A stretch of 64,000 nt of DNA from an uncultured Pseudomonadota bacterium (lineage in GTDB: Bacteria > Pseudomonadota > Alphaproteobacteria > RF32 > CAG-239), in NCBI GenBank assembly GCA_902763535.1, contig CACWSG010000009.1, positions 8,533 to 72,532 of the forward strand, written 5' to 3'. A program made the translations under genes and the position numbers. This document shows positions 1 through 64,000 of this stretch, piece after piece. Under the pieces are notes generated by a model that saw only the letters and a list, made by a program, of their open reading frames with translations, made no database searches and was not told the origin of the DNA. Position 1 is the first letter of the stretch, and every line of letters starts with the position of its first letter.

Positions 1-1279
1 GGGTGCTACCGATATTATCTATAATACCTTAAAAATGGTGGGCATGAATTGGGACGAAGGACCTGATATCGGCGGTGATTTTGGCCCCTATGTGCAATCC
101 ATGCGCAAAGATTTGTATGCCCCCTATGCTCATAAATTGGTAGAGTTGGGCGGTGCTCATTATTGTTTTTGTGCCGAGCGCGAAAAGCAACTTGATGAAG
201 ATGGCAACGAGATAATTTGTAAATTTGATGATCCTTGCAAGCATCTAAGCCTTGAAGAGGCAAAAGCGCGCATTGCCAAAGGCGAACCTTATACTGTTCG
301 CCAGACCATCAACAAAACCGGCAAATCGCATTATGAAGACAAAGTTTACGGCATAATCGAAATTGATTATGATGAGTTAGACGAGGGTGTTTTACTCAAA
401 ACTGATGGCTTTCCGACTTATAACTTTGCCAATGTGATTGATGACCACTTAATGGGGATTACTCATGTTGTCAGAGGCAGTGAGTATTTGCCGTCAACCC
501 CCAAATATAATTTGATTTATGATGCTTTTGGTTGGGAAAGACCGGTTTATGTCCACTTACCTCCGGTTATGAAAGATGCCCAGCACAAGCTCTCAAAGCG
601 CAATGGTGATGCCTCGTTCCAAGACTTGTTGGCTAAAGGTTATCTGCCGGAAGCGGTTATCAATTATATAGCTCTTTTGGGTTGGAATCCCGGTAATGAA
701 GAAGAGATATTCTCTCTTGCCGATTTAACAAAGATTTTCTCGGTTGAACGTTTGAACAAATCTCCGGCAATTTTTGATATTGTAAAATTGACTTGGATGA
801 ATGGTGTTTATTTGCGTAATTTGTCAGCCGATGATTTTTACCAAAAAGCTTTGCCTTATATGGAAAGTTTGCCGCAAAATGTTGATAAAAAAGCCCTTGC
901 CGCAGCTTTGCAGCCAAGGGTTGAAACCCTTGGGCAAATTGTCGAGCAGATTGATTTTATCAGGGCTTTGCCGGACTATTCAACCGAGCTCTATTTTAAT
1001 AAAAAAATGAAAACCGATGTTGAGATAGCTAAACAGGTTTTGCCGCTGATTAAAGACACTTTGACCAATCAAGTTGCGTGGGATAACGATTCGTTGTTTG
1101 CCTCATTAAAGACTTTGGCTGAAGCAAAAGGTCTAAAAAATGGACAAATTCTTTATCCGGCGCGCATTGCGCTTTCCGGCAAAGAAACGACCCCCGGTGG
1201 TGCGACTGAGCTGGCGGTTATCTTGGGACAGCAAGAAAGTATCAACCGAATCGACCAAGCAATCAAAAAACTGAATTAG
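1..1279 (+). CDS. gltX: Glutamate--tRNA ligase (5'-truncated by window edge)
   Basis: KLSKR (KMSKS) motif, DDHLMGITHVVRG, YIALLGW and a C-terminal anticodon-binding domain; the HIGH motif lies upstream of the window. Confidence 0.97.
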   Translation, partial: GATDIIYNTLKMVGMNWDEGPDIGGDFGPYVQSMRKDLYAPYAHKLVELGGAHYCFCAEREKQLDEDGNEIICKFDDPCKHLSLEEAKARIAKGEPYTVRQTINKTGKSHYEDKVYGIIEIDYDELDEGVLLKTDGFPTYNFANVIDDHLMGITHVVRGSEYLPSTPKYNLIYDAFGWERPVYVHLPPVMKDAQHKLSKRNGDASFQDLLAKGYLPEAVINYIALLGWNPGNEEEIFSLADLTKIFSVERLNKSPAIFDIVKLTWMNGVYLRNLSADDFYQKALPYMESLPQNVDKKALAAALQPRVETLGQIVEQIDFIRALPDYSTELYFNKKMKTDVEIAKQVLPLIKDTLTNQVAWDNDSLFASLKTLAEAKGLKNGQILYPARIALSGKETTPGGATELAVILGQQESINRIDQAIKKLN

Positions 1280-1393
1280 AATAAAAATATACCAATTTAA
1301 AAGAAAATAACAAAAAACTTGACAAAAAACCTTACAAGGTGTATATAATATGCAATTTTGCATTTTATATAACCAATAAAGAGGATTTTTGCA

Positions 1394-3445
1394 ATGGATA
1401 CAAATTTTTTGGTAAATGAAAGTGACTTAGGTATATTAAGCAAAAAGCGGATTAAAAGAGAAATCAAAGCTTATAATCGTGCTTTGTTATTTAATCGTAA
1501 AGAACTTGATTCGTTGCGAAAAGAAGGTGTTGAAACCATAAGAGGTTTTTCTGAAGGTAAGGTTAAACTGGATGGCAATATAAGCGGTCTGTGCACCTAT
1601 GACGAATGTGATTTAATGGACAGCTATATTAAAATTTTTGGCAGAAATAATGATGATGTTCGAAAAAATGCTTATGCCGAACTTAATCGTATAGCACCTG
1701 TTCAACACGGCAGGCACAAAAAAAGTTTTGAATCACGGGCATATGATTGGAGAAGCCGTAAAATCTATAAGCTGGCAAAAAGTCGAATGGGTAAAAGACT
1801 GCAATCGATTGTTACACTGTTTTCATTCAATAAATCGGCTAAAGAACAAAATGATGCAAAGTTAAATAAGCAGCAGAATGAAGAATTGTTGCGTCAACAG
1901 GCGGCTGAAAAACAGCGTCAAAAATATGCTCAAATGGCAGAACAATTGCGTCAACAGCAAGAAGCAAAGCGCCAAGCCCAACAACAAAAAGAAGCAGAAC
2001 GCCAAGCTCGTCAGCAACAAAAAGAAGCAGAACGCCAAGCTCGTCAGCAACAAAAAGAAGCAGAACGCAAGGCTCGCCTACAACAAAAAAAGGTTAAAGC
2101 TGAAAACAATAATCAACATCCTAATCCGAAAAAAAGCCGTGCAAAAGCTTTCATGTTAACAGCATTGATCGGATTGGCCGGAGTTGCCGGAATATTTGGT
2201 GTTGGCAAATTAGCTAAAGACGGATCAAACAAAAATAAATCCGATAATATTAAAATAGCCAAGATTGACAGTGTCCGTAACGACACATCAAAAGACACTA
2301 TATCGGCGATTTTAGCAAACAAACAAGCCTATCAACAACAAGTTAAAGAAACCAAATCTGATACTGTAATTGCTCAAGATACAGCTAAATCTGCTCCGGT
2401 TAAAAAACAAAAGGCAAAATCAGCCGCACAATCCAGCAAAAAAACTGTAAAAACATCGGCTAAGGTTAAAAAGGCAGCTCCGCAAAGCAAAAAAAATTCA
2501 AAAGACACAATTGTGGCTGAGGATATTGTATTGCTTGATACAGCTCAAAATTATAAACCACAATCAGATACTATCTTGCCTGACACAATCTCAATTGTTG
2601 ATGTTGATACCATCAATACCGATATGATTGACACAGCAATTTCTCAAGATAGTATAATAACATCGGTGGATAGCATTGATTTGAGCTTATCTGATACTTC
2701 AACTTTGTCAATAGTGCCGGAGACTGATTCTTTATCGACGATTTCAGATTCTGTTGCAAATTTTGATACTGTTCAGAGTTTACCTGTTGCAGATACTACT
2801 CTATGTATTGAGGATATGCTCAATGACACGGCAACCACATCGCAAAATCTGATTATGGACAGCATTGCCGGTAATGACAGTTTGCAGGTAGCTGAACAAT
2901 ACCACGCATTAACAAAGACTCAAGCTCGTCATGTCAAAGAATGTGATTCTGTCTTGAGTGTGGCTTGTGGTGGTGAGGCTCAGCGCGATAGTTTGTATGC
3001 GCAAGTAATTGACCATATTGACGCAGGTGATTTTAATATTCCCACAGAAATGCACTTATCTGATTTTACAGCCAATATAGTTTATTGGTCGATATCTTCA
3101 GACAAAGAAAAACGCAATATCGGCGAAAAAATGTTAAGTGGCGAAAAATTGACCGCAGAGCAGCAAATAAAAGTTGACAGTATGGAACGTTGGAATATAG
3201 CTGTTCCGAGAATCATAAGCGGTTTAGGTATAAGAGGAGTTTATATAGCTCCGGTTTCTGCCAATAATAATGACAATGCGAGCTTAAACGATACAACCTC
3301 AACTACCAAGATGGATAGGGCTGGCAAAAATCAGAGATTATCGACTAATGCTAGTCTTAAAGAATATAAGCCTCGTAATCAAGAAGCGCAAAGCTTGTTG
3401 CAAAAACTGTATAACAGCAATCGATTGTATCATCGGGCGCGTTAA
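1394..3445 (+). CDS. Hypothetical bitopic membrane protein: Q/E/K coiled coil, one TM helix, D-S/T-rich C-terminal region
   Basis: 683-aa ORF with SD AGAGGA; hydrophobic segment AFMLTALIGLAGVAGIFGV; followed by its own terminator. Confidence 0.8.
   Translation: MDTNFLVNESDLGILSKKRIKREIKAYNRALLFNRKELDSLRKEGVETIRGFSEGKVKLDGNISGLCTYDECDLMDSYIKIFGRNNDDVRKNAYAELNRIAPVQHGRHKKSFESRAYDWRSRKIYKLAKSRMGKRLQSIVTLFSFNKSAKEQNDAKLNKQQNEELLRQQAAEKQRQKYAQMAEQLRQQQEAKRQAQQQKEAERQARQQQKEAERQARQQQKEAERKARLQQKKVKAENNNQHPNPKKSRAKAFMLTALIGLAGVAGIFGVGKLAKDGSNKNKSDNIKIAKIDSVRNDTSKDTISAILANKQAYQQQVKETKSDTVIAQDTAKSAPVKKQKAKSAAQSSKKTVKTSAKVKKAAPQSKKNSKDTIVAEDIVLLDTAQNYKPQSDTILPDTISIVDVDTINTDMIDTAISQDSIITSVDSIDLSLSDTSTLSIVPETDSLSTISDSVANFDTVQSLPVADTTLCIEDMLNDTATTSQNLIMDSIAGNDSLQVAEQYHALTKTQARHVKECDSVLSVACGGEAQRDSLYAQVIDHIDAGDFNIPTEMHLSDFTANIVYWSISSDKEKRNIGEKMLSGEKLTAEQQIKVDSMERWNIAVPRIISGLGIRGVYIAPVSANNNDNASLNDTTSTTKMDRAGKNQRLSTNASLKEYKPRNQEAQSLLQKLYNSNRLYHRAR
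1982..2080 (+). repeat. In-frame 33-bp tandem repeat (about 3 copies, QQKEAERQARQ)
   Basis: caacaaaaagaagcagaacgccaagctcgtcag at 1982 and 2015, degenerate third copy at 2048. Confidence 0.9.
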
Positions 3446-3460
3446 TAGAATTTTTAATAT

Positions 3461-3493
3461 AAAAAATCACCTTCACAAGAAGGTGATTTTTTT
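3461..3493 (+). terminator. Intrinsic terminator
   Basis: aaaaaatcaccttc-acaa-gaaggtgattttttt inverted repeat just after the stop codon. Confidence 0.85.
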
Positions 3494-3604
3494 ATCGCCA
3501 GATGTAATATCGGTTGATAAATGCACATTTGTATAAAATTTTTTTGACAATAAAGTCGTTTGGTGATTTATTAAGTATCGCTAAATATTAAATTATAAAG
3601 TATT

Positions 3605-4189
3605 ATGTTACAGAAAGATAAAACTTCTCAAATCTTTGAAACTTGGCTGAATGCCTGTATGCATGGCCCCATAGGTGATCATGTCTTACAGGAAATGGCT
3701 TGCGCTCCGCCGGTTTCAATACCTGATGAACAGGTACAACTCAGCTGGTTTGACACTGCAAATTGGGATGCCGTCCGTGCTTATCATGGTCGTTGGTACA
3801 AGAGTGCATCATTGCGCTTAATCAATGAAGCTCCTGAAGATGTAGTCAAATTCTATTGTTTCTACTGCACTCCGCTTGATGAGGAAAAACAAGTTGCTCT
3901 GATTAAAAGAGATATTGCTTGTTCCACTCACTTAGCTGAGGAATATTTTGGTTATTATCATGCCTGTCAGGCTGCTCGTCAGCTAATTCACAATCAGGCT
4001 CAAACCGGAGATGAATATTTTGTTCATCTTTGGCATCGGGTTCTGATGGTCTATTATGGCTGGGAGTGGGAGTTTGAACAAAAATTCGGCACTCTTGCTA
4101 AATGGCAGCAAAAACTCAAATCTCATTTTAATGAGCTGACGGTTTGCCAATTTGATGATATCGAAAAGATTCTGCGCGCGATAGAATAG
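3605..4189 (+). CDS. Hypothetical protein
   Basis: 194-aa ORF between two terminators; no recognisable motif. Confidence 0.7.
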   Translation: MLQKDKTSQIFETWLNACMHGPIGDHVLQEMACAPPVSIPDEQVQLSWFDTANWDAVRAYHGRWYKSASLRLINEAPEDVVKFYCFYCTPLDEEKQVALIKRDIACSTHLAEEYFGYYHACQAARQLIHNQAQTGDEYFVHLWHRVLMVYYGWEWEFEQKFGTLAKWQQKLKSHFNELTVCQFDDIEKILRAIE

Positions 4190-4197
4190 ACAGCCGT

Positions 4198-4236
4198 AAA
4201 ACCCCTCGTCGATTAAGTTCGACCTAGGGGTTTTTT
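4198..4236 (+). terminator. Intrinsic terminator
   Basis: aaaacccct...aggggtttttt hairpin plus T tract. Confidence 0.75.
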
Positions 4237-4347
4237 AGTTTTAAAAACATTGCCATTGAATTAGTTATTAAAATGAATAAATTTACTTGCGATTTTCATA
4301 AAATTGATATATCGTAAACGCAGTTTTTAATAAAAGGGGAAAACGAT

Positions 4348-4947
4348 ATGAAAAAAGAAGTTAATAAAAATTATGTTGCAATTTGTGCGGCGGTAGTTGC
4401 CGTAATTGCTTTGGTAATGTGCTGTATGTGCTGCGGCAAGGGCAAAGTAGCCACAATCAATGCTCAGATGGTGGTTTCGCGTTCTTTGGCAATCCGTGAT
4501 CTTCAGCACGAACAACAAGTTCAGTATGAAGAGTTGCAAAAATGGTTGCAAGAGTCGGATAAAGCTATTAAAAAGCAACCAACCGAAGCCAAGAAAAAAG
4601 AATTGATGATGAGATTGCAAGCTGAATTGCAGCAAAAGCAAATCGTTATGCAACAGGAATATGCTGCCAAGACCCAAAAAATTGAAGAAGAAATCGTAGC
4701 CATTGTTGAGAAAGTTGCTCACAAAAAAGGTCTTAAGGTTGTAATGGATAAGAATTCGGTTATCGCCGGTGGTGTTGATATAACTGAAGAAGTTGTTGCC
4801 AAATTGGAAGAAGCCGAAAATTCAGCAGCTCAAGAAGAAGCAAAAGAAGAAACAAAAGAAGAAGCTAAAGAAGCTGAAGCGGCTGAAGAAGTTGCTGATG
4901 AGAAAGCAGCTGCTGAGCCGGCTAAAGAAGAAGCCAAAGCAGAATAA
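4348..4947 (+). CDS. OmpH/Skp family periplasmic chaperone
   Basis: KVATINAQMVV start, helical Q/E/K core, GGVDITEEVVAKL end motif; extra acidic tail. Confidence 0.8.
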   Translation: MKKEVNKNYVAICAAVVAVIALVMCCMCCGKGKVATINAQMVVSRSLAIRDLQHEQQVQYEELQKWLQESDKAIKKQPTEAKKKELMMRLQAELQQKQIVMQQEYAAKTQKIEEEIVAIVEKVAHKKGLKVVMDKNSVIAGGVDITEEVVAKLEEAENSAAQEEAKEETKEEAKEAEAAEEVADEKAAAEPAKEEAKAE

Positions 4948-4960
4948 CCAAGTTTTGTGC

Positions 4961-4993
4961 AAAAAAAATCCCACCAACCGGTGGGATTTTTTT
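4961..4993. terminator. Bidirectional intrinsic terminator
   Basis: aaaaaaaatcccacc-aacc-ggtgggattttttt between convergent genes. Confidence 0.9.
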
Positions 4994-5016
4994 ATAGCTT
5001 TTTTATAAATTAAGAT

Positions 5017-5487
5017 TTAATTTTTAGCTTCCCCTTGAGCCTTGCGTGCCTGATACATTCCCGCAAAATCAATCGGATTAAGCATCAACGGCGGCAAACC
5101 GGCATTAGCCATCGTTGTGCTGACAATTTGGCGAACATAGGGAAAAATCATGTGCGGAATTTCCACCATCAATACCGGTTCAAAATGTTCTTGCGGAATA
5201 TTCAAAGCGACAACCGCTCCGTAAGAAAGCTCTAAAATAAAAGCCTTTTCATCTTCAACATCGCCATTGACATTTACATTGAGCAACACATTGAAAATGC
5301 CTTCTTCTTCCAGTTTTCCGGCTTCGATATTAACTTCAACACCGATTTTTGGCTGAACGCCTTGCATCTTTTTAAAAATTTGCGGTGCGTGCGGAATTTC
5401 CATTGATAAGTCTTTAATATATTGGCTTAGCAACGCGATTGCCGGCTGTTGGGGCTGTTTTCCCTCTGATTTGTTATCTTTTGCCAT
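5017..5487 (-). CDS. secB: Protein-export chaperone SecB
   Basis: QYIKDLSMEIPHAP, PHMIFPYVRQIVS, GLPPLMLNPIDFAGMY motifs. Confidence 0.96.
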   Translation of the reverse strand: MAKDNKSEGKQPQQPAIALLSQYIKDLSMEIPHAPQIFKKMQGVQPKIGVEVNIEAGKLEEEGIFNVLLNVNVNGDVEDEKAFILELSYGAVVALNIPQEHFEPVLMVEIPHMIFPYVRQIVSTTMANAGLPPLMLNPIDFAGMYQARKAQGEAKN

Positions 5488-5632
5488 GATTTTTTACATC
5501 CTCTTGTTTAATTTATTGATTGTATAAAAACTATATCAAAAAAAAATCATAGGTCAAATAATAATAAACAGTTGATAATAATTTATGGCAAAGTTATATT
5601 GAAAGCACAATAAAAATGAGAAAGGTTTAAAA

Positions 5633-6289
5633 ATGGCTTTGGATATATTGGTGTTGTTGGTGGTAGTAGTGCTTATTTTTCAGCGCTTGTGGAAGGTGCT
5701 GGGAACCGATGGCAATTCGCCGCGTCGTATAAAATTGAGCAAAGAAGGTGCCGAAAAACTTTATAATCTTCTCAAAACTGAGACCGAAAAAGAGTTTCAT
5801 CAGGTCGTAGAAGAAGTTGAAACTTTAGTTCCGGTTGATGACAAACCGATGAGCGAGCTGGATAAATCTTTAGCCCAAATTCCTGATTTTAACCGCGAAA
5901 GTTTTATCAAAGGTGCCAAAAAAGCCTTTGAAATGATTACATCCGCTTTCAATCGCGGTGATATTGCCACCTTAAAAGCTTTGGTCAGTGCTGATATATA
6001 TCAAAAAATGAGCGACATTATCAAACAGCGCCAAAATGACAAGATTACCGCCGAGACTGATTTTATCGGGTTTGACAAAGCTGAGATTACCAAAGCCGAT
6101 GTTGATGGCAATAAAGCTTTGGTTAGTGTCGAGTTTGTCAGCGAGCAGGTTAATCTCTTGCGCTCGGCTGAGGGTGAGGTTATTGAAGGTGATGAAAACT
6201 ATATTCAAAACATTACTGATGTGTGGACTTTTGAACGTCCGTTCAAGTCAAAATCATCTGGCTGGTTATTGGTATCTACAAAAAAATGA
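5633..6289 (+). CDS. Tim44/TimA family membrane protein
   Basis: N-terminal TM; FIKGAKKAFEMI...DVWTFER...WLLVST Tim44 domain; divergent from secB as in alphaproteobacteria. Confidence 0.9.
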   Translation: MALDILVLLVVVVLIFQRLWKVLGTDGNSPRRIKLSKEGAEKLYNLLKTETEKEFHQVVEEVETLVPVDDKPMSELDKSLAQIPDFNRESFIKGAKKAFEMITSAFNRGDIATLKALVSADIYQKMSDIIKQRQNDKITAETDFIGFDKAEITKADVDGNKALVSVEFVSEQVNLLRSAEGEVIEGDENYIQNITDVWTFERPFKSKSSGWLLVSTKK

Positions 6290-7437
6290 TGCGTGCACTT
6301 GTTAGTTTAATTGTTGTCGTTATGTTTTTTTCTTCTTGTTCCAAGCAGAAAGAAACTCCGGAGTTTGAATTAGAAGCAACTTCATTTGCCCAAATTGATG
6401 CTTTGTCAGACGATGATATGCTGGGGGCGTATAATGCTTTTATCAAGAGTTGTGATAAAATAGCTTCTCGCAGTGATGAATTTTTGTCTTCATCTTCGGA
6501 GATAAAAATCAATCGCGCTGATTATCTTAAAGCTTGCGCTCTGGCCAAAGATATTATGCCGGTTAAATTTAAGGAATTTGTTTTGGCTAATTTTACGCCT
6601 TATCTGGTTAAATATCAGGGCAATGAGCAAGGTCGCTTTACCGCATATTATGAAGCCGAGATTCGCGGCTCATATCTTATGGATCAGACTTATAAATATC
6701 CGATTTATGGCCGCCCTTATGATCTGGTTGAAGTAAGGCTCAATGATTTTGATGCTTCTCTGCCCAACAAAAAATTAGTCGGTTATGTCGAAGAGGGTAG
6801 GCTGAAACCTTATCCCACCCGTGCAGAAATCAACAAAGACGGCATCAATGCTCCGATAGTAATGTGGGCTGACGATGAGGTTGATGTTTATATCATGCAG
6901 ATTCAAGGTTCGGCCGTTGCCTTGCAGCCGGATGGCTCCAAAGTTCGTATTGCCTATGCCGCCAACAACGGACATCCTTTCAAAGGGATAGGCTCGATTC
7001 TGTTGAGCAAGGGTTTATTATCGCCATCGCAAGTCTCTATGGGCAGTATCAAGCAGTGGCTCAAGGATAATCCCGGTTTAGCCAAAGCCAACATGGATGA
7101 AAATCCTCGTTATATTTTTCACAAATTGGGCAATCCCGAAGGACCGATGGGAGCTTTGGGCGTACCTTTAACAGCCGGTCGCTCATTAGCGGTTGATACG
7201 GATTATGTTCCGCTGGGAGCATTGTTGTGGCTGGAAACTTCATCTTATGATAACAAACCGCTTAATCGTTTGGTAGTGGCTCAGGATATCGGCGGAGCCA
7301 TCAAAGGAGCAGTGCGCGGTGATTATTTTTATGGTTCGGGCGGTGATGATATTTTGGAAGCCGCCGGCAGGATGAATTCATCGGGGCGTTACTTTGTGTT
7401 AATTCCTAAGCATTATGAGGCAAAGACCAATGACTAA
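6286..7437 (+). CDS. mltA: Membrane-bound lytic murein transglycosylase A (lipoprotein)
   Basis: Lipobox FFSSC; FTAYYE, QIQGS, SLAVD, AQDIGGAIKGAVRGDYFYG (3D domain). Confidence 0.95.
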   Translation: MMRALVSLIVVVMFFSSCSKQKETPEFELEATSFAQIDALSDDDMLGAYNAFIKSCDKIASRSDEFLSSSSEIKINRADYLKACALAKDIMPVKFKEFVLANFTPYLVKYQGNEQGRFTAYYEAEIRGSYLMDQTYKYPIYGRPYDLVEVRLNDFDASLPNKKLVGYVEEGRLKPYPTRAEINKDGINAPIVMWADDEVDVYIMQIQGSAVALQPDGSKVRIAYAANNGHPFKGIGSILLSKGLLSPSQVSMGSIKQWLKDNPGLAKANMDENPRYIFHKLGNPEGPMGALGVPLTAGRSLAVDTDYVPLGALLWLETSSYDNKPLNRLVVAQDIGGAIKGAVRGDYFYGSGGDDILEAAGRMNSSGRYFVLIPKHYEAKTND

Positions 7438-7933
7438 GCGCGCAAACAAAGCTGATTTATTGATTTATAAAGCATTGCAAAAGGCAATCGCCGAGGATAA
7501 GATTCATCTCTGCCTTATTACATCAAAAATAAATATTCCCGGATCTCCGATTTACAATCCGTGGGAGAATCTTTTGCCGATTTTGCTTCCGGTTTTGGTT
7601 GGGTTGATATTGATATGGGCAGCCGGAATTTTGACCGGTATTGTTCTGATGACTGCCGGAGTATTTTTGACCTCCAATCTGATTAAGAAAAAATTGGAAC
7701 ATCGTTTGCTTAATCGCGCTTTGCAAGAAGTCAATTCTGATTATCAAAAGTTTTGTGAATTGTGGGATTTTGGCGGTTTGGTATTTGTCAAGACCGATGA
7801 CAAACAACGCGGTTGCATTTCTCCTGACGGCGATTGGAAAGAATTTGTGGTTATGTATTTTGCTGATTTGATGGTTGATAAAAAGCCTGAAGAACAGGTT
7901 CAAGAAGAAAAATCCGATGAAAAAGCTGCCTAA
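7430..7933 (+). CDS. Hypothetical membrane protein (2 TM)
   Basis: ATG at 7430 overlaps the mltA end, SD GAGG; two hydrophobic helices. Confidence 0.75.
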   Translation: MTKRANKADLLIYKALQKAIAEDKIHLCLITSKINIPGSPIYNPWENLLPILLPVLVGLILIWAAGILTGIVLMTAGVFLTSNLIKKKLEHRLLNRALQEVNSDYQKFCELWDFGGLVFVKTDDKQRGCISPDGDWKEFVVMYFADLMVDKKPEEQVQEEKSDEKAA

Positions 7934-8450
7934 ATGTGCCGAACCGGAAGATATTGACGATTGGTCTGATGAGGTTGCCGATGTCAAAAAGTTATCTCCG
8001 GTTGATGAAATTCCCTCAGCTCCCTTAATCATTGAAGAAATAAAGCCCTCAATTAATATGAAAGGTTTGTATAATCACAATTCGTTCACTCCGTTGGCTG
8101 TTGGAGATATTGCTAATATTGACCGCAATTTGGCCGAAAAATTTACTTCCGGCAAATTGAAAATTGAGGCGCGTTTGGATTTGCACGGGTTTAGTGAAAA
8201 ACAAGCTTTTAGTGCGGTTGTGGAGTTTATTCAAAAAAGCTATGCCTCCGGCAAACGTTGTGTTTTGATTATTACCGGCAAAGGCTCATCATCTGATACA
8301 TGGTGGGAGAGTAAAGGGGTGATTCGCCAGTCTTTTGCTCAATGGATCAACCACATTGACATTCGCCCTTATTTGTTGAGTGTAGCTCCGGCCAATCAAG
8401 GAGATGGCGGCAGTGGAGCCTTTTATTGTCTCATCAAACGCCAACATTAG
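7917..8450 (+). CDS. Smr/MutS2 C-terminal domain protein
   Basis: RLDLHG, VLIITGKG, GDGGSGAFY motifs. Confidence 0.92.
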   Translation: MKKLPKCAEPEDIDDWSDEVADVKKLSPVDEIPSAPLIIEEIKPSINMKGLYNHNSFTPLAVGDIANIDRNLAEKFTSGKLKIEARLDLHGFSEKQAFSAVVEFIQKSYASGKRCVLIITGKGSSSDTWWESKGVIRQSFAQWINHIDIRPYLLSVAPANQGDGGSGAFYCLIKRQH

Positions 8451-8515
8451 ATATAACAGTTCGTTTAATTGGCTTCTGAATATTCGTAGATTCGAATTTT
8501 TTTTATTTTTAAGCG

Positions 8516-8552
8516 AAAAAAAGGAGCTTCAATTTCTCAAAGCTCCTTTCTT
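8516..8552. terminator. Bidirectional intrinsic terminator
   Basis: aaaggagctt-caatttctca-aagctccttt with A/T tracts on both sides. Confidence 0.8.
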
Positions 8553-8680
8553 TATCTGTTGCAATATTTATATAACAAAGACCGCTGAAGTTTGTGTGGA
8601 GATGTGATTATGGTCTTTAATCATACAATATTTTGATGACAGATAAAATGCTCGTTTAATCACATCCCGAGTCTGTTTTG
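8516..8680 (-). ncRNA. Candidate structured small RNA (or long 3' UTR)
   Basis: Minus-strand TTGACA-N16-CAGAAT at 8713-8686, stems 8601-8610/8657-8666 and 8577-8583/8612-8618, terminator at 8516-8552. Confidence 0.35.
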
Positions 8681-8750
8681 TCTAAATTCTGACACATTTA
8701 AAAAATATGTCAATACCGAAATGCCAACTTTTTGGGTTTTGTTATTTAAA

Positions 8751-9269
8751 TCAATGAGTTAGTTTTTTGTGCGACAGATGTTCCTGTTCACTTATGATGT
8801 CATCTTGAAAATCGGTAATTTCTTGTTCGTGTTCCAATTCCTCGTGCAGAATTTTGGCTGCAACACGGTGAGTTTCATAGTCTTTACCAAAAGTCATCTC
8901 GCAAATTTTTTCATATCTGGCAATTGCGCAACGTTCAGAAATCAAATTTTGCTTTAGCAATTCCACCGTATAAGGATTGGATGGTTCTTCATAGCGGCAA
9001 ATTGCGGTTTCGCCCCATTTTTCAGGGCTCAGCACAGGGGTGCCGCCCAGTTCTATAATCCGATTCGCTATCATGTTGGCATGTTTGAGTTCCTCGTTGG
9101 CGTGTTCATTAAATTCTTCGGCAATAGATGTGCGGTGCGGACCGACTGCCAGCAGCGCTCCCAGCCAATATTGATAATAAGCCAGCCATTCTTCGGCAAA
9201 TGCAATATTGAGAGTCTTTATCAGTTCGTCATAATCTACTTTTGCTATTTTTTGTGCCATTTCACCCAT
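8751..9269 (-). CDS. Ferritin-like Dps-like (DpsL/bacterioferritin-related) protein
   Basis: AEEWLAYYQYW, EELKHA, ERCAI, EELEHE di-iron motifs; SD AGGAG before ATG 9269. Confidence 0.9.
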   Translation of the reverse strand: MGEMAQKIAKVDYDELIKTLNIAFAEEWLAYYQYWLGALLAVGPHRTSIAEEFNEHANEELKHANMIANRIIELGGTPVLSPEKWGETAICRYEEPSNPYTVELLKQNLISERCAIARYEKICEMTFGKDYETHRVAAKILHEELEHEQEITDFQDDIISEQEHLSHKKLTH

Positions 9270-9431
9270 TGTTGTTCTCCTATACAATTAACCACCCAAC
9301 AGATAAGCACAATAAAACATTGTTCAATGCTTGAATTTTAGTTTTTAATAATTACCACAGCTTGCGATTATGAGTTGATTTAGCATTTATTTCGATTTAT
9401 CATAGCACCTGACGATTATATATGGAGAAGT

Positions 9432-10070
9432 ATGATGGTTAGAGTAGCCCCGTCATTGTTGGCTGCTGATTTTAGTAACTTAGGTGAACAGGTTGCAAAA
9501 TTAGAAGCTTGCGGTGCTGATATGCTGCATTTGGATGTGATGGATGGACATTTTGTACCCAACTTGTCCTTTGGTGTGCCGGTAATCAAAGGTTTGCGCC
9601 ACAAAACTCATCTGTCGTTTGATGCTCATCTGATGGTTAACAATCCGGAAAATATGATTGAGTGGTTTGCCAAAGCCGGTGCTGATTATATCACTATTCA
9701 TGCTGAGGCAACCGATGACCTATCCGGTGTTATCTCCAAGATTCATTCGTACAATATTAAGGCCGGTATTGCAATCAAACCGAGCACATCGGCGGATGTT
9801 TTGCAAAAGTTTATAGATAAAATTGATTTGATTTTGGTAATGACGGTTGAGCCCGGTTTTGGCGGTCAAAAATTTATGGAAGATATGCTTCCTAAAATAA
9901 AGCAAGTTCGGGCAATGATACAAAATCGTGATATTATTTTGAGTGTAGATGGCGGAATAAATGCTTCAACTGCGCTGATGGCAAAAGAGGCCGGAGCTGA
10001 TATGCTGGTTGCCGGAACTTATATTTTGGGCAGTAATGATTGGAGCAAAGCAATATCTTCTTTACGATAA
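9432..10070 (+). CDS. rpe: Ribulose-phosphate 3-epimerase
   Basis: APSLLAADF, HLDVMDGHFVPN, MTVEPGFGGQ, VDGGIN. Confidence 0.97.
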   Translation: MMVRVAPSLLAADFSNLGEQVAKLEACGADMLHLDVMDGHFVPNLSFGVPVIKGLRHKTHLSFDAHLMVNNPENMIEWFAKAGADYITIHAEATDDLSGVISKIHSYNIKAGIAIKPSTSADVLQKFIDKIDLILVMTVEPGFGGQKFMEDMLPKIKQVRAMIQNRDIILSVDGGINASTALMAKEAGADMLVAGTYILGSNDWSKAISSLR

Positions 10071-10081
10071 GGAGCAGATTT

Positions 10082-10795
10082 ATGAAACATTTGGTTATGG
10101 TTGTCGAAGATGAAGAAGCTTTAGGTTTGGTCCTCAAGTACAATCTTGAAAAAGACGGCTATGATGTAGCTGTGGTTACCAATGGTAACAAGGCGATTGC
10201 TGAAATTGAGAGTCAAAATCCTTCTGTAATTTTGATGGATTGGATGTTGCCTGAAATTTCCGGTTTGGAGTTGGTAAAACTTATTCGATCCAAACCTGAC
10301 ATCAAAGATATACCGATAATTATGCTCACCGCCAAAGGCGAAGAAGAAGACAAGATAAAAGGTTTGTCTGCCGGTGCTGATGACTATGTTACCAAGCCTT
10401 TTTCAATACCCGAGCTTTTAGCTCGTGTTAAAGCCCAAGTTCGGCGCGCTCCCGAAAAAACGACGGCAACAGAGTTGTTGTTTGAGGATATTCGCATGGA
10501 TTTGGTTGAGAAAAAAGTTTTTCGCGGTGAGAACTATATTCACTTAGGCCCTACCGAATTTCGTTTGTTGAAGTTATTGATGGAAACACCGGGGAAAGTC
10601 TTTTCTCGCGAATACTTGCTTAAAAATGCTTGGGGTGATAACATTTATGTTGAATCGCGTACGGTTGATGTTCATATTCGCCGGCTTCGTCGGGCGCTCA
10701 ATCAATATGGCGTTGATTATATTCGCACGGTTCGTGCCAATGGTTATTCTTTGGATAACTCGTTGGTTGACTATGAAGAACAAGAGGAAAAATAG
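10082..10795 (+). CDS. phoB: OmpR-family response regulator, PhoB type
   Basis: LMDWMLP receiver, GADDYVTKPFS, HLGPTEFRLL, RTVDVHIRRLRRAL. Confidence 0.85.
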   Translation: MKHLVMVVEDEEALGLVLKYNLEKDGYDVAVVTNGNKAIAEIESQNPSVILMDWMLPEISGLELVKLIRSKPDIKDIPIIMLTAKGEEEDKIKGLSAGADDYVTKPFSIPELLARVKAQVRRAPEKTTATELLFEDIRMDLVEKKVFRGENYIHLGPTEFRLLKLLMETPGKVFSREYLLKNAWGDNIYVESRTVDVHIRRLRRALNQYGVDYIRTVRANGYSLDNSLVDYEEQEEK

Positions 10796-10800
10796 ATTAA

Positions 10801-11928
<1,128 letters not shown>

Positions 11929-11930
11929 GT

Positions 11931-12845
11931 ATGGAAGAATGTGAAGCTAAAAAAGAAAATTTGCGAGTTTGCGTTTCGTGTGGTCACGCATCAGGAAATG
12001 ATGAGGCTTATGAGCAAGAGTCATATAACATGGGGCGTCTTATTGCGCAAATGGGATTTTGTTTGGACTATGGTTTTTCCGATAGCGGTGTAATGGGCGC
12101 TGTTGCGCGCGGTGTTTTGGACGAATGGGAAAACAATCAACATCAGTTTTATGTTAATGTCAGCCCAATTGTGGGGGTTACCACCAAAGAATATTATAAT
12201 CTTTATCAAAAAGATAAATTTTTAGAAAAAATTACCAATGTTGTTTTGACGGATACCATTGAAAATCGCAAGAAAAAGTTGTTGGAAGCCGACATAGTGG
12301 TTTTTGCTCCCGGCGGTGTCGGAACATTAGATGAATTAGCCTATGATTGTGTTGCTATGCAAGATGGCTTTATCAAAAACAAGCCTTTCATTATTTATAA
12401 TATCAATGGTTTTTTCTATCACATTTTGGAATATCTCAAAGAAATGGTAAATTCGGGTTTTGCTGAGCCGATACCTTTTATTGTGGTTGATAACAATAAT
12501 GAATTGGAGATAGCTTTTCGTTTGTTGAAATTGCGCTACAATGGTTGCGAATCATTCAAAGAGGCTTATTACCACGCTCGTAAGTTAGCCTATGAAATGC
12601 CTTATTTCATTAAGAAAAAAACTGATGACATGAGCTTGGAAAAAATGATAGAAGATATGGATCAAATTGAAATGAGAGGCACCAAGGAACAAAAGAAAAA
12701 ATTAAATGATGAAATAGACCAAGCTTATTTGGAAAAAGAGATTGAACGTATGTATGACCGTTTGGCTAAGGCCGGACGCGACACGGCAATGGTCAGCGAA
12801 AAATTAACCAAACTCAAAAAATCTCGTCAGAAAACCAATATATGA
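11931..12845 (+). CDS. LOG-family nucleotide monophosphate phosphoribohydrolase with helical C-terminal extension
   Basis: PGGVGTLDE signature, GVMGAVARG, RK pair, YNINGFF. Confidence 0.85.
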   Translation: MEECEAKKENLRVCVSCGHASGNDEAYEQESYNMGRLIAQMGFCLDYGFSDSGVMGAVARGVLDEWENNQHQFYVNVSPIVGVTTKEYYNLYQKDKFLEKITNVVLTDTIENRKKKLLEADIVVFAPGGVGTLDELAYDCVAMQDGFIKNKPFIIYNINGFFYHILEYLKEMVNSGFAEPIPFIVVDNNNELEIAFRLLKLRYNGCESFKEAYYHARKLAYEMPYFIKKKTDDMSLEKMIEDMDQIEMRGTKEQKKKLNDEIDQAYLEKEIERMYDRLAKAGRDTAMVSEKLTKLKKSRQKTNI

Positions 12846-12855
12846 GAAAAACACA

Positions 12856-14085
12856 ATGCTAAACCTGATTTGGTCCGGATTTTTTATTGTTGCTTTTATT
12901 TTAGCCATAGTTAAGAGCCTGCACGGCGATTTTTCTGTATGGCAGCAAATATCTGCAAGTTTGTTTGACAGTGCTGATAGCGGTTTTAGAATATCAATAG
13001 GTTTGACCGGAGTTTTGTGTTTGTGGCTCGGACTGCTCAAGATAGCTGAAAAATCAGGTTTAACTGAGGTGCTGGCTAAACTTTTGCGTCCGTTTTTTCA
13101 TGCAATTATGCCGGATTTAAAGAAAGATTCGCCGGCTTTCGGTTCTATCGTTATGAATGTCGCAGCCAATATATTGGGACTTGATAATGCGGCAACTCCG
13201 ATGGGGTTAAAGGCTTTTGCTCAGATGCAAAAAGAAAATCCTCATCCTGACCGAGCTTCTAATTCACAAATTATGTTTATGGTGCTAAATTCTTCATCAC
13301 TTACTTTATTGCCCATAACCATATTAATGTATCGTTATCAGTTCGGTTCGGCTAATCCGGCATTGGTTTTTATTCCTATTCTTTTAGCAACATCGGTTTC
13401 AACCTTAGCTGGTTTTTTAGCCACTGCCGTTTATCAAAAAATAAACATATTCAAGCCGATTGTGTTGTCCTACCTACTGGGCGGGATGTTTTTGATTGGC
13501 GGAATAGGATTTTGTTTTTTCCGCTTATCTCCTGACAGCAGAATAAACACGACCATGTTCATCAGTAATGCCGTGTTGTTTGGCTTAGCCGCATTATTTA
13601 TTGTATGGGGACTATTAAAAAAACAAAATGTTTATGAAAATTTTATTGAGGGTGCTAAAGAAGGTTTCACCATAGCAATACAAATTATTCCATACTTGGT
13701 GGCAATGTTGGTGGCAATAGGTGTTTTTCGTGCTGCCGGAGGCTTGGAAGCAATCTGTTCGGTTTTGGAAAAAATTATGGATTATTTTGCCATCAATCAT
13801 GACTTTGTTAAGGCTTTGCCGACGGCTTTTATGAAACCATTGTCGGGTAGCGGTGCGCGAGCTATGATGCTGGATACTTTTAAGACCTATGGTGTTGATA
13901 GTTTTGCCGGATTTGCATCATCAATTGTACAAGGTTCTACCGAAACAACTTTTTATGTTTTGGCAGTCTATTTTGGTTCAGTAAAAATCAGTAAAACCGG
14001 AGCCGCATTACCTTTGGCGTTGTTTGCTGATTTTTGCGGTGTTATTGCAGCAATTGTTTTAGCTTATTTCTTTTATCAGGAGTAA
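12856..14085 (+). CDS. Fused SpmA/SpmB nucleoside-recognition (Gate) membrane protein
   Basis: ANILGLDNAATPMGLKA, KPLSGSGA, GSTETTFYVLAVYFGSV. Confidence 0.92.
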   Translation: MLNLIWSGFFIVAFILAIVKSLHGDFSVWQQISASLFDSADSGFRISIGLTGVLCLWLGLLKIAEKSGLTEVLAKLLRPFFHAIMPDLKKDSPAFGSIVMNVAANILGLDNAATPMGLKAFAQMQKENPHPDRASNSQIMFMVLNSSSLTLLPITILMYRYQFGSANPALVFIPILLATSVSTLAGFLATAVYQKINIFKPIVLSYLLGGMFLIGGIGFCFFRLSPDSRINTTMFISNAVLFGLAALFIVWGLLKKQNVYENFIEGAKEGFTIAIQIIPYLVAMLVAIGVFRAAGGLEAICSVLEKIMDYFAINHDFVKALPTAFMKPLSGSGARAMMLDTFKTYGVDSFAGFASSIVQGSTETTFYVLAVYFGSVKISKTGAALPLALFADFCGVIAAIVLAYFFYQE

Positions 14086-14089
14086 AAAA

Positions 14090-14821
14090 ATGGATGAATT
14101 AACCAATAATCAAGAAACTTCTTCAGCCAATCAAGATTTACAATCCAATCAGGTCCAATCTTGGGATGACAATGATGGGGATATTAATCAACCTCAGGAT
14201 GATCCCATACATAACATTGCTGTTGCCTTGCAGGTAGGAGCTTTGGCTGAAGCTCGTCAGTTGAGTGATGAGCTGTGGGGAAAAGGTGGCGACCTGTCAT
14301 CAGATGATGCTTTCTTCTATTTGGATTGTCTTGTAAATATGGGTGATGTTGAACGAGCCGGCCTATTGTTAAAACCTATATTGCCGGAAATGAGCAGATA
14401 TATAGATGAATATTGGGATATTCTTCTGAAATACAGTTTTCTGTCGGCAAATTTGTCTTTGGCTACATCAATCAGTGAGTATCCTCAGGTTCGTGAACAA
14501 GGAAGTGATATCTACAATTGGTTGCAACAACAAAAACAATATGGCTTGGGACAATACTATGAACAAATTTTGCGTATTGCTTTTAATGCTGTGCAACAAA
14601 AATTATGCTTGTTTGATTTGATAGTAACAGAAGACGGATCAGTTTCCGTGAATTTCTATTCGGCCTGCAGTGACGATGAAAATGACCAAATTGCTCAAAA
14701 AGTAATTGTTGCGATTGATGATTACTTTGAAAGACTGGGTATTGAGATGCCGGAAGGTTTGTATTTGGCATTTGATAATGTCAAAAACTATCTAAATCAA
14801 TCAGCGGGGAGTGATGACTGA
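14090..14821 (+). CDS. Hypothetical acidic protein (helical, possibly TPR-like)
   Basis: 243-aa ORF with SD AGGAG, 4 bp after the previous stop. Confidence 0.75.
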   Translation: MDELTNNQETSSANQDLQSNQVQSWDDNDGDINQPQDDPIHNIAVALQVGALAEARQLSDELWGKGGDLSSDDAFFYLDCLVNMGDVERAGLLLKPILPEMSRYIDEYWDILLKYSFLSANLSLATSISEYPQVREQGSDIYNWLQQQKQYGLGQYYEQILRIAFNAVQQKLCLFDLIVTEDGSVSVNFYSACSDDENDQIAQKVIVAIDDYFERLGIEMPEGLYLAFDNVKNYLNQSAGSDD

Positions 14822-15775
14822 GTTTCCGACCTCGGAATTTTGATTTTTCTCTAAAACACCGGAAAGTTTTCCTATGGCGGAAGCTATTAATTTGCGTACC
14901 AGAGCTGAGGCTGTCTTTTGCGCATCATCTTTTGCCGCAAAAAGAATAAAACGATTTTGGTGTTCGGTATAATTTTCCGAAGTCTTAGTGTCAACTAAGG
15001 TTACCGCCACCACAACCTGTAACCGATTAGTTTCCGAATTCAGGCTGTCGACTTTAGCCTTCAACACTTTGGTTTTTAGAATATAGTCAGGGTTTTGCAT
15101 CTTATCTGTAATGTGCAATCCTGAGGTTTGTTGTAAATCACTCTTTATATATTCAAAAAATTTAGCGGTTGAATTCCCATCAAAAAATTCAGTGCGTTCA
15201 ACAAAAACTTCTTTCAGATTGTTTGTTGTAACAGCTACTTTGTTTTGAGGCTTGTGGTTGCTACTTTCAGAGGGTTCCGCTTCGTTGTATGCAATTTCTT
15301 TATTGATATTTATTTGCGGCTTGGGCGGCAGATTAATATCCAACTCATCTTCCAAAACTAATTCATGATTTTTGGGTGCGACAACTTTGTTGACCTGATT
15401 GAAAACCTTAGCGATGGAATCCATAGTAATAAAACCGCTTATTTCAATACAAAGCTCATCATCAGTTTGACTGGTAGTGTTAATATTCAGGCTGTTAAGA
15501 TAGTGATCAGCCAAAAGATATATTTTGTTATTAAAATCCTGCAAATCAGTCCGTTCGCGATAATCGTCCAGTACGGATAATTTATGCAAGGCATTAAAAA
15601 TGGCTTTATCGGTAGCCCGAGCTCTTGCTGAGGAAGTACTTTCGCCGGATGATATTTCTTCACAAGTCGAATTATAAACGGTTATCTCGTCAGCAGGCTT
15701 TGGCGAGCTTTCTTGCGCAAAAGCAAAAGGCGCTGTTAATATTAAAGCGCCTATAATGCCTAAAAACAAACGCAT
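14801..15775 (-). CDS. Exported hypothetical protein
   Basis: Signal peptide MRLFLGIIGALILTAPFAFA; two domains joined by a P/N-rich linker. Confidence 0.75.
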   Translation of the reverse strand: MRLFLGIIGALILTAPFAFAQESSPKPADEITVYNSTCEEISSGESTSSARARATDKAIFNALHKLSVLDDYRERTDLQDFNNKIYLLADHYLNSLNINTTSQTDDELCIEISGFITMDSIAKVFNQVNKVVAPKNHELVLEDELDINLPPKPQININKEIAYNEAEPSESSNHKPQNKVAVTTNNLKEVFVERTEFFDGNSTAKFFEYIKSDLQQTSGLHITDKMQNPDYILKTKVLKAKVDSLNSETNRLQVVVAVTLVDTKTSENYTEHQNRFILFAAKDDAQKTASALVRKLIASAIGKLSGVLEKNQNSEVGNSVITPR

Positions 15776-15779
15776 TATC

Positions 15780-16415
15780 CTACCACCAGCTTCCATCATC
15801 ATTTTGAACTTGGCGTACGGTATCTGACCAACTGTTCAACATATTGCCGTTGCGATCCATCAAACGCATTTCATAGGAGATGACGGGAACTTCAGGAATA
15901 TTTGAGTTAGTCAATGAGCTTTCAAAAACATAATCGGCAGCATCGGGATTATCAACCAAATTGAACATATTGGAATTTACCAAAATGTTTTTAGCTGTCT
16001 GACCGGCAGCATAGCCGCCTTCCGGCAAATAACGATCAATTTGCACCATATCGGCAACATATACCGGAGCCTTAGGATTATTAGCAAAAATTGCCGGAGA
16101 ATCCTCTAACACTTTACCGGCAACTCGAGTTGCTAAAACACCATAAACTTCAGGTGTAATTACATAGTTGGCAGACTCATAACGTTCACCGCGTTTAGGC
16201 AATTGATAACCTTGATTTTCTACTTGGACATTATTATATCCGGCAACCTCACTTGTGGTGTAGTTAACTCTTTCTTCGGTTCTGACATCAATATATTTAA
16301 CATCAGGACCGGCATGACACCAACCCAACATACTGCACAAATCGGGGCTTCTTACATTGCTGCAAGCACTAACCGCTAACAAGCTTATTCCGGCAATTAA
16401 AGACTTTTTCATCAT
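15780..16415 (-). CDS. Hypothetical lipoprotein
   Basis: MMKK...LAVSAC lipobox; SD GGAG. Confidence 0.78.
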   Translation of the reverse strand: MMKKSLIAGISLLAVSACSNVRSPDLCSMLGWCHAGPDVKYIDVRTEERVNYTTSEVAGYNNVQVENQGYQLPKRGERYESANYVITPEVYGVLATRVAGKVLEDSPAIFANNPKAPVYVADMVQIDRYLPEGGYAAGQTAKNILVNSNMFNLVDNPDAADYVFESSLTNSNIPEVPVISYEMRLMDRNGNMLNSWSDTVRQVQNDDGSWW

Positions 16416-16568
16416 TTTAACTCCATGCATACTTTCTCTAAAAAACGATTATAAAACATTATAAAAAAATTAAAATATATTTTTTTATTAATTCACTATT
16501 TGCTTTTTAACATAACTTATATTAAAATCGCGTTAATTTTATACGATACAATAAAGAAAGATAATATA

Positions 16569-17024
16569 ATGACTATCGCATTTACTTTTATTCTCATCGG
16601 TTTAGCGGCAGTTGTGTTTCCCTTGCGGCGCAATCGGTTTTATTTGCTCAATGCGGCTCTGGTTATCGGATTGTCATATATTGCCGAACATTATTGGTTT
16701 AGAATAAGTGCTGCCAATCTTTTATCCGTTAAAACCATAATGTTGTTTGTGGTGTTTCATGTGATATGTATCAATTTTACGACTTTTATTGCTTATGGAG
16801 TTGATAAAAGAGCCGCCGTCAATCATCAATGGCGCATACCGGAAAATGATTTGCATATGTTGGAGTTTTTGGGCGGTTGGATAGGTGCTTTCATTGCTCA
16901 GAGATTTTTTCATCACAAAACTTCCAAAAAAAGTTTTCAAAATATTTATTTTCTCATGATAGTTATGGAGATTGCCGTTTTGTGGTTTTTATATAACTAT
17001 TTGGGATTAAGTCGATTTTTTTAA
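16569..17024 (+). CDS. DUF1294 membrane protein
   Basis: YGVDKRAA..QWRIPE..LH...GGWIGA..AQRFFHHKTSK. Confidence 0.9.
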   Translation: MTIAFTFILIGLAAVVFPLRRNRFYLLNAALVIGLSYIAEHYWFRISAANLLSVKTIMLFVVFHVICINFTTFIAYGVDKRAAVNHQWRIPENDLHMLEFLGGWIGAFIAQRFFHHKTSKKSFQNIYFLMIVMEIAVLWFLYNYLGLSRFF

Positions 17025-17083
17025 CAATTCTTTAGCTTTGCCGATTTATATTTCAGGCAAACAACAAAATAAGGACATCGGAT

Positions 17084-18403
17084 ATGCAGAGTATCAGTAC
17101 TGATAAGTTATGTGAAATATTAGGTTACAAAGGAAATGTGCAATCAGGGCAAATCAGCCACATTACCACGGATTCTCGCCAAGTAACTGCGGGAGATTTG
17201 TTTATTGCTTTGCGCGGCGAAAAATTTGACGGACACAATTTTGTGGCACAAGTCTTGGATAATGGAGCTCATTTGGCCATCGTTGATCACTTAATTGACA
17301 AAGTTCCTGCCGATAAACAGATTGTGGTTGAAAACACCCTGCAAGCTTATGGCAAAATCGGAGCTTATAATCGTTCGCATTTTAAGGGGACGGTTATCGG
17401 CCTCACCGGTTCATCCGGCAAAACCACCACCAAAGAAGAGCTCAAATCAGCACTTTCTCAATATGGTAAAGTTTATGCCACTCAAGGCAATTTTAACAAT
17501 GGTGTCGGCGTGCCGGCAACTTTGTGCAACTTAGATATGACGGCTGATTTTGCCGTTATCGAAATGGGAATGAGCGCCAAAGGTGAAATTGAAGAACTGA
17601 CCGGTTATACCAAGCCGGATATTGCCATAATCACCAATGTTTATCCCATGCATATAGAATTTTTTGAGAATTTTGCCGGCATCGCCGAGGCCAAGGCCGA
17701 AATTTTTAAGGGCTTAAAAAAAGGCGGTGCGGCTGTTATTAACGAGGACACCAATTTTGCTGATATTTTGGAACAACGCGCTGTTGAAAACGGGGCAATT
17801 GTCTATAAGTTTGGCAAAAATCACCACTCATCAGCCGAACTTCATCTTCAAGATGAAGGTGAACATAATTTCTACAACGCATGGTGTGTCTTAAAAGTTA
17901 TCGAAGTTTTGGGTTTGGATGAGAAAAAGGCGGTTACTGCTTTGAATAATTTTACGGCTCTTGCCGGTCGTGGTGCCAAACATCAACTGAAATTGGCAAA
18001 CGGCAGCTATACTCTTATTGATGACAGCTATTCCGGTCAGCCCGAAGCTATGAAATTAGCAATAGCCAATTTGAACAAAATGCCTTGTTCGGGACGCAAA
18101 ATCGCCGTATTGGGCAAAATGGCTGAGCTTGGCGATTCGTCTTTGGCACGCCACATTGAAATCGGTCAGGCTCTGGCAGGTTCCGATATTGATATTGTTA
18201 TTGGAGTTTGTCCTGAAATGCGCGATATGTTGGCTCAGCTTCCCGCCTCAAAAGAACAACATTATTTTGAGAACAACCATGGTTTGGATGAATTTTTGCT
18301 AAATAAATGCTTGCAAAATGGCGATATTGTTCTTATAAAAGGAGCCAGATATTCATCTCAGATGTATAAAACAGCCGAAAGTCTGATTGAAAAGGGAAAA
18401 TAA
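17084..18403 (+). CDS. murF: UDP-MurNAc-tripeptide--D-Ala-D-Ala ligase
   Basis: TDSR, GEKFDGH, TGSSGKTTTKE, EMGM, IDDSY, LGKMAELG. Confidence 0.95.
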   Translation: MQSISTDKLCEILGYKGNVQSGQISHITTDSRQVTAGDLFIALRGEKFDGHNFVAQVLDNGAHLAIVDHLIDKVPADKQIVVENTLQAYGKIGAYNRSHFKGTVIGLTGSSGKTTTKEELKSALSQYGKVYATQGNFNNGVGVPATLCNLDMTADFAVIEMGMSAKGEIEELTGYTKPDIAIITNVYPMHIEFFENFAGIAEAKAEIFKGLKKGGAAVINEDTNFADILEQRAVENGAIVYKFGKNHHSSAELHLQDEGEHNFYNAWCVLKVIEVLGLDEKKAVTALNNFTALAGRGAKHQLKLANGSYTLIDDSYSGQPEAMKLAIANLNKMPCSGRKIAVLGKMAELGDSSLARHIEIGQALAGSDIDIVIGVCPEMRDMLAQLPASKEQHYFENNHGLDEFLLNKCLQNGDIVLIKGARYSSQMYKTAESLIEKGK

Positions 18404-18406
18404 AAA

Positions 18407-18880
18407 ATGAAATGTCCGTTTTGCGGCAGTGCTGACACTCAAGTTAAAGATTCGCGCAATACCGATGATGATACAGCGGTGCGCCGCCGTCGAGAGTGTC
18501 CGGAGTGCGGGCAGAGGTTTACCACTTTTGAACACGTTCAGTTGCGTGATTTGATGGTGGTAAAAAAGAACGGCGAGCGAGTAATGTTTGATCGCGACAA
18601 ATTGGCTAAGTCAATTTATATTGCCGTACGCAAGCGTCCCATCAGTTCGGAACGAGTTGAAAAAATTGTTAATTCAATCCAGCGCCGTTTGGAAAGCACA
18701 GGAGAAATTGAATTTACATCAACTCAAATCGGCGAAATGGTTATGGAATCTTTGGCCACACTTGACAGAGTTGCGTATATTCGGTTTGCTTCCGTTTATA
18801 AGGACTTCCGTGAAGCTAAAGATTTTGAAAAATTTTTGGCCGAGTTAGAACAAATGGCCAAGCCGAAAGGAGAAGATTAA
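18407..18880 (+). CDS. nrdR: Transcriptional repressor NrdR
   Basis: [26 protein letters not shown] cone, [10 protein letters not shown]. Confidence 0.98.
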
Positions 18881-18882
18881 TC

Positions 18883-19374
18883 ATGGCAAAATTTATTTCC
18901 GAAAAAATAAAAAAGAAATCATCGGCGCGTTTGGCCGCTGTACAAGCTACCTATATGATTGAATATGGTCAGCTTCCGGTTGATATTGTGATTAAAGATT
19001 TTGTTAATGGTGAAATCGGCCGCTATGCCATAGAAGAAGAAAGTGATGGCTTCGAAATTATGGAGCAGGCGGTCGAAATTGAGGAAATGGACGCAGAATA
19101 TTTTACCGCTTTAGTTCGCGGTGTCCAAAAAAATAAAGAAGCTTTGGAACAATCTTTGAGCTCTTATCTCAAAGAAGGATGGCAGTTTGATCGTTTTGAC
19201 GGTACTTTGCGAGCTTTGCTGTTGTGTGCGGCTTATGAATTGGTTCACACAACCGATATTGATGCAACCGTTATAGTTAAAGAATATGTCGATTTAGCTT
19301 ATGCCTTTTTCTCCAAAGGTGAGCCTAAAATGGTCAATGCCTTGTTGGATAGTATTGCAAAATCTGTTCGGTAG
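18883..19374 (+). CDS. nusB: Transcription antitermination factor NusB
   Basis: SSARLAAVQATY, EYVDLAYAF, MVNALLD. Confidence 0.93.
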   Translation: MAKFISEKIKKKSSARLAAVQATYMIEYGQLPVDIVIKDFVNGEIGRYAIEEESDGFEIMEQAVEIEEMDAEYFTALVRGVQKNKEALEQSLSSYLKEGWQFDRFDGTLRALLLCAAYELVHTTDIDATVIVKEYVDLAYAFFSKGEPKMVNALLDSIAKSVR

Positions 19375-19380
19375 GAAGTT

Positions 19381-19893
19381 ATGACCAAGTTGAAACTTTA
19401 TGAATATCCTCATCCTATTTTGAAAAAGAAAGCTCTCAAAGTTGAAAGTTTTGACGCTTCTTTGCGCAAACTTCTCGATGATATGTTGGAAACAATGTAT
19501 GCATACAATGGTTGTGGTTTGGCTGCACCGCAGGTAGGAATTTCGCAGCGCATAGTTGTCATTGACATTGCTCATGAAGATGAAGAACCTGCACCGTTGT
19601 ATATGGTCAATCCGGAAATAATTTGGCGTTCTGACGAGCAAAAAATTTGTGAAGAAGGTTGTTTGTCGGTTCCCGGACAACGTGCCGAAGTTGAGCGTCC
19701 GGCCTCAGTCAAAGTAAAATACATAGATTATAACGGCAAACCTCAGGAATTATTGGCTGATGAATTTTTAGCCGTAGCAGTTCAGCATGAATTGGATCAC
19801 CTTGACGGCATCTTATACATTGATCATATCAGCCGCCTTAAACGCCAAATGTTGCTGAAAAAACTCGAAAAGCAACGCAAAGAACAGGATTGA
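19381..19893 (+). CDS. def: Peptide deformylase
   Basis: GLAAPQVG, EGCLS, QHELDHLDG. Confidence 0.98.
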   Translation: MTKLKLYEYPHPILKKKALKVESFDASLRKLLDDMLETMYAYNGCGLAAPQVGISQRIVVIDIAHEDEEPAPLYMVNPEIIWRSDEQKICEEGCLSVPGQRAEVERPASVKVKYIDYNGKPQELLADEFLAVAVQHELDHLDGILYIDHISRLKRQMLLKKLEKQRKEQD

Positions 19894-19976
19894 TGGTTTA
19901 GTATATTTTATGTCGTTAAATAATAATTAAATCTTATATTATACAATCGCCGAAGTTGTTGGTTGAGGTGAGTAGA

Positions 19977-20702
19977 ATGAGCGCTCTTAAAAAATTACCC
20001 TTATTAAATATCTTAAAAAAGTCATTGGCTTATTGTGTAAAAAATTGGCAGCTTTCTGCGACATTCAGCTTGATGTTTTATATTATCGGAGCCCTAGCCG
20101 TTTGGAGCTGGCAGAGCTGGATGTTTTTGCCGATTATGATTGTTTTGTATGTCATTTGGGGTGTTTTCTTTCGGGTTTATTTCAATCGTCATCCCTATTT
20201 CAACCTGAAGCCTTTGTTCAATTCACTAATGCCGTCAACCAAAATTGTTTTGTTGACCGTAGTGATTGCCAGCCTTTTGGTATTGTTGCCTTTGGTGCCG
20301 CTGTTCATCAATATTTCACCGGAGTTTAATCAAAATTATGCTCAATTTTTGCAAGGTGATATTGAGCATAACGGTATGTTGATTTTGGCAGCCAATATAG
20401 TATTTTTGCTAATTTCACCAATTATTGCCTATCGTCCGTTTTTGGCTTGGATTTCGTCATTAATCGGTCGCTCCGGTTCATTGCGTCAAGCTTGGGAAAA
20501 AACTCGCCATAATTATTTTGAATTTTTGGTGATTTCTATTTGGACAGATTGTATGTTGTCGATTGCGCGGTGGGCTATTATCGAATTGGGTGGCAACGAC
20601 TATATGACAATGGTTATTGTCGCACCGGTTATGGTTTATTTTAATGTTGTATCAGCCCAAGCTTATGAATTTTTCTTCCTTGATAAACAAGAAGAAGATT
20701 AG
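19977..20702 (+). CDS. Hypothetical polytopic membrane protein
   Basis: About 6 hydrophobic segments; SD GAGGTG. Confidence 0.75.
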   Translation: MSALKKLPLLNILKKSLAYCVKNWQLSATFSLMFYIIGALAVWSWQSWMFLPIMIVLYVIWGVFFRVYFNRHPYFNLKPLFNSLMPSTKIVLLTVVIASLLVLLPLVPLFINISPEFNQNYAQFLQGDIEHNGMLILAANIVFLLISPIIAYRPFLAWISSLIGRSGSLRQAWEKTRHNYFEFLVISIWTDCMLSIARWAIIELGGNDYMTMVIVAPVMVYFNVVSAQAYEFFFLDKQEED

Positions 20703-20703
20703 C

Positions 20704-22779
<2,076 letters not shown>

Positions 22780-22798
22780 CTATCCCCGCAAAAAAACA

Positions 22799-22826
22799 AA
22801 TCCCCGCTTATGAAAAAGCGGGGATT
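22799..22826 (-). terminator. Intrinsic terminator downstream of infC
   Basis: aatccccgctt...aagcggggatt hairpin followed by a T-rich tract on the minus strand. Confidence 0.75.
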
Positions 22827-22844
22827 AAAATTTATTTCGCCGCT

Positions 22845-23387
22845 TTATTTTTCCGGTGCGACAACCATCATCATCTGTTTGCCTTCCAATTTCGGAGCTT
22901 GCTCCATTTTGCATACTCCCTCCAAATCTTCCAGCAGTCTGTCCAACACTTCCTTACCCATATTATTAGCGCTCATCTCGCGACCTTTATAACGCATGGT
23001 AAATTTTACCTTATTACCTTCGCTTAAAAACTTTTTGGCCTGTTTAACTTTTACTTCATAATCATGAGTATCAATCATCGGACGCAGTTTTAACTCTTTA
23101 GTTTCAACAACTTTTTGATTTTTCTTGGCTTCGGCCTTGCGTTTTTGCAGCTCATATTTATATTTGCCATAATCTAATATTTTGCAGACCGGAGGCGTAG
23201 CCTGAGGCGAAATTTCAATCAAATCAAAACCGGCAGCATCAGCCATTTCCAAAGCTTGTGATATAGAAACAATTCCGCGGTTTTCACCATTTTCATCAAT
23301 TAATCTGACTTGTTTAGCCTTAATATCATCGTTAATGCGCGGTCCATCCTCTTCGCGTACTGGCGCATTGTTATTTTCTTTTACTAT
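22845..23387 (-). CDS. infC: Translation initiation factor IF-3 (ATA start)
   Basis: Frame stays open upstream of the listed ORF through PRINDDIKAKQVRLID to an ATA 5 nt after SD GAGGAGG; PPVCKILDYGKYKYE. Confidence 0.95.
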   Translation of the reverse strand: MVKENNNAPVREEDGPRINDDIKAKQVRLIDENGENRGIVSISQALEMADAAGFDLIEISPQATPPVCKILDYGKYKYELQKRKAEAKKNQKVVETKELKLRPMIDTHDYEVKVKQAKKFLSEGNKVKFTMRYKGREMSANNMGKEVLDRLLEDLEGVCKMEQAPKLEGKQMMMVVAPEK

Positions 23388-23478
23388 TGTAGCCTCCTCA
23401 AAATGTTGTAAATATAGGGTTCATCATACTAAAATAATTTGTTTTTTCAAGATAAAAATAACCTTTGAACAAATATTC

Positions 23479-24429
23479 TTACTCGTTTAATAAAAATTTT
23501 TGTAAAGCCTTTTCATCTTCCCAATCGATAGTTATATCTAAGACCTTAAATTTAGGTTGAAGCTTATAAGGAATTTTAACCATGTCTTTGGCGGTAGTAT
23601 AAATATCGGCCTGCAGAAATTCTGCTTCTTTAATGATTTGTTGCAACTCATCATTCGTATAAAAGTGATGATCGGGGAAAGAATAAGTTTTTACTATTTC
23701 AAAATTACAATCTTGCAATGATTGATAAAATTTATTCGGTCTTCCGATACCGGCAAAAGCAACAACTTTTGCGCCTTTTGCCATAGGTTTAACCGGAACA
23801 ACTTTGCCCTTAAATACCGGAAGTTGCGGTGCCTTAGCTGCAATTTGATGAACATCATCGCCCAACATGACTATGGCATCAGCTCTTTTGATACCGACAG
23901 AAAAAAATTCCCGCATCGGTCCTGAGGGAATGGGTAAGCCGTTGCCCAATCCGACTGCACCATCTACAACCACAATCGATTTATCTTTATAGAGCAGGGG
24001 ATTTTGCAACCCATCATCCATAATGATTATATCCGCACCTTCTTCAATGGCTTTGCGTGCTGCTTCATCGCGTTTATGGTTTACTACCACTCCGGCCTGA
24101 CGCGCCAAAAGCAAAGGCTCATCACCCACCTCTCCGGCAGAGTGAATATCTTTGTTTACAACCACATCTTGCAAGGTTCCGCCATATCCGCGAGAGATAA
24201 AAAACGGATTTTTGTTTTGCTTTTGTAAAATCTTAGCTATTGATATAGCTGTCGGAGTTTTGCCTGAGCCGCCGGCGGTAAGATTGCCGATGCAGATTAC
24301 CGGCACATTTGCTTTATAGGGTTTTTTGAGCTTTATTCGTAAGCTTGTCGCAGAGGCATACAAACAGCCCAAAGGAAATAAGAGCCATGCCTGCCAGTTT
24401 TTTTTATTCCAAAATGTTGGAGCTTTCAT
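23479..24429 (-). CDS. lpxK: Tetraacyldisaccharide 4'-kinase
   Basis: IGNLTAGGSGKTP, SRGYGG, GDEP, MDDGLQ, FPDHH. Confidence 0.97.
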   Translation of the reverse strand: MKAPTFWNKKNWQAWLLFPLGCLYASATSLRIKLKKPYKANVPVICIGNLTAGGSGKTPTAISIAKILQKQNKNPFFISRGYGGTLQDVVVNKDIHSAGEVGDEPLLLARQAGVVVNHKRDEAARKAIEEGADIIIMDDGLQNPLLYKDKSIVVVDGAVGLGNGLPIPSGPMREFFSVGIKRADAIVMLGDDVHQIAAKAPQLPVFKGKVVPVKPMAKGAKVVAFAGIGRPNKFYQSLQDCNFEIVKTYSFPDHHFYTNDELQQIIKEAEFLQADIYTTAKDMVKIPYKLQPKFKVLDITIDWEDEKALQKFLLNE

Positions 24430-24430
24430 C

Positions 24431-25690
24431 TTAAAAATAAACCTTTATCTTGTCCATTATACCGTCTAAAACTTTGGTCTCGCTTTGTGCCCAGTTATAA
24501 GCCAACGAGCATTTTGCCTCCAGCAGCGATTCACTTTCCAATAATGCATCAACTTCTTTTTCCAGCTCATCAACCGTTTCAACTTGGATTATGGCATCAG
24601 CTTTGCGTGCTCTTGACATCGCCTCGTTAAAGTTGTGCATATGCGGACCGACAATCACGGTGTCGCGCACTCTTGAGGGTTCAATGAAATTCTGACCTCC
24701 ATGCGGTACAAACGAGCCTCCGACAAAAACTATTTTAGCCAGTTCATACCACAATCCCATCTCTCCGATGGTGTCAGCAACATAAACATCAATTTTTGAA
24801 GTAATTTTTTCGCCCTTTGAACGCAAGGCTGTGTTAAGTCCCATGCGCGAAATCTGTTCGGCAATATCGCTTCCGCGGTTTGGATGACGCGGGGCGACAA
24901 TCATCAACAAATCAGGATATTTTTCTTTTAATTTTTTGTGCGCCTTGGCAATACGCACTTCCTCATCATCATGGGTTGAGCTTATCAACCACAATTTGCG
25001 TTTGCCGATTTGTTTTTCCAAATCAGATTTAACTTTTTCATCAATGGGCAGCGGCAGACCGGCATACTTCAAATTTCCCAAACAAACCGCATCTTTTGCT
25101 CCCAAGACTCTCAAGCGATAGGCATCTTCTTCGGATTGTCCCAAACACAAAGTAAAACATTCCAAAAGTTCTTTGCAAATAAAATCAAATTGTTGCCAAC
25201 GTTTAAATGTCTTATTTGAAATTCTTCCGTTTATCAATATGAGTGGAATATTGCGTTTTGAAATGCTTGATAGCACTGCCGGCCAAAATTCCGATTCAAA
25301 CCACAAAACAACATCAGGATGCCAATGCCGTACAAACCGATTGGTAAAAATCGGATTATCAATCGGAATAAACTGATGAAAAGCTCTTTCAGGAAGCCTT
25401 TTTTGCATAACATCAGCCGAAGTAACCGTGCCGGTTGTTACCATCACATGGGCATCTTCATAAGTTTCCAGTATTTTGTTGATTAAGGGCAGCATCGATA
25501 CCGATTCACCGACCGATGCTCCGTGCAACCAAAACAACTTTCCTGCAGGACGAGCTTTTTTAGGTTTACCGACCCGTTCATTAAAGCGTTTAATATCTTC
25601 TTTGCCGCATATCTTGCGCTTTTTAACATACCCCTGAATTACCAGAGGATATAAAACGGCTACCAAAAAATTGTATATTTTAATAAACAT
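24431..25690 (-). CDS. waaA: Kdo transferase
   Basis: WLHGASVGE, ESEFWP, APRHPNRG, DTIGEM, GGQNFIEP. Confidence 0.96.
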   Translation of the reverse strand: MFIKIYNFLVAVLYPLVIQGYVKKRKICGKEDIKRFNERVGKPKKARPAGKLFWLHGASVGESVSMLPLINKILETYEDAHVMVTTGTVTSADVMQKRLPERAFHQFIPIDNPIFTNRFVRHWHPDVVLWFESEFWPAVLSSISKRNIPLILINGRISNKTFKRWQQFDFICKELLECFTLCLGQSEEDAYRLRVLGAKDAVCLGNLKYAGLPLPIDEKVKSDLEKQIGKRKLWLISSTHDDEEVRIAKAHKKLKEKYPDLLMIVAPRHPNRGSDIAEQISRMGLNTALRSKGEKITSKIDVYVADTIGEMGLWYELAKIVFVGGSFVPHGGQNFIEPSRVRDTVIVGPHMHNFNEAMSRARKADAIIQVETVDELEKEVDALLESESLLEAKCSLAYNWAQSETKVLDGIMDKIKVYF

Positions 25691-25693
25691 TAT

Positions 25694-26443
25694 CTAGCCC
25701 CTTCTTTTAATTTTTTCATCAGGCGAAGCCGGTTCAACCGGATTGCGTCCCACCATAATATCACAGGCAAAACTTATCTTGTTGGCAATCTCTTCAACTT
25801 TCAAACGATATTCTTCGATTTGTTCATCTGTAAGATTTTCCGGAATATGTATCGGATTGCTCAACATAAATACGCCATGTCCGAAAGGCAAAGCAATCAT
25901 AGTCTTATCCCAGGCTTTTTGCACAACTTTGGCTCTTGAGGTTGAATAATTGGCAAACACAATCGGCAGTCCGGTCTTAGAGGCAAAATAAATCGGCGAT
26001 TTTTTCATGCGCATTCGCGGTCCTATCGGCCCATCCGGCGAAATACAAACATCTTGCCCCTCTTTCAAAAGACGCATTATTTCCAAAGCACTCTGATTTG
26101 CATTCTGATTGGTTGAGCCTGAAATCGTATCTATTCCATAAAATTTTAAAAAATTAGTTATTAATTGTCCGTCTTGGTGGGGTGAAACCAAAGCGTACAA
26201 CTTTTTTTTGTAGGTATATTTGCACCAAAAATACGGCAACATCACAACACGAGCGTGCCAACCTATCAATATGGCCGGCTTGCTTAAAATTTCAATTATT
26301 TCTTTGGCGTTCTCAATTTTCCAGCGCGTGGTCATGCCGACAAATTGCGCATAAATAAATATAAAAAAAGACACAATCTTTATGATAAAAGGTTGTTTGA
26401 GTAATTTTTTTATCTTGGGTTTAAGAAAATTTTTTAACGACAT
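25694..26443 (-). CDS. DUF374 lysophospholipid acyltransferase family (LpxJ-like)
   Basis: WH, SPHQDG, SGST, SPDGPIGP, WD..LPFG; located in the waaA-lpxK operon. Confidence 0.88.
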   Translation of the reverse strand: MSLKNFLKPKIKKLLKQPFIIKIVSFFIFIYAQFVGMTTRWKIENAKEIIEILSKPAILIGWHARVVMLPYFWCKYTYKKKLYALVSPHQDGQLITNFLKFYGIDTISGSTNQNANQSALEIMRLLKEGQDVCISPDGPIGPRMRMKKSPIYFASKTGLPIVFANYSTSRAKVVQKAWDKTMIALPFGHGVFMLSNPIHIPENLTDEQIEEYRLKVEEIANKISFACDIMVGRNPVEPASPDEKIKRRG

Positions 26444-26467
26444 TTTATAGTCTCAAAACTCCTCGGC

Positions 26468-26716
26468 TTAGGGCTGAGTCTTAGTAACACTGATGCCGAT
26501 ATTGTCATCGTCTGTTACAATAACTTCGCCATGTCCGATTAACACATTGTCAGCATAAATATCCACATCATCATTTACATTGCGGTCAAGTTCAACCACA
26601 GCGCCGCGTCCGAGCCGCAATAGTTGATAAACTCTTAAATTAGCCGAACCCAGAGTAATTGAAACTTTCACATTAATATCACCGCTGGAATAAGCTGACA
26701 AATCTTTAACTGCCAT
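26468..26716 (-). CDS. FliM/FliN (SpoA domain) protein
   Basis: VKVSITLGS...LLRLGRGAVVELD....VDIY....IGHGEVIV. Confidence 0.85.
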   Translation of the reverse strand: MAVKDLSAYSSGDINVKVSITLGSANLRVYQLLRLGRGAVVELDRNVNDDVDIYADNVLIGHGEVIVTDDDNIGISVTKTQP

Positions 26717-26940
26717 AATCTCTAAAACCTTTCAATTTCAATCTATGAATACACTATACATATAAAAAAACAATAATAAAAACCGCAAATAAATTTATTA
26801 CACAGATTTTTTTTGTGGATTAAATATTTGCTTAATTGAGCCGAAACAAATAATATGCCAAAAAGTTAATATAAAAACTTGTATATGGGCAAATCAATAC
26901 CTATATAATCAGCAAAGATAATAATTATTCGGGTGTTAAA

Positions 26941-29271
26941 ATGGTCAAAAAAAATAAATATCCTTTACTTCCGCTTCGCGATATTGTGGTTTATCCCAAA
27001 ATGATTGTTCCGCTTTTTGTCGGAAGAGCCAAATCTATTGCCGCACTTCAAATTGCCGAAGGCGATGATAACCATATAGTGCTGGTAACTCAAAAGAATG
27101 CTACCATTGAGAATCCCGAATCCGAAGATATCTATAATGTCGGCACTTTAGGTAATATTTTGCAACTCTTAAAACTCCCCGACGGAACAGTCAAAGTTTT
27201 GATTGAAGGCTTGGATCGTGTCAAGATTGATGAAGTTGATGACGGTCCGGATGTTATGAGCGGTGTTGTTGAGGTTATGCCTGACGATTATGAAGAAAAC
27301 CCCGAATTAGAAGCTCTCGTGCGAGCTGTGCTTTCGCAATTTGAGGAATATGTTAAGTTATCCAAAAAAATTCCGCCCGAAGTTATGATGTCCGTCAATC
27401 AAATTGATGATAATGCCAAACTGGCCGATACCATTGCTTCACACTTATCATTAAAAATAGCTGATAAACAAGCTTTGCTTGAAGGAAAAACTTTAAGCGA
27501 ACGTTTTGAAATGTTGCTTGGCTTTATGGATGCTGAAATTACGGTGTTGGAAGTTGAAAACCGTATTCGCAATCGTGTCAGAAAGCAGATGGAAAAAAGC
27601 CAAAAGGAATACTATCTTAATGAGCAAATGAAAGCTATTCAGAAAGAGCTGGGCGACGATGAAGAAGACGAAATAAGTGCTTATTTGAGCCGTATTGAAA
27701 AGACCAAGCTTTCCAAAGAAGCCAAAGATCGTGCCTTATCTGAGGTAAAAAAATTGAAGAACATGGGCAACAATTCGGCCGAAGCTTCGGTTATTCGCAA
27801 TTATTTGGATTGGATGTTGGAAATTCCTTGGAAAAAACGTTCCAAAATCAACCATGATTTGCAATATGCATTGGATGTTCTCAACGCCGATCACTATGGT
27901 TTGGATAAAGTCAAAGAAAAAATTATTGAATTTTTGGCCGTTCAGGCGCGCTCGGATAAAGTTCGTGGTCCGATTCTTTGCTTGGTCGGTCCTCCGGGGG
28001 TCGGCAAAACCTCTTTGGGCAAATCCATAGCCAAAGCCACCGGAAGATCTTTTGTCCGCACATCTTTAGGCGGTATGCGTGATGAAGCTGAAATCCGAGG
28101 TCATCGCCGCACCTATATCGGCTCAATGCCCGGCAAAGTTATCAAAGGTATGAAAAAAGCCGGCACTACCAATCCGTTGTTTTTGTTTGACGAGATTGAT
28201 AAGCTGGGTAATGATTATCGCGGTGATCCGTCATCAGCCTTGTTGGAAGTGTTGGATCCCGAGCAAAATTCAACCTTTAATGATCACTATTTGGAAGTCG
28301 ATTATGACTTGTCGGATGTGATGTTTGTAACAACCGCCAATTCTTTGGATATGCCGCGTCCTTTGTTGGATAGAATGGAAATTATTCGCATTTCAGGTTA
28401 TACCGAAGACGAAAAAATTGAAATTGCCAAACAGCATCTGTTGCCCAAAATCTTCAAAGAAAATGCCGTGCGCAGTGAAGAATTATCTATTGAAGATGAG
28501 GCAATTCGCAGTATTATTCGCTATTATACCCGCGAGGCCGGTGTGCGTAACCTTGAGCGCGAATTAACCACTGTGGCTCGCAAAGCGGTTAAAAACATTT
28601 TGCTTTGCCAAACAAAAAAAGGTTGCAAAACCGTGGTTACCGCTCAAAATTTGAAAGACTTTTTAGGAGTAATCAAGTATCGTTTTGGTGAGGCTGAACA
28701 GGCTGACCAAATCGGAGTTACCACCGGATTGGCTTGGACCGAGGTCGGCGGTGACATTTTGTTTATTGAAGCGGTCGATATGCCCGGCAAGGGCGTGGTC
28801 AAACAAACCGGTAAGTTGGGTGATGTGATGAAAGAGTCCATTGATACAGCTTATTCTGTGGTCAGGGCTCATTCAAAAGAATTAGGCATCAAGCCGGAAA
28901 CTTTTGAAAAAACCGATATTCATGTCCATGTTCCCGAAGGAGCTACTCCCAAAGACGGACCATCTGCCGGTATAGCCATGTTTACCACTTTGGTTTCGGT
29001 GTTGACCAAAATACCGGTGAAAAAAGATGTGGCAATGACCGGAGAAATCACTTTGCAAGGGCGTGTTTTGCCCATTGGTGGTCTCAAAGAAAAATTGCTT
29101 TCAGCTTTGCGCGGCGGTATCAAAACCGTGATTATTCCTCAAGACAACGAAAAAGATTTGGAAGATATTCCCGAAAATGTTAAACAGGGATTGAAAATTA
29201 TTCCGGTTTCCGAGGTAAAAGAGGTCTTAAAAATTGCCTTACGCAAGATGCCGAAATCTGCTAAAAAGTAG
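26941..29271 (+). CDS. lon: ATP-dependent protease La
   Basis: LPLRD, GPPGVGKTS, DEIDK, PKDGPSAG. Confidence 0.99.
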   Translation: MVKKNKYPLLPLRDIVVYPKMIVPLFVGRAKSIAALQIAEGDDNHIVLVTQKNATIENPESEDIYNVGTLGNILQLLKLPDGTVKVLIEGLDRVKIDEVDDGPDVMSGVVEVMPDDYEENPELEALVRAVLSQFEEYVKLSKKIPPEVMMSVNQIDDNAKLADTIASHLSLKIADKQALLEGKTLSERFEMLLGFMDAEITVLEVENRIRNRVRKQMEKSQKEYYLNEQMKAIQKELGDDEEDEISAYLSRIEKTKLSKEAKDRALSEVKKLKNMGNNSAEASVIRNYLDWMLEIPWKKRSKINHDLQYALDVLNADHYGLDKVKEKIIEFLAVQARSDKVRGPILCLVGPPGVGKTSLGKSIAKATGRSFVRTSLGGMRDEAEIRGHRRTYIGSMPGKVIKGMKKAGTTNPLFLFDEIDKLGNDYRGDPSSALLEVLDPEQNSTFNDHYLEVDYDLSDVMFVTTANSLDMPRPLLDRMEIIRISGYTEDEKIEIAKQHLLPKIFKENAVRSEELSIEDEAIRSIIRYYTREAGVRNLERELTTVARKAVKNILLCQTKKGCKTVVTAQNLKDFLGVIKYRFGEAEQADQIGVTTGLAWTEVGGDILFIEAVDMPGKGVVKQTGKLGDVMKESIDTAYSVVRAHSKELGIKPETFEKTDIHVHVPEGATPKDGPSAGIAMFTTLVSVLTKIPVKKDVAMTGEITLQGRVLPIGGLKEKLLSALRGGIKTVIIPQDNEKDLEDIPENVKQGLKIIPVSEVKEVLKIALRKMPKSAKK

Positions 29272-29288
29272 TTTGGTAAATGCTTTTG

Positions 29289-29852
29289 TTAAAATTTAAC
29301 AAAGGCATTTTTCATTACATTAGCTATTTTGTTTTCATCAATACTGAGAGCTTTAGCAATTGCCGTTGCAAACTGTGCCGCTTGTCCCATACCGATGGCA
29401 GTAATAATGTTGCCGTCAACTTCAACCATCTCTCCGCTGAACTTAAAATTTTGATTGTTAGCCAGTTGCTCGGTTTCGGGATAACCGGTAGTGCGTTTTC
29501 CTTGCGCGATTCCGGCATCATGCAAAACAATCGGAGCTGCACAAATAGCGGCAATAATTTTGCGGTTGGCATGGCTTTGTTTCAACAATTCCATAACTTT
29601 TTTATTATCGCGTAAATTAATGGTTCCCGGCAATCCTCCCGGCAACATTAAAACATCAAAATCTGTAAAGTTTATATCGTCTAAAACATAAGGTGTTTCA
29701 ATTTTTATATCGTGGGCACCGCGAACAATTTTATCGCCCACACCGGTCAACAGCACATTCAATCCTAATCTTTTAAAAATATCAGCCGGATAAATTGCTT
29801 CTACTTCTTCAAATCCGTCCGCCAATAAAATGCAAACATTTTTATTGTTCAT
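29289..29852 (-). CDS. DJ-1/ThiJ/YajL family protein
   Basis: GFEEVEA, LPGGLPG, AICAAP nucleophile elbow. Confidence 0.93.
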   Translation of the reverse strand: MNNKNVCILLADGFEEVEAIYPADIFKRLGLNVLLTGVGDKIVRGAHDIKIETPYVLDDINFTDFDVLMLPGGLPGTINLRDNKKVMELLKQSHANRKIIAAICAAPIVLHDAGIAQGKRTTGYPETEQLANNQNFKFSGEMVEVDGNIITAIGMGQAAQFATAIAKALSIDENKIANVMKNAFVKF

Positions 29853-31566
29853 TGTCTTTTCCTTTGCGATAAAGATTGGTTAAAAATTGGTGTTCAATGC
29901 TCTTGTATCTTTTAGACAGCCAGTTTGATTTATATATAATCGCAATCATAACACCGACAAGCGCATAAGTTACGTAAAAATTCTTGGTCAGCAAATGGTT
30001 GATAACCACCATAATAAATATCACAATTACCAATAACCGCAATATGGTACACAAAGCCAGCGGCAAGCGGTTGGTTATTCGTTTGTTCCATAAGGTAAGG
30101 TAAATGCGGGCGAGGTCGCTGTTAACAGTAAGCAGTCCTTGTAAAAACGGCGACATCACACCAAGCGTCAGTATGGTTGCGATGATTTCAGCCAAATGCG
30201 GAGGCAAATATTTAACCAAAAAAGGCGTAGCAAAATAAAAAGATATATTAATTATTGCCACCAATATGATTGAAGATATACCCAGTTTGATAAAATATTG
30301 TTTAAATAATTGCAGCCAAAGTTGCTCTTCTTCATTAGTATCTTTTTTTGAAGTGGTATGTGAGCTTAAATAAGTTTTCCAAGTAGAAGGCAACCTTTTA
30401 TATACAAAATTGTAAAAAGGTGTTGCCGCTTTAATCATCATCGGTGTGGTAAAGGTGGTGATAACCGATACCGCCACAATAATCGGATAAACATAATCGC
30501 TCAAAACACCGACCGCCATACCGGCAGAAGCAATAATAAAAGCAAATTCGCCAACCTGAGCTAATGAAAAACCGCCACGGATTGCTGTTTCCAAACGATT
30601 GCCCGAAAGCAAAAATCCGGTAGTCGAAAGCACTACCATTCCAAACATAACGATTATGGTTATAACTGAAATCGGCACTATGTATTCTACAAACATATTG
30701 GGGTCAACCAACATTCCCACCGATACGAAAAACACGGCACCAAACAAGTCTTTAATCGGTTTTATAACTTCTTCAATTCGCTCAGATTCATCTGATTCAG
30801 AAAGAATAGAGCCCATAATAAAAGCCCCCAAAGCAGATGAGAAACCGACTGATGTGGCTAACAAAACCATACCCAAACAAAGCGCCATCGAAGTCAAAAG
30901 TAACAATTCATTGTTGAGCAGTGATGCTATTTTTTTCAAGAATGTCGGCACCAAATAAACTCCGGTTACAAACCACAAAATCAAGAAGAATGCCAATTTA
31001 CCGGCACTTATCAGCATTTCAACTCCGCTGACATTTTTACCGATGGAAACAGCAGGAAGCAGCACCAAAAGCAAGATTCCGACCACATCTTCCACAACCA
31101 AAACTCCAAATACCAAATCGGTAAATTTTTCGCTCTTAAGGTTTAATTCCTCAAAAGCTTTAATAATTATGGTGGTCGAAGACATCGAAATCATACCGCC
31201 CAAAAACAAACTTTCGGTTGTGGACCAACCCAAATGTAATCCGGCATTATATCCGATAATCAACATAAATAAAATATTGGTCAAAGCCGTTATGATTGCC
31301 GACTTTCCGACATTGACAATTTTTTTGAAGCTGAATTCCAAACCCAAGCTGAACAGTAGAAATATTACCCCGATGTCAGCCCAAATCTGAATATTTTCTT
31401 TATCAACCGCAGTCGGCGTCAAAATAATATGCGGACCGACAATCATACCGGCCAGTATATATCCCAATACTACCGGTTGTTTCAGTTTTTTAAAAACGAT
31501 AGTTATTATTCCGGCACAAATCAAAATAAGAGCCAAATCCGAAATCAAAGCTGGCAAGCTGTGCAT
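29842..31566 (-). CDS. CPA2 cation:proton antiporter
   Basis: LFSLGLEF, SMSSTTII, LVVED, LAQVGEFAF; no TrkA-C domain. Confidence 0.92.
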   Translation of the reverse strand: MHSLPALISDLALILICAGIITIVFKKLKQPVVLGYILAGMIVGPHIILTPTAVDKENIQIWADIGVIFLLFSLGLEFSFKKIVNVGKSAIITALTNILFMLIIGYNAGLHLGWSTTESLFLGGMISMSSTTIIIKAFEELNLKSEKFTDLVFGVLVVEDVVGILLLVLLPAVSIGKNVSGVEMLISAGKLAFFLILWFVTGVYLVPTFLKKIASLLNNELLLLTSMALCLGMVLLATSVGFSSALGAFIMGSILSESDESERIEEVIKPIKDLFGAVFFVSVGMLVDPNMFVEYIVPISVITIIVMFGMVVLSTTGFLLSGNRLETAIRGGFSLAQVGEFAFIIASAGMAVGVLSDYVYPIIVAVSVITTFTTPMMIKAATPFYNFVYKRLPSTWKTYLSSHTTSKKDTNEEEQLWLQLFKQYFIKLGISSIILVAIINISFYFATPFLVKYLPPHLAEIIATILTLGVMSPFLQGLLTVNSDLARIYLTLWNKRITNRLPLALCTILRLLVIVIFIMVVINHLLTKNFYVTYALVGVMIAIIYKSNWLSKRYKSIEHQFLTNLYRKGKDNEQ

Positions 31567-31673
31567 AACAAAACCTCTGAAATTTTATGGTTATAATAAA
31601 TTTAGTTGCAGATTATTATATTTTGTAATATATAAACAAACATTTAATAAATAAAGGCGAAAGAACAAATTTT

Positions 31674-33944
31674 ATGACTGCAAAAAAAGAACTTTTGGCT
31701 CCGGCCGGCGACATTGAAGCAGGTTATGCTGCCCTCTATTACGGCGCTGATGCCGTCTATCTCGGCCTAAAACAGTTTTCGGCACGGGCTACGGCCAATA
31801 ATTTTGATGCTCAAGAGCTCAATGAATTTACCGGCTATGCGCACTCGCTGGGTAAAAAAGTTTTTGTTACCATCAATACGGTTTTACAAGAAAATGAGTT
31901 GCCAGATTTAATCAAAAATTTAGATATATGCCGTGCAGCGCATATTGACGCAGTGATTGTGCAGGATTTGGGTGTAGTGAGAATTGTCAAACAATATTAT
32001 CCCGAAATTGCTCTGCACGCCAGCACCCAAATGGCGGTGCACAACAAAGAAGGTGCGCTTGCTTTACAGAAATTAGGTTTTGAGCGCGTAGTTTTGGCTC
32101 GTGAATTGACATTAAAAGAAATTCAGGATATTGCCACAATCAAAGGTCTGGAACTGGAGTGTTTTATTCACGGTGCTTTGTGTTATTCATATAGCGGAAT
32201 TTGCCAGTTTTCATCTTTTGATTGCGGCCGTAGTGCCAATCGCGGCAAATGCGCATATCCGTGCCGCGCCGAATTTATCAAAGACGGCAAGAAGAGCCAC
32301 TGTTTTTCAATGAAAGATATGGCTTTAGAAGAGGACATATTAAAATTACCGGTTTATTCCTTGAAAATTGAAGGACGCAAAAAGACCGCACTTTATGTGG
32401 CAGCGGTGGTTGATTATTATCGACGCATTTTGGATGGTGAAAAAAAATTGTCTGAACAAGCATCTCGCATCAAACAAATTTTTGCTCGTCCTTGGTGTAA
32501 GTTTCATTTTAACGGCAAAGATAAAGCGGTGGTTGACAGAGAATTTGTCGGTCATCGCGGACTTGAAATCGGTAAAATCGAAGAAATTGCAGGTCGCAAG
32601 ATAATCCTTACTCCGTCACACCGAATTGCTCGTCATGACGGGGTGCAAATTGACATCAAGGGCGAAGAAAAACCTTTTGGATTCTCATTGCAAAATATGC
32701 AAATTGGCGGCAAAAATGTATTTGAGGCTAAGGTCGGCGAAAGGGTAGAAATACTATTGCCTAAAGCAAATTCTTTCCTGCAAAAAGGGCAAAAGGTTTA
32801 TTTGTCGTCATCTTCCGAAGTAAAAGGGGCTTATGACTATACCAAACCTAAACCGAAAGAGTTTTGGCAAAAACCGAATATTGATGTTACGATTGAAATT
32901 AAGCGAGATAAAATCATCGCTCGTGCCAATGAGGCAGTAAGTGAGATAAAAGGCAGTTTTGATGTTGCGCAGGATAAGGCGAAGATGACAGATGCCCTGC
33001 AAAAAGCTTTTGCCAAAACCGGAGATGTTGATTTTTCTTTGGGTAAACTAAATATCACAGATTCGCAAGGTCTGTTTGTACCGATGTCAATTCTCAATGA
33101 GTTGCGCCGCAATTTATATGCTCAAGTAAAACCGATAAGAGATAGTATTGAGCTGAAACAGCCCGCCCCAAGACCACTTCCTTCAAAGTTCAAATGGATT
33201 ATTCAGATTGACCAATCAAGCAAATGCTCACAAATTAATTTGGATTCTCTGGATGAAATAATCTATCTCATCAGTGAAAAAAGCACTCCAGAGGATATTG
33301 AATTGTTGCCTAAATCCAAAGTGCGTATTGCGCTTCCGGTAATTTGCCGCACACCATCAAAACTGCAATCCTTGATAAATTGTTTGTTGGCTAAGGGCTA
33401 TAAAAAATGGGAAATCAATAATTATTGGGGGCTCAATGTGCTGCCATCCGAAGGTGTTGATTTGAGTTTTGGCAATATGTTGTATATGTTCAACAGCCAA
33501 GCGGCGGCTTTTGCTCAAACTATCGGTGCAACGCGTATAACTTTAGGTGTCGAGGACACTTATGCCAATATACAAGCTTTGGCGCAAAATTCGCCGTTAC
33601 CGGTAGTCTTTACGGTTTATCAAAATGCTCCGTTGTTCACTTCGGCAGTTTGTGTTAGGGACAATTCATGCGCCGAATGTGATAAAAAACTCAAATGGAG
33701 CAAGTTGGAAAAAAATGGTCAGCACTATTTGCTAAAAAGCGAGAACTGCCAGACGGAAGTTTATTCCGTACAAGCTTTCAGCGCAGCTGATGAATTGTCC
33801 GTTTTGGCAGTTGACTATGCCAAAGCTGATTTTTGCGGACTTGACTATACCCCGAGTGAAGTTGCCGCCATTTGGCAAAAACTATACCACAGAGAGAATC
33901 CTATCGGTACCAACAAAGCCAATCTGAAACAAACTACTTTTTAG
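31674..33944 (+). CDS. Peptidase U32 family RNA hydroxylase with long C-terminal region (RlhA-like)
   Basis: ELLAPAG, HASTQM, HGALCYSYSGIC, NRGKCAYPCR, LKIEGR. Confidence 0.9.
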   Translation: MTAKKELLAPAGDIEAGYAALYYGADAVYLGLKQFSARATANNFDAQELNEFTGYAHSLGKKVFVTINTVLQENELPDLIKNLDICRAAHIDAVIVQDLGVVRIVKQYYPEIALHASTQMAVHNKEGALALQKLGFERVVLARELTLKEIQDIATIKGLELECFIHGALCYSYSGICQFSSFDCGRSANRGKCAYPCRAEFIKDGKKSHCFSMKDMALEEDILKLPVYSLKIEGRKKTALYVAAVVDYYRRILDGEKKLSEQASRIKQIFARPWCKFHFNGKDKAVVDREFVGHRGLEIGKIEEIAGRKIILTPSHRIARHDGVQIDIKGEEKPFGFSLQNMQIGGKNVFEAKVGERVEILLPKANSFLQKGQKVYLSSSSEVKGAYDYTKPKPKEFWQKPNIDVTIEIKRDKIIARANEAVSEIKGSFDVAQDKAKMTDALQKAFAKTGDVDFSLGKLNITDSQGLFVPMSILNELRRNLYAQVKPIRDSIELKQPAPRPLPSKFKWIIQIDQSSKCSQINLDSLDEIIYLISEKSTPEDIELLPKSKVRIALPVICRTPSKLQSLINCLLAKGYKKWEINNYWGLNVLPSEGVDLSFGNMLYMFNSQAAAFAQTIGATRITLGVEDTYANIQALAQNSPLPVVFTVYQNAPLFTSAVCVRDNSCAECDKKLKWSKLEKNGQHYLLKSENCQTEVYSVQAFSAADELSVLAVDYAKADFCGLDYTPSEVAAIWQKLYHRENPIGTNKANLKQTTF

Positions 33945-34548
33945 GTGTCCGTTTTTTCGGTGTTTTCTTTTTAGTTTGTTTCTTTAGTGAAACAGTAGCT
34001 TTCTTAAGTGTCTTGCTGTTAGCCTGTTTTTTAGAGCTAACCTTAACGGGCTTGCTCTTTTCTTCAGCCTGTTCCTTTAAGTGGTCTTTGATAAGTTTGG
34101 TTATGCGCTTAGCTGATTTTTCATCCATTGCATAAAGCGGAATCGAAAACATACCAAACCGCGAAGAATCCGTGATTTTTTGCATTAAAGACTTTTTATA
34201 ATTGGGCAAAGATGTAGGGATAATTTTCAAAATAGAACGATTCACGCCCAAACATTCTACATCTTGTTCTTCCAACCGCTTTATTTGCGACCATCTTAAA
34301 GGATTGTTGTGGTCAATTTTAATTTGATTATCATCCAACACAGCCAACGGCATCGGAAAAATAAAAACAATCAATGTACTGAACAATGATATGGCGCAAG
34401 CAATTAAGGCATATAAATAAATCGGAGCATAGTCAGGAAAAATACTCCAAGTGAACAAAGCTGCCAAAGCAAGCAATCCAAAGTTGAGCAACAGGTATAA
34501 CCCTATTTTTCTGCGAGAATAGTAAAAAGTAACGGTCGATTTTGTCAT
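33934..34548 (-). CDS. Hypothetical membrane protein (2 TM, Lys-rich tail)
   Basis: SD GGAGGGG before ATG 34548. Confidence 0.75.
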   Translation of the reverse strand: MTKSTVTFYYSRRKIGLYLLLNFGLLALAALFTWSIFPDYAPIYLYALIACAISLFSTLIVFIFPMPLAVLDDNQIKIDHNNPLRWSQIKRLEEQDVECLGVNRSILKIIPTSLPNYKKSLMQKITDSSRFGMFSIPLYAMDEKSAKRITKLIKDHLKEQAEEKSKPVKVSSKKQANSKTLKKATVSLKKQTKKKTPKKRTPKK

Positions 34549-34721
34549 AAGCCCCTCCATCAAAACTAATGCCAAGTCTAACAATAGTTGGTTATAAAGA
34601 CAAATTTATGAAACAAAATAATCTCAAATATATTAGTATCATATTACAAAACTTTTAATTAAAAATTAAATAGTTAAATTTATTATGAAAAAAATGATTA
34701 CAGTTAACAATGGAGGTAAAA

Positions 34722-36215
34722 GTGGGATTATTTGGCAATTTTAGCGGTTTGAAAAAAGAAAATAAAGAGCCGCATTTAGAAGAGAAGGTGGCACCTAGTG
34801 TACCTGCAAATCAAACAGATAGCCATGATAAAACAGTGGATTTAGCAACTGCAATTGAAGCACCTAAAGCTGAAATCGCTACAATGTCTCCGCAAGTTGC
34901 TTCCCTTAAGGAGAATCCTCAACCATCATCGACAGAACATGTTCAATCGTCATCAGTTACCGAGCAACAAACTCCACCGGAGCAGAAAGATGAAGTATCA
35001 ATAACAACATCAGAAACACAATCTCATCCGACAGTACCCAATCCGCAACCGTCTGTGATGCCGCAGCCAGCCTTGAATAAACAAGCATCTGCCGTGCCTC
35101 CAACATCACCGTCGCCGCAGCCTGCAATGCATAATCCTCAACAACCGACTGCTCCGCAGGTACAGCCAACACCGGTTTCTGCTGCTAAACCATCGGTTGA
35201 AAAGGTCGAAACTAAACAGCCCGACGCCAATGATGTTAAAATAGAATGTCTCACTTTGGGCAAGATAAATTCGGTTACCTTTTCTGATGTGTATATTACT
35301 CCAGATAAAAAGACTTATATATGGGGTGGTAAAACTAATGCCGGTTTGGTAGAAGTGTCTTTTGAAGATTTTGACGAGTTCCTGAAAGAAATCGAAAATG
35401 CTTATGAAGGTACAAGAAGTTATTTGTTGCAATATCAGGGACGCAACTATCGTGTTGAACGCACCATCGCCACAGGCGGTCCGCAGTTTTGCGCGCGCAA
35501 AATGCCGACTCATGTTCCCAACCTAAAAGATTTAGGTTTGCCGCAAGGAGTTTATAATCATTTGCTTTCTTTGGCCGGAGCCAGCGGCTTAATCTTGCTT
35601 GCCGGTGCCACCGGTTCAGGCAAAAGTACGACTATTGCTGCATTATTAAAAGAATATTTGAGCCAAAAAGGCGGTTATGCTTTTACTATTGAAGACCCTG
35701 TGGAACTGCCGCTTGATGGAGTTTATGTAACTCCCAACAAAGAATTGGGTTTATGTAAACAAACCGTACCGCCTGAGGGCAAGTGGGAAGAAGGTATCAA
35801 ATCAGCCTTGCGTTCCAAACCCCGTTATATTTATTTAGGTGAGATACGTTCTCCGGATATTGCTTCCGAAGCTTTACGAGCCGCTACATCCGGACACTTG
35901 GTGTTATCTTCAATTCACGCCAATAATGTCAACGAGGCGGTAAACTCATTAGTAAAGTATGCTGCTTCATCAGGCATCAGCGAGAGCATGGCCTATGAGT
36001 TGGTTGCCGGTGGTCTTTTGGGCATCGTGCACCAAATTTTAACCGGTGCTCCCAAACGCGCTCAGGTTACCACCATTTTTGCCAATCCCGATGTCAATGC
36101 TGCTTGTCAGGTCAGAGGTATGATAAGAAGCGGTAAATTGAATATGGCCACTCTGATGGAACAACAACGCATTTTGCTGCAAAACAACAAGCCTCTGTTT
36201 AGCCAAATTTTATAG
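34722..36215 (+). CDS. PilT/PilU/DotB-family secretion ATPase with P/Q/S/T-rich N-terminal extension
   Basis: Walker A GATGSGKST, Asp box TIEDPVE, Walker B YIYLGEIR, His box SGHLVLSSIHA; GTG start after SD GGAGGT. Confidence 0.88.
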   Translation: MGLFGNFSGLKKENKEPHLEEKVAPSVPANQTDSHDKTVDLATAIEAPKAEIATMSPQVASLKENPQPSSTEHVQSSSVTEQQTPPEQKDEVSITTSETQSHPTVPNPQPSVMPQPALNKQASAVPPTSPSPQPAMHNPQQPTAPQVQPTPVSAAKPSVEKVETKQPDANDVKIECLTLGKINSVTFSDVYITPDKKTYIWGGKTNAGLVEVSFEDFDEFLKEIENAYEGTRSYLLQYQGRNYRVERTIATGGPQFCARKMPTHVPNLKDLGLPQGVYNHLLSLAGASGLILLAGATGSGKSTTIAALLKEYLSQKGGYAFTIEDPVELPLDGVYVTPNKELGLCKQTVPPEGKWEEGIKSALRSKPRYIYLGEIRSPDIASEALRAATSGHLVLSSIHANNVNEAVNSLVKYAASSGISESMAYELVAGGLLGIVHQILTGAPKRAQVTTIFANPDVNAACQVRGMIRSGKLNMATLMEQQRILLQNNKPLFSQIL

Positions 36216-36223
36216 GAGTTACT

Positions 36224-37207
36224 ATGAATAACATAAGACCAAATTTGTTGCAAAAGGGTGATGAGATTAGAATCGTTGCTCCTTCAACCGGTATAAAAAT
36301 TATTGGTGCTGATTGTCGAGCAATTGCTAAAGAGCGATTTGAAGCAATGGGCTTAAAGGTCAGTTTCGGTAAAAATACCACCGACGATAATTTTGATGAA
36401 TTTAGAACATCAAGTTATGAAAAACGCGCCGAGGATATTATGGATGCTTTTAAGGATAAAAATGTAAAGGCAATTTTTACCATAATCGGCGGTTTTAATT
36501 CTAATCAGGTTTTACCGTTTTTGGATTATGGAGTAATTAAAGCTAATCCGAAGATTGTGTGTGGGTTTTCGGATATTACCGCGTTGTTGAATGGTATCAG
36601 AGCAAAAACCGGACTGATTACTTTTTATGGTCCGCATTACAGCACAATCGGCATGAAAAAAGGTAATGAATATACACTTGATAATATGCAAAAGATGTTG
36701 TTTGGGGGTAAAGATGATTTTGCTCCGTCAGCTGAATGGAGTGATGATTTGTGGTTTATCGACCAAGAGAAACGCAATTTTATCAAAAATGAAGGTTGGT
36801 GGATTTTGCAAAACGGCAATGCCCGAGGAGTTTTAGAGGGAGGCAATTTAAGCACTTTAGTTTTGTTGGGCGGTACCGATTTTGCGGTTAAGTTTGAGCA
36901 ACCGACAATATTAGCAGTGGAAAATTGCTTTATTTCCAGAGCAGATAAGGTAGAGTTTTTGCGCCAGTTGCAAGCTTTGGCACAAAGAGCTGATTTTGCT
37001 AATGTTAAAGCGCTTTTAATCGGGCGATTCCAAAAGGATTCTCAAGTTTCAAAAGCCGATTTGGAATATATTGTACACTCGATTCCCCAACTGAAAGGAT
37101 TGCCGATTATTGCCAATATGGACTTTGGTCATACTACCCCGATATCAACCCTTCCTTTGGGCGGAAATTGTGCTATTGAAAATGGCAAAATCAGTTTGGA
37201 ATGTTAG
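36224..37207 (+). CDS. Peptidase S66 (LD-carboxypeptidase/MccF family)
   Basis: GFSDIT, GGNL, DFGHT. Confidence 0.93.
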   Translation: MNNIRPNLLQKGDEIRIVAPSTGIKIIGADCRAIAKERFEAMGLKVSFGKNTTDDNFDEFRTSSYEKRAEDIMDAFKDKNVKAIFTIIGGFNSNQVLPFLDYGVIKANPKIVCGFSDITALLNGIRAKTGLITFYGPHYSTIGMKKGNEYTLDNMQKMLFGGKDDFAPSAEWSDDLWFIDQEKRNFIKNEGWWILQNGNARGVLEGGNLSTLVLLGGTDFAVKFEQPTILAVENCFISRADKVEFLRQLQALAQRADFANVKALLIGRFQKDSQVSKADLEYIVHSIPQLKGLPIIANMDFGHTTPISTLPLGGNCAIENGKISLEC

Positions 37208-37210
37208 TTG

Positions 37211-37831
37211 ATGCCGGACTTTAGTTTTGAGGACAAACATTCAGGGCTTATTGTTGGAGTCGATGAAGCGGGCAGAGGACCATGGGCCGGACCGGTTATG
37301 GCCGGAGCAGTGGTGTTTTTGAGCCGCGATGTTGATAAATTTTTGCTTGATAACTTGGACGATTCCAAAAAGTTATCAGCTAAAAAACGCGAAGCTTTAT
37401 ATGAAATATTGCTTGAAGAAAGGGCTAAAGGACATATCTTGGCCGCAACCGGTGAAGCTTCAGCTCAAGAGATTGACGAAGTAAATATTTTGCAAGCAAC
37501 ATTTTTAGCCATGAGGCGTGCCGTCAAAAATTTGGGGCAAAAAGTAGATTTTGCTATTGTTGACGGTAATCAAAAACCAAACTGTTTGGATTGTGATTGT
37601 CAAACAATTATCAAAGGGGATGCCAGATGTTATTCCATTGCTGCCGCTTCGATTATGGCCAAAGTAACGCGTGACAGACTGATGTGCAAATTAGCTGAAC
37701 AATATCCCTTTTACGGATTCGAAAAAAATGCCGGTTATGGCACTAAGGCGCATATAGAAGGATTGCAACAGCATGGTATAATCAAAGGCGTACATCGATT
37801 GAGCTATAAACCCGTAAAAGCCTTTCTATAA
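37211..37831 (+). CDS. rnhB: Ribonuclease HII
   Basis: GVDEAGRGPWAGPV, DSKKL, IAAASIMAKVTRD, GYGT. Confidence 0.97.
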   Translation: MPDFSFEDKHSGLIVGVDEAGRGPWAGPVMAGAVVFLSRDVDKFLLDNLDDSKKLSAKKREALYEILLEERAKGHILAATGEASAQEIDEVNILQATFLAMRRAVKNLGQKVDFAIVDGNQKPNCLDCDCQTIIKGDARCYSIAAASIMAKVTRDRLMCKLAEQYPFYGFEKNAGYGTKAHIEGLQQHGIIKGVHRLSYKPVKAFL

Positions 37832-38389
37832 TTCAAATTTCAATTTTGAAAAAACATTTGAATCTACAAATTGTTGCGATATATGGTCGATTCTATCTTG
37901 CCTCATAACCCCATCAAGGTGATAGCCGCAACGCATGGCAACATTAACCGAACGAGTATTGCGCGTATCATTGCCGATAACAATGCGGTTTAAGCCCCTA
38001 GCAAATCCTTCAGTTTCCAAAGCATGAACTGCCTCTTGCATATAACCTGCCCCCACGGCTGTATCGGAAAGCCAATAACCGATTTCACCAGATTTTCTCT
38101 CTTCATTAATTTTCATCAAATCAATAGAGCCGATAAATTCATTAGTATCTTTTTTGCGAATAATATAGGGAAACCCGCTCTTATTTTTCCAATTGTCAGA
38201 ACAATAAGTTACTAAAAAGCTAAATTCATCTTCCACCGTTTTTGTGGCATCAACCCAAGGCAACCAAAGCCGCAAGGTTTGTCTTGATAAATCAACTGCA
38301 GCAAACATTTCCTCCGCCAGTTTAAATGTAACCGGATAAGGGCGCTCCAAAATCAAACGGTTAGCTATAATCTTTTCAGGCATTTCCAT
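37826..38389 (-). CDS. GNAT acetyltransferase (RimJ/RimL family)
   Basis: WLPWV, EIGYWL...GAGYMQEA, NTRSVNVA. Confidence 0.9.
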   Translation of the reverse strand: MEMPEKIIANRLILERPYPVTFKLAEEMFAAVDLSRQTLRLWLPWVDATKTVEDEFSFLVTYCSDNWKNKSGFPYIIRKKDTNEFIGSIDLMKINEERKSGEIGYWLSDTAVGAGYMQEAVHALETEGFARGLNRIVIGNDTRNTRSVNVAMRCGYHLDGVMRQDRIDHISQQFVDSNVFSKLKFEL

Positions 38390-38449
38390 GATAAAATCAT
38401 CCCTGTTAGTTAGAGTCGTTATTGTAAAGTAATTATGAATTCAGTCAAT

Positions 38450-38480
38450 AAAAAAACCGCTTTCAATTAAGAAAGCGGTT
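38450..38480 (-). terminator. Intrinsic terminator downstream of carD
   Basis: aaccgctttc/gaaagcggtt stem with T tract on the minus strand. Confidence 0.8.
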
Positions 38481-38498
38481 GCAAAATTTTTTCTATAA

Positions 38499-39008
38499 CT
38501 ATTGTTTGGACAATATGTCAACAATCTTCTGCGAAGCATCAGATGCAGAAATACCTTCCGTAATCGCATATTCATTTGACAGTCTGTCAAGTGCTTGCTC
38601 ATAAATCTGGCGTTCGGAATAGGACTGATCAGCCAGATTCTCATTACGGTGCAAATCACGAATAACTTCAGCGATTGCTACCGGATTACCGGAATTGATT
38701 TTGTTTTCATATTCTTGAGCGCGGCGCGACCACATAACTTTTTTAATTTTGGCTTTGCCTTTTAAGGTATTCAAAGCATCATTCATGGTCTCGGTACTCG
38801 AAATTTTGCGCAAACCCGAACAGGCGGCTTTGGCCATCGGAATACGCAAAGTCATTTTATCTTTATCAAAATTAACTACTAACAACTCGAGTTCGCTTCC
38901 GGCAATGGTTTGTTTGGCAACATCTGCGACTTTGCCAACGCCATGCGCCGGATAAACGACATACTCACCGGTTGCATAAGGATTATGTACTGTTACTTTT
39001 TTGTTCAT
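38499..39008 (-). CDS. carD: CarD/CdnL RNA polymerase-binding factor
   Basis: VVYPAHGVG, MWSRRAQEYENKINSG, QSYSERQIYE. Confidence 0.95.
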   Translation of the reverse strand: MNKKVTVHNPYATGEYVVYPAHGVGKVADVAKQTIAGSELELLVVNFDKDKMTLRIPMAKAACSGLRKISSTETMNDALNTLKGKAKIKKVMWSRRAQEYENKINSGNPVAIAEVIRDLHRNENLADQSYSERQIYEQALDRLSNEYAITEGISASDASQKIVDILSKQ

Positions 39009-39172
39009 GTTATCCACCTTATCTTGGTTATTTTTGCAAATGCAGAAACTAACATATCACATTTTTAGGTTTAAATCTAGTCAAAAAAATACATTTTGTC
39101 GATTTTTTTTAATTTTATTTTAAATATAGAGGTGTATTATAGTTACAAAATGTGTTTTAGGCAGAGTTTATT

Positions 39173-40903
39173 ATGAGTAAAATATCGCATATAACAGCGG
39201 TCGCAATTATATTATCTTGGGCTTTTGGTGCAGGTGCATCGGTGATTCCCGAATATGCAGCCAATAGCTACAATGAACACCCCTTAAGCCGTGCTGAAAA
39301 AAAATGCATAGACGAAGGCTATTCAGTAACTTATGCTTCTTGTAATGAGCAAACAGCTCCTGCTGATCGCTGTCCGCACCATGACGATTATTATCGCAGT
39401 TGCTCTCAGGAGCAATGGTGTCGCAACAATAACTACACATTTCTGCCCGAAGACTGCAAATTGCCGACATATCCGGTAAAAAAATGCAGTAATGATTTTG
39501 AAATTTATCGTATCTGCCAAAAAGATGAACAAAAAGCCTGCAAAGATAAAGGATATTCCTCTGCGTCTGAATGTACTCTCTCAGATGAACGTTGTGAATT
39601 TGATGATAATTATGGCAAATGTTGTGATAGTTGTCCCGATTTTCCCTATGTTTTGAAGGATATTCCGGAAGGATATGTTTCTACCGGCGAAACTTGCAAG
39701 ACTTGCGAAGGTGTGATAAAAACCAAGGTTAAAGAGGCAGCTTGCGAAGATTTTGTGGATTGTCCTTATGGTCCGGCTTCCAAACAAACAGCCTATTGTT
39801 TGCAAGGAGCCAAGGTTTTGTATAATGATTGTAAAACGGCCGAAACCTTATGCAAGGAAAAAGGTTTTCTCAAAAATTCTTGCGATGCCAGCGAAGATGC
39901 TGAGGCTTGTCCCGAATTTGCAGAGCTGAATAAATGCCGTATTAATTGCTATAAATTAGCTTTAAAAGTTTTTCCCAACAGCGATATTATAAATAGTAAT
40001 GTGATTAATCCTGATTTGAGTGATGAAAAGACCGAATTGCGTTCTTTGTATGGCAATGTCTCAGCTGAATGTGTAGGTACAAGTATTCCTACTGTAATGT
40101 TAAATATCAATAAAGATAATGTCCATGTCTATAACAAGTTATTTAATCGAGACATTAAAAATATCAATTTCCTGCTTAATTTTGAAGAAGCTTTGACCTT
40201 GGAAGCCAACGGTAAGTTGGAAAATGTTCGTATAAAAGTTGAGGGAACTCCGAGCAAATGCGTTTTGCAAGGGCAAAATATCAGTATCACCGGCAAAGTT
40301 TCTCTGCAAGGAGAAGGGGATATTTGTGCCGACCTTAATATTGCTGATATGTCAAAATTTACAACATCTCAGAATATTGTGGGCAATGTAACAATAGGAA
40401 GCAATGCTCAATTAGGCGTTAAAGGTGATGTTAACGGATTTATACAAACATCTGCATACAGTGAGGTTTTGGTCAAAGGTAAAGTTAGCTATAAGAACAA
40501 ACAAAATAATTCGGCCGATGCTCAAGGTATAATATTCGGTTGCAATACTCGCGCCAAAATATCCGGCGGCATAAAGGTCGATACTGCTAATATTCTGATA
40601 CGCCAATATGCTTTGATTGATACACCTTCAATTGATATGGTATCTACCGGTACATCCGACAGCGGATCAGCCAGCATACATATGTATAAATACGCCAAGA
40701 TAACCAGCATATTGGGTGATTCCGAATATATGTTAAACGACAATACCTCAGATGTTGTCGGTGATTGTGACGATAAATTCATTATTCACAAAGCTTCCAG
40801 TATTGATAATAACGAAAGCATCATGAGCCTTAATACCGCCGATTCGCTGGATGAAAAATGGCAATGCCAAGCTTTAGGAAAATTGCAAATGCGTTGCAAT
40901 TAA
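39173..40903 (+). CDS. Exported cysteine-rich protein
   Basis: Signal peptide; 32 Cys, 25 of them in the N-terminal ~260 aa; beta-rich C-terminal half. Confidence 0.8.
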   Translation: MSKISHITAVAIILSWAFGAGASVIPEYAANSYNEHPLSRAEKKCIDEGYSVTYASCNEQTAPADRCPHHDDYYRSCSQEQWCRNNNYTFLPEDCKLPTYPVKKCSNDFEIYRICQKDEQKACKDKGYSSASECTLSDERCEFDDNYGKCCDSCPDFPYVLKDIPEGYVSTGETCKTCEGVIKTKVKEAACEDFVDCPYGPASKQTAYCLQGAKVLYNDCKTAETLCKEKGFLKNSCDASEDAEACPEFAELNKCRINCYKLALKVFPNSDIINSNVINPDLSDEKTELRSLYGNVSAECVGTSIPTVMLNINKDNVHVYNKLFNRDIKNINFLLNFEEALTLEANGKLENVRIKVEGTPSKCVLQGQNISITGKVSLQGEGDICADLNIADMSKFTTSQNIVGNVTIGSNAQLGVKGDVNGFIQTSAYSEVLVKGKVSYKNKQNNSADAQGIIFGCNTRAKISGGIKVDTANILIRQYALIDTPSIDMVSTGTSDSGSASIHMYKYAKITSILGDSEYMLNDNTSDVVGDCDDKFIIHKASSIDNNESIMSLNTADSLDEKWQCQALGKLQMRCN

Positions 40904-40918
40904 AGCTGCATTTTTCCA

Positions 40919-42037
40919 TTACTTTGGTTCAATATTAATCATTACAAATTCTGATTTGGTTCCGGTTTTGAATTTTATAGTCCAGTCCGAAATTCCTGAA
41001 GTTACGAGAAAATCTGTTAAATTGCGTTTTTCATGACCATAGATACGGTCATTGGCACCAATCCATTTGCCGACTTGGTTAAGCGGAAAAAGCTGTCCGC
41101 CATGAGTGTGTCCTGACAGTACCAAATCAACTTTTGCTTCCACTTGATTGGCATAATCGTTAGGTTGATGATCAATAACAATAAGATACTTGTCTTTATT
41201 AAGCGGCCTGACCAAGTCTGCCATTTTTAATCTTCCGCCTCGATGTTCTTTGTCGGCAGAAGCATCTTTGCGACCAATCAGATAAAAACTCTCATCAATT
41301 AATTTTACTTCATCTTCCAGCACAATTACATTGTTTTTGCGTAATTCATTGACTAAGTCTAATCCGCTGTATCCGCGATATTCTCGTCCATAATATCCTT
41401 CATCATGATTGCCGAAGACAAAATATACTCCGTATTTAGTTTGCATCTCACCCAAACGCTTGCAGGCAGCAATCATATCCTCTTTTTTGGTATCATCATC
41501 AACAAAATCACCTGCAATGATAAGGATATCAGGGTTTTGCTCTTGTATTGTCGTCATGTGTTCGGCAAAACCATCAGCTTTAAAAGTTGTTCCCATATGC
41601 GAATCGGCAAACATTGCAATTTTTATCGGTTGTTTGATTTTTGAACTGTAAAAGGTATAATCAGTTTGCCAAACATTATGATTTAAATACCATCCGCAAG
41701 CCAATGCTGCCAAACTTAGCCCGATTGCCCAAATTCCGGCATAATAATGTTTAAATTTGATCTTAAGTGCTTTAGCAATAATGGCAAAAATACCATCGCA
41801 AATCAGCCAAATAAGAGCAAAATAAAAAGCACAAACGATAGCATTAACAAAATTAAGCAATTTGGCAATGACTACAAAAATAAATAATACCAGCAAAAAA
41901 CCGCGTAATCTTTTGCGCCATGGCTTTATATCGGCGTTATTGATAAAGGAAAATATACTTATTCTGCCTCCCAAATAAATTAAAGACACAGCCGATGTCA
42001 CCAAAGTTACCAACATAATTACAAGCCACATAGTCAT
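40919..42037 (-). CDS. Membrane-anchored metallophosphoesterase (YkuE-like)
   Basis: DSH, AGDFVD, GNHD, HQP, GHTHGGQ; N-terminal TMs. Confidence 0.93.
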   Translation of the reverse strand: MTMWLVIMLVTLVTSAVSLIYLGGRISIFSFINNADIKPWRKRLRGFLLVLFIFVVIAKLLNFVNAIVCAFYFALIWLICDGIFAIIAKALKIKFKHYYAGIWAIGLSLAALACGWYLNHNVWQTDYTFYSSKIKQPIKIAMFADSHMGTTFKADGFAEHMTTIQEQNPDILIIAGDFVDDDTKKEDMIAACKRLGEMQTKYGVYFVFGNHDEGYYGREYRGYSGLDLVNELRKNNVIVLEDEVKLIDESFYLIGRKDASADKEHRGGRLKMADLVRPLNKDKYLIVIDHQPNDYANQVEAKVDLVLSGHTHGGQLFPLNQVGKWIGANDRIYGHEKRNLTDFLVTSGISDWTIKFKTGTKSEFVMINIEPK

Positions 42038-42079
42038 TTTTCGTCCTTTTAATATTATCTGATATTATTACTTGCTTTA

Positions 42080-42110
42080 ATTCTATTCTTTAGAGTGCAC
42101 TATAAGTCAA
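42080..42110 (-). promoter_or_regulatory. MerR-type promoter/operator
   Basis: TTGACT-19 bp-TAGAAT with dyad TTATAGTGCACTCTAA starting at the -35 box. Confidence 0.7.
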
Positions 42111-42111
42111 C

Positions 42112-42145
42112 AAAAAAAGTCTTGATTTGTAAAAACCAAGACTTT
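42112..42145 (-). terminator. Terminator after tRNA-Leu
   Basis: aaagtcttg/caagacttt stem with T tract on the minus strand. Confidence 0.7.
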
Positions 42146-42150
42146 CCAAG

Positions 42151-42236
42151 TGGTAGGGGTAGTCAGACTCGAACTGACACGGGCTGAGCCCACAAGATTT
42201 TGAGTCTAGCGCGTCTACCAATTCCGCCATACCCCC
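42151..42236 (-). tRNA. tRNA-Leu(CAA)
   Basis: GGGGGTA/TACCCCT acceptor stem, anticodon loop CTCAAAA, long variable arm, GTTCGAGTC T loop, encoded CCA. Confidence 0.95.
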
Positions 42237-42296
42237 ATAAACTGAACAGATGAATAACCTATTTATTTTTAATAGTCAACTGTTTTTTTATTTTTT

Positions 42297-42659
42297 TTAT
42301 GCTTTACCGGAAAGACCGTTAGCTATTTGCATATTAATTGTTATCAGTATCTCAAGTTTTTCAGGTGACGGATGCAGCAAAACCTCATTTGTTCGCTTAA
42401 AAATATAATTAGCCAAATTCAGGATATTTTGCCTGACTTCAATCGCGTGTTGACATCCTTCATCTTTCATTGCCGCAGCAATAAAAGTCCACAATCTGCG
42501 ATTTTTTTCCAAGGCAGACGATAATTCTTTATGTTGTTCTTCCCAATTTTCTTTGATTTGGTTTAGAGCAGATGATGACTTGATTAAAGCCCTTATCTCC
42601 ATGCTCAACTCATCCATGCCGGCTGTTTCATTTTGTGCATAACTACCCAAATTATTCAT
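42297..42659 (-). CDS. flaF: Flagellar biosynthesis regulator FlaF-like protein
   Basis: ALEKNRRLWT...EVRQNILNLA...LITINMQIANGL pattern. Confidence 0.8.
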   Translation of the reverse strand: MNNLGSYAQNETAGMDELSMEIRALIKSSSALNQIKENWEEQHKELSSALEKNRRLWTFIAAAMKDEGCQHAIEVRQNILNLANYIFKRTNEVLLHPSPEKLEILITINMQIANGLSGKA

Positions 42660-42759
42660 GGTATAAATTATTCCTTAAAATAAAATATTTATTAACACAG
42701 TTATCATATCATAAAATAAATACCATTTCAATATACCAATTTACGAGGGTAAGACAACC

Positions 42760-43659
42760 ATGAAAAATCTCATGCTAACAATTTTTATTTTTTTTGCAGC
42801 TATAACAGTCAGTTACAAAGCTGAGAGTGCATCAACATTACGCAATTCGTTTTCGCCCATTATCATGAGCGGATATAATAATTATGCTCCATGGGGCTAT
42901 CTTGATAAGAAAGGTAATTATCAAACCATTTTTCAACCGATTTTAGACAATATTCGGCGAGAGTTTAAGAATGTCGCTGATGATAAGACATACGATATAA
43001 AAGATGTTGAAAATATCGTAAGAGATATTCGCACCGGAGAGGTTGATCTTTTTATAGGCGGATACAACCAGACCAAAGAATTTGAAAATTTACATCTGCT
43101 TTTTCCGGCGGTGGTGCAAAATCCCATAACTTTTTTTGTTTTACCATCCAAAATTTCATCAATTAAAAGTATAGAGGATATATCGCAGCTCAAAGGTGCG
43201 CGTTTTTCCAACGAAATTTTCAGTGACTTTATTGAAAACAAACTTTTAGATTTTAATTTGGAAAAAGTCGATTCCAGCTACGAAATGTTTGAAAAATTGT
43301 TTACCAAAAAAATTGACTATATAATATCCAGTTACTATTTTTGCATGATCGAAGCTATAAAATTAGGCGTAAACCGTCAAATATCATCATCTAAACAGGC
43401 TTTGTGGAATATACCGGTTTTTGTCGGTATAAGCCAAATTTCGCCGCATCGCGACAAATTAGCTCGTCATATTTCGCGTTTTTTCCAAGATGATAATTTT
43501 ATTTCAACAATTAAAGAAAATTTACGCAAGGCAATGGAACAATTTGAAACCGAATATGCCGGTGTTGTTCCTCCGGCTTTTGAACAGGAAACGACCCCCA
43601 AAGAGCCGACAGCATCAAAAGCAGTTGACGCAAAAAATAATAACGAAATGTCAAATTGA
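42760..43659 (+). CDS. Periplasmic substrate-binding protein (family 3-like)
   Basis: Signal peptide, NYAPW, IRTGEVDL, IKSIEDI, KIDYII; no permease adjacent. Confidence 0.75.
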   Translation: MKNLMLTIFIFFAAITVSYKAESASTLRNSFSPIIMSGYNNYAPWGYLDKKGNYQTIFQPILDNIRREFKNVADDKTYDIKDVENIVRDIRTGEVDLFIGGYNQTKEFENLHLLFPAVVQNPITFFVLPSKISSIKSIEDISQLKGARFSNEIFSDFIENKLLDFNLEKVDSSYEMFEKLFTKKIDYIISSYYFCMIEAIKLGVNRQISSSKQALWNIPVFVGISQISPHRDKLARHISRFFQDDNFISTIKENLRKAMEQFETEYAGVVPPAFEQETTPKEPTASKAVDAKNNNEMSN

Positions 43660-43718
43660 GAACAATCATAATAACTTGCTTGACGACAGCATAAAGAGAA
43701 TATATATTTCTTTATGCT

Positions 43719-44384
43719 ATGGTTTTACTAATTCATCACACAACATCGCCGTTTGCTCGTAAAATACGTTTGCAGATGGGCGAAAAGAAGATGCTCTTCG
43801 TGTTAAAGTCTGAAGAGCCGTGGAATTTGTCGTCCGATGTCCGACGCCTCAATCCTGCCGGAGAACTTCCGATATATCTCAATGACGGTAGCGTTATTGT
43901 TGGTCACTATGCAATTTGTGAGTATTTGGAAGAAACCATGCGGGATGTACCTTTAATATTCGGGACTCCCGAACAAAAATCTGAGATTCGCCGCCTGATG
44001 GATTGGTTTGACAACAAGTTTTATCGTGAAGTTTATCGTAATATCGTTTTAGAAAAAATATATAAACGCTTTGCTTATGCTCAAGCTCCCGATTCTGTCG
44101 CATTAAAGGCCGGTCTTAATAATTTAGGCTATCACTTTGAATATATCGAATGGTTATTGGAAAAACACGCCTATCTTGCCGGTGAAGAAATAACCATGGC
44201 TGATTTGACTGCTGCCGCCCATGTCTCTATCATAGATTATTTGGGCGATGTTCCATGGAACGAGTTTCCTTTAAGCAAACTTTGGTACTCCAAGCTAAAG
44301 TCGCGTCCTTCATTTAAGGATTTGCTCAAAGATACAATTCCCGGTATTTTACCATCCCGCAATTACACCAATTTGGATTTTTGA
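43719..44384 (+). CDS. fzlA: GST-family FtsZ-binding protein FzlA
   Basis: SPFARKIRL, LNPAGELP, WFDNKF, DYLGDVPW, KSRPSF, C-terminal LDF. Confidence 0.85.
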   Translation: MVLLIHHTTSPFARKIRLQMGEKKMLFVLKSEEPWNLSSDVRRLNPAGELPIYLNDGSVIVGHYAICEYLEETMRDVPLIFGTPEQKSEIRRLMDWFDNKFYREVYRNIVLEKIYKRFAYAQAPDSVALKAGLNNLGYHFEYIEWLLEKHAYLAGEEITMADLTAAAHVSIIDYLGDVPWNEFPLSKLWYSKLKSRPSFKDLLKDTIPGILPSRNYTNLDF

Positions 44385-44385
44385 C

Positions 44386-44853
44386 ATGAAGAAAATAAAT
44401 TTTTTGGTATTGTGTTGTTTGTTGTGTTCTTGCTCTTATTTTTCAGGCGGGGTAGGTCAGGTAGTTTATCACTGGGAGCGTACTCGCACCGGAGTACAAC
44501 GTTTTGTTCGCGATCACAACGAATGTCTCAAACACGCCAAAGCTATCAAATGGATTCCGGATTTCCAGTCTTGGTTTTATACTGAGGAGACAAAACTTAA
44601 TACGCGTGCAGATTGGAATTCTGATCGCGGTATTTGGGCGACTTATATCCCCTATGAGGGAGCTCAGCCTTTGATTGTTAATGCTCCGTTTGATGATATT
44701 GACATTGATCCGCATAAATATGTTGCCTGTATGAAAGAAAAAGGTTATTGGTTCCGCACTCACGACATTCCGGAAATAACCAATATCAATCTTTATAAAG
44801 CGCGCATACCTAATTTGTGGCATCCGTTCAGCGAACGCGATTATTACGACTAA
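44386..44853 (+). CDS. Hypothetical lipoprotein
   Basis: Lipobox LLCSC; DHNEC...CMKEKGY. Confidence 0.75.
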   Translation: MKKINFLVLCCLLCSCSYFSGGVGQVVYHWERTRTGVQRFVRDHNECLKHAKAIKWIPDFQSWFYTEETKLNTRADWNSDRGIWATYIPYEGAQPLIVNAPFDDIDIDPHKYVACMKEKGYWFRTHDIPEITNINLYKARIPNLWHPFSERDYYD

Positions 44854-46241
44854 ATTGCCAGCCCGCCTCCTAACGACTTGTTAAAACTGATAATATCTAT
44901 ATACCAGTTGCTCAAGGATTTTATATATTCCTGTTCGGCGTTGAGTTTGTTTTGTTCGGCGGTTAGGACATCGCTGAATTCAATTAATCCGTTTTTATAC
45001 TTTACCAAACTAAGTTCTAAGATTTTGTTTTGTGAGGCTTGATTTTTCTGTGTTAAAAGATTGCGTTCGCTTTCTTCTTCCAAATTTTTCATCGCTTGAT
45101 TAATGTCAACAATCGCCGCCAAAATACTTTTTTGATAATTTATAGCCGCTTGTTTGGTGGCCGATTTTTGCAAACGCACTTGATTTAGTTGTTTGTTCCA
45201 GTTCCACAAGGGTAAACTTAAATTAGCAGCAGAGTTATAAATTTGATAGTTTGATGCAAATATCGGAGATAAGGTATGGTTTTGCCAGCCTAAAAATCCG
45301 CTTAATGATAAATTGGGTAACATTGCCGCGATTTTGTTACCGATAAGCGCATTTTGCGCTATCAAATTTTGTTCGGCGGCAATCACATCCGGTCGCATTC
45401 GGATAACCTCAATCGGAATTTGGTGCAAACTTTCGAGCGAAATTTGCGGCGTCTTTGTCAATATATTACTATTGCTCAGCTCTACCTGAAAAGGCAGCTT
45501 TCCGCTTAATGTTGCCAGCGCATTTTGATAGGAATTTAAGTTTGCTCGCAGCGAAGGAATTTGTGCTTTTGTCATCAGAACAGCCGATTTTGCCTGTTCT
45601 AATGCCAAATCATCAGCTAATCCGGCTGAGTGTTTTTTGTGGATAATATCATAAATATCCTGTTGCAATTTCAAGTTGCGCTCCGTAATTTGCAGCAGTT
45701 TTTCGTATTGTCGATAATTAATATAATTGACAGCAGTTTCTGCGGTCAAAATTATACGGGCATATTTTAAGTCAGCCGCTGCTCCTTTCATGGCAGCATA
45801 TTGACTTTCATTAAGGCGTCGGGTTTGTCCCCAAATATCAATTTCCCAAGAAGCATCAAATCCGACCTGATAAAATGATTCTTTGCTTTTGGTTTCCGGT
45901 GTGGCAAAAGTATCACTTTTGTTGTAATTTCCGCTGGTTGATATTTCAGGACCGAATGCGGCTCGGGCAATGCTGAGGTTGAAGCGAGCTTGTTGCAGCC
46001 TTTCTTTAGCGATTGCCAAATCAGGAGAGTTTTTTATAGTATCATCAATCAGGCTGTTCAATGTTTCATCGCCGAAAGATTTGTACCATTCTTGCGTTGG
46101 AACAGCCGCATTTCCGCTTTGTAAGTTCAGGCTTAAAGCCAAATCTTGGTCATTGTAAATTTGCGGTCGTTCATAATTGGGACCGACACTGCAGCCGACA
46201 ATCATTCCTGCCCACAGAAACAATATAATTTTTTTAATCAT
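44850..46241 (-). CDS. RND efflux outer-membrane lipoprotein (NodT/OprM family)
   Basis: [34 protein letters not shown]. Confidence 0.93.
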
Positions 46242-49200
46242 TTTTTTGCTCCTTAGGTGATTGTTGCCAAGCTCGTTCCTTAATAGTCTCAAACAAAGCA
46301 AAAAGCGCCGGAATAAAAATTATGCCCACTCCGGTTGCCGCAATCATTCCATAAAACACGGTTGCCCCGATAGCGTGCTGACTTGCTGCACCGGCTCCTT
46401 TGACTATAATCATCGGAAAAACTCCCAATATAAAAGTCAAGGCTGTCATCAATACGGCACGAAATCTCTCATCAGCTCCTTTTTGAGCTGATTCCAAAAT
46501 TGAAAAACCTTTTTCACGATAATCTTTGGTGAACTCAACAATCAAAATAGCATTTTTAGCAGCCAATCCGATTAGCATAACCAATCCCAATTGTGCGTAA
46601 ATGCTCAAGTCATAACCGCTCAAGTTTAGTCCGATTAATGCGCCCAAAATAGCAAATACGGTTGAAAACATTACAGCCCAACTCAGCATCCAACTTTCAT
46701 ATAAGGCAGTCAAAAACAGATAGCAGAATATAAAAGCCAGTGCGATTAAAATAACAACCAATCCAGAAGCCTCAACTTCTTGCAAACTCAATCCGGTCCA
46801 TGCTATTTTATAGCTTTTTCCCAAATTTGTTTGGGCTAATTTTTCCACATCTTCGATAGCTGTGCCTGATGAGATTCGCGGTGCTGCTTGAGCGGTAATT
46901 GATGCAGCTGTATAGAGATTGTAACGATATAAAATATTTGGAGAAATCAAGTTATGTGTGTCGGTAAAACTTTTTACGCGCACCATGTTTCCGCTATCGG
47001 ATTTGACATACAGATTCATCACATCTTCAAGGCTTTTGCGATAAGGAAAATCTGCTTGTACTATAACTTTGTTGACTTGCCCCTCCAAAGTAATGTTATT
47101 AACATAAGTTGAGCCGAGATTATTGCCCAAAGTGTTGAATAGTGAATTTAATGGCACTTGATGACTTTCCATTTTAGTGCGATCGATATCCAGATAGATA
47201 TGCGGAGTATCGGCGCGATAAGTGCTGAAAGCATAACCGATTTGCGGAGATTTATTCAGAGCTTGCAAAAATTTTTGTAAGGTTTCATAAAAAGTCATGG
47301 CTGTAATGTTGCCATCTACTGCCAAAAATTCCATCGACAGTCCGTTGGATGTTCCAACGCCGGGAATTGAAGGCGGAGCAAAAAAATCAATTTGTGCCAA
47401 ATGATTTTGCCCATATTTTTGCCGCAACAAATTGTTTATATTTTCCATTGACAATTTAGCATTCTTGCGCTTATCCCAATTTTCCAATCCGATCACGCCC
47501 AAAGCCACATTTTCTCCTGAGCCTCCCAACATGGAATATCCGGCCACCGAGATAAAATATTTTACACCTTTAATACTCATTATTCCATCAGCTAAATTTG
47601 CTAAAACATCATTGGTTTGATTGATGGTTGCAGTATTAGCCAGTTGAGCATTGGCAAAAATAATTCCCTGATCTTCTTCCGGCAAAAAGGAAGTCGGAGT
47701 CAGCCAAAATCCTAAAACGATTAACGCTATTGTCAGGGCGGTTGCCAAAACAGTCATTTTAATTTTATCGGAAAAATAAGTAACGGCTTTCATGTAATGA
47801 GCGCGGCATTTATCAATAAGGTTATCAAATTTAACAAAAAAAGCCGCTTTGTTTTTAGTGGTATCGCCTGATTTTTTTTGCAAGAAAATAGCACAAAGTG
47901 CCGGCGATAAAGTTAAAGCATTGACCGCGGAAAAAGCCACGGATGTAGCAATAGTGATAGCAAATTGCTGATATATTTTACCGGTGATACCTGCCATCAA
48001 TCCGACCGGAACAAAAATTGACAACAGTACAAAAGTTGTTGCCACGATTGCGCTGCCGATTTGTTGCATGGCTTTGATAGCAGCACTTTTGGCATCCATA
48101 TTTTCTTTTTCCATCAAATATTCCACGCGTTCCACCACAATAATCGCGTCATCAACCACCAAACCGATGGCTAAAATCATCGCAAATAAAGTCAAAATAT
48201 TAATATCAAAACCTAATGCATAAATCACCGCAAAAGTGGCAATTAACGATACCGGAATGGTAATCAACGGAATCAAAGTTGTTCGCCATTTTTGCAAAAA
48301 AACATAAGTTACCAAAACAACCAAACTGAAAGTGATAACCAATGTTTCTATAATTCCGGCAATGGAAGCCCGCACAAAATCAGTTGAGTCATAAGCTGTT
48401 TGCAAAACTATATCATCAGGAAAAGTTGCGCTTAAGTTTTTGATTTCTTTTTCAACATTTTTCATAATATCCAAAGAGTTGGAATTGGGAGTTTGACTGA
48501 GACTCAAAATAACTGCCGGAGCTTTGTTATAATGTGCATTCATATTATAAGTATCAGCACCGATTTCAACTCTTGCCACATCTTTTAATCGTACAACCCC
48601 GCCGTTTTTGGCGGTGGTGAGAACAATATTTTCAAAATCATGCACATTATTCAGCATTCCTTTAGTCGTCAATGATAAAACTATCGGATTTGATTGCGGA
48701 CTGGGAGCTGCACCGATAGCCCCTAAAGAGGCTTGGCGGTTTTGACTGGCAATAGCTTGCACAATATCATTACTGGACAATCCTAGTGCGGCAACTTTTT
48801 CCGGATTAAGCCAAATGCGCATGGAGTGCTGTGGACCGTAAATATCTACACTTCCCATGCCGTTAACGCGCAACAGCGGATTTTGAATATTGTCATAAGC
48901 AAAATTTGACAGATAAAGACTGTCATAAGTATTATTTGGTGAGCGCAAAACCAGCATTGCCAGCATATTTGCCAAACGCGAGGTAATATCCAAACCTTGT
49001 TTAACCACTTCTTCCGGCAGTTGGGAATTAACTTGTTGCAATCGGTTTTGCACCTTTACGCGCGCCATATCGGGATCGGTTCCGACATTAAAAGTAATGG
49101 TCAAAGTATAAGATCCGTTATCGGTTGAAGTTGACGACATATAAAGCATATCTTCAACTCCGTTGACGGCATTTTCAATCGGAATTGCCACCGTATCAAC

Positions 49201-49374
49201 CAAAACTTGTGCCGAAGCTCCCGGATAAGTTGCTTTTACCACAATTTGCGGAGGGGTAATGTCGGGATATTGCGATACCGGCAAAACCGCGATTGCCAGC
49301 AGTCCCAGCAACACCATAATTATGGAAACCACACCGGCAAAACGGGGGTGGTTGATAAAAAATTCCGAAAACAT
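46234..49374 (-). CDS. RND efflux permease (AcrB family)
   Basis: 1046 aa; [41 protein letters not shown]. Confidence 0.97.
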
Positions 49375-49376
49375 TT

Positions 49377-50489
49377 TTATTTTCCACCAGTTTTATTTAT
49401 ATTGACTTTTATTTTGGCATTCGGTGCTATCTTATCCACCTTATCAACCACCAAATATTCATTGCCTTCAAACTTGTTGCTGACGGCATAAGAATTATCA
49501 ATAATTCCTTCCACCTGCAGTTTAATTTGTTTTAAGTGATTATCTTTGATAACATAGGCCCAAATACCATCATCTTTTATTTGCGCATAGTTTTGCCTTA
49601 TAAGAGAAGCATTTTTCAATTTTTTGATAATAAAAACATCGACATAAGAATTGGCCAAAAGTTTTTTCTCAGGATTGGCAAAATCAGCATACAGACTTAT
49701 CGAATTAGTTGATTTGTTGACTTGATTGTCACTATATTGAAAATGTCCCGATTGTTCATACAATTGTCCGTCTGACAAACGCAACATAATGCTTTCTTTG
49801 CCCAAATTATCTCTATCCAGCTGCATAAAATCTTTATCCGGCATGGCAAAAACCACCCTTATCGGATCAAATTGCACAATGCTGAACAGTTTAGAATTCG
49901 GGGTTATATAGTTACCTTTAGTCAAATCAATATTGCCGACCACACCGGCAATCGGTGCTTGGACAATGGTATAATCATAAGCGATTTTGGCTTTTTGTTC
50001 TAAGGCTTTTGCTTGTTCCAATGCCGCCTGTGATGCCAAATATGATGCTTTGGCACTGTCAAGTTCCGAGGCAGAAACTGCTTGACTGCCGGCTTTTTTC
50101 AAACGTTTGTAATAGCTTGCGGCATTATTGTAATCAGCTTGTGCCTTAATAGTTGCCGCTTTGGCAGATTCCCATTCGGCTTTGTATTCTCTTTGATCAA
50201 TCAGCACTAAATTATCGCCGACTTTGACCTCATCACCGCCTTCAACCATCACATCATCAATATATCCGGCAACATTTGCCGCCATATCTGCACTTTGGAT
50301 AGGGGTTACATAACCGACATATTGTTTTTCGATTTTAACATCTTGATGAGGAATGGCGATGGCATTTATGCTCTGCGTTTGAGCAATTTCCGGCAAAGCG
50401 GAGTCAGCCCTTATGCTGTTGAACAATATATAATATACTATTATTACCGCAGCGGCAGCAAAGTAACGATATCTGAATAAATTATTCAT
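49377..50489 (-). CDS. RND efflux periplasmic adaptor (AcrA family)
   Basis: VAGYI...[13 protein letters not shown], hairpin, [10 protein letters not shown]. Confidence 0.92.
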
Positions 50490-50682
50490 CTTATTTAACC
50501 TCAAAAATACTTGCTCATTTGGCATATAAATAACCTCTTGCCGTTTTTATCCAACCTATACCAAATGTTCTATTGGCGAAATTTGTAAGTAATTAGGTGT
50601 AAAATTGTTAAAAATCAATAAGATAATAAGAGGTAATATTTTACCGTTAAATAATTTATTGAAAAAACTTCAAAAAAATATG

Positions 50683-50710
50683 TTGACAAATAAAAATAAT
50701 TCTCTATAAC
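50683..50710 (+). promoter_or_regulatory. Sigma70 promoter of rplM-rpsI
   Basis: TTGACA-N16-TATAAC. Confidence 0.55.
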
Positions 50711-50752
50711 TACAACCGAGCATTAATTTATAACATTAGAGAGAGATAAATA

Positions 50753-51217
50753 ATGAACACTTATGCAACCAAACCCTCAGACATTGAGAGAAAATGGTAT
50801 GTAGTAGATGCCGAAGGTGTTGTATTGGGTCGTCTTTCTGCCGAAATCGCCAAGATTTTGCGCGGCAAGCATAAACCGAACTTTGTTCCCAATATTGACT
50901 GCGGCGACTATGTAGTAGTTATCAATGCTGACAAAGTAAAATTGACCGGCAACAAATTGTCGGCTAAAAAATATTTCCGTCACACCGGTTGGGCCGGCGG
51001 TATCAAAGAGACTACCGCTGAAAAATTGCTCAATGGTCGTTTTCCGGAAAGAGTTATCATTAAAGCTGTTGAGCGCATGATTTCCCGCAACCCGATGGGT
51101 CGTCAACAGATGAGCAAATTAAAAGTATATGCCGGATCAAATCATCCGCATACTGCTCAAAATCCTGTTGCTTTGGATATTGCCGCTCAAAACCCCAAGA
51201 ATAAGAGGAGCAACTAA
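50753..51217 (+). CDS. rplM: 50S ribosomal protein L13
   Basis: [28 protein letters not shown]. Confidence 0.99.
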
Positions 51218-51219
51218 TA

Positions 51220-51708
51220 ATGGCTGAGAAATTAGAATCTTTAAAAGACCTTAAAAAGGCTGCCAAAACTGTTGAAGCTTCATCAGAAGAGACAACTGTT
51301 CGCAAAGCTAAAAAAGACAAACAAGGTCGTTCTTATGCTACCGGTCGTCGCAAGGATGCCGTTGCTCGTGTTTGGATTAAAGCTGGTAAAGGCAACATCA
51401 CCATTAATGACAAGTCAATTGATCAGTACTTTGCTCGTCCGGTTTTGAAAATGATTATCAATCAGCCTTTTGAGGTTGCTAATCGTGCCGGTGAGTTTGA
51501 TGTAATCTGCACAGTAAAAGGCGGTGGTTTGTCCGGTCAAGCCGGTGCCATCAAACACGGTATTTCACGCGCTTTGAATGCTTATGAGCCGGAATTGCGT
51601 GATTGCTTGAAAAAGGCAGGTTTCTTGACTCGTGATGATCGTGCTGTTGAACGTAAGAAATATGGTAAAGCTAAAGCTCGCCGTTCTTACCAGTTCTCCA
51701 AACGTTAA
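51220..51708 (+). CDS. rpsI: 30S ribosomal protein S9
   Basis: [31 protein letters not shown]. Confidence 0.99.
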
Positions 51709-51737
51709 TCTTCACCAAAAGAAAATCGTTTTATATC

Positions 51738-51771
51738 AATGGGTTGTGGATTTTCACAGCCCATTTTTTTT
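51738..51771 (+). terminator. rpsI terminator (copy 1 of a duplicated element)
   Basis: aatgggttgtg-gatttt-cacagcccattttttt. Confidence 0.85.
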
Positions 51772-52106
51772 GATGAACATAATATTCACATAACCCTTGA
51801 CAATTCTAATTAACATTTCCATCTTAATATAATTTGAATTATTATAATCTAAATTATATTAATAAGAAGTGGGGACGAAATTTATCGGCAGAACTAAAAC
51901 ACTCAAAAATATTGGTGCTGGTTAAGGGACTGAACAGAGAATTATAAATTGTTTATAAAATAATTCTCAAAAAAAAGATATTGACACTATAAAATTTTGC
52001 TTTTATTGTAGAACATAATAAGAACAAAACAATGATGAGATTAAAGGTGTAAATCAAAATATATTAATTAATTTACTCAAAAAACCGTTAACTTAAGGAG
52101 CTATCT

Positions 52107-53648
52107 ATGAAAAAAATAAAATTAAATATCAAAAGAAAGCACGTTTATACGGGATTAATTGTTTTTGTTTTATGTATAAGTGTAGGAGGTTTTCTTAATG
52201 TTTTTTTGAAGAAAAGTACAAAATCCTACGAGTATAATAATATTGATTGTAAAACGAATGAATATGGTATTTCTGTTTGTAAAGATAAAAATAATGGTCT
52301 TATAAACGGGATAACAAAGCTTTATTATGAAAGTGGAAAAGTAGAGCTTGAAGCAAATTGGAAAGACGGAAAACATCATGGTCCATTAAAACGCTATTCT
52401 GAAAATGGAATTTTGTTGGAGGAAATACCATTTGTTGATGGAAAACGTGAGGGAGTTGGAAAATCATATTATAACGACGGGCAATTGCAAAGAGAAACAA
52501 CATATAAAAATGATAAAATAAAGGGGCAGACCAAGGAATATTATAGAGATGGTATTTTAAAGAGTATAGAAAATTTTGAGGATGTGCTATTAAACGGAGC
52601 AGCTGAATATTATAATCGAGATGGAATTTTGATTATTTCAACAAATTATATTGATGCTCAACAAGATGGAGTTAGAAAGGAATATTATGATGATGGAAAG
52701 TTAAAATCTGTTGCAACATGGAAAAAAGGTAAACTTGATGGTGAAGGAAAATCATATTATCGTAATGGAATACTTGAAACAGACTATCTTTTTAAGGATG
52801 GCAAAGAAAATGGAATATGTAAGCAGTATTATGATAACGGAACATTAAAATCTGAAGTATCTTGGAAAAATGGCAAGCAAGATGGCATATATCAAGAGTT
52901 TGACCAGTACGGAAATATTGCGATAAAAGGAATTTTTGTTGATGGAATGAAAGAGGGTATAGCTAAATTTTATGATCAGCACGGCATATTGAGAAGGGAA
53001 ATTCCCTATCACAAAGATAAAGCAGAGGGAATATCTAAAGATTATGCAGAAGACGGCTCGTTATTAGGCGAAACAACATGGAAAAATAATCTCCAAAATG
53101 GTATTTTGAAAGTATACTATAGGAGTGGTTCTTTATATGGTGAAGCCGAGTATAAAGATGATAAGCAAGAAGGAAAAAGTAAAACCTATTATGAAAACGG
53201 ACAGTTGAAATCAGATGAAAATTGGAAGGGTGGAAAGCCGGATGGAAAGTTCGTATATTATTACGAAAATGGAAATATTGAAAGAGAAATCATATTCAAT
53301 AATGGAAAAGAAAACGGAAAATTTAAAGAATATTATGAAAAAGGTCAATTGAAGACAGAAAAAAATATGATTAATGGTCAAGAAGACGGTGAAGTTATTT
53401 TATATTATAAAAACGGAAAAAAAGAAGCAGCTCTGTTTTATAAAAATGGAAAAGAGAATGGGATAAGTAAAAGATATTATAAAAATGGTAATATAAAAAG
53501 TGAATATTCATATCATGATGGTAAAAAAGAAGGGATTGGAAAAATATATTATGAAAATGGAAAACTACAATCAGAAGAAGAATGGAAAGAAGGTAAACGT
53601 ACCAAAGTGTTAAAATCTTTTGATAAAAAAGGAAAGGCTACAAAATAA
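52107..53648 (+). CDS. MORN-variant repeat protein (YwqK-like), N-terminally membrane-anchored
   Basis: About 19 tandem 24-aa repeats of type YYENG-x-L-x6-KNGKxxG; TM near the N-terminus; TTGACA-N17-TATTGT promoter at 51981. Confidence 0.9.
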   Translation: MKKIKLNIKRKHVYTGLIVFVLCISVGGFLNVFLKKSTKSYEYNNIDCKTNEYGISVCKDKNNGLINGITKLYYESGKVELEANWKDGKHHGPLKRYSENGILLEEIPFVDGKREGVGKSYYNDGQLQRETTYKNDKIKGQTKEYYRDGILKSIENFEDVLLNGAAEYYNRDGILIISTNYIDAQQDGVRKEYYDDGKLKSVATWKKGKLDGEGKSYYRNGILETDYLFKDGKENGICKQYYDNGTLKSEVSWKNGKQDGIYQEFDQYGNIAIKGIFVDGMKEGIAKFYDQHGILRREIPYHKDKAEGISKDYAEDGSLLGETTWKNNLQNGILKVYYRSGSLYGEAEYKDDKQEGKSKTYYENGQLKSDENWKGGKPDGKFVYYYENGNIEREIIFNNGKENGKFKEYYEKGQLKTEKNMINGQEDGEVILYYKNGKKEAALFYKNGKENGISKRYYKNGNIKSEYSYHDGKKEGIGKIYYENGKLQSEEEWKEGKRTKVLKSFDKKGKATK

Positions 53649-53675
53649 TACACAATTTATCATTTATTTTGTGGT

Positions 53676-53705
53676 GGGGTGTGGATTTTCACAGCCCATT
53701 TTTTT
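53676..53705 (+). terminator. Terminator (copy 2; 26 bp identical to the rpsI terminator)
   Basis: tgtggattttcacagcccattttttt at 53680-53705 equals 51745-51770. Confidence 0.8.
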
Positions 53706-53782
53706 GTTTCACATAAACTCTTGCAATTTGAGTTTTTGTTACCTAACTAAAGAATATAATCTTATAGTTTTAAGGAATAATA

Positions 53783-54250
53783 ATGACCGATAAAGAAACT
53801 CTTCCCTTAAAATCAGCACGTAAATTAAATATGCTGATTTTGCATAATGAAGCCTTAGCAAAAGATAAAAGCCTGCAAGAAAAAATAATTGCTTGGGGCT
53901 TAGATATGCTGGAAGAAGCTCGTGCCGATTGGAGTGATATGCGAGCAACAATGTTGGATTCTGTTATAAAGATTCATCAAAGAACGAATGCTCGTAAGGG
54001 AGGCATAGAAAGAGATAAGAAATATATACAATTTAGAGAAGAATTTGCAAAAATACAAAAAGAATATTTTATAAGGGCATATCAAAATAATCAAAAATTA
54101 ACAGCAAATAGCTTTGTTGAATGGTTTATAACGAATAAAGCTGAAAAAATAAAGATTCCGTACGTTCCTCAAAACCAAAAGAATAAATTAAGACAACTTG
54201 CACAAGCTAATACCAAAGAATTTAAAAAGCTTTTGCTTGGCAAAAGTTAA
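53783..54250 (+). CDS. Hypothetical basic helical protein
   Basis: 155 aa; SD AAGGA; NARKGG motif. Confidence 0.7.
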   Translation: MTDKETLPLKSARKLNMLILHNEALAKDKSLQEKIIAWGLDMLEEARADWSDMRATMLDSVIKIHQRTNARKGGIERDKKYIQFREEFAKIQKEYFIRAYQNNQKLTANSFVEWFITNKAEKIKIPYVPQNQKNKLRQLAQANTKEFKKLLLGKS

Positions 54251-54338
54251 ATTTTAGCAAGCTATAGGGCATAGACAAGATATTCTCTGAAACGCTAAAG
54301 TTAAAATCTAATATTAACTTAACAAAAGGAGCGAAAAT

Positions 54339-54728
54339 ATGCCAAAATATGGCGATAATACAGCAAAAGCTCTTGATAATTATCTCAAGGGTTATAAGCT
54401 ACCAACAGGAACAACGCGAAGTGGTTTAGTTGCGCCGATTAAAGATTTGCAACGCAATTATAATACAATGAAAACAATGAATTTAAATCCGAGCGACCAT
54501 TTTTTTCATTGCAAAGCAAATTATGAAGCAGCTTCTCGCGGTCGTTATGGTGCTGCTGTTGCGACCGGAGCTGGATATCTTCGTGAGTTGGCTGATACAT
54601 TAATTAAAAGAGATAGTTTATCGGCTGCACGAAGTGATTTAAGAGCTAACGCGAGAGGTCGTGCAGGTGCTGCAGCAGGTAAAAGTTTGAAAGCAACTTG
54701 CCCAACACATCACACCAAGTATAAGTAA
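54339..54728 (+). CDS. Stand-alone serum amyloid A-like protein
   Basis: DLQRNYNTMKTMNLNPSDHFFHCKANYEAASRG..G...RE...D..AN..GR.G aligns with the vertebrate SAA core; SD AAGGAG. Confidence 0.8.
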   Translation: MPKYGDNTAKALDNYLKGYKLPTGTTRSGLVAPIKDLQRNYNTMKTMNLNPSDHFFHCKANYEAASRGRYGAAVATGAGYLRELADTLIKRDSLSAARSDLRANARGRAGAAAGKSLKATCPTHHTKYK

Positions 54729-54748
54729 TTAATTGGAGAACAAAATAA

Positions 54749-55132
54749 ATGAACAGGCAAAGTCTATTATTAAGATTGATAACAACCATCAAATTAATAA
54801 TTTTGTTTTTGATGATTTCATGGTTTGGAATGGATTGGAGTATTGTTCAGCCTGCAGCATCCACTATATTGTATACCTATGAACTGGTAATGTTTGCGAG
54901 CGTAATATTTTTCTTTGCAACATTCTTTTCCAAAACAAGAAAAGTTGCTTATGTCTTATTTATAATCAGTTTTATTGCTTATCTTGTGATGTATAATTTT
55001 TCTAACGAAATAATTATTCAACATAAAATTGATGCTTGTTTAGATCAAGGACTGGTTTGGGATGGTGATGAGCTTAAATGCCGAGAAGATTGTTGGCGTT
55101 GGAGTGTTGAAAAAGGTTGTGAAAAAAAGTAG
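54749..55132 (+). CDS. Small 3-TM protein with C-terminal 4-Cys domain (candidate immunity protein)
   Basis: SD GGAG; three hydrophobic helices; DACLDQG.VWD....CREDC.......GC. Confidence 0.7.
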   Translation: MNRQSLLLRLITTIKLIILFLMISWFGMDWSIVQPAASTILYTYELVMFASVIFFFATFFSKTRKVAYVLFIISFIAYLVMYNFSNEIIIQHKIDACLDQGLVWDGDELKCREDCWRWSVEKGCEKK

Positions 55133-55142
55133 GATATGCAAA

Positions 55143-55418
55143 ATGCAAAAATTATGGACAGCAGCAAAACAAATAGTTATATTTTTTACCTTGTGGGTAT
55201 TTGTTATATGGTTTAGTGCTGAGATAATTTTTGCATTGTTTAAGAATGACCAAAGTGTTTCAGAAGATGATTTGCAAGGTGCTGCCTGTATCTCTTTTAT
55301 TTTAGTTTATGCCATTATTAAGCCCATAGCTTCTCGCTATAAATTAAAATTATGGATTAAGTATATTCTATATTTTGTAATTTATACGGCTTTATTTCTT
55401 TTAATTTCTTTTATGTGA
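55143..55418 (+). CDS. Small 3-TM hypothetical protein
   Basis: ATG 10 bp after the previous stop; three hydrophobic segments. Confidence 0.65.
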   Translation: MQKLWTAAKQIVIFFTLWVFVIWFSAEIIFALFKNDQSVSEDDLQGAACISFILVYAIIKPIASRYKLKLWIKYILYFVIYTALFLLISFM

Positions 55419-55455
55419 TAGAATTTCTTGTATGATAAAACTTTTTTAAGCAAAT

Positions 55456-55488
55456 AAAAAGAAAAGGTTGCGATAATGCAACCTTTTC
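55456..55488. terminator. Intrinsic terminator
   Basis: gaaaaggttgc-gataat-gcaaccttttc. Confidence 0.8.
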
Positions 55489-55694
55489 TGATATTGGTGA
55501 GCTTTGGCGGGATAGAGCTCGCAAATGCTTTTAGCAATGCTCGCTCATCTCATCCTTTGCCGACTTTCACCGGCAAAGACTTCGATTCCGAACCAATGGC
55601 TTCTTCAGCTCTGTTGAAGCCACCAACAAAAAAACTCCCCGTGAAAGAGGAGTTTTCTCTACTGGTGATGCAAAGCTTGCAACTTGCAAGAAAA

Positions 55695-56465
55695 TTACTT
55701 GTTTTTTCCTTTTGCATATTCCGTCATTAGTGCTTTAGAAATTTTAGCTTGTTTTTGTGCAACATTTTTATGTTCCTCACGAACTTCTCCTGTTTTGATA
55801 TCTCCTGTCTTTCCTAGATGGGCTGTTTTTCTATTTTTTTTACTAAGCTTGTTTTTCAAAATTTCTGATTTTAATTGCAAATAGTCTACTCCTACTTGTT
55901 GCGGATTTGCTAACAGAGCTACAGTGTCTGCATAGCTAGAAGAAAGGAGTTCTATAATAGATTGTTTGGTATCATTATCTAACATATTTGCTTTATTCAA
56001 AACCTTAATTTTATCAACCATTTTTTCAGAGCTGAAGGATATTAATCCTTTTTCTAAATCTTGAAAATCAATCACATTATACGCAAATTTTCCTCCTGCC
56101 TTGATAACACTTTCAACATTTTGGGAAGAAAAACGACAATCTGACACAACTAAATCCAAAAAATTTAATTTTTCTTCACAATTATCTTCATAATTCCAAA
56201 ATTTTTGAGTGTCATTAACTCGAGCACCTTTTGATATATAAAAATCGACCTGTTCCGGAGATGAGGCAAAAATTACTTCTTCATTACTGAAATATTTTTC
56301 TGGAATCAATCCTTCTTTATCTAGATATTCTATTCCTTTTAATGTGCGGACTTCATTAGTTATAGATATCATATCATCATTTCCAAAATTCATCTTTTTA
56401 AATTCGTTATATTCCTCTTTATCTATCAACTTTGCGGCTTTTAAAATCATTTCTTTATCGCTCAT
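55695..56465 (-). CDS. Hypothetical protein with ankyrin-like hints and basic C-terminal tail
   Basis: 256 aa; SD GGGAG; VDFYISKGARVN and VESVIKAGG resemble ankyrin repeat ends. Confidence 0.7.
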   Translation of the reverse strand: MSDKEMILKAAKLIDKEEYNEFKKMNFGNDDMISITNEVRTLKGIEYLDKEGLIPEKYFSNEEVIFASSPEQVDFYISKGARVNDTQKFWNYEDNCEEKLNFLDLVVSDCRFSSQNVESVIKAGGKFAYNVIDFQDLEKGLISFSSEKMVDKIKVLNKANMLDNDTKQSIIELLSSSYADTVALLANPQQVGVDYLQLKSEILKNKLSKKNRKTAHLGKTGDIKTGEVREEHKNVAQKQAKISKALMTEYAKGKNK

Positions 56466-56523
56466 ATCTTTTCTCCCTGTTAAAAAGTTATTATCAATGT
56501 ATAGAATCTCTCTTTATATTTTC

Positions 56524-56555
56524 ATTATACCCCCCCCCCAGTAGACAAAAGTCAA
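56524..56555 (-). promoter_or_regulatory. Sigma70 promoter with G10 tract in the spacer
   Basis: Minus strand TTGACT-N20 (including G10 at 56530-56539)-TATAAT, about 60 bp upstream of ATG 56465. Confidence 0.7.
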
Positions 56556-56958
56556 GTATTTTCGTCAAAAAGATGAGTTTTAATTTTTACATTGTAACTC
56601 GTACGAAATTCGGTCATCAATATCAACTTTTTAATGTCCTTTATTTTTGAGCCTTTGGCGGTGGGAGAATCACTACACCACCGCAACGAGTTTAATTTTT
56701 GGGAAGTCGGCTGATGATGGACTTCCCTGTCATCATCAACCACGAAATCACTATAACACACCAACTCGTCAGCTGGCAAAATTAAAATGACTTCACGGGT
56801 ATTTATCGGGGAACGATTAAAGTTTGTAATTGCTGTAAAGTAGGGAATGTTAAAAGAATGAAAACAGGGGCTGGGACTGGAAAAAGTCGCTGTTTAAAAG
56901 TAGCACCTGTGTAGCACCAAAAAAAATAAGGGCTTTGAGAAAATCTCAAAACCCTTGA

Positions 56959-56983
56959 TTTTATTGGTGAGCCCGGCGGGATT
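56959..56983 (-). repeat. 25-bp direct repeat of the tRNA-Lys 3' end (att-like)
   Basis: ttttattggtgagcccggcgggatt is identical to 57120-57144. Confidence 0.9.
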
Positions 56984-57088
56984 ACTTCGTTCACTGCGGC
57001 AATCAGCTGATCGCTGACCGGTGCGCTGCCGCTCACCTTTGCCTTGTAGTCAAACCCACTTTTTCGTGGGTTCTTATCCCAACTTACT

Positions 57089-57127
57089 CAATAAAAAAAC
57101 CTTCCGCGAGGGAAGGTTTTTTTATTG
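57089..57127 (-). terminator. Terminator after tRNA-Lys
   Basis: Perfect 17-bp stem caataaaaaaaccttcc/ggaaggtttttttattg. Confidence 0.9.
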
Positions 57128-57201
57128 GTGAGCCCGGCGGGATTCGAACCCACGACCCTTTGATTAAAAGTCAAATGCTCTACCTACTGAGCTACGAGCC
57201 C
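57126..57201 (-). tRNA. tRNA-Lys(UUU)
   Basis: 76 nt; anticodon loop CTTTTAA, GTTCGAATC T loop, encoded CCA. Confidence 0.97.
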
Positions 57202-57342
57202 GAACTCAAAAACTAACAGCACATATAAAATATAAAAAAACGCAAGTCAATAAAAAAATAAAAAAATTTACAAATGTAAGAAATTTGTTAATAATTAGAT
57301 GATAATATAAGACAAGATTTTAGAAAAAATAGTGAGGTTGAT

Positions 57343-57666
57343 ATGGAAAACACTACTGGTAATGCTGTTGATAACGAAGGAAGCTATGAAATTTTGCAAA
57401 ATGCCAACGGCGAGATTTTGATTGTCATCAAACAGCGCCATGGCGGTCCAGAGAATCCGCGATTCGTTTATGATGGTGGTGATACTGCTTTGCTGTATCG
57501 TAGTCGCGAAAGTTCGGTTTTTTTGGGCGGAATCAATGAAGAAGCCCGCAATCCCATCAAAGTTGTGGATGAGGTTATTGTGGCTGAGATTGATGGTGAG
57601 GAGGTTGCCAGAGAATATGTGGTTCCGGTGCGGTTAGTGCGCGATCTTAAAGCTGTTTTGAATTAA
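57343..57666 (+). CDS. Hypothetical protein
   Basis: 107 aa; SD GAGG; followed by a hairpin. Confidence 0.75.
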   Translation: MENTTGNAVDNEGSYEILQNANGEILIVIKQRHGGPENPRFVYDGGDTALLYRSRESSVFLGGINEEARNPIKVVDEVIVAEIDGEEVAREYVVPVRLVRDLKAVLN

Positions 57667-57694
57667 CAGATATCTTAAATGGTTATTTTGATTG

Positions 57695-57729
57695 CAAAAT
57701 AAGAGCTTTAATCATAAGCTCTTATTTTG
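57695..57729 (+). terminator. Hairpin/terminator before the nuoL-like gene
   Basis: caaaataagagctt-taatcat-aagctcttattttg. Confidence 0.7.
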
Positions 57730-57766
57730 TATAAAACATAAAAGTCCGTTTGGGGATTGAATTAAC

Positions 57767-59377
57767 ATGATCATACATTTGTTTATTGGACTGATATTAA
57801 TTGCTGTCGCTTCGATGTTCATAACTCAAGGTAAGCGGCGAAAAATATGGTCTCTATTGCTGCTTGCTGCCTTAGGTTTGGTTTCTTGGCTGTTTATCTA
57901 CAACATCAGCATGGATGGCAACTCTAGTTTTATGTATCAATGGTTGCCGTATTCTAAGCTTCAGGCTGATTTTAGCATATCCTCTTCAGCCCGTATGCAT
58001 GGATTAGTAGCATCATTGGTTTGGTTGCTTGCCGGTGTGATAATCCTTAACATTATTGAAGTTAACGAAAGTTACTCGTTAAATATCAGTGTGCTGAATT
58101 TACTGTCTTTTGTGGCAATGATTTTGTTAATCTCGAGCCGCGATATGTTTCAACTCATGTTTGCATCAGCTTTGTTGTCGATTCTCTGTTTTTATATTCC
58201 CAGCGATGCATTCTCGAGACGAAAGCTGTTTATATACAGTTTCTTAGCTGAAATTTCTTGTTTTACAGCGCTGGCTGTTGTTTATGACACGCAGGGTTCT
58301 ATCAGTCTGTCGGCACTTAATGATTATGTTTCATCACCAATACATAAAGATTTTGTAGCGGCACTGCTTTTATTCTCTTTAGGCATAAAAAGTGGATTAT
58401 TTTTGTTAAACAACCATTACAGTTCTTTATTTTATGCTTCGATGAATCGCTTGAGCGGTATTTTTATTATGTCATTACCTTTTTCCGCATTGGTTATATT
58501 AGCAAAGCTATCGCCATTAATATCTTCTTCACATTTAATTCCTGTAATCACATACTGGCTGATTATATCGGTACTTGTCGCAGGATTAAAAGCTTTTGTT
58601 TATAGCGATTATTCCCGCAAAACAATCAATTTGTCGCAAATCGTGTATTGTGGTTTGTTTTATATTGTTTTTAAGGATAGCGCCAGACTCTACACAATTG
58701 TTCCGCAAAGCCTTATGATATTATTGTTGAGCCAGTGTCTTATTTATTACATAGGTTCTGTATGTCTTGGCGGAACAAAGAAAAATTGTGCAAAATATTG
58801 CGTCGTTTTAAGCGGAATCGGCGCTGTTACTTATCTGACAGCAGTTGTTGATGTTCCCATGTTGCTGAAATACACTTATCTGTTCATCATAGGAGTTATC
58901 GTTAAACAGCTTTTATTAGCTAAAAATGATAACACATCGGATAATGTTACTCCATCATTTCATATCATTTATTCTCTAGCCCTTATTGCAGTTTCAATAG
59001 CTACTGTTTATCTAAAGTTGGATTATGCTCAAAATTGGAACTGGAAAATTTTATTTCCTTTGATTTTGGCATTACTTGTGCCGGTAACTCTTTTAACTAA
59101 AATGGGTCAGTTGCCGTTATGGAACAAGGAAATAACCGAAAATATATATAATCACTTAATTGTGCTTCCGTTAAAATGGTTTGGGCGCATATTATGGTTG
59201 GCATTTGATTTTGTATTTATCGAAAGAGGTATAATAGCCACATCAGCTTCCGGAGAAGAGATTATGACTGAACATCTGCGTTTAATCCAAAGTCCGTCAT
59301 TTAAATCTTGGTTATTTTGGTTGTTCATCGGGATAGCCGGACTGGTCGTTTATGTAGGAGTTCACGCCTATGAATAG
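57767..59377 (+). CDS. Highly divergent NuoL-like antiporter-fold subunit
   Basis: YQWLP, SLGIKSG (TM7), C-terminal YNHLIVLP..FGRILW..FD...IE lateral-helix pattern; synteny with the M/N-like genes, birA and rnj. Confidence 0.7.
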   Translation: MIIHLFIGLILIAVASMFITQGKRRKIWSLLLLAALGLVSWLFIYNISMDGNSSFMYQWLPYSKLQADFSISSSARMHGLVASLVWLLAGVIILNIIEVNESYSLNISVLNLLSFVAMILLISSRDMFQLMFASALLSILCFYIPSDAFSRRKLFIYSFLAEISCFTALAVVYDTQGSISLSALNDYVSSPIHKDFVAALLLFSLGIKSGLFLLNNHYSSLFYASMNRLSGIFIMSLPFSALVILAKLSPLISSSHLIPVITYWLIISVLVAGLKAFVYSDYSRKTINLSQIVYCGLFYIVFKDSARLYTIVPQSLMILLLSQCLIYYIGSVCLGGTKKNCAKYCVVLSGIGAVTYLTAVVDVPMLLKYTYLFIIGVIVKQLLLAKNDNTSDNVTPSFHIIYSLALIAVSIATVYLKLDYAQNWNWKILFPLILALLVPVTLLTKMGQLPLWNKEITENIYNHLIVLPLKWFGRILWLAFDFVFIERGIIATSASGEEIMTEHLRLIQSPSFKSWLFWLFIGIAGLVVYVGVHAYE

Positions 59378-60800
59378 TCCTTTGATGATGTTATCACTGA
59401 TAGTTATAATTCCCTTTTTGGGAATGTTATTTGTTTTAACCGCTAAAGATGATGCCGAAAACAATCGCCGCAACAGCTCTGATGTTGCCGTCTTTTCAAT
59501 TTTAGCCAACATCATTATGATATGGCAGATATTTGCTTTTGTCAAAAAAGCCGGTACAAAACTGCACTTAATCGAAACCATCAGTTGGTTGAAACTTCCG
59601 GAAATAAATTTTGTTTTGGCGGCTGATAATATGTCATTATTGTTGATATTAGCTGTTCACATCATAATTTTGGCCGGAATAGTTTTTGTCAGAATGGAAG
59701 ATATTAAACAAAAGGCCATGATGGCACTGTCATTATTGTTTTTGAGCATGATTACCGGCTTGTTTATCAGCAATGATATTTTTTCATTCTTTATTTTCTT
59801 TGAAGGAATGTTACTGCCTTTGTATATGTTGATTGGCATGCATGGAGCTTTGAAGAAACAATCATTACTTAAAGGATTTTTTGTTTATAATTTTATCGGA
59901 TGCATCATATTTTTATTCGGCATTTTGTGGTTGTATAAAAGTTATGGTGCTTTCACTCCCGAACAATTCGCTCATTTAAGCTATAAAAAGAAATATGTGG
60001 TTATGATTTGGGCAATGTTCATGTCAGCTTTTATGTTTCGCATACCGATATGGCCGTTTCATTACTTTATTGCTACCATCAACACCAAAATACGCAATCC
60101 CTTGGTGTTTCTTGAGGTTTCTTTGTTGTCGCTCAGCGGTTTATACGGTTTATATCGCTTTTGGCCTAACTATATACCTTTAGAAATTTCACAACATTTT
60201 GTATGGATAAATGTCATAGGTATCTTAACCATGCTGTTTATCAGTCTTATCGGCTTTAGTAATTCTGATTCTCAATATCGTATATTTGCTTATTCAACCA
60301 TCTATTATATTATGTATTTGTTGGGCATATTCAGCCAAAACAAAGGTATTTATGCCAATTTGAACTACGCTTTATTCGGATTTTTATTGGTGCTTGGCGG
60401 CTTGGAAGTTGTCAGCTCTTATATCCGTCGTCAGGAACAGTTGTTCAGCAGTACATCACAAGGATTTTTATGCCGTGCTCACAGGCTGTCATTGGTTTAT
60501 TCGTTTTTGGTGTTTTCGGCGGTAGGTTTTCCGGTATCTTCAATGTTTACCAATAATTTTCTTATTTTATCCCAGCTGTTATCGGTGAATATTCACATGG
60601 GATCGGTATTGGTGTTGTCATGGATGTTGGTTTCTGTATCGCTTATTATAGAAATGTTAAGGCTTAAAACCGATGCTAAAGAATGTTTGTTTGGCAAGTC
60701 GGAAGATTTGCCCAAAAGCTATTTTATCTTTATGCTATTCATCATTTTCATGCTTCTTATGTCTTTTATCCATCCTTTATGGTTTGTGATAAATACCTAG
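59370..60800 (+). CDS. Divergent NuoM-like subunit
   Basis: FFIFFEGMLLPLYMLIG (TM5), RIPIWPFH (TM7), YGLYRF, AYS. Confidence 0.85.
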   Translation: MNSPLMMLSLIVIIPFLGMLFVLTAKDDAENNRRNSSDVAVFSILANIIMIWQIFAFVKKAGTKLHLIETISWLKLPEINFVLAADNMSLLLILAVHIIILAGIVFVRMEDIKQKAMMALSLLFLSMITGLFISNDIFSFFIFFEGMLLPLYMLIGMHGALKKQSLLKGFFVYNFIGCIIFLFGILWLYKSYGAFTPEQFAHLSYKKKYVVMIWAMFMSAFMFRIPIWPFHYFIATINTKIRNPLVFLEVSLLSLSGLYGLYRFWPNYIPLEISQHFVWINVIGILTMLFISLIGFSNSDSQYRIFAYSTIYYIMYLLGIFSQNKGIYANLNYALFGFLLVLGGLEVVSSYIRRQEQLFSSTSQGFLCRAHRLSLVYSFLVFSAVGFPVSSMFTNNFLILSQLLSVNIHMGSVLVLSWMLVSVSLIIEMLRLKTDAKECLFGKSEDLPKSYFIFMLFIIFMLLMSFIHPLWFVINT

Positions 60801-60822
60801 TTGAAACAAGGAGATTGCAGTT

Positions 60823-62247
60823 ATGTTGTCGCAATGGTTTATGGTTTTGCCGGAAATATTGTTGGTATCATTTGTATTGATAGCCACTTTAACCGAAAAT
60901 TATTACCAATCCAAAACTCCGAAAACATTTTTTACAATGTCACAAATTTTTATAGCTTTGGTTTTGGGGGCAACATTAGTTTTTTATAACAAGTCGGCCT
61001 TTCCGCAATTTTGGCGCAATACTCCGCTTATCACATTATTCAAATCATGTGCTTATATGCTGACTTGGGGATGGATATATTTATCATCAAAATGGTTTTT
61101 AAATAAGAATCGTCCTTCGTGTATTTTTTGCAGTTTGATTTTTATGCAGTTGTTATGGTTGGATATTTTAGCTTCATCTTCATCATTATTGACACTGGCC
61201 GTTGTTATTCCGCTAATTTTTCTGGGTAATACTTTGTTGATTACGCGGCACTGGGATTTTGATAAAGTAAAATCAACTGCTTTTAAGTATGGTTTATGCT
61301 CGGTTTTATTTTCTTTGGCTTTGTGGGTCGGTATTGCAATAATCTACCATTATTCGGGAAGTTTTAGTTACAATGAAGTACTGACATATCTAAAATCACA
61401 ACCGCATAACAATATATGGATATTGTCTTCCATTGCTGTTTTGCTGGCCGTTTTTATGTTTTTGTTAGGGTTGGTGCCATTTCATATTTGGTTGATTAGC
61501 GTTGCCTCTTCGGGAGTTTTGCCGATTTGCGGATTTTTCATATTAATACCGCAGTTGTTTTATCTTTGCGGATTTATCAATTTGGTGCGCGATTGTTTAA
61601 TGCCGTTTTATTGGTTTATCAGTCCGGTTATCCTGACCTGTGCCATCTTGTCTGTTATAATTGGTGCATTATCAGCCAATGGTGAAAAAAATTTGCGCGT
61701 TTTTTCTGCTTATTTGAGTATTTATTGTTTAGGAATGGGAGTATTGGGACTAAATGATTTTTCGGCTGCTGCAATTATAACATCATTTGCTTTTATAATC
61801 ATCGCAATTTTATCATTTGCCGGCATTTATACCGTGTTTCTTGGGCTAAAATCACACAGTGAATACTTAAGCGATATTGATGCAATTAGAGGTTTTTCTT
61901 CCTCCCGTCCATATATGTCGGCGGCTTTGATGATTTTTATGTTTTCATTTATGGGAATTGCGCCGACTTTAGGTTTTTTGGGCTATATGTCGATTATGAA
62001 TAATTTGATTATTAGCAATGATTGGTGGCGTATCGGCATATTGATTTGCGGTATGTTGATGGTAGCCAAAGCTTGTCTTGACATAATCAAAGCAGTTTAT
62101 TTTGAACAAAAACAACATAGTTATGATCGTCCGGACAAGTCCATCTATATTTGCTTGTTTTTAAATATGTCGGTTATTTTATTATCGTTGTTTAATCCTA
62201 ATTGGTTGATGCATAATGCGGTTATGATTTTAGGAGGACTCAATTAA
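60823..62247 (+). CDS. Divergent NuoN-like subunit
   Basis: LPEI, TAFKY, LVPFHIW, FSFMGIAPTLGF, IKAVYF. Confidence 0.82.
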   Translation: MLSQWFMVLPEILLVSFVLIATLTENYYQSKTPKTFFTMSQIFIALVLGATLVFYNKSAFPQFWRNTPLITLFKSCAYMLTWGWIYLSSKWFLNKNRPSCIFCSLIFMQLLWLDILASSSSLLTLAVVIPLIFLGNTLLITRHWDFDKVKSTAFKYGLCSVLFSLALWVGIAIIYHYSGSFSYNEVLTYLKSQPHNNIWILSSIAVLLAVFMFLLGLVPFHIWLISVASSGVLPICGFFILIPQLFYLCGFINLVRDCLMPFYWFISPVILTCAILSVIIGALSANGEKNLRVFSAYLSIYCLGMGVLGLNDFSAAAIITSFAFIIIAILSFAGIYTVFLGLKSHSEYLSDIDAIRGFSSSRPYMSAALMIFMFSFMGIAPTLGFLGYMSIMNNLIISNDWWRIGILICGMLMVAKACLDIIKAVYFEQKQHSYDRPDKSIYICLFLNMSVILLSLFNPNWLMHNAVMILGGLN

Positions 62248-62957
62248 TGTCGGATAAAAAAATCGGAGCTTGGCATTGGTTTGATTTTGCGAAGCTAGAT
62301 TCTACCAACAACTATGCCCTGTCTCAAGCATCAAGCCTCTCATCATCGCAAAAAATTCTCTACACTGCGCAAATGCAAACATCAGGACGGGGAAGGCGAG
62401 GGCGTTCTTGGGATTCTCCTTTAGGCAACCTTTACTTCAGTCAATTGTTTTTTTCTCCCTTATCACCGGTAGAGATAGTTTATATTACCGCTTTAAGCGT
62501 TGTTCAAACCATTAAAAAAATCACTGATAAGCTTGTTCCGCAAATCAAATGGCCTAATGATATTTTAATTAACGATTGCAAAATCGGCGGAATTTTGATT
62601 GAAAAGAGTAAAGAAGGAGCCTATATCGTCGGGGTTGGCATCAATTTGATTTCATCGCCCAAACAGAATACTGTTTATCCGGCAGCATCATTGCGTGATT
62701 TTGAAATTGATATAAATCGGGATGATTTTCTCAAATTATACTTGGCGGCATTTGAAGATAATTTATCACAAAGTTTTACTGCGATTAAAAATAATTTTCT
62801 CGCCAACGCTTATAAATTGCATCAAAATATTACTATCGGACTTGGCGATAAAAAAATCAGCGGTCAATTTATAGGTATTGACGAAAATGGTTTTTTGTTG
62901 TTAAAACAAGAGGAAAACACTTTAGTAATTAATACCGGAGAAATTTTGTTCTCTTAA
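62247..62957 (+). CDS. birA: Biotin--protein ligase (monofunctional)
   Basis: DSTN, QTSGRGRRGRSWDSP.GNLY, IKWPND, KIGGILIE. Confidence 0.95.
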   Translation: MSDKKIGAWHWFDFAKLDSTNNYALSQASSLSSSQKILYTAQMQTSGRGRRGRSWDSPLGNLYFSQLFFSPLSPVEIVYITALSVVQTIKKITDKLVPQIKWPNDILINDCKIGGILIEKSKEGAYIVGVGINLISSPKQNTVYPAASLRDFEIDINRDDFLKLYLAAFEDNLSQSFTAIKNNFLANAYKLHQNITIGLGDKKISGQFIGIDENGFLLLKQEENTLVINTGEILFS

Positions 62958-62972
62958 AAAATGAGATAAAAA

Positions 62973-64000
62973 ATGATAGAAGGATTTACGAGGAAAGGAC
63001 TTTACTTTATTGCTTTAGGCGGAGCTGAAGAAGTCGGATATAATATGTTCGCCTATATTGTTGACGGCAAAATAATTGTGGTTGATGCCGGTTATGGTTT
63101 TTTGAAAGATGACTTTCCCGGAATGGAAATGGGTTTGGCAGATGTCTCATTTTTAGAAACCTATCGTGATGACATTGAAGCAATGTTTATAACTCATGGT
63201 CACGAGGATCATTATGGAGCTATCGGTCATATATGGGATAGATTTGATTGTCCGCTTTATGCTGCCGATTTTACGCTCGGACATATCAAAAATCGGCTTA
63301 AAGAATATCATATAAATGATTTTTCTCGTCTGCATTCCATCAATGATAATCCGCAAATAAAACTTAACAATTTCACAGTTGAATTTGTTCCTTTGGTTCA
63401 CTCTTGTCCGCAAAGTTGCGGTTTGTTAATTCACACGGTATATGGCACGGTTTTGCACGCAACCGATTGGCGTTTCGATGATGATAAAACCGCGATAAGC
63501 CATACGGATTATACCAAATTAAAAAGTGCAGCAGCTGAAGGAATAGATATATATGTCGGTGATTCTACCAATATGTCGTCCGATTATAACGAGCCCAGTG
63601 AGTATGAAATTCGTCAAAGTTTGCTTGAGTTGGTTCCGTCATTATCCAATACGGTAGTGGCAACTTGTTTTGCATCAAATATTGTGCGTCTGGAAAGTCT
63701 TATATTGGCAGCCTCTGCCGCCGGACGCACTCCGATTATATCCGGACACTCCCTCAACCAGAATTATCAAATAGCCAAAGATTGCGGCTATTTACAGGAT
63801 ACACCGCCGGCTTTTGATATTGCCAAGGCGCAAGATATCCCATCGGACAAAGCTCTTTATATTTGTGCCGGTTCGCAAGGGGATTATCGTTCGGCATTGA
63901 GCCGCATTGCCAACGGCGAAAGCAAAGATATAATTTTGAGCAAGGGCGATAACATTATTTTTTCTTCAAAAATTATTCCCGGAAATGAGGAAAAAATTGA
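62973..64000 (+). CDS. rnj: Ribonuclease J (3'-truncated by window edge)
   Basis: Own translation: ALGGAEEVGYNM, ITHGHEDHYGA, GDSTN, CFASNIVR, GSQG, SSKIIPGNE. Confidence 0.93.
   Translation, partial: MIEGFTRKGLYFIALGGAEEVGYNMFAYIVDGKIIVVDAGYGFLKDDFPGMEMGLADVSFLETYRDDIEAMFITHGHEDHYGAIGHIWDRFDCPLYAADFTLGHIKNRLKEYHINDFSRLHSINDNPQIKLNNFTVEFVPLVHSCPQSCGLLIHTVYGTVLHATDWRFDDDKTAISHTDYTKLKSAAAEGIDIYVGDSTNMSSDYNEPSEYEIRQSLLELVPSLSNTVVATCFASNIVRLESLILAASAAGRTPIISGHSLNQNYQIAKDCGYLQDTPPAFDIAKAQDIPSDKALYICAGSQGDYRSALSRIANGESKDIILSKGDNIIFSSKIIPGNEEKI

Follow-up and report, generated by a model that had tools for sequence, protein, structure and literature searches.

The primary biochemical function of serum amyloid A (SAA) has been debated for decades. 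In animals, SAA proteins are secreted and carry a signal peptide. Colicin M and pesticin, for their part, are leaderless, are released by lysis and have a periplasmic peptidoglycan target; each has domains for receptor binding and translocation and, encoded next to it, an immunity protein that faces the periplasm.

The prok-SAA family, which belongs to the SAA-Wnt clade of the Lipocone superfamily (Burroughs, Nicastro and Aravind, eLife 2025, PMC12419801), is described as consisting of predicted lipid-head-group enzymes that serve as toxin tips. According to the same paper, prok-SAA domains are coupled to an immunity domain (type iii) formed by a membrane-anchored alpha-helix plus four strands with four conserved cysteines, and this domain also accompanies Min-Wnt toxins. 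Its main text reports no assayed prok-SAA protein; the only experimentally tested Lipocone toxin, as cited there, is TelC, which cleaves lipid II (PMC12419801). A preprint describes YfiM and VanZ as pyrophosphatases of lipid-linked oligosaccharides, dependent on equivalent His, Glu and Asp residues (10.64898/2026.09.16.752124). SAA itself has been proposed to descend from bacterial toxins that cut lipid head groups (PMC12419801).

Here, a locus with an SAA-like gene is described from the window (the whole 64,000-nt stretch of DNA analysed) of a gut alphaproteobacterium, its association with the gut being indicated by bovine-gut runs. The locus probably contains a toxin-immunity cassette made up of two genes, which belongs to the prok-SAA branch of the Lipocone superfamily and is placed in a variable slot. 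The toxin reading of the 129-aa prok-SAA protein is a prediction from context.

The SAA-like gene

The gene pair comprises the following features:

54326-54331, + strand: ribosome-binding site AAGGAG, 7 nt before the ATG of the SAA gene (sequence reading)
54339-54728, + strand: predicted toxin gene, leaderless prok-SAA Lipocone protein of 129 aa (Pfam SAA, PDB sequence matches, model and Foldseek)
54749-55132, + strand: predicted immunity protein of 127 aa (AlphaFold model, four invariant cysteines, linkage to SAA)

The 129-aa ORF lies where the original prediction had placed it and, by the ORF rule used, has no in-frame start upstream of 54339. Its likeness to SAA, at first claimed by eye, is borne out by three types of comparison: (i) Pfam SAA (PF00277) matches with E=3.2e-17 and 63.2 bits, against a curated gathering cut-off of 30.8; (ii) a phmmer search of PDB sequences returns 8 distinct SAA sequences (E 1.2e-7 to 6.2e-4), the first non-SAA match having E=0.16; and (iii) in Foldseek, ranks 1-7 of the AlphaFold model are all SAA3 or SAA1 chains, with a probability of 1.00, TM 0.66-0.70 (normalised to the target) and modest E-values (2.8e-3 to 1.7e-2), all remaining matches having E>5. 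The first and the third of these had been proposed beforehand as checks, and both came out in favour of the likeness. Mouse and human SAA are the only credible sequence and fold matches; mouse SAA3 and human SAA1 share about 29-34% identity with the protein, counted over some 90-98 aligned columns (Foldseek). Counted by hand in the phmmer alignment to human SAA1, the 48-residue stretch originally quoted has 19 identities, in agreement with the claimed figure of about 19 ungapped ones; as to the C-terminal KY said to be shared by both proteins, a small correction is that the bacterial one terminates in KYK. In consequence of these matches, the 129-aa protein is a genuine SAA homologue.

Residues 35-114 align with profile positions 12-91 of 102; the SAA match thus begins after 34 residues, and profile positions 1-11 are unmatched. 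Helices are predicted at 6-16, 31-46, 54-66, 69-90 and 94-113, plus short C-terminal ones, and the model has the four-helix cone with a short fifth helix that characterises the fold of solved SAA, with moderate confidence (pLDDT 71.9 overall and 50-55 around residues 71-90). The N-terminus reads as hydrophilic, with no signal peptide, and the protein bears no carrier, trafficking, secretion or processing domain, as the original prediction had it (no signal peptide, no RHS or carrier domain). This leaderless form is constant in the SAA subfamily of the window. A word-based search for longer fused relatives found none among 2222 candidates, which is weak evidence. NCBIfam holds no family for the SAA gene, its partner, the second membrane gene or the 155-, 256- and 107-aa ORFs, and PHROGs match neither the window SAA protein nor its paralogue on contig C8.

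In an alignment of 37 SAA sequences, His57, Glu83, Asp100 and Gly107 are invariant (37/37), and Cys58 and Cys121 are conserved as a pair. The small-N-x-x-G-R motif reads A103-N104-A-R-G107-R108 in the window protein; from the alignment blocks, Asn104 is replaced by Asp in five close homologues. The His, Glu, Asp and G-R positions align with those of SAA1 and SAA3, and the Lipocone active site is assigned to these polar positions (His in H2, Glu in H3, Asp in H4; PMC12419801). From the conserved His, Glu and Asp, the 129-aa protein is predicted to cleave or exchange lipid head groups linked through phosphate, and what had been called a membrane-active toxin is probably better read as a lipid-head-group enzyme, given that His57, Glu83 and Asp100 are invariant. 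The SAA gene has a dN/dS of 0.07-0.21; in the same genome pairs, the partner (0.27-0.28) evolves faster than the SAA gene (0.07-0.14).

The four-cysteine membrane partner

The partner gene is co-oriented with the SAA gene and follows it after 20 nt. Its 127-aa product has predicted transmembrane (TM) helices at 3-33, 38-57 and 61-84 and, beyond them, a helix (86-99) and four strands (103-105, 110-112, 117-119 and 123-125) in an AlphaFold model with pLDDT 93.2; this helix and four-strand module is predicted to be periplasmic. It contains Cys97, Cys111, Cys115 and Cys124, spaced as C-x13-C-x3-C-x8-C. Among 29 partner sequences, C97, D105, C111, C115, W118, G123 and C124 are invariant (29/29), and the number of TM helices before the module ranges from 1 to 4. 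A holin-like reading of the 3-TM partner was rejected on these grounds, i.e., a variable TM count together with an invariant external cysteine module.

A four-cysteine membrane protein gene adjoins 35 of 39 SAA ORFs (37 fetched loci), across divergent SAA subfamilies, at a distance of -47 to +157 nt and frequently with a 14-nt overlap. Whether the 127-aa gene always lies downstream had been raised as a check: the four-cysteine neighbour is indeed there for these 35, and the remaining four ORFs go without it. One of them stands at a contig end, another (L012) has a different 3-TM protein, and the last two, members of a divergent subfamily, precede a small TM protein of another kind. Extra four-cysteine genes with no toxin occur at four loci (L004, L014, L025 and L027).

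Pfam, NCBIfam and PADLOC contain no family for the 127-aa protein. In the ESM Atlas, it falls only in unnamed clusters of 'hypothetical protein' entries, the best of which (0.92) may be its own, and a search with its tail (residues 83-127) returned 5 near-identical proteins only, which are uninformative on the range of the family. Complex predictions of SAA with residues 83-127 of the partner scored 0.00, 0.36 and 0.00, values obtained without controls.

The variable slot and the tRNA-Lys island

The surroundings of the pair comprise these features:

53783-54250, + strand: conserved upstream gene, 155 aa, which precedes the toxin slot whichever cassette occupies it
54347-55131, + strand: swapped segment with the SAA and immunity genes (blastn of the window against L060; ORFs of L059, L060, L063 and L064)
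55143-55418, + strand: small membrane protein of 91 aa, outside the SAA pair (context in G090, G084, G074 and G087)
55460-55489, no strand: G+C-rich, terminator-like hairpin between the convergent + strand cassette and a - strand 256-aa ORF
56959-56983, no strand: att-like direct repeat of 25 nt (repeat families D6 and D7) that exactly duplicates the tRNA-Lys 3' end
57126-57201, - strand: tRNA-Lys(UUU), 3' end facing the island (ARAGORN; Rfam tRNA, 73.9 bits)

In the sister genome G090, a 247-nt stretch with a 79-aa gene stands base-precisely in place of 54347-55131, while the flanks on either side of the swapped segment are 94% identical between the two (blastn). In this alignment, positions 1-1242 of L060 correspond to 53099-54346 of the window at 94% (blastn), and the 5' UTR common to the window and the alternative cassette of G090 reaches base 54346. 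The SAA and four-cysteine genes move as one unit. The 155-aa gene is found upstream of SAA in L004 and upstream of a 79-83-aa gene in L060, L063 and L064; its product has no Pfam match above the cut-off and no NCBIfam or PADLOC family.

The original prediction counted two co-oriented 3-TM genes after the SAA gene, at gaps of 20 and 10 bp, and the sequence agrees: 20 nt to 54749 and 10 nt to 55143, taking the ATG at that position. The toxin and immunity cassette that it proposed is well supported for the first of the two genes, linked in 35 of 39 cases, but does not include the second, which is the partner of the other cassette. A 97%-identical copy of the 91-aa protein has three hydrophobic segments in a crude hydropathy scan; its gene is present in 24 of 283 genomes, absent beside SAA in L005-L008 and degenerate in L003 and L004. 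As it follows a 79-83-aa gene in other genomes and stands here with no such gene, it is an orphan partner in the window, possibly the orphan immunity gene of the other cassette.

The terminator announced after the membrane genes corresponds to the hairpin at 55460-55489, but the strand on which it scored is the minus one, where it follows the convergent 256-aa ORF. A degenerate third copy of the tRNA-Lys 3' repeat lies at 55480-55502, and the odd-looking sequence of 55490-55530 is more plausibly a degenerate fragment of a tRNA 3' end. Rfam identified tRNA-Lys as the only match over 50000-60000. Compared with G090, there is a 1.5-kb indel, which has its right end at the exact 25-nt repeat (blastn boundary at 56983). 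In general terms, the SAA locus is the variable toxin slot of a small island adjoining tRNA-Lys.

In 16 regions of the genus downstream of rplM-rpsI, there is essentially no DNA in common with the island past the first ~130 nt. The rplM-rpsI genes are 97% identical between the window genome and G090, whose island is located 26 kb further on along the same contig; hence, the missing synteny reflects rearrangement, not absence.

In 4 RNA libraries from the bovine gut (2 studies), the SAA gene has contig cover at ≥99% identity, and one contig (54609-54911) extends from the SAA gene into the immunity gene; such contigs are blind to strand, ends and level, and DNA carry-over is possible. In the searched interval (53600-55900), the 155-aa gene, 55140-55270 and the part beyond 55450 have no contig cover, which is not readable as silence. 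This is a weak hint of expression of the SAA-immunity pair.

Distribution and fused forms

Of 283 genomes from this alphaproteobacterial order of the gut, 141 carry SAA domains (0 to 5 copies per genome), and none of 14 control genomes does; 30 loci were fetched from the 141 positive genomes. Within bacteria, the domain has diversified into 476 representative clusters. Among the best 150 representatives, it is C-terminal in 146, which confirms the original statement that bacterial SAA domains are mostly C-terminal tips.

Fused forms came from whole-genome searches. At locus L012, the SAA subfamily of the window is fused behind an unnamed N-terminal domain of roughly 110 aa, and the same domain also bears Tlde1 (E=1.6e-8), GH108 (E=3e-23) and weak SLT tips; the ESM Atlas gave no usable match for it. 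The genome of the window itself carries an SAA paralogue on contig C8, inside a complete prophage and directly behind endolysin and spanin-like genes. In this genome (99.3% complete), neither a T6SS sheath gene (TssC) nor a phage sheath gene was found, and its one VirB4 homologue lies far off on another contig, no link to the cassette having emerged.

Several traits of polymorphic toxins can be recognised: (i) tips that share an N-terminus; (ii) an adjacent immunity-like gene, with orphans elsewhere; and (iii) cassette replacement. The predicted toxin of the window itself bears no N-terminal trafficking, secretion or processing module and, in consequence, the unit is a carrier-less toxin cassette and not a classical polymorphic toxin. 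The fused form in L012, the 35/39 linkage and the swap as a unit together give good support to the toxin-immunity alternative.

Proposed mechanism and alternatives

The SAA domain would be an enzyme acting outside the cytoplasm of a rival bacterium, where it may cut phosphate-linked head groups off envelope lipids, most likely undecaprenyl-pyrophosphate-linked peptidoglycan precursors. This target is proposed because of the likeness to the action of TelC and to that of YfiM and VanZ on lipid-linked oligosaccharides, while action outside the cytoplasm is supported by the Cys58/Cys121 pair and by the four invariant cysteines that the partner carries after 1 to 4 TM helices. The producer would be shielded by the disulfide-stabilised periplasmic module of the partner, which would bind and block the toxin on the outer side of the inner membrane. 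As to its exit, the toxin may be set free when the cell lyses or a prophage lyses it, in the manner of colicins and pesticin; the one basis for this guess is the own-genome paralogue directly behind a prophage lysis cassette.

A wider reading takes the leaderless SAA cassettes and the toxins with the N-terminal domain together as a lysis-released, colicin-like bacteriocin arsenal of small-genome gut Alphaproteobacteria, in which SAA would be a lipid II/undecaprenyl-pyrophosphate-sugar phosphoesterase that crosses the outer membrane of rivals by itself. In this full form, it appears rather doubtful.

Alternatively, the enzyme could be directed at the producer's own envelope, as a housekeeping or stress lipid-carrier phosphoesterase like YfiM or VanZ, with the four-cysteine protein as its anchor or regulator. 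YfiM and VanZ do housekeeping work with the same His, Glu and Asp (10.64898/2026.09.16.752124), the gene pair is under purifying selection, and the RNA contigs allow for transcription, with the caveat of DNA carry-over. Nevertheless, such a role is improbable in view of (i) the patchy spread (141/283 genomes, 0 to 5 copies); (ii) the variable, tRNA-adjacent location; (iii) the sister genome whose rplM-rpsI is 97% identical, in which an unrelated cassette stands exactly in place of the pair; (iv) the fusion of SAA to the same N-terminal domain as peptidoglycan hydrolase tips; and (v) the existence of orphan partner genes. Moreover, a signal-less soluble protein could not meet the periplasmic partner module of its own cell.

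The lack of a leader, in turn, would suit an intracellular conflict effector, i.e., an SAA protein that acts on pre-flip lipid carriers inside the producer, with the membrane protein as gate or sensor, as a function of mobile elements of the abortive-infection, superinfection-exclusion or lysis type. The location of the cassette in a tRNA-linked island and that of the C8 paralogue in a complete prophage, right after the endolysin and spanin-like genes, are consistent with this role; the same has been proposed for leaderless Min-Wnt and prok-TelC domains, and Min-Wnt genes occur in tailed phages (PMC12419801). What is conserved in the partner, however, is the external cysteine module and not the TM helices (1 to 4), and the conserved cysteine pair of the toxin suggests an oxidising compartment. 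The N-terminal carrier is common to SAA and to murein hydrolases, which need the periplasm; no PADLOC defence model matched 7 island proteins at E up to 0.01; and TelC is inactive in the cytoplasm, as cited in PMC12419801. We therefore give this explanation little probability.

Host mimicry, the other option of the original prediction, in which an SAA look-alike would bind retinol or lipoproteins, form amyloid or signal to the gut epithelium, is suggested by the identity to mouse SAA3 and human SAA1 and by the gut association of the organism but is very improbable, as the protein has no signal peptide, leaves Pfam profile positions 1-11 unmatched, is linked to an immunity-like gene, sits among peptidoglycan-targeting toxins and belongs to a domain deeply diversified in bacteria (476 representative clusters), mostly as toxin tips, which, in the published view, animals acquired from bacteria before cnidarians diverged and not the reverse (PMC12419801).

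Within the toxin-immunity reading, the locus is a minimal and clean test object, made up of a 129-aa soluble SAA-like protein with the proposed catalytic residues intact and, as the predicted inhibitor, the small disulfide-rich module of a 127-aa partner. The natural swapping of cassettes and the high gene density (half of 283 genomes) make an ecological role in gut competition approachable. If the bacteriocin reading were true, the two-gene pair would be the simplest system to show that SAA is at root an antibacterial enzyme; it is suited to this question, as mouse SAA3 and human SAA1 have the catalytic residues at aligned positions too.

Comparison with known systems

Colicin M and pesticin offer an analogy of logic only. 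They have no sequence relationship with the 129-aa protein, in which there is no room for receptor-binding and translocation domains, and no release gene adjoins the window cassette.

Vertebrate SAA (SAA1, SAA3; Met-SAA) is the best sequence and fold match of the window protein. Unlike the latter, it has the first 11 profile positions; SAA1 and SAA3 chains have Ala at the position of the bacterial Cys58, the conserved cysteine pair being absent, and vertebrate SAA has no immunity partner.

The TelC-TipC system of Streptococcus intermedius also combines a soluble extracytoplasmic Lipocone toxin with an adjacent extracytoplasmic immunity protein (PMC12419801). Compared by description, TelC nevertheless belongs to a different Lipocone clade, and the fold of TipC differs; in addition, TelC is exported by the type VII pathway through its LXG domain, in a Gram-positive host.

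The closest system is that of the prok-SAA toxins. In contrast to the forms described in the text of PMC12419801, the window protein is a bare toxin domain, with no signal peptide and no 'broken-hairpin' tail, and carries no RHS, PAAR, WXG, VirD4-binding, MuF or metallopeptidase module. The leaderless standalone forms in the main text of that paper, its source tables aside, belong to other families and are not prok-SAA with an immunity gene. By contrast, the likenesses are many: the window protein scores above the Pfam SAA cut-off, is a soluble bundle of helices with one short additional helix at the C-terminus, has the conserved His, Glu and Asp and the small-N-x-x-G-R motif, is predicted here to be used as a toxin and has a membrane-anchored four-cysteine partner. 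This 127-aa partner, compared by description only, matches the type iii immunity domain in its helix, strands, cysteines, anchor and coupling (PMC12419801). The locus had been put forward as a candidate for an undescribed system; with prok-SAA toxin tips and the four-cysteine immunity domain already in PMC12419801, it is instead an instance of a system already predicted computationally in print.

Organization of the locus

The SAA gene lies in a stretch of low G+C content (30-37% over 52-57 kb vs. about 38-42% in most of the window) which ends at a tRNA-Lys gene. The following features can be distinguished:

52107-53648, + strand: MORN-repeat gene, 513 aa, 30% G+C, 16 MORN_2 repeats, N-terminal hydrophobic segment
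7 nt 5' of the SAA ATG, + strand: AAGGAG, read in the sequence
54339-54728, + strand: SAA ORF, 129 residues, no in-frame start farther upstream by the ORF rule used
54749-55132, + strand: partner ORF, 127 aa, 20-nt gap after the SAA ORF
55143-55418, + strand: second membrane ORF, 91 aa, 10-nt gap after the partner, counted from the ATG at 55143
55460-55489: G+C-rich hairpin between the cassette and the minus-strand ORF
55695-56465, - strand: 256-aa ORF between two tRNA-3'-like repeats
57126-57201, - strand: tRNA-Lys gene

For the 256-aa ORF, Pfam gave nothing above cut-off, and no family was found in NCBIfam or PADLOC. The 513-aa MORN protein shows a partial match to the LIC20035 adhesin model which falls far short of the model's cut-off (146 vs. 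250 bits); MORN_2-type repeat proteins are often annotated as antitoxin or immunity proteins. A 31-nt hairpin-containing repeat is found, 97% identical, at 51740-51770 (after rpsI) and 53675-53705 (after the MORN gene), and a copy is also present in the locus of the sister genome G090. Since this repeat stands on both sides, the MORN gene appears to be inserted between two terminator-like copies.

The 129-aa protein as an SAA homologue

The 129-aa ORF is a genuine SAA homologue. Residues 35-114 match Pfam SAA (PF00277) at E=3.2e-17 (63.2 bits vs. a curated cut-off of 30.8), which leaves the first 34 residues of the protein and profile positions 1-11 outside the match. Against all PDB sequences, phmmer recovered eight distinct SAA sequences (mouse SAA3, 1.2e-7; human SAA1, 4.4e-6; the weakest, 6.2e-4) and no non-SAA match better than E=0.16. 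AlphaFold, given an alignment of 37 sequences, produced a model of moderate confidence (pLDDT 71.9, pTM 0.69) with helices at 6-16, 31-46, 54-66, 69-90 and 94-113, plus short C-terminal ones. In a Foldseek search of the PDB, the top seven chains were all SAA3 or SAA1 (probability 1.00, TM 0.66-0.70 on target, 29-34% identity, E 2.8e-3 to 1.7e-2), and every row other than SAA chains stood at E>5. The likeness which the original prediction had drawn by eye is thus real, both by sequence profile and by fold, and its 19 identities to human SAA1 across 48 residues were recovered in a hand count on the phmmer alignment.

The toxin alignment (n=37) combines the window protein with 25 homologues from databases and 11 sequences translated from fetched loci; it covers four subfamilies, down to 26% identity. 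Invariant residues are His57, Glu83, Asp100, Gly107, Asn40, Asn61, Ala64, Gly68 and Cys121, while Cys58 and Asp86 are kept in at least 90% of the sequences. The window protein carries Ala103-Asn104-Ala-Arg-Gly107-Arg108, and in the phmmer alignment mouse SAA3 and human SAA1 also have the His, Glu, Asp and Gly-Arg residues at these positions. From their conservation as a pair, Cys58 and Cys121 may form a disulfide, which would place the action in an oxidising compartment.

Distribution and domain architecture

In the order of gut-associated Alphaproteobacteria to which the source genome belongs, 141 of 283 genomes have a match to the Pfam SAA model (132 above cut-off); the matches fall in 18 of 24 genera, with up to 5 per genome, and none of 14 control genomes has one. 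Relatives are entered as MAGs of Alphaproteobacteria, and the title of one record names roe-deer colon. When 1.84 billion representatives were searched with the window SAA protein (E up to 0.001), 476 representative clusters matched. Of the best 150 of these 476, 146 carry the SAA domain at the C-terminus. The 150 divide into 97 proteins of more than 165 aa, several of them with YD/RHS-like repeats as judged by eye, and 53 short ones. By a crude hydropathy cut-off, a hydrophobic N-terminus was found in none of the 49 short representatives within this best 150 that start with Met. One representative, P0065 (2067 aa), consists of long tandem repeats; 16 of its stretches match the SAA query, and local phmmer counts 25.

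The source genome itself (G000) contains another SAA gene, of a divergent kind, on contig C8; its 240-aa product (Pfam E=5.9e-14) begins with an N-terminal domain of roughly 110 aa. This N-domain has no Pfam family and no usable Atlas hit, and it heads five ORFs and one fragment of the genome. The C-termini behind it differ: (i) divergent SAA; (ii) weak SLT; (iii) a Gly/Ala-rich form of 296-304 aa; and (iv) a 169-aa form. The places concerned are:

C8 (L009 12830-16463, - strand): N-domain genes
C1:127091-127981: N-domain gene
C12:14304-14813: N-domain gene
L009 about 14359-20000 and L010 about 956-11879: C8 prophage

In other genomes, the N-domain is fused to Tlde1 (E=1.6e-8, above cut-off) and Glyco_hydro_108 (GH108; E=3e-23); there are also weak SLT matches, below cut-off. 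At locus L012 it is joined to the SAA subfamily of the window protein, the N-terminal 34 residues of the latter included. The N-domain looks like the carrier of an undescribed, envelope-aimed polymorphic toxin family. The C8 prophage is complete: it encodes the two terminase subunits (small and large), portal, major head, tail and tail-fibre proteins and a tail-fibre chaperone, followed by a lysis part with an endolysin and spanin-like small ORFs. The toxins with the N-domain, and the small TM proteins that partner them, are cargo at the prophage end, directly behind the lysis genes.

The membrane partner

The 127-aa partner has no family in Pfam, NCBIfam or PADLOC. Its model is confident (pLDDT 93.2) and comprises membrane helices 3-33, 38-57 and 61-84, a further helix 86-99 and four short strands (103-105, 110-112, 117-119 and 123-125). 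Across 29 aligned partner-type proteins, Cys97, Asp105, Cys111, Cys115, Trp118, Gly123 and Cys124 are invariant, and 1 to 4 hydrophobic segments precede this C-terminal cysteine module. Because topology rules place the basic N-terminus inside, the module would lie outside the cytoplasm in both the 1-TM and the 3-TM forms.

Linkage was followed in 37 loci (six from named genome records, thirty from the order search and the C8 locus), in which phmmer found 39 SAA ORFs. A co-oriented cysteine-module ORF lies within -47 to +157 nt of the SAA ORF, commonly with a 14-nt overlap, in 35 of them. Constant presence of the partner downstream, as asked in the original prediction, is therefore the rule with four exceptions: L011, where the contig end cuts the SAA ORF; L012, where a different 3-TM protein follows; and L009 and L023, where the SAA ORFs are of a divergent subfamily and small TM proteins of another type, bearing three cysteines, come next. 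Purifying selection acts on both SAA and partner genes, the latter evolving faster (dN/dS 0.07-0.21 for SAA, 0.27-0.28 for the partner). The source genome has a single copy of the cysteine-module gene. Cysteine-module genes or fragments without adjacent SAA (L004 2365-2748; L014 1-384 and 772-924; L025 703-1086; L027 975-1148) look like orphan immunity genes; one of them lies behind a Tlde1 toxin gene and the TM gene that goes with it.

Cassette exchange at a tRNA island

By blastn, G090 matches the window at 94% identity from inside the MORN gene, through a 155-aa gene, to base 54346, eight bases inside the SAA ORF; identity resumes at 55132 (94.5%, through the second membrane gene) and again at 56983 (92%, through tRNA-Lys and beyond). 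Exactly SAA plus partner (54347-55131) thus stand where G090 has 247 nt holding a 79-aa gene, and the promoter region, ribosome-binding site and start codon are common to both cassettes. The second membrane gene, found in 24 of the 283 genomes, is not kept beside SAA (absent in L005-L008, degenerate in L003 and L004), and in G090, G084, G074 and G087 it comes after a 79-83-aa ORF for which no family was found. The most plausible reading makes it a leftover in the window, the retained partner from the other cassette. Of the two TM genes originally assigned to SAA, both follow closely, but the second probably belongs elsewhere. The 79-83-aa ORF occupies the SAA slot in L060 (1235-1474; G090) and also in L059, L063 and L064; together with the 91-aa membrane gene it may form another toxin-immunity pair, in which the toxin is small and the immunity protein sits in the membrane.

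A second difference to G090 spans 1.5 kb (55441-56982) and holds the 256-aa ORF of no family, which G090 lacks. It stops where the 3' end of tRNA-Lys is duplicated exactly over 25 nt (56959-56983 = 57120-57144); a third, degenerate copy lies at 55480-55502. In L005, L006 and L008, the SAA pair is 0.6-2 kb downstream of a tRNA-Glu. Duplicated tRNA 3' ends and SAA pairs near tRNA-Glu point to small integrative islands and, at tRNA-Lys, suggest serial integration and decay of small elements; no integrase was found at this island. In another species of the genus (G086, contig C24; L054 1092-2926), rplM-rpsI is immediately followed by two SAA toxins with the N-domain. Because the variable island of the window begins at the same place, this may be a recurrent insertion site.

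Proposed function and comparison with known systems

The original prediction left two alternatives. A host-mimicking SAA is not supported, given the absence of a signal peptide, the unmatched profile positions 1-11 and the immunity-like neighbour. A toxin with its immunity protein is the best reading, in view of the homology, the conserved polar residues, the pairing of 35 of 39 SAA ORFs, the external cysteine module and the swapping cassette.

As a toxin, the SAA domain would be an enzyme that attacks a rival cell by stripping its envelope lipids of phosphate-linked head groups; the substrates would probably be undecaprenyl-pyrophosphate-linked wall precursors. In the producer, the cysteine module of the partner would block the enzyme on the outer side of the inner membrane. 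Three observations argue for such an enzyme: (i) TelC, according to work cited in PMC12419801, is a lipid II-cleaving toxin without activity in the cytoplasm; (ii) the Lipocone proteins YfiM and VanZ/Llp1 are described as Ca2+-dependent lipid-linked oligosaccharide pyrophosphatases which require equivalent Lys, His, Glu and Asp (2026 preprint, 10.64898/2026.09.16.752124); and (iii) the SAA tip shares its carrier domain with murein-degrading tips. The window protein has neither signal peptide nor carrier, and the source genome (99.3% complete) has no T6SS or phage sheath gene and, as secretion genes, only a distant VirB4. Our guess is release by lysis, the one hint being the SAA paralogue in a prophage. 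Contigs from four bovine-gut RNA libraries (two studies) cover the SAA gene at at least 99% identity and one contig (54609-54911) extends out of it into the partner, a pattern that fits co-transcription; DNA carry-over is possible for such contigs.

The original prediction saw here a candidate for an undescribed system. Its kind, prok-SAA, had already been predicted by Burroughs, Nicastro and Aravind (eLife 2025; PMC12419801), who define the Lipocone superfamily and cite Zamocky and Ferianc (2023) for bacterial SAA. According to that paper, prok-SAA and Min-Wnt form a soluble clade with a fifth helix and a small-N-x-x-G-R motif, and the proposed Lipocone active site consists of a His (helix 2), a Glu (helix 3) and an Asp (helix 4) acting on phosphate-linked lipid head groups. 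In architecture, the partner agrees with the third immunity type as described in that paper. The window pair is a new, unusually minimal member of the kind predicted in print and, as such, well suited to probing the idea that SAA is an enzyme.
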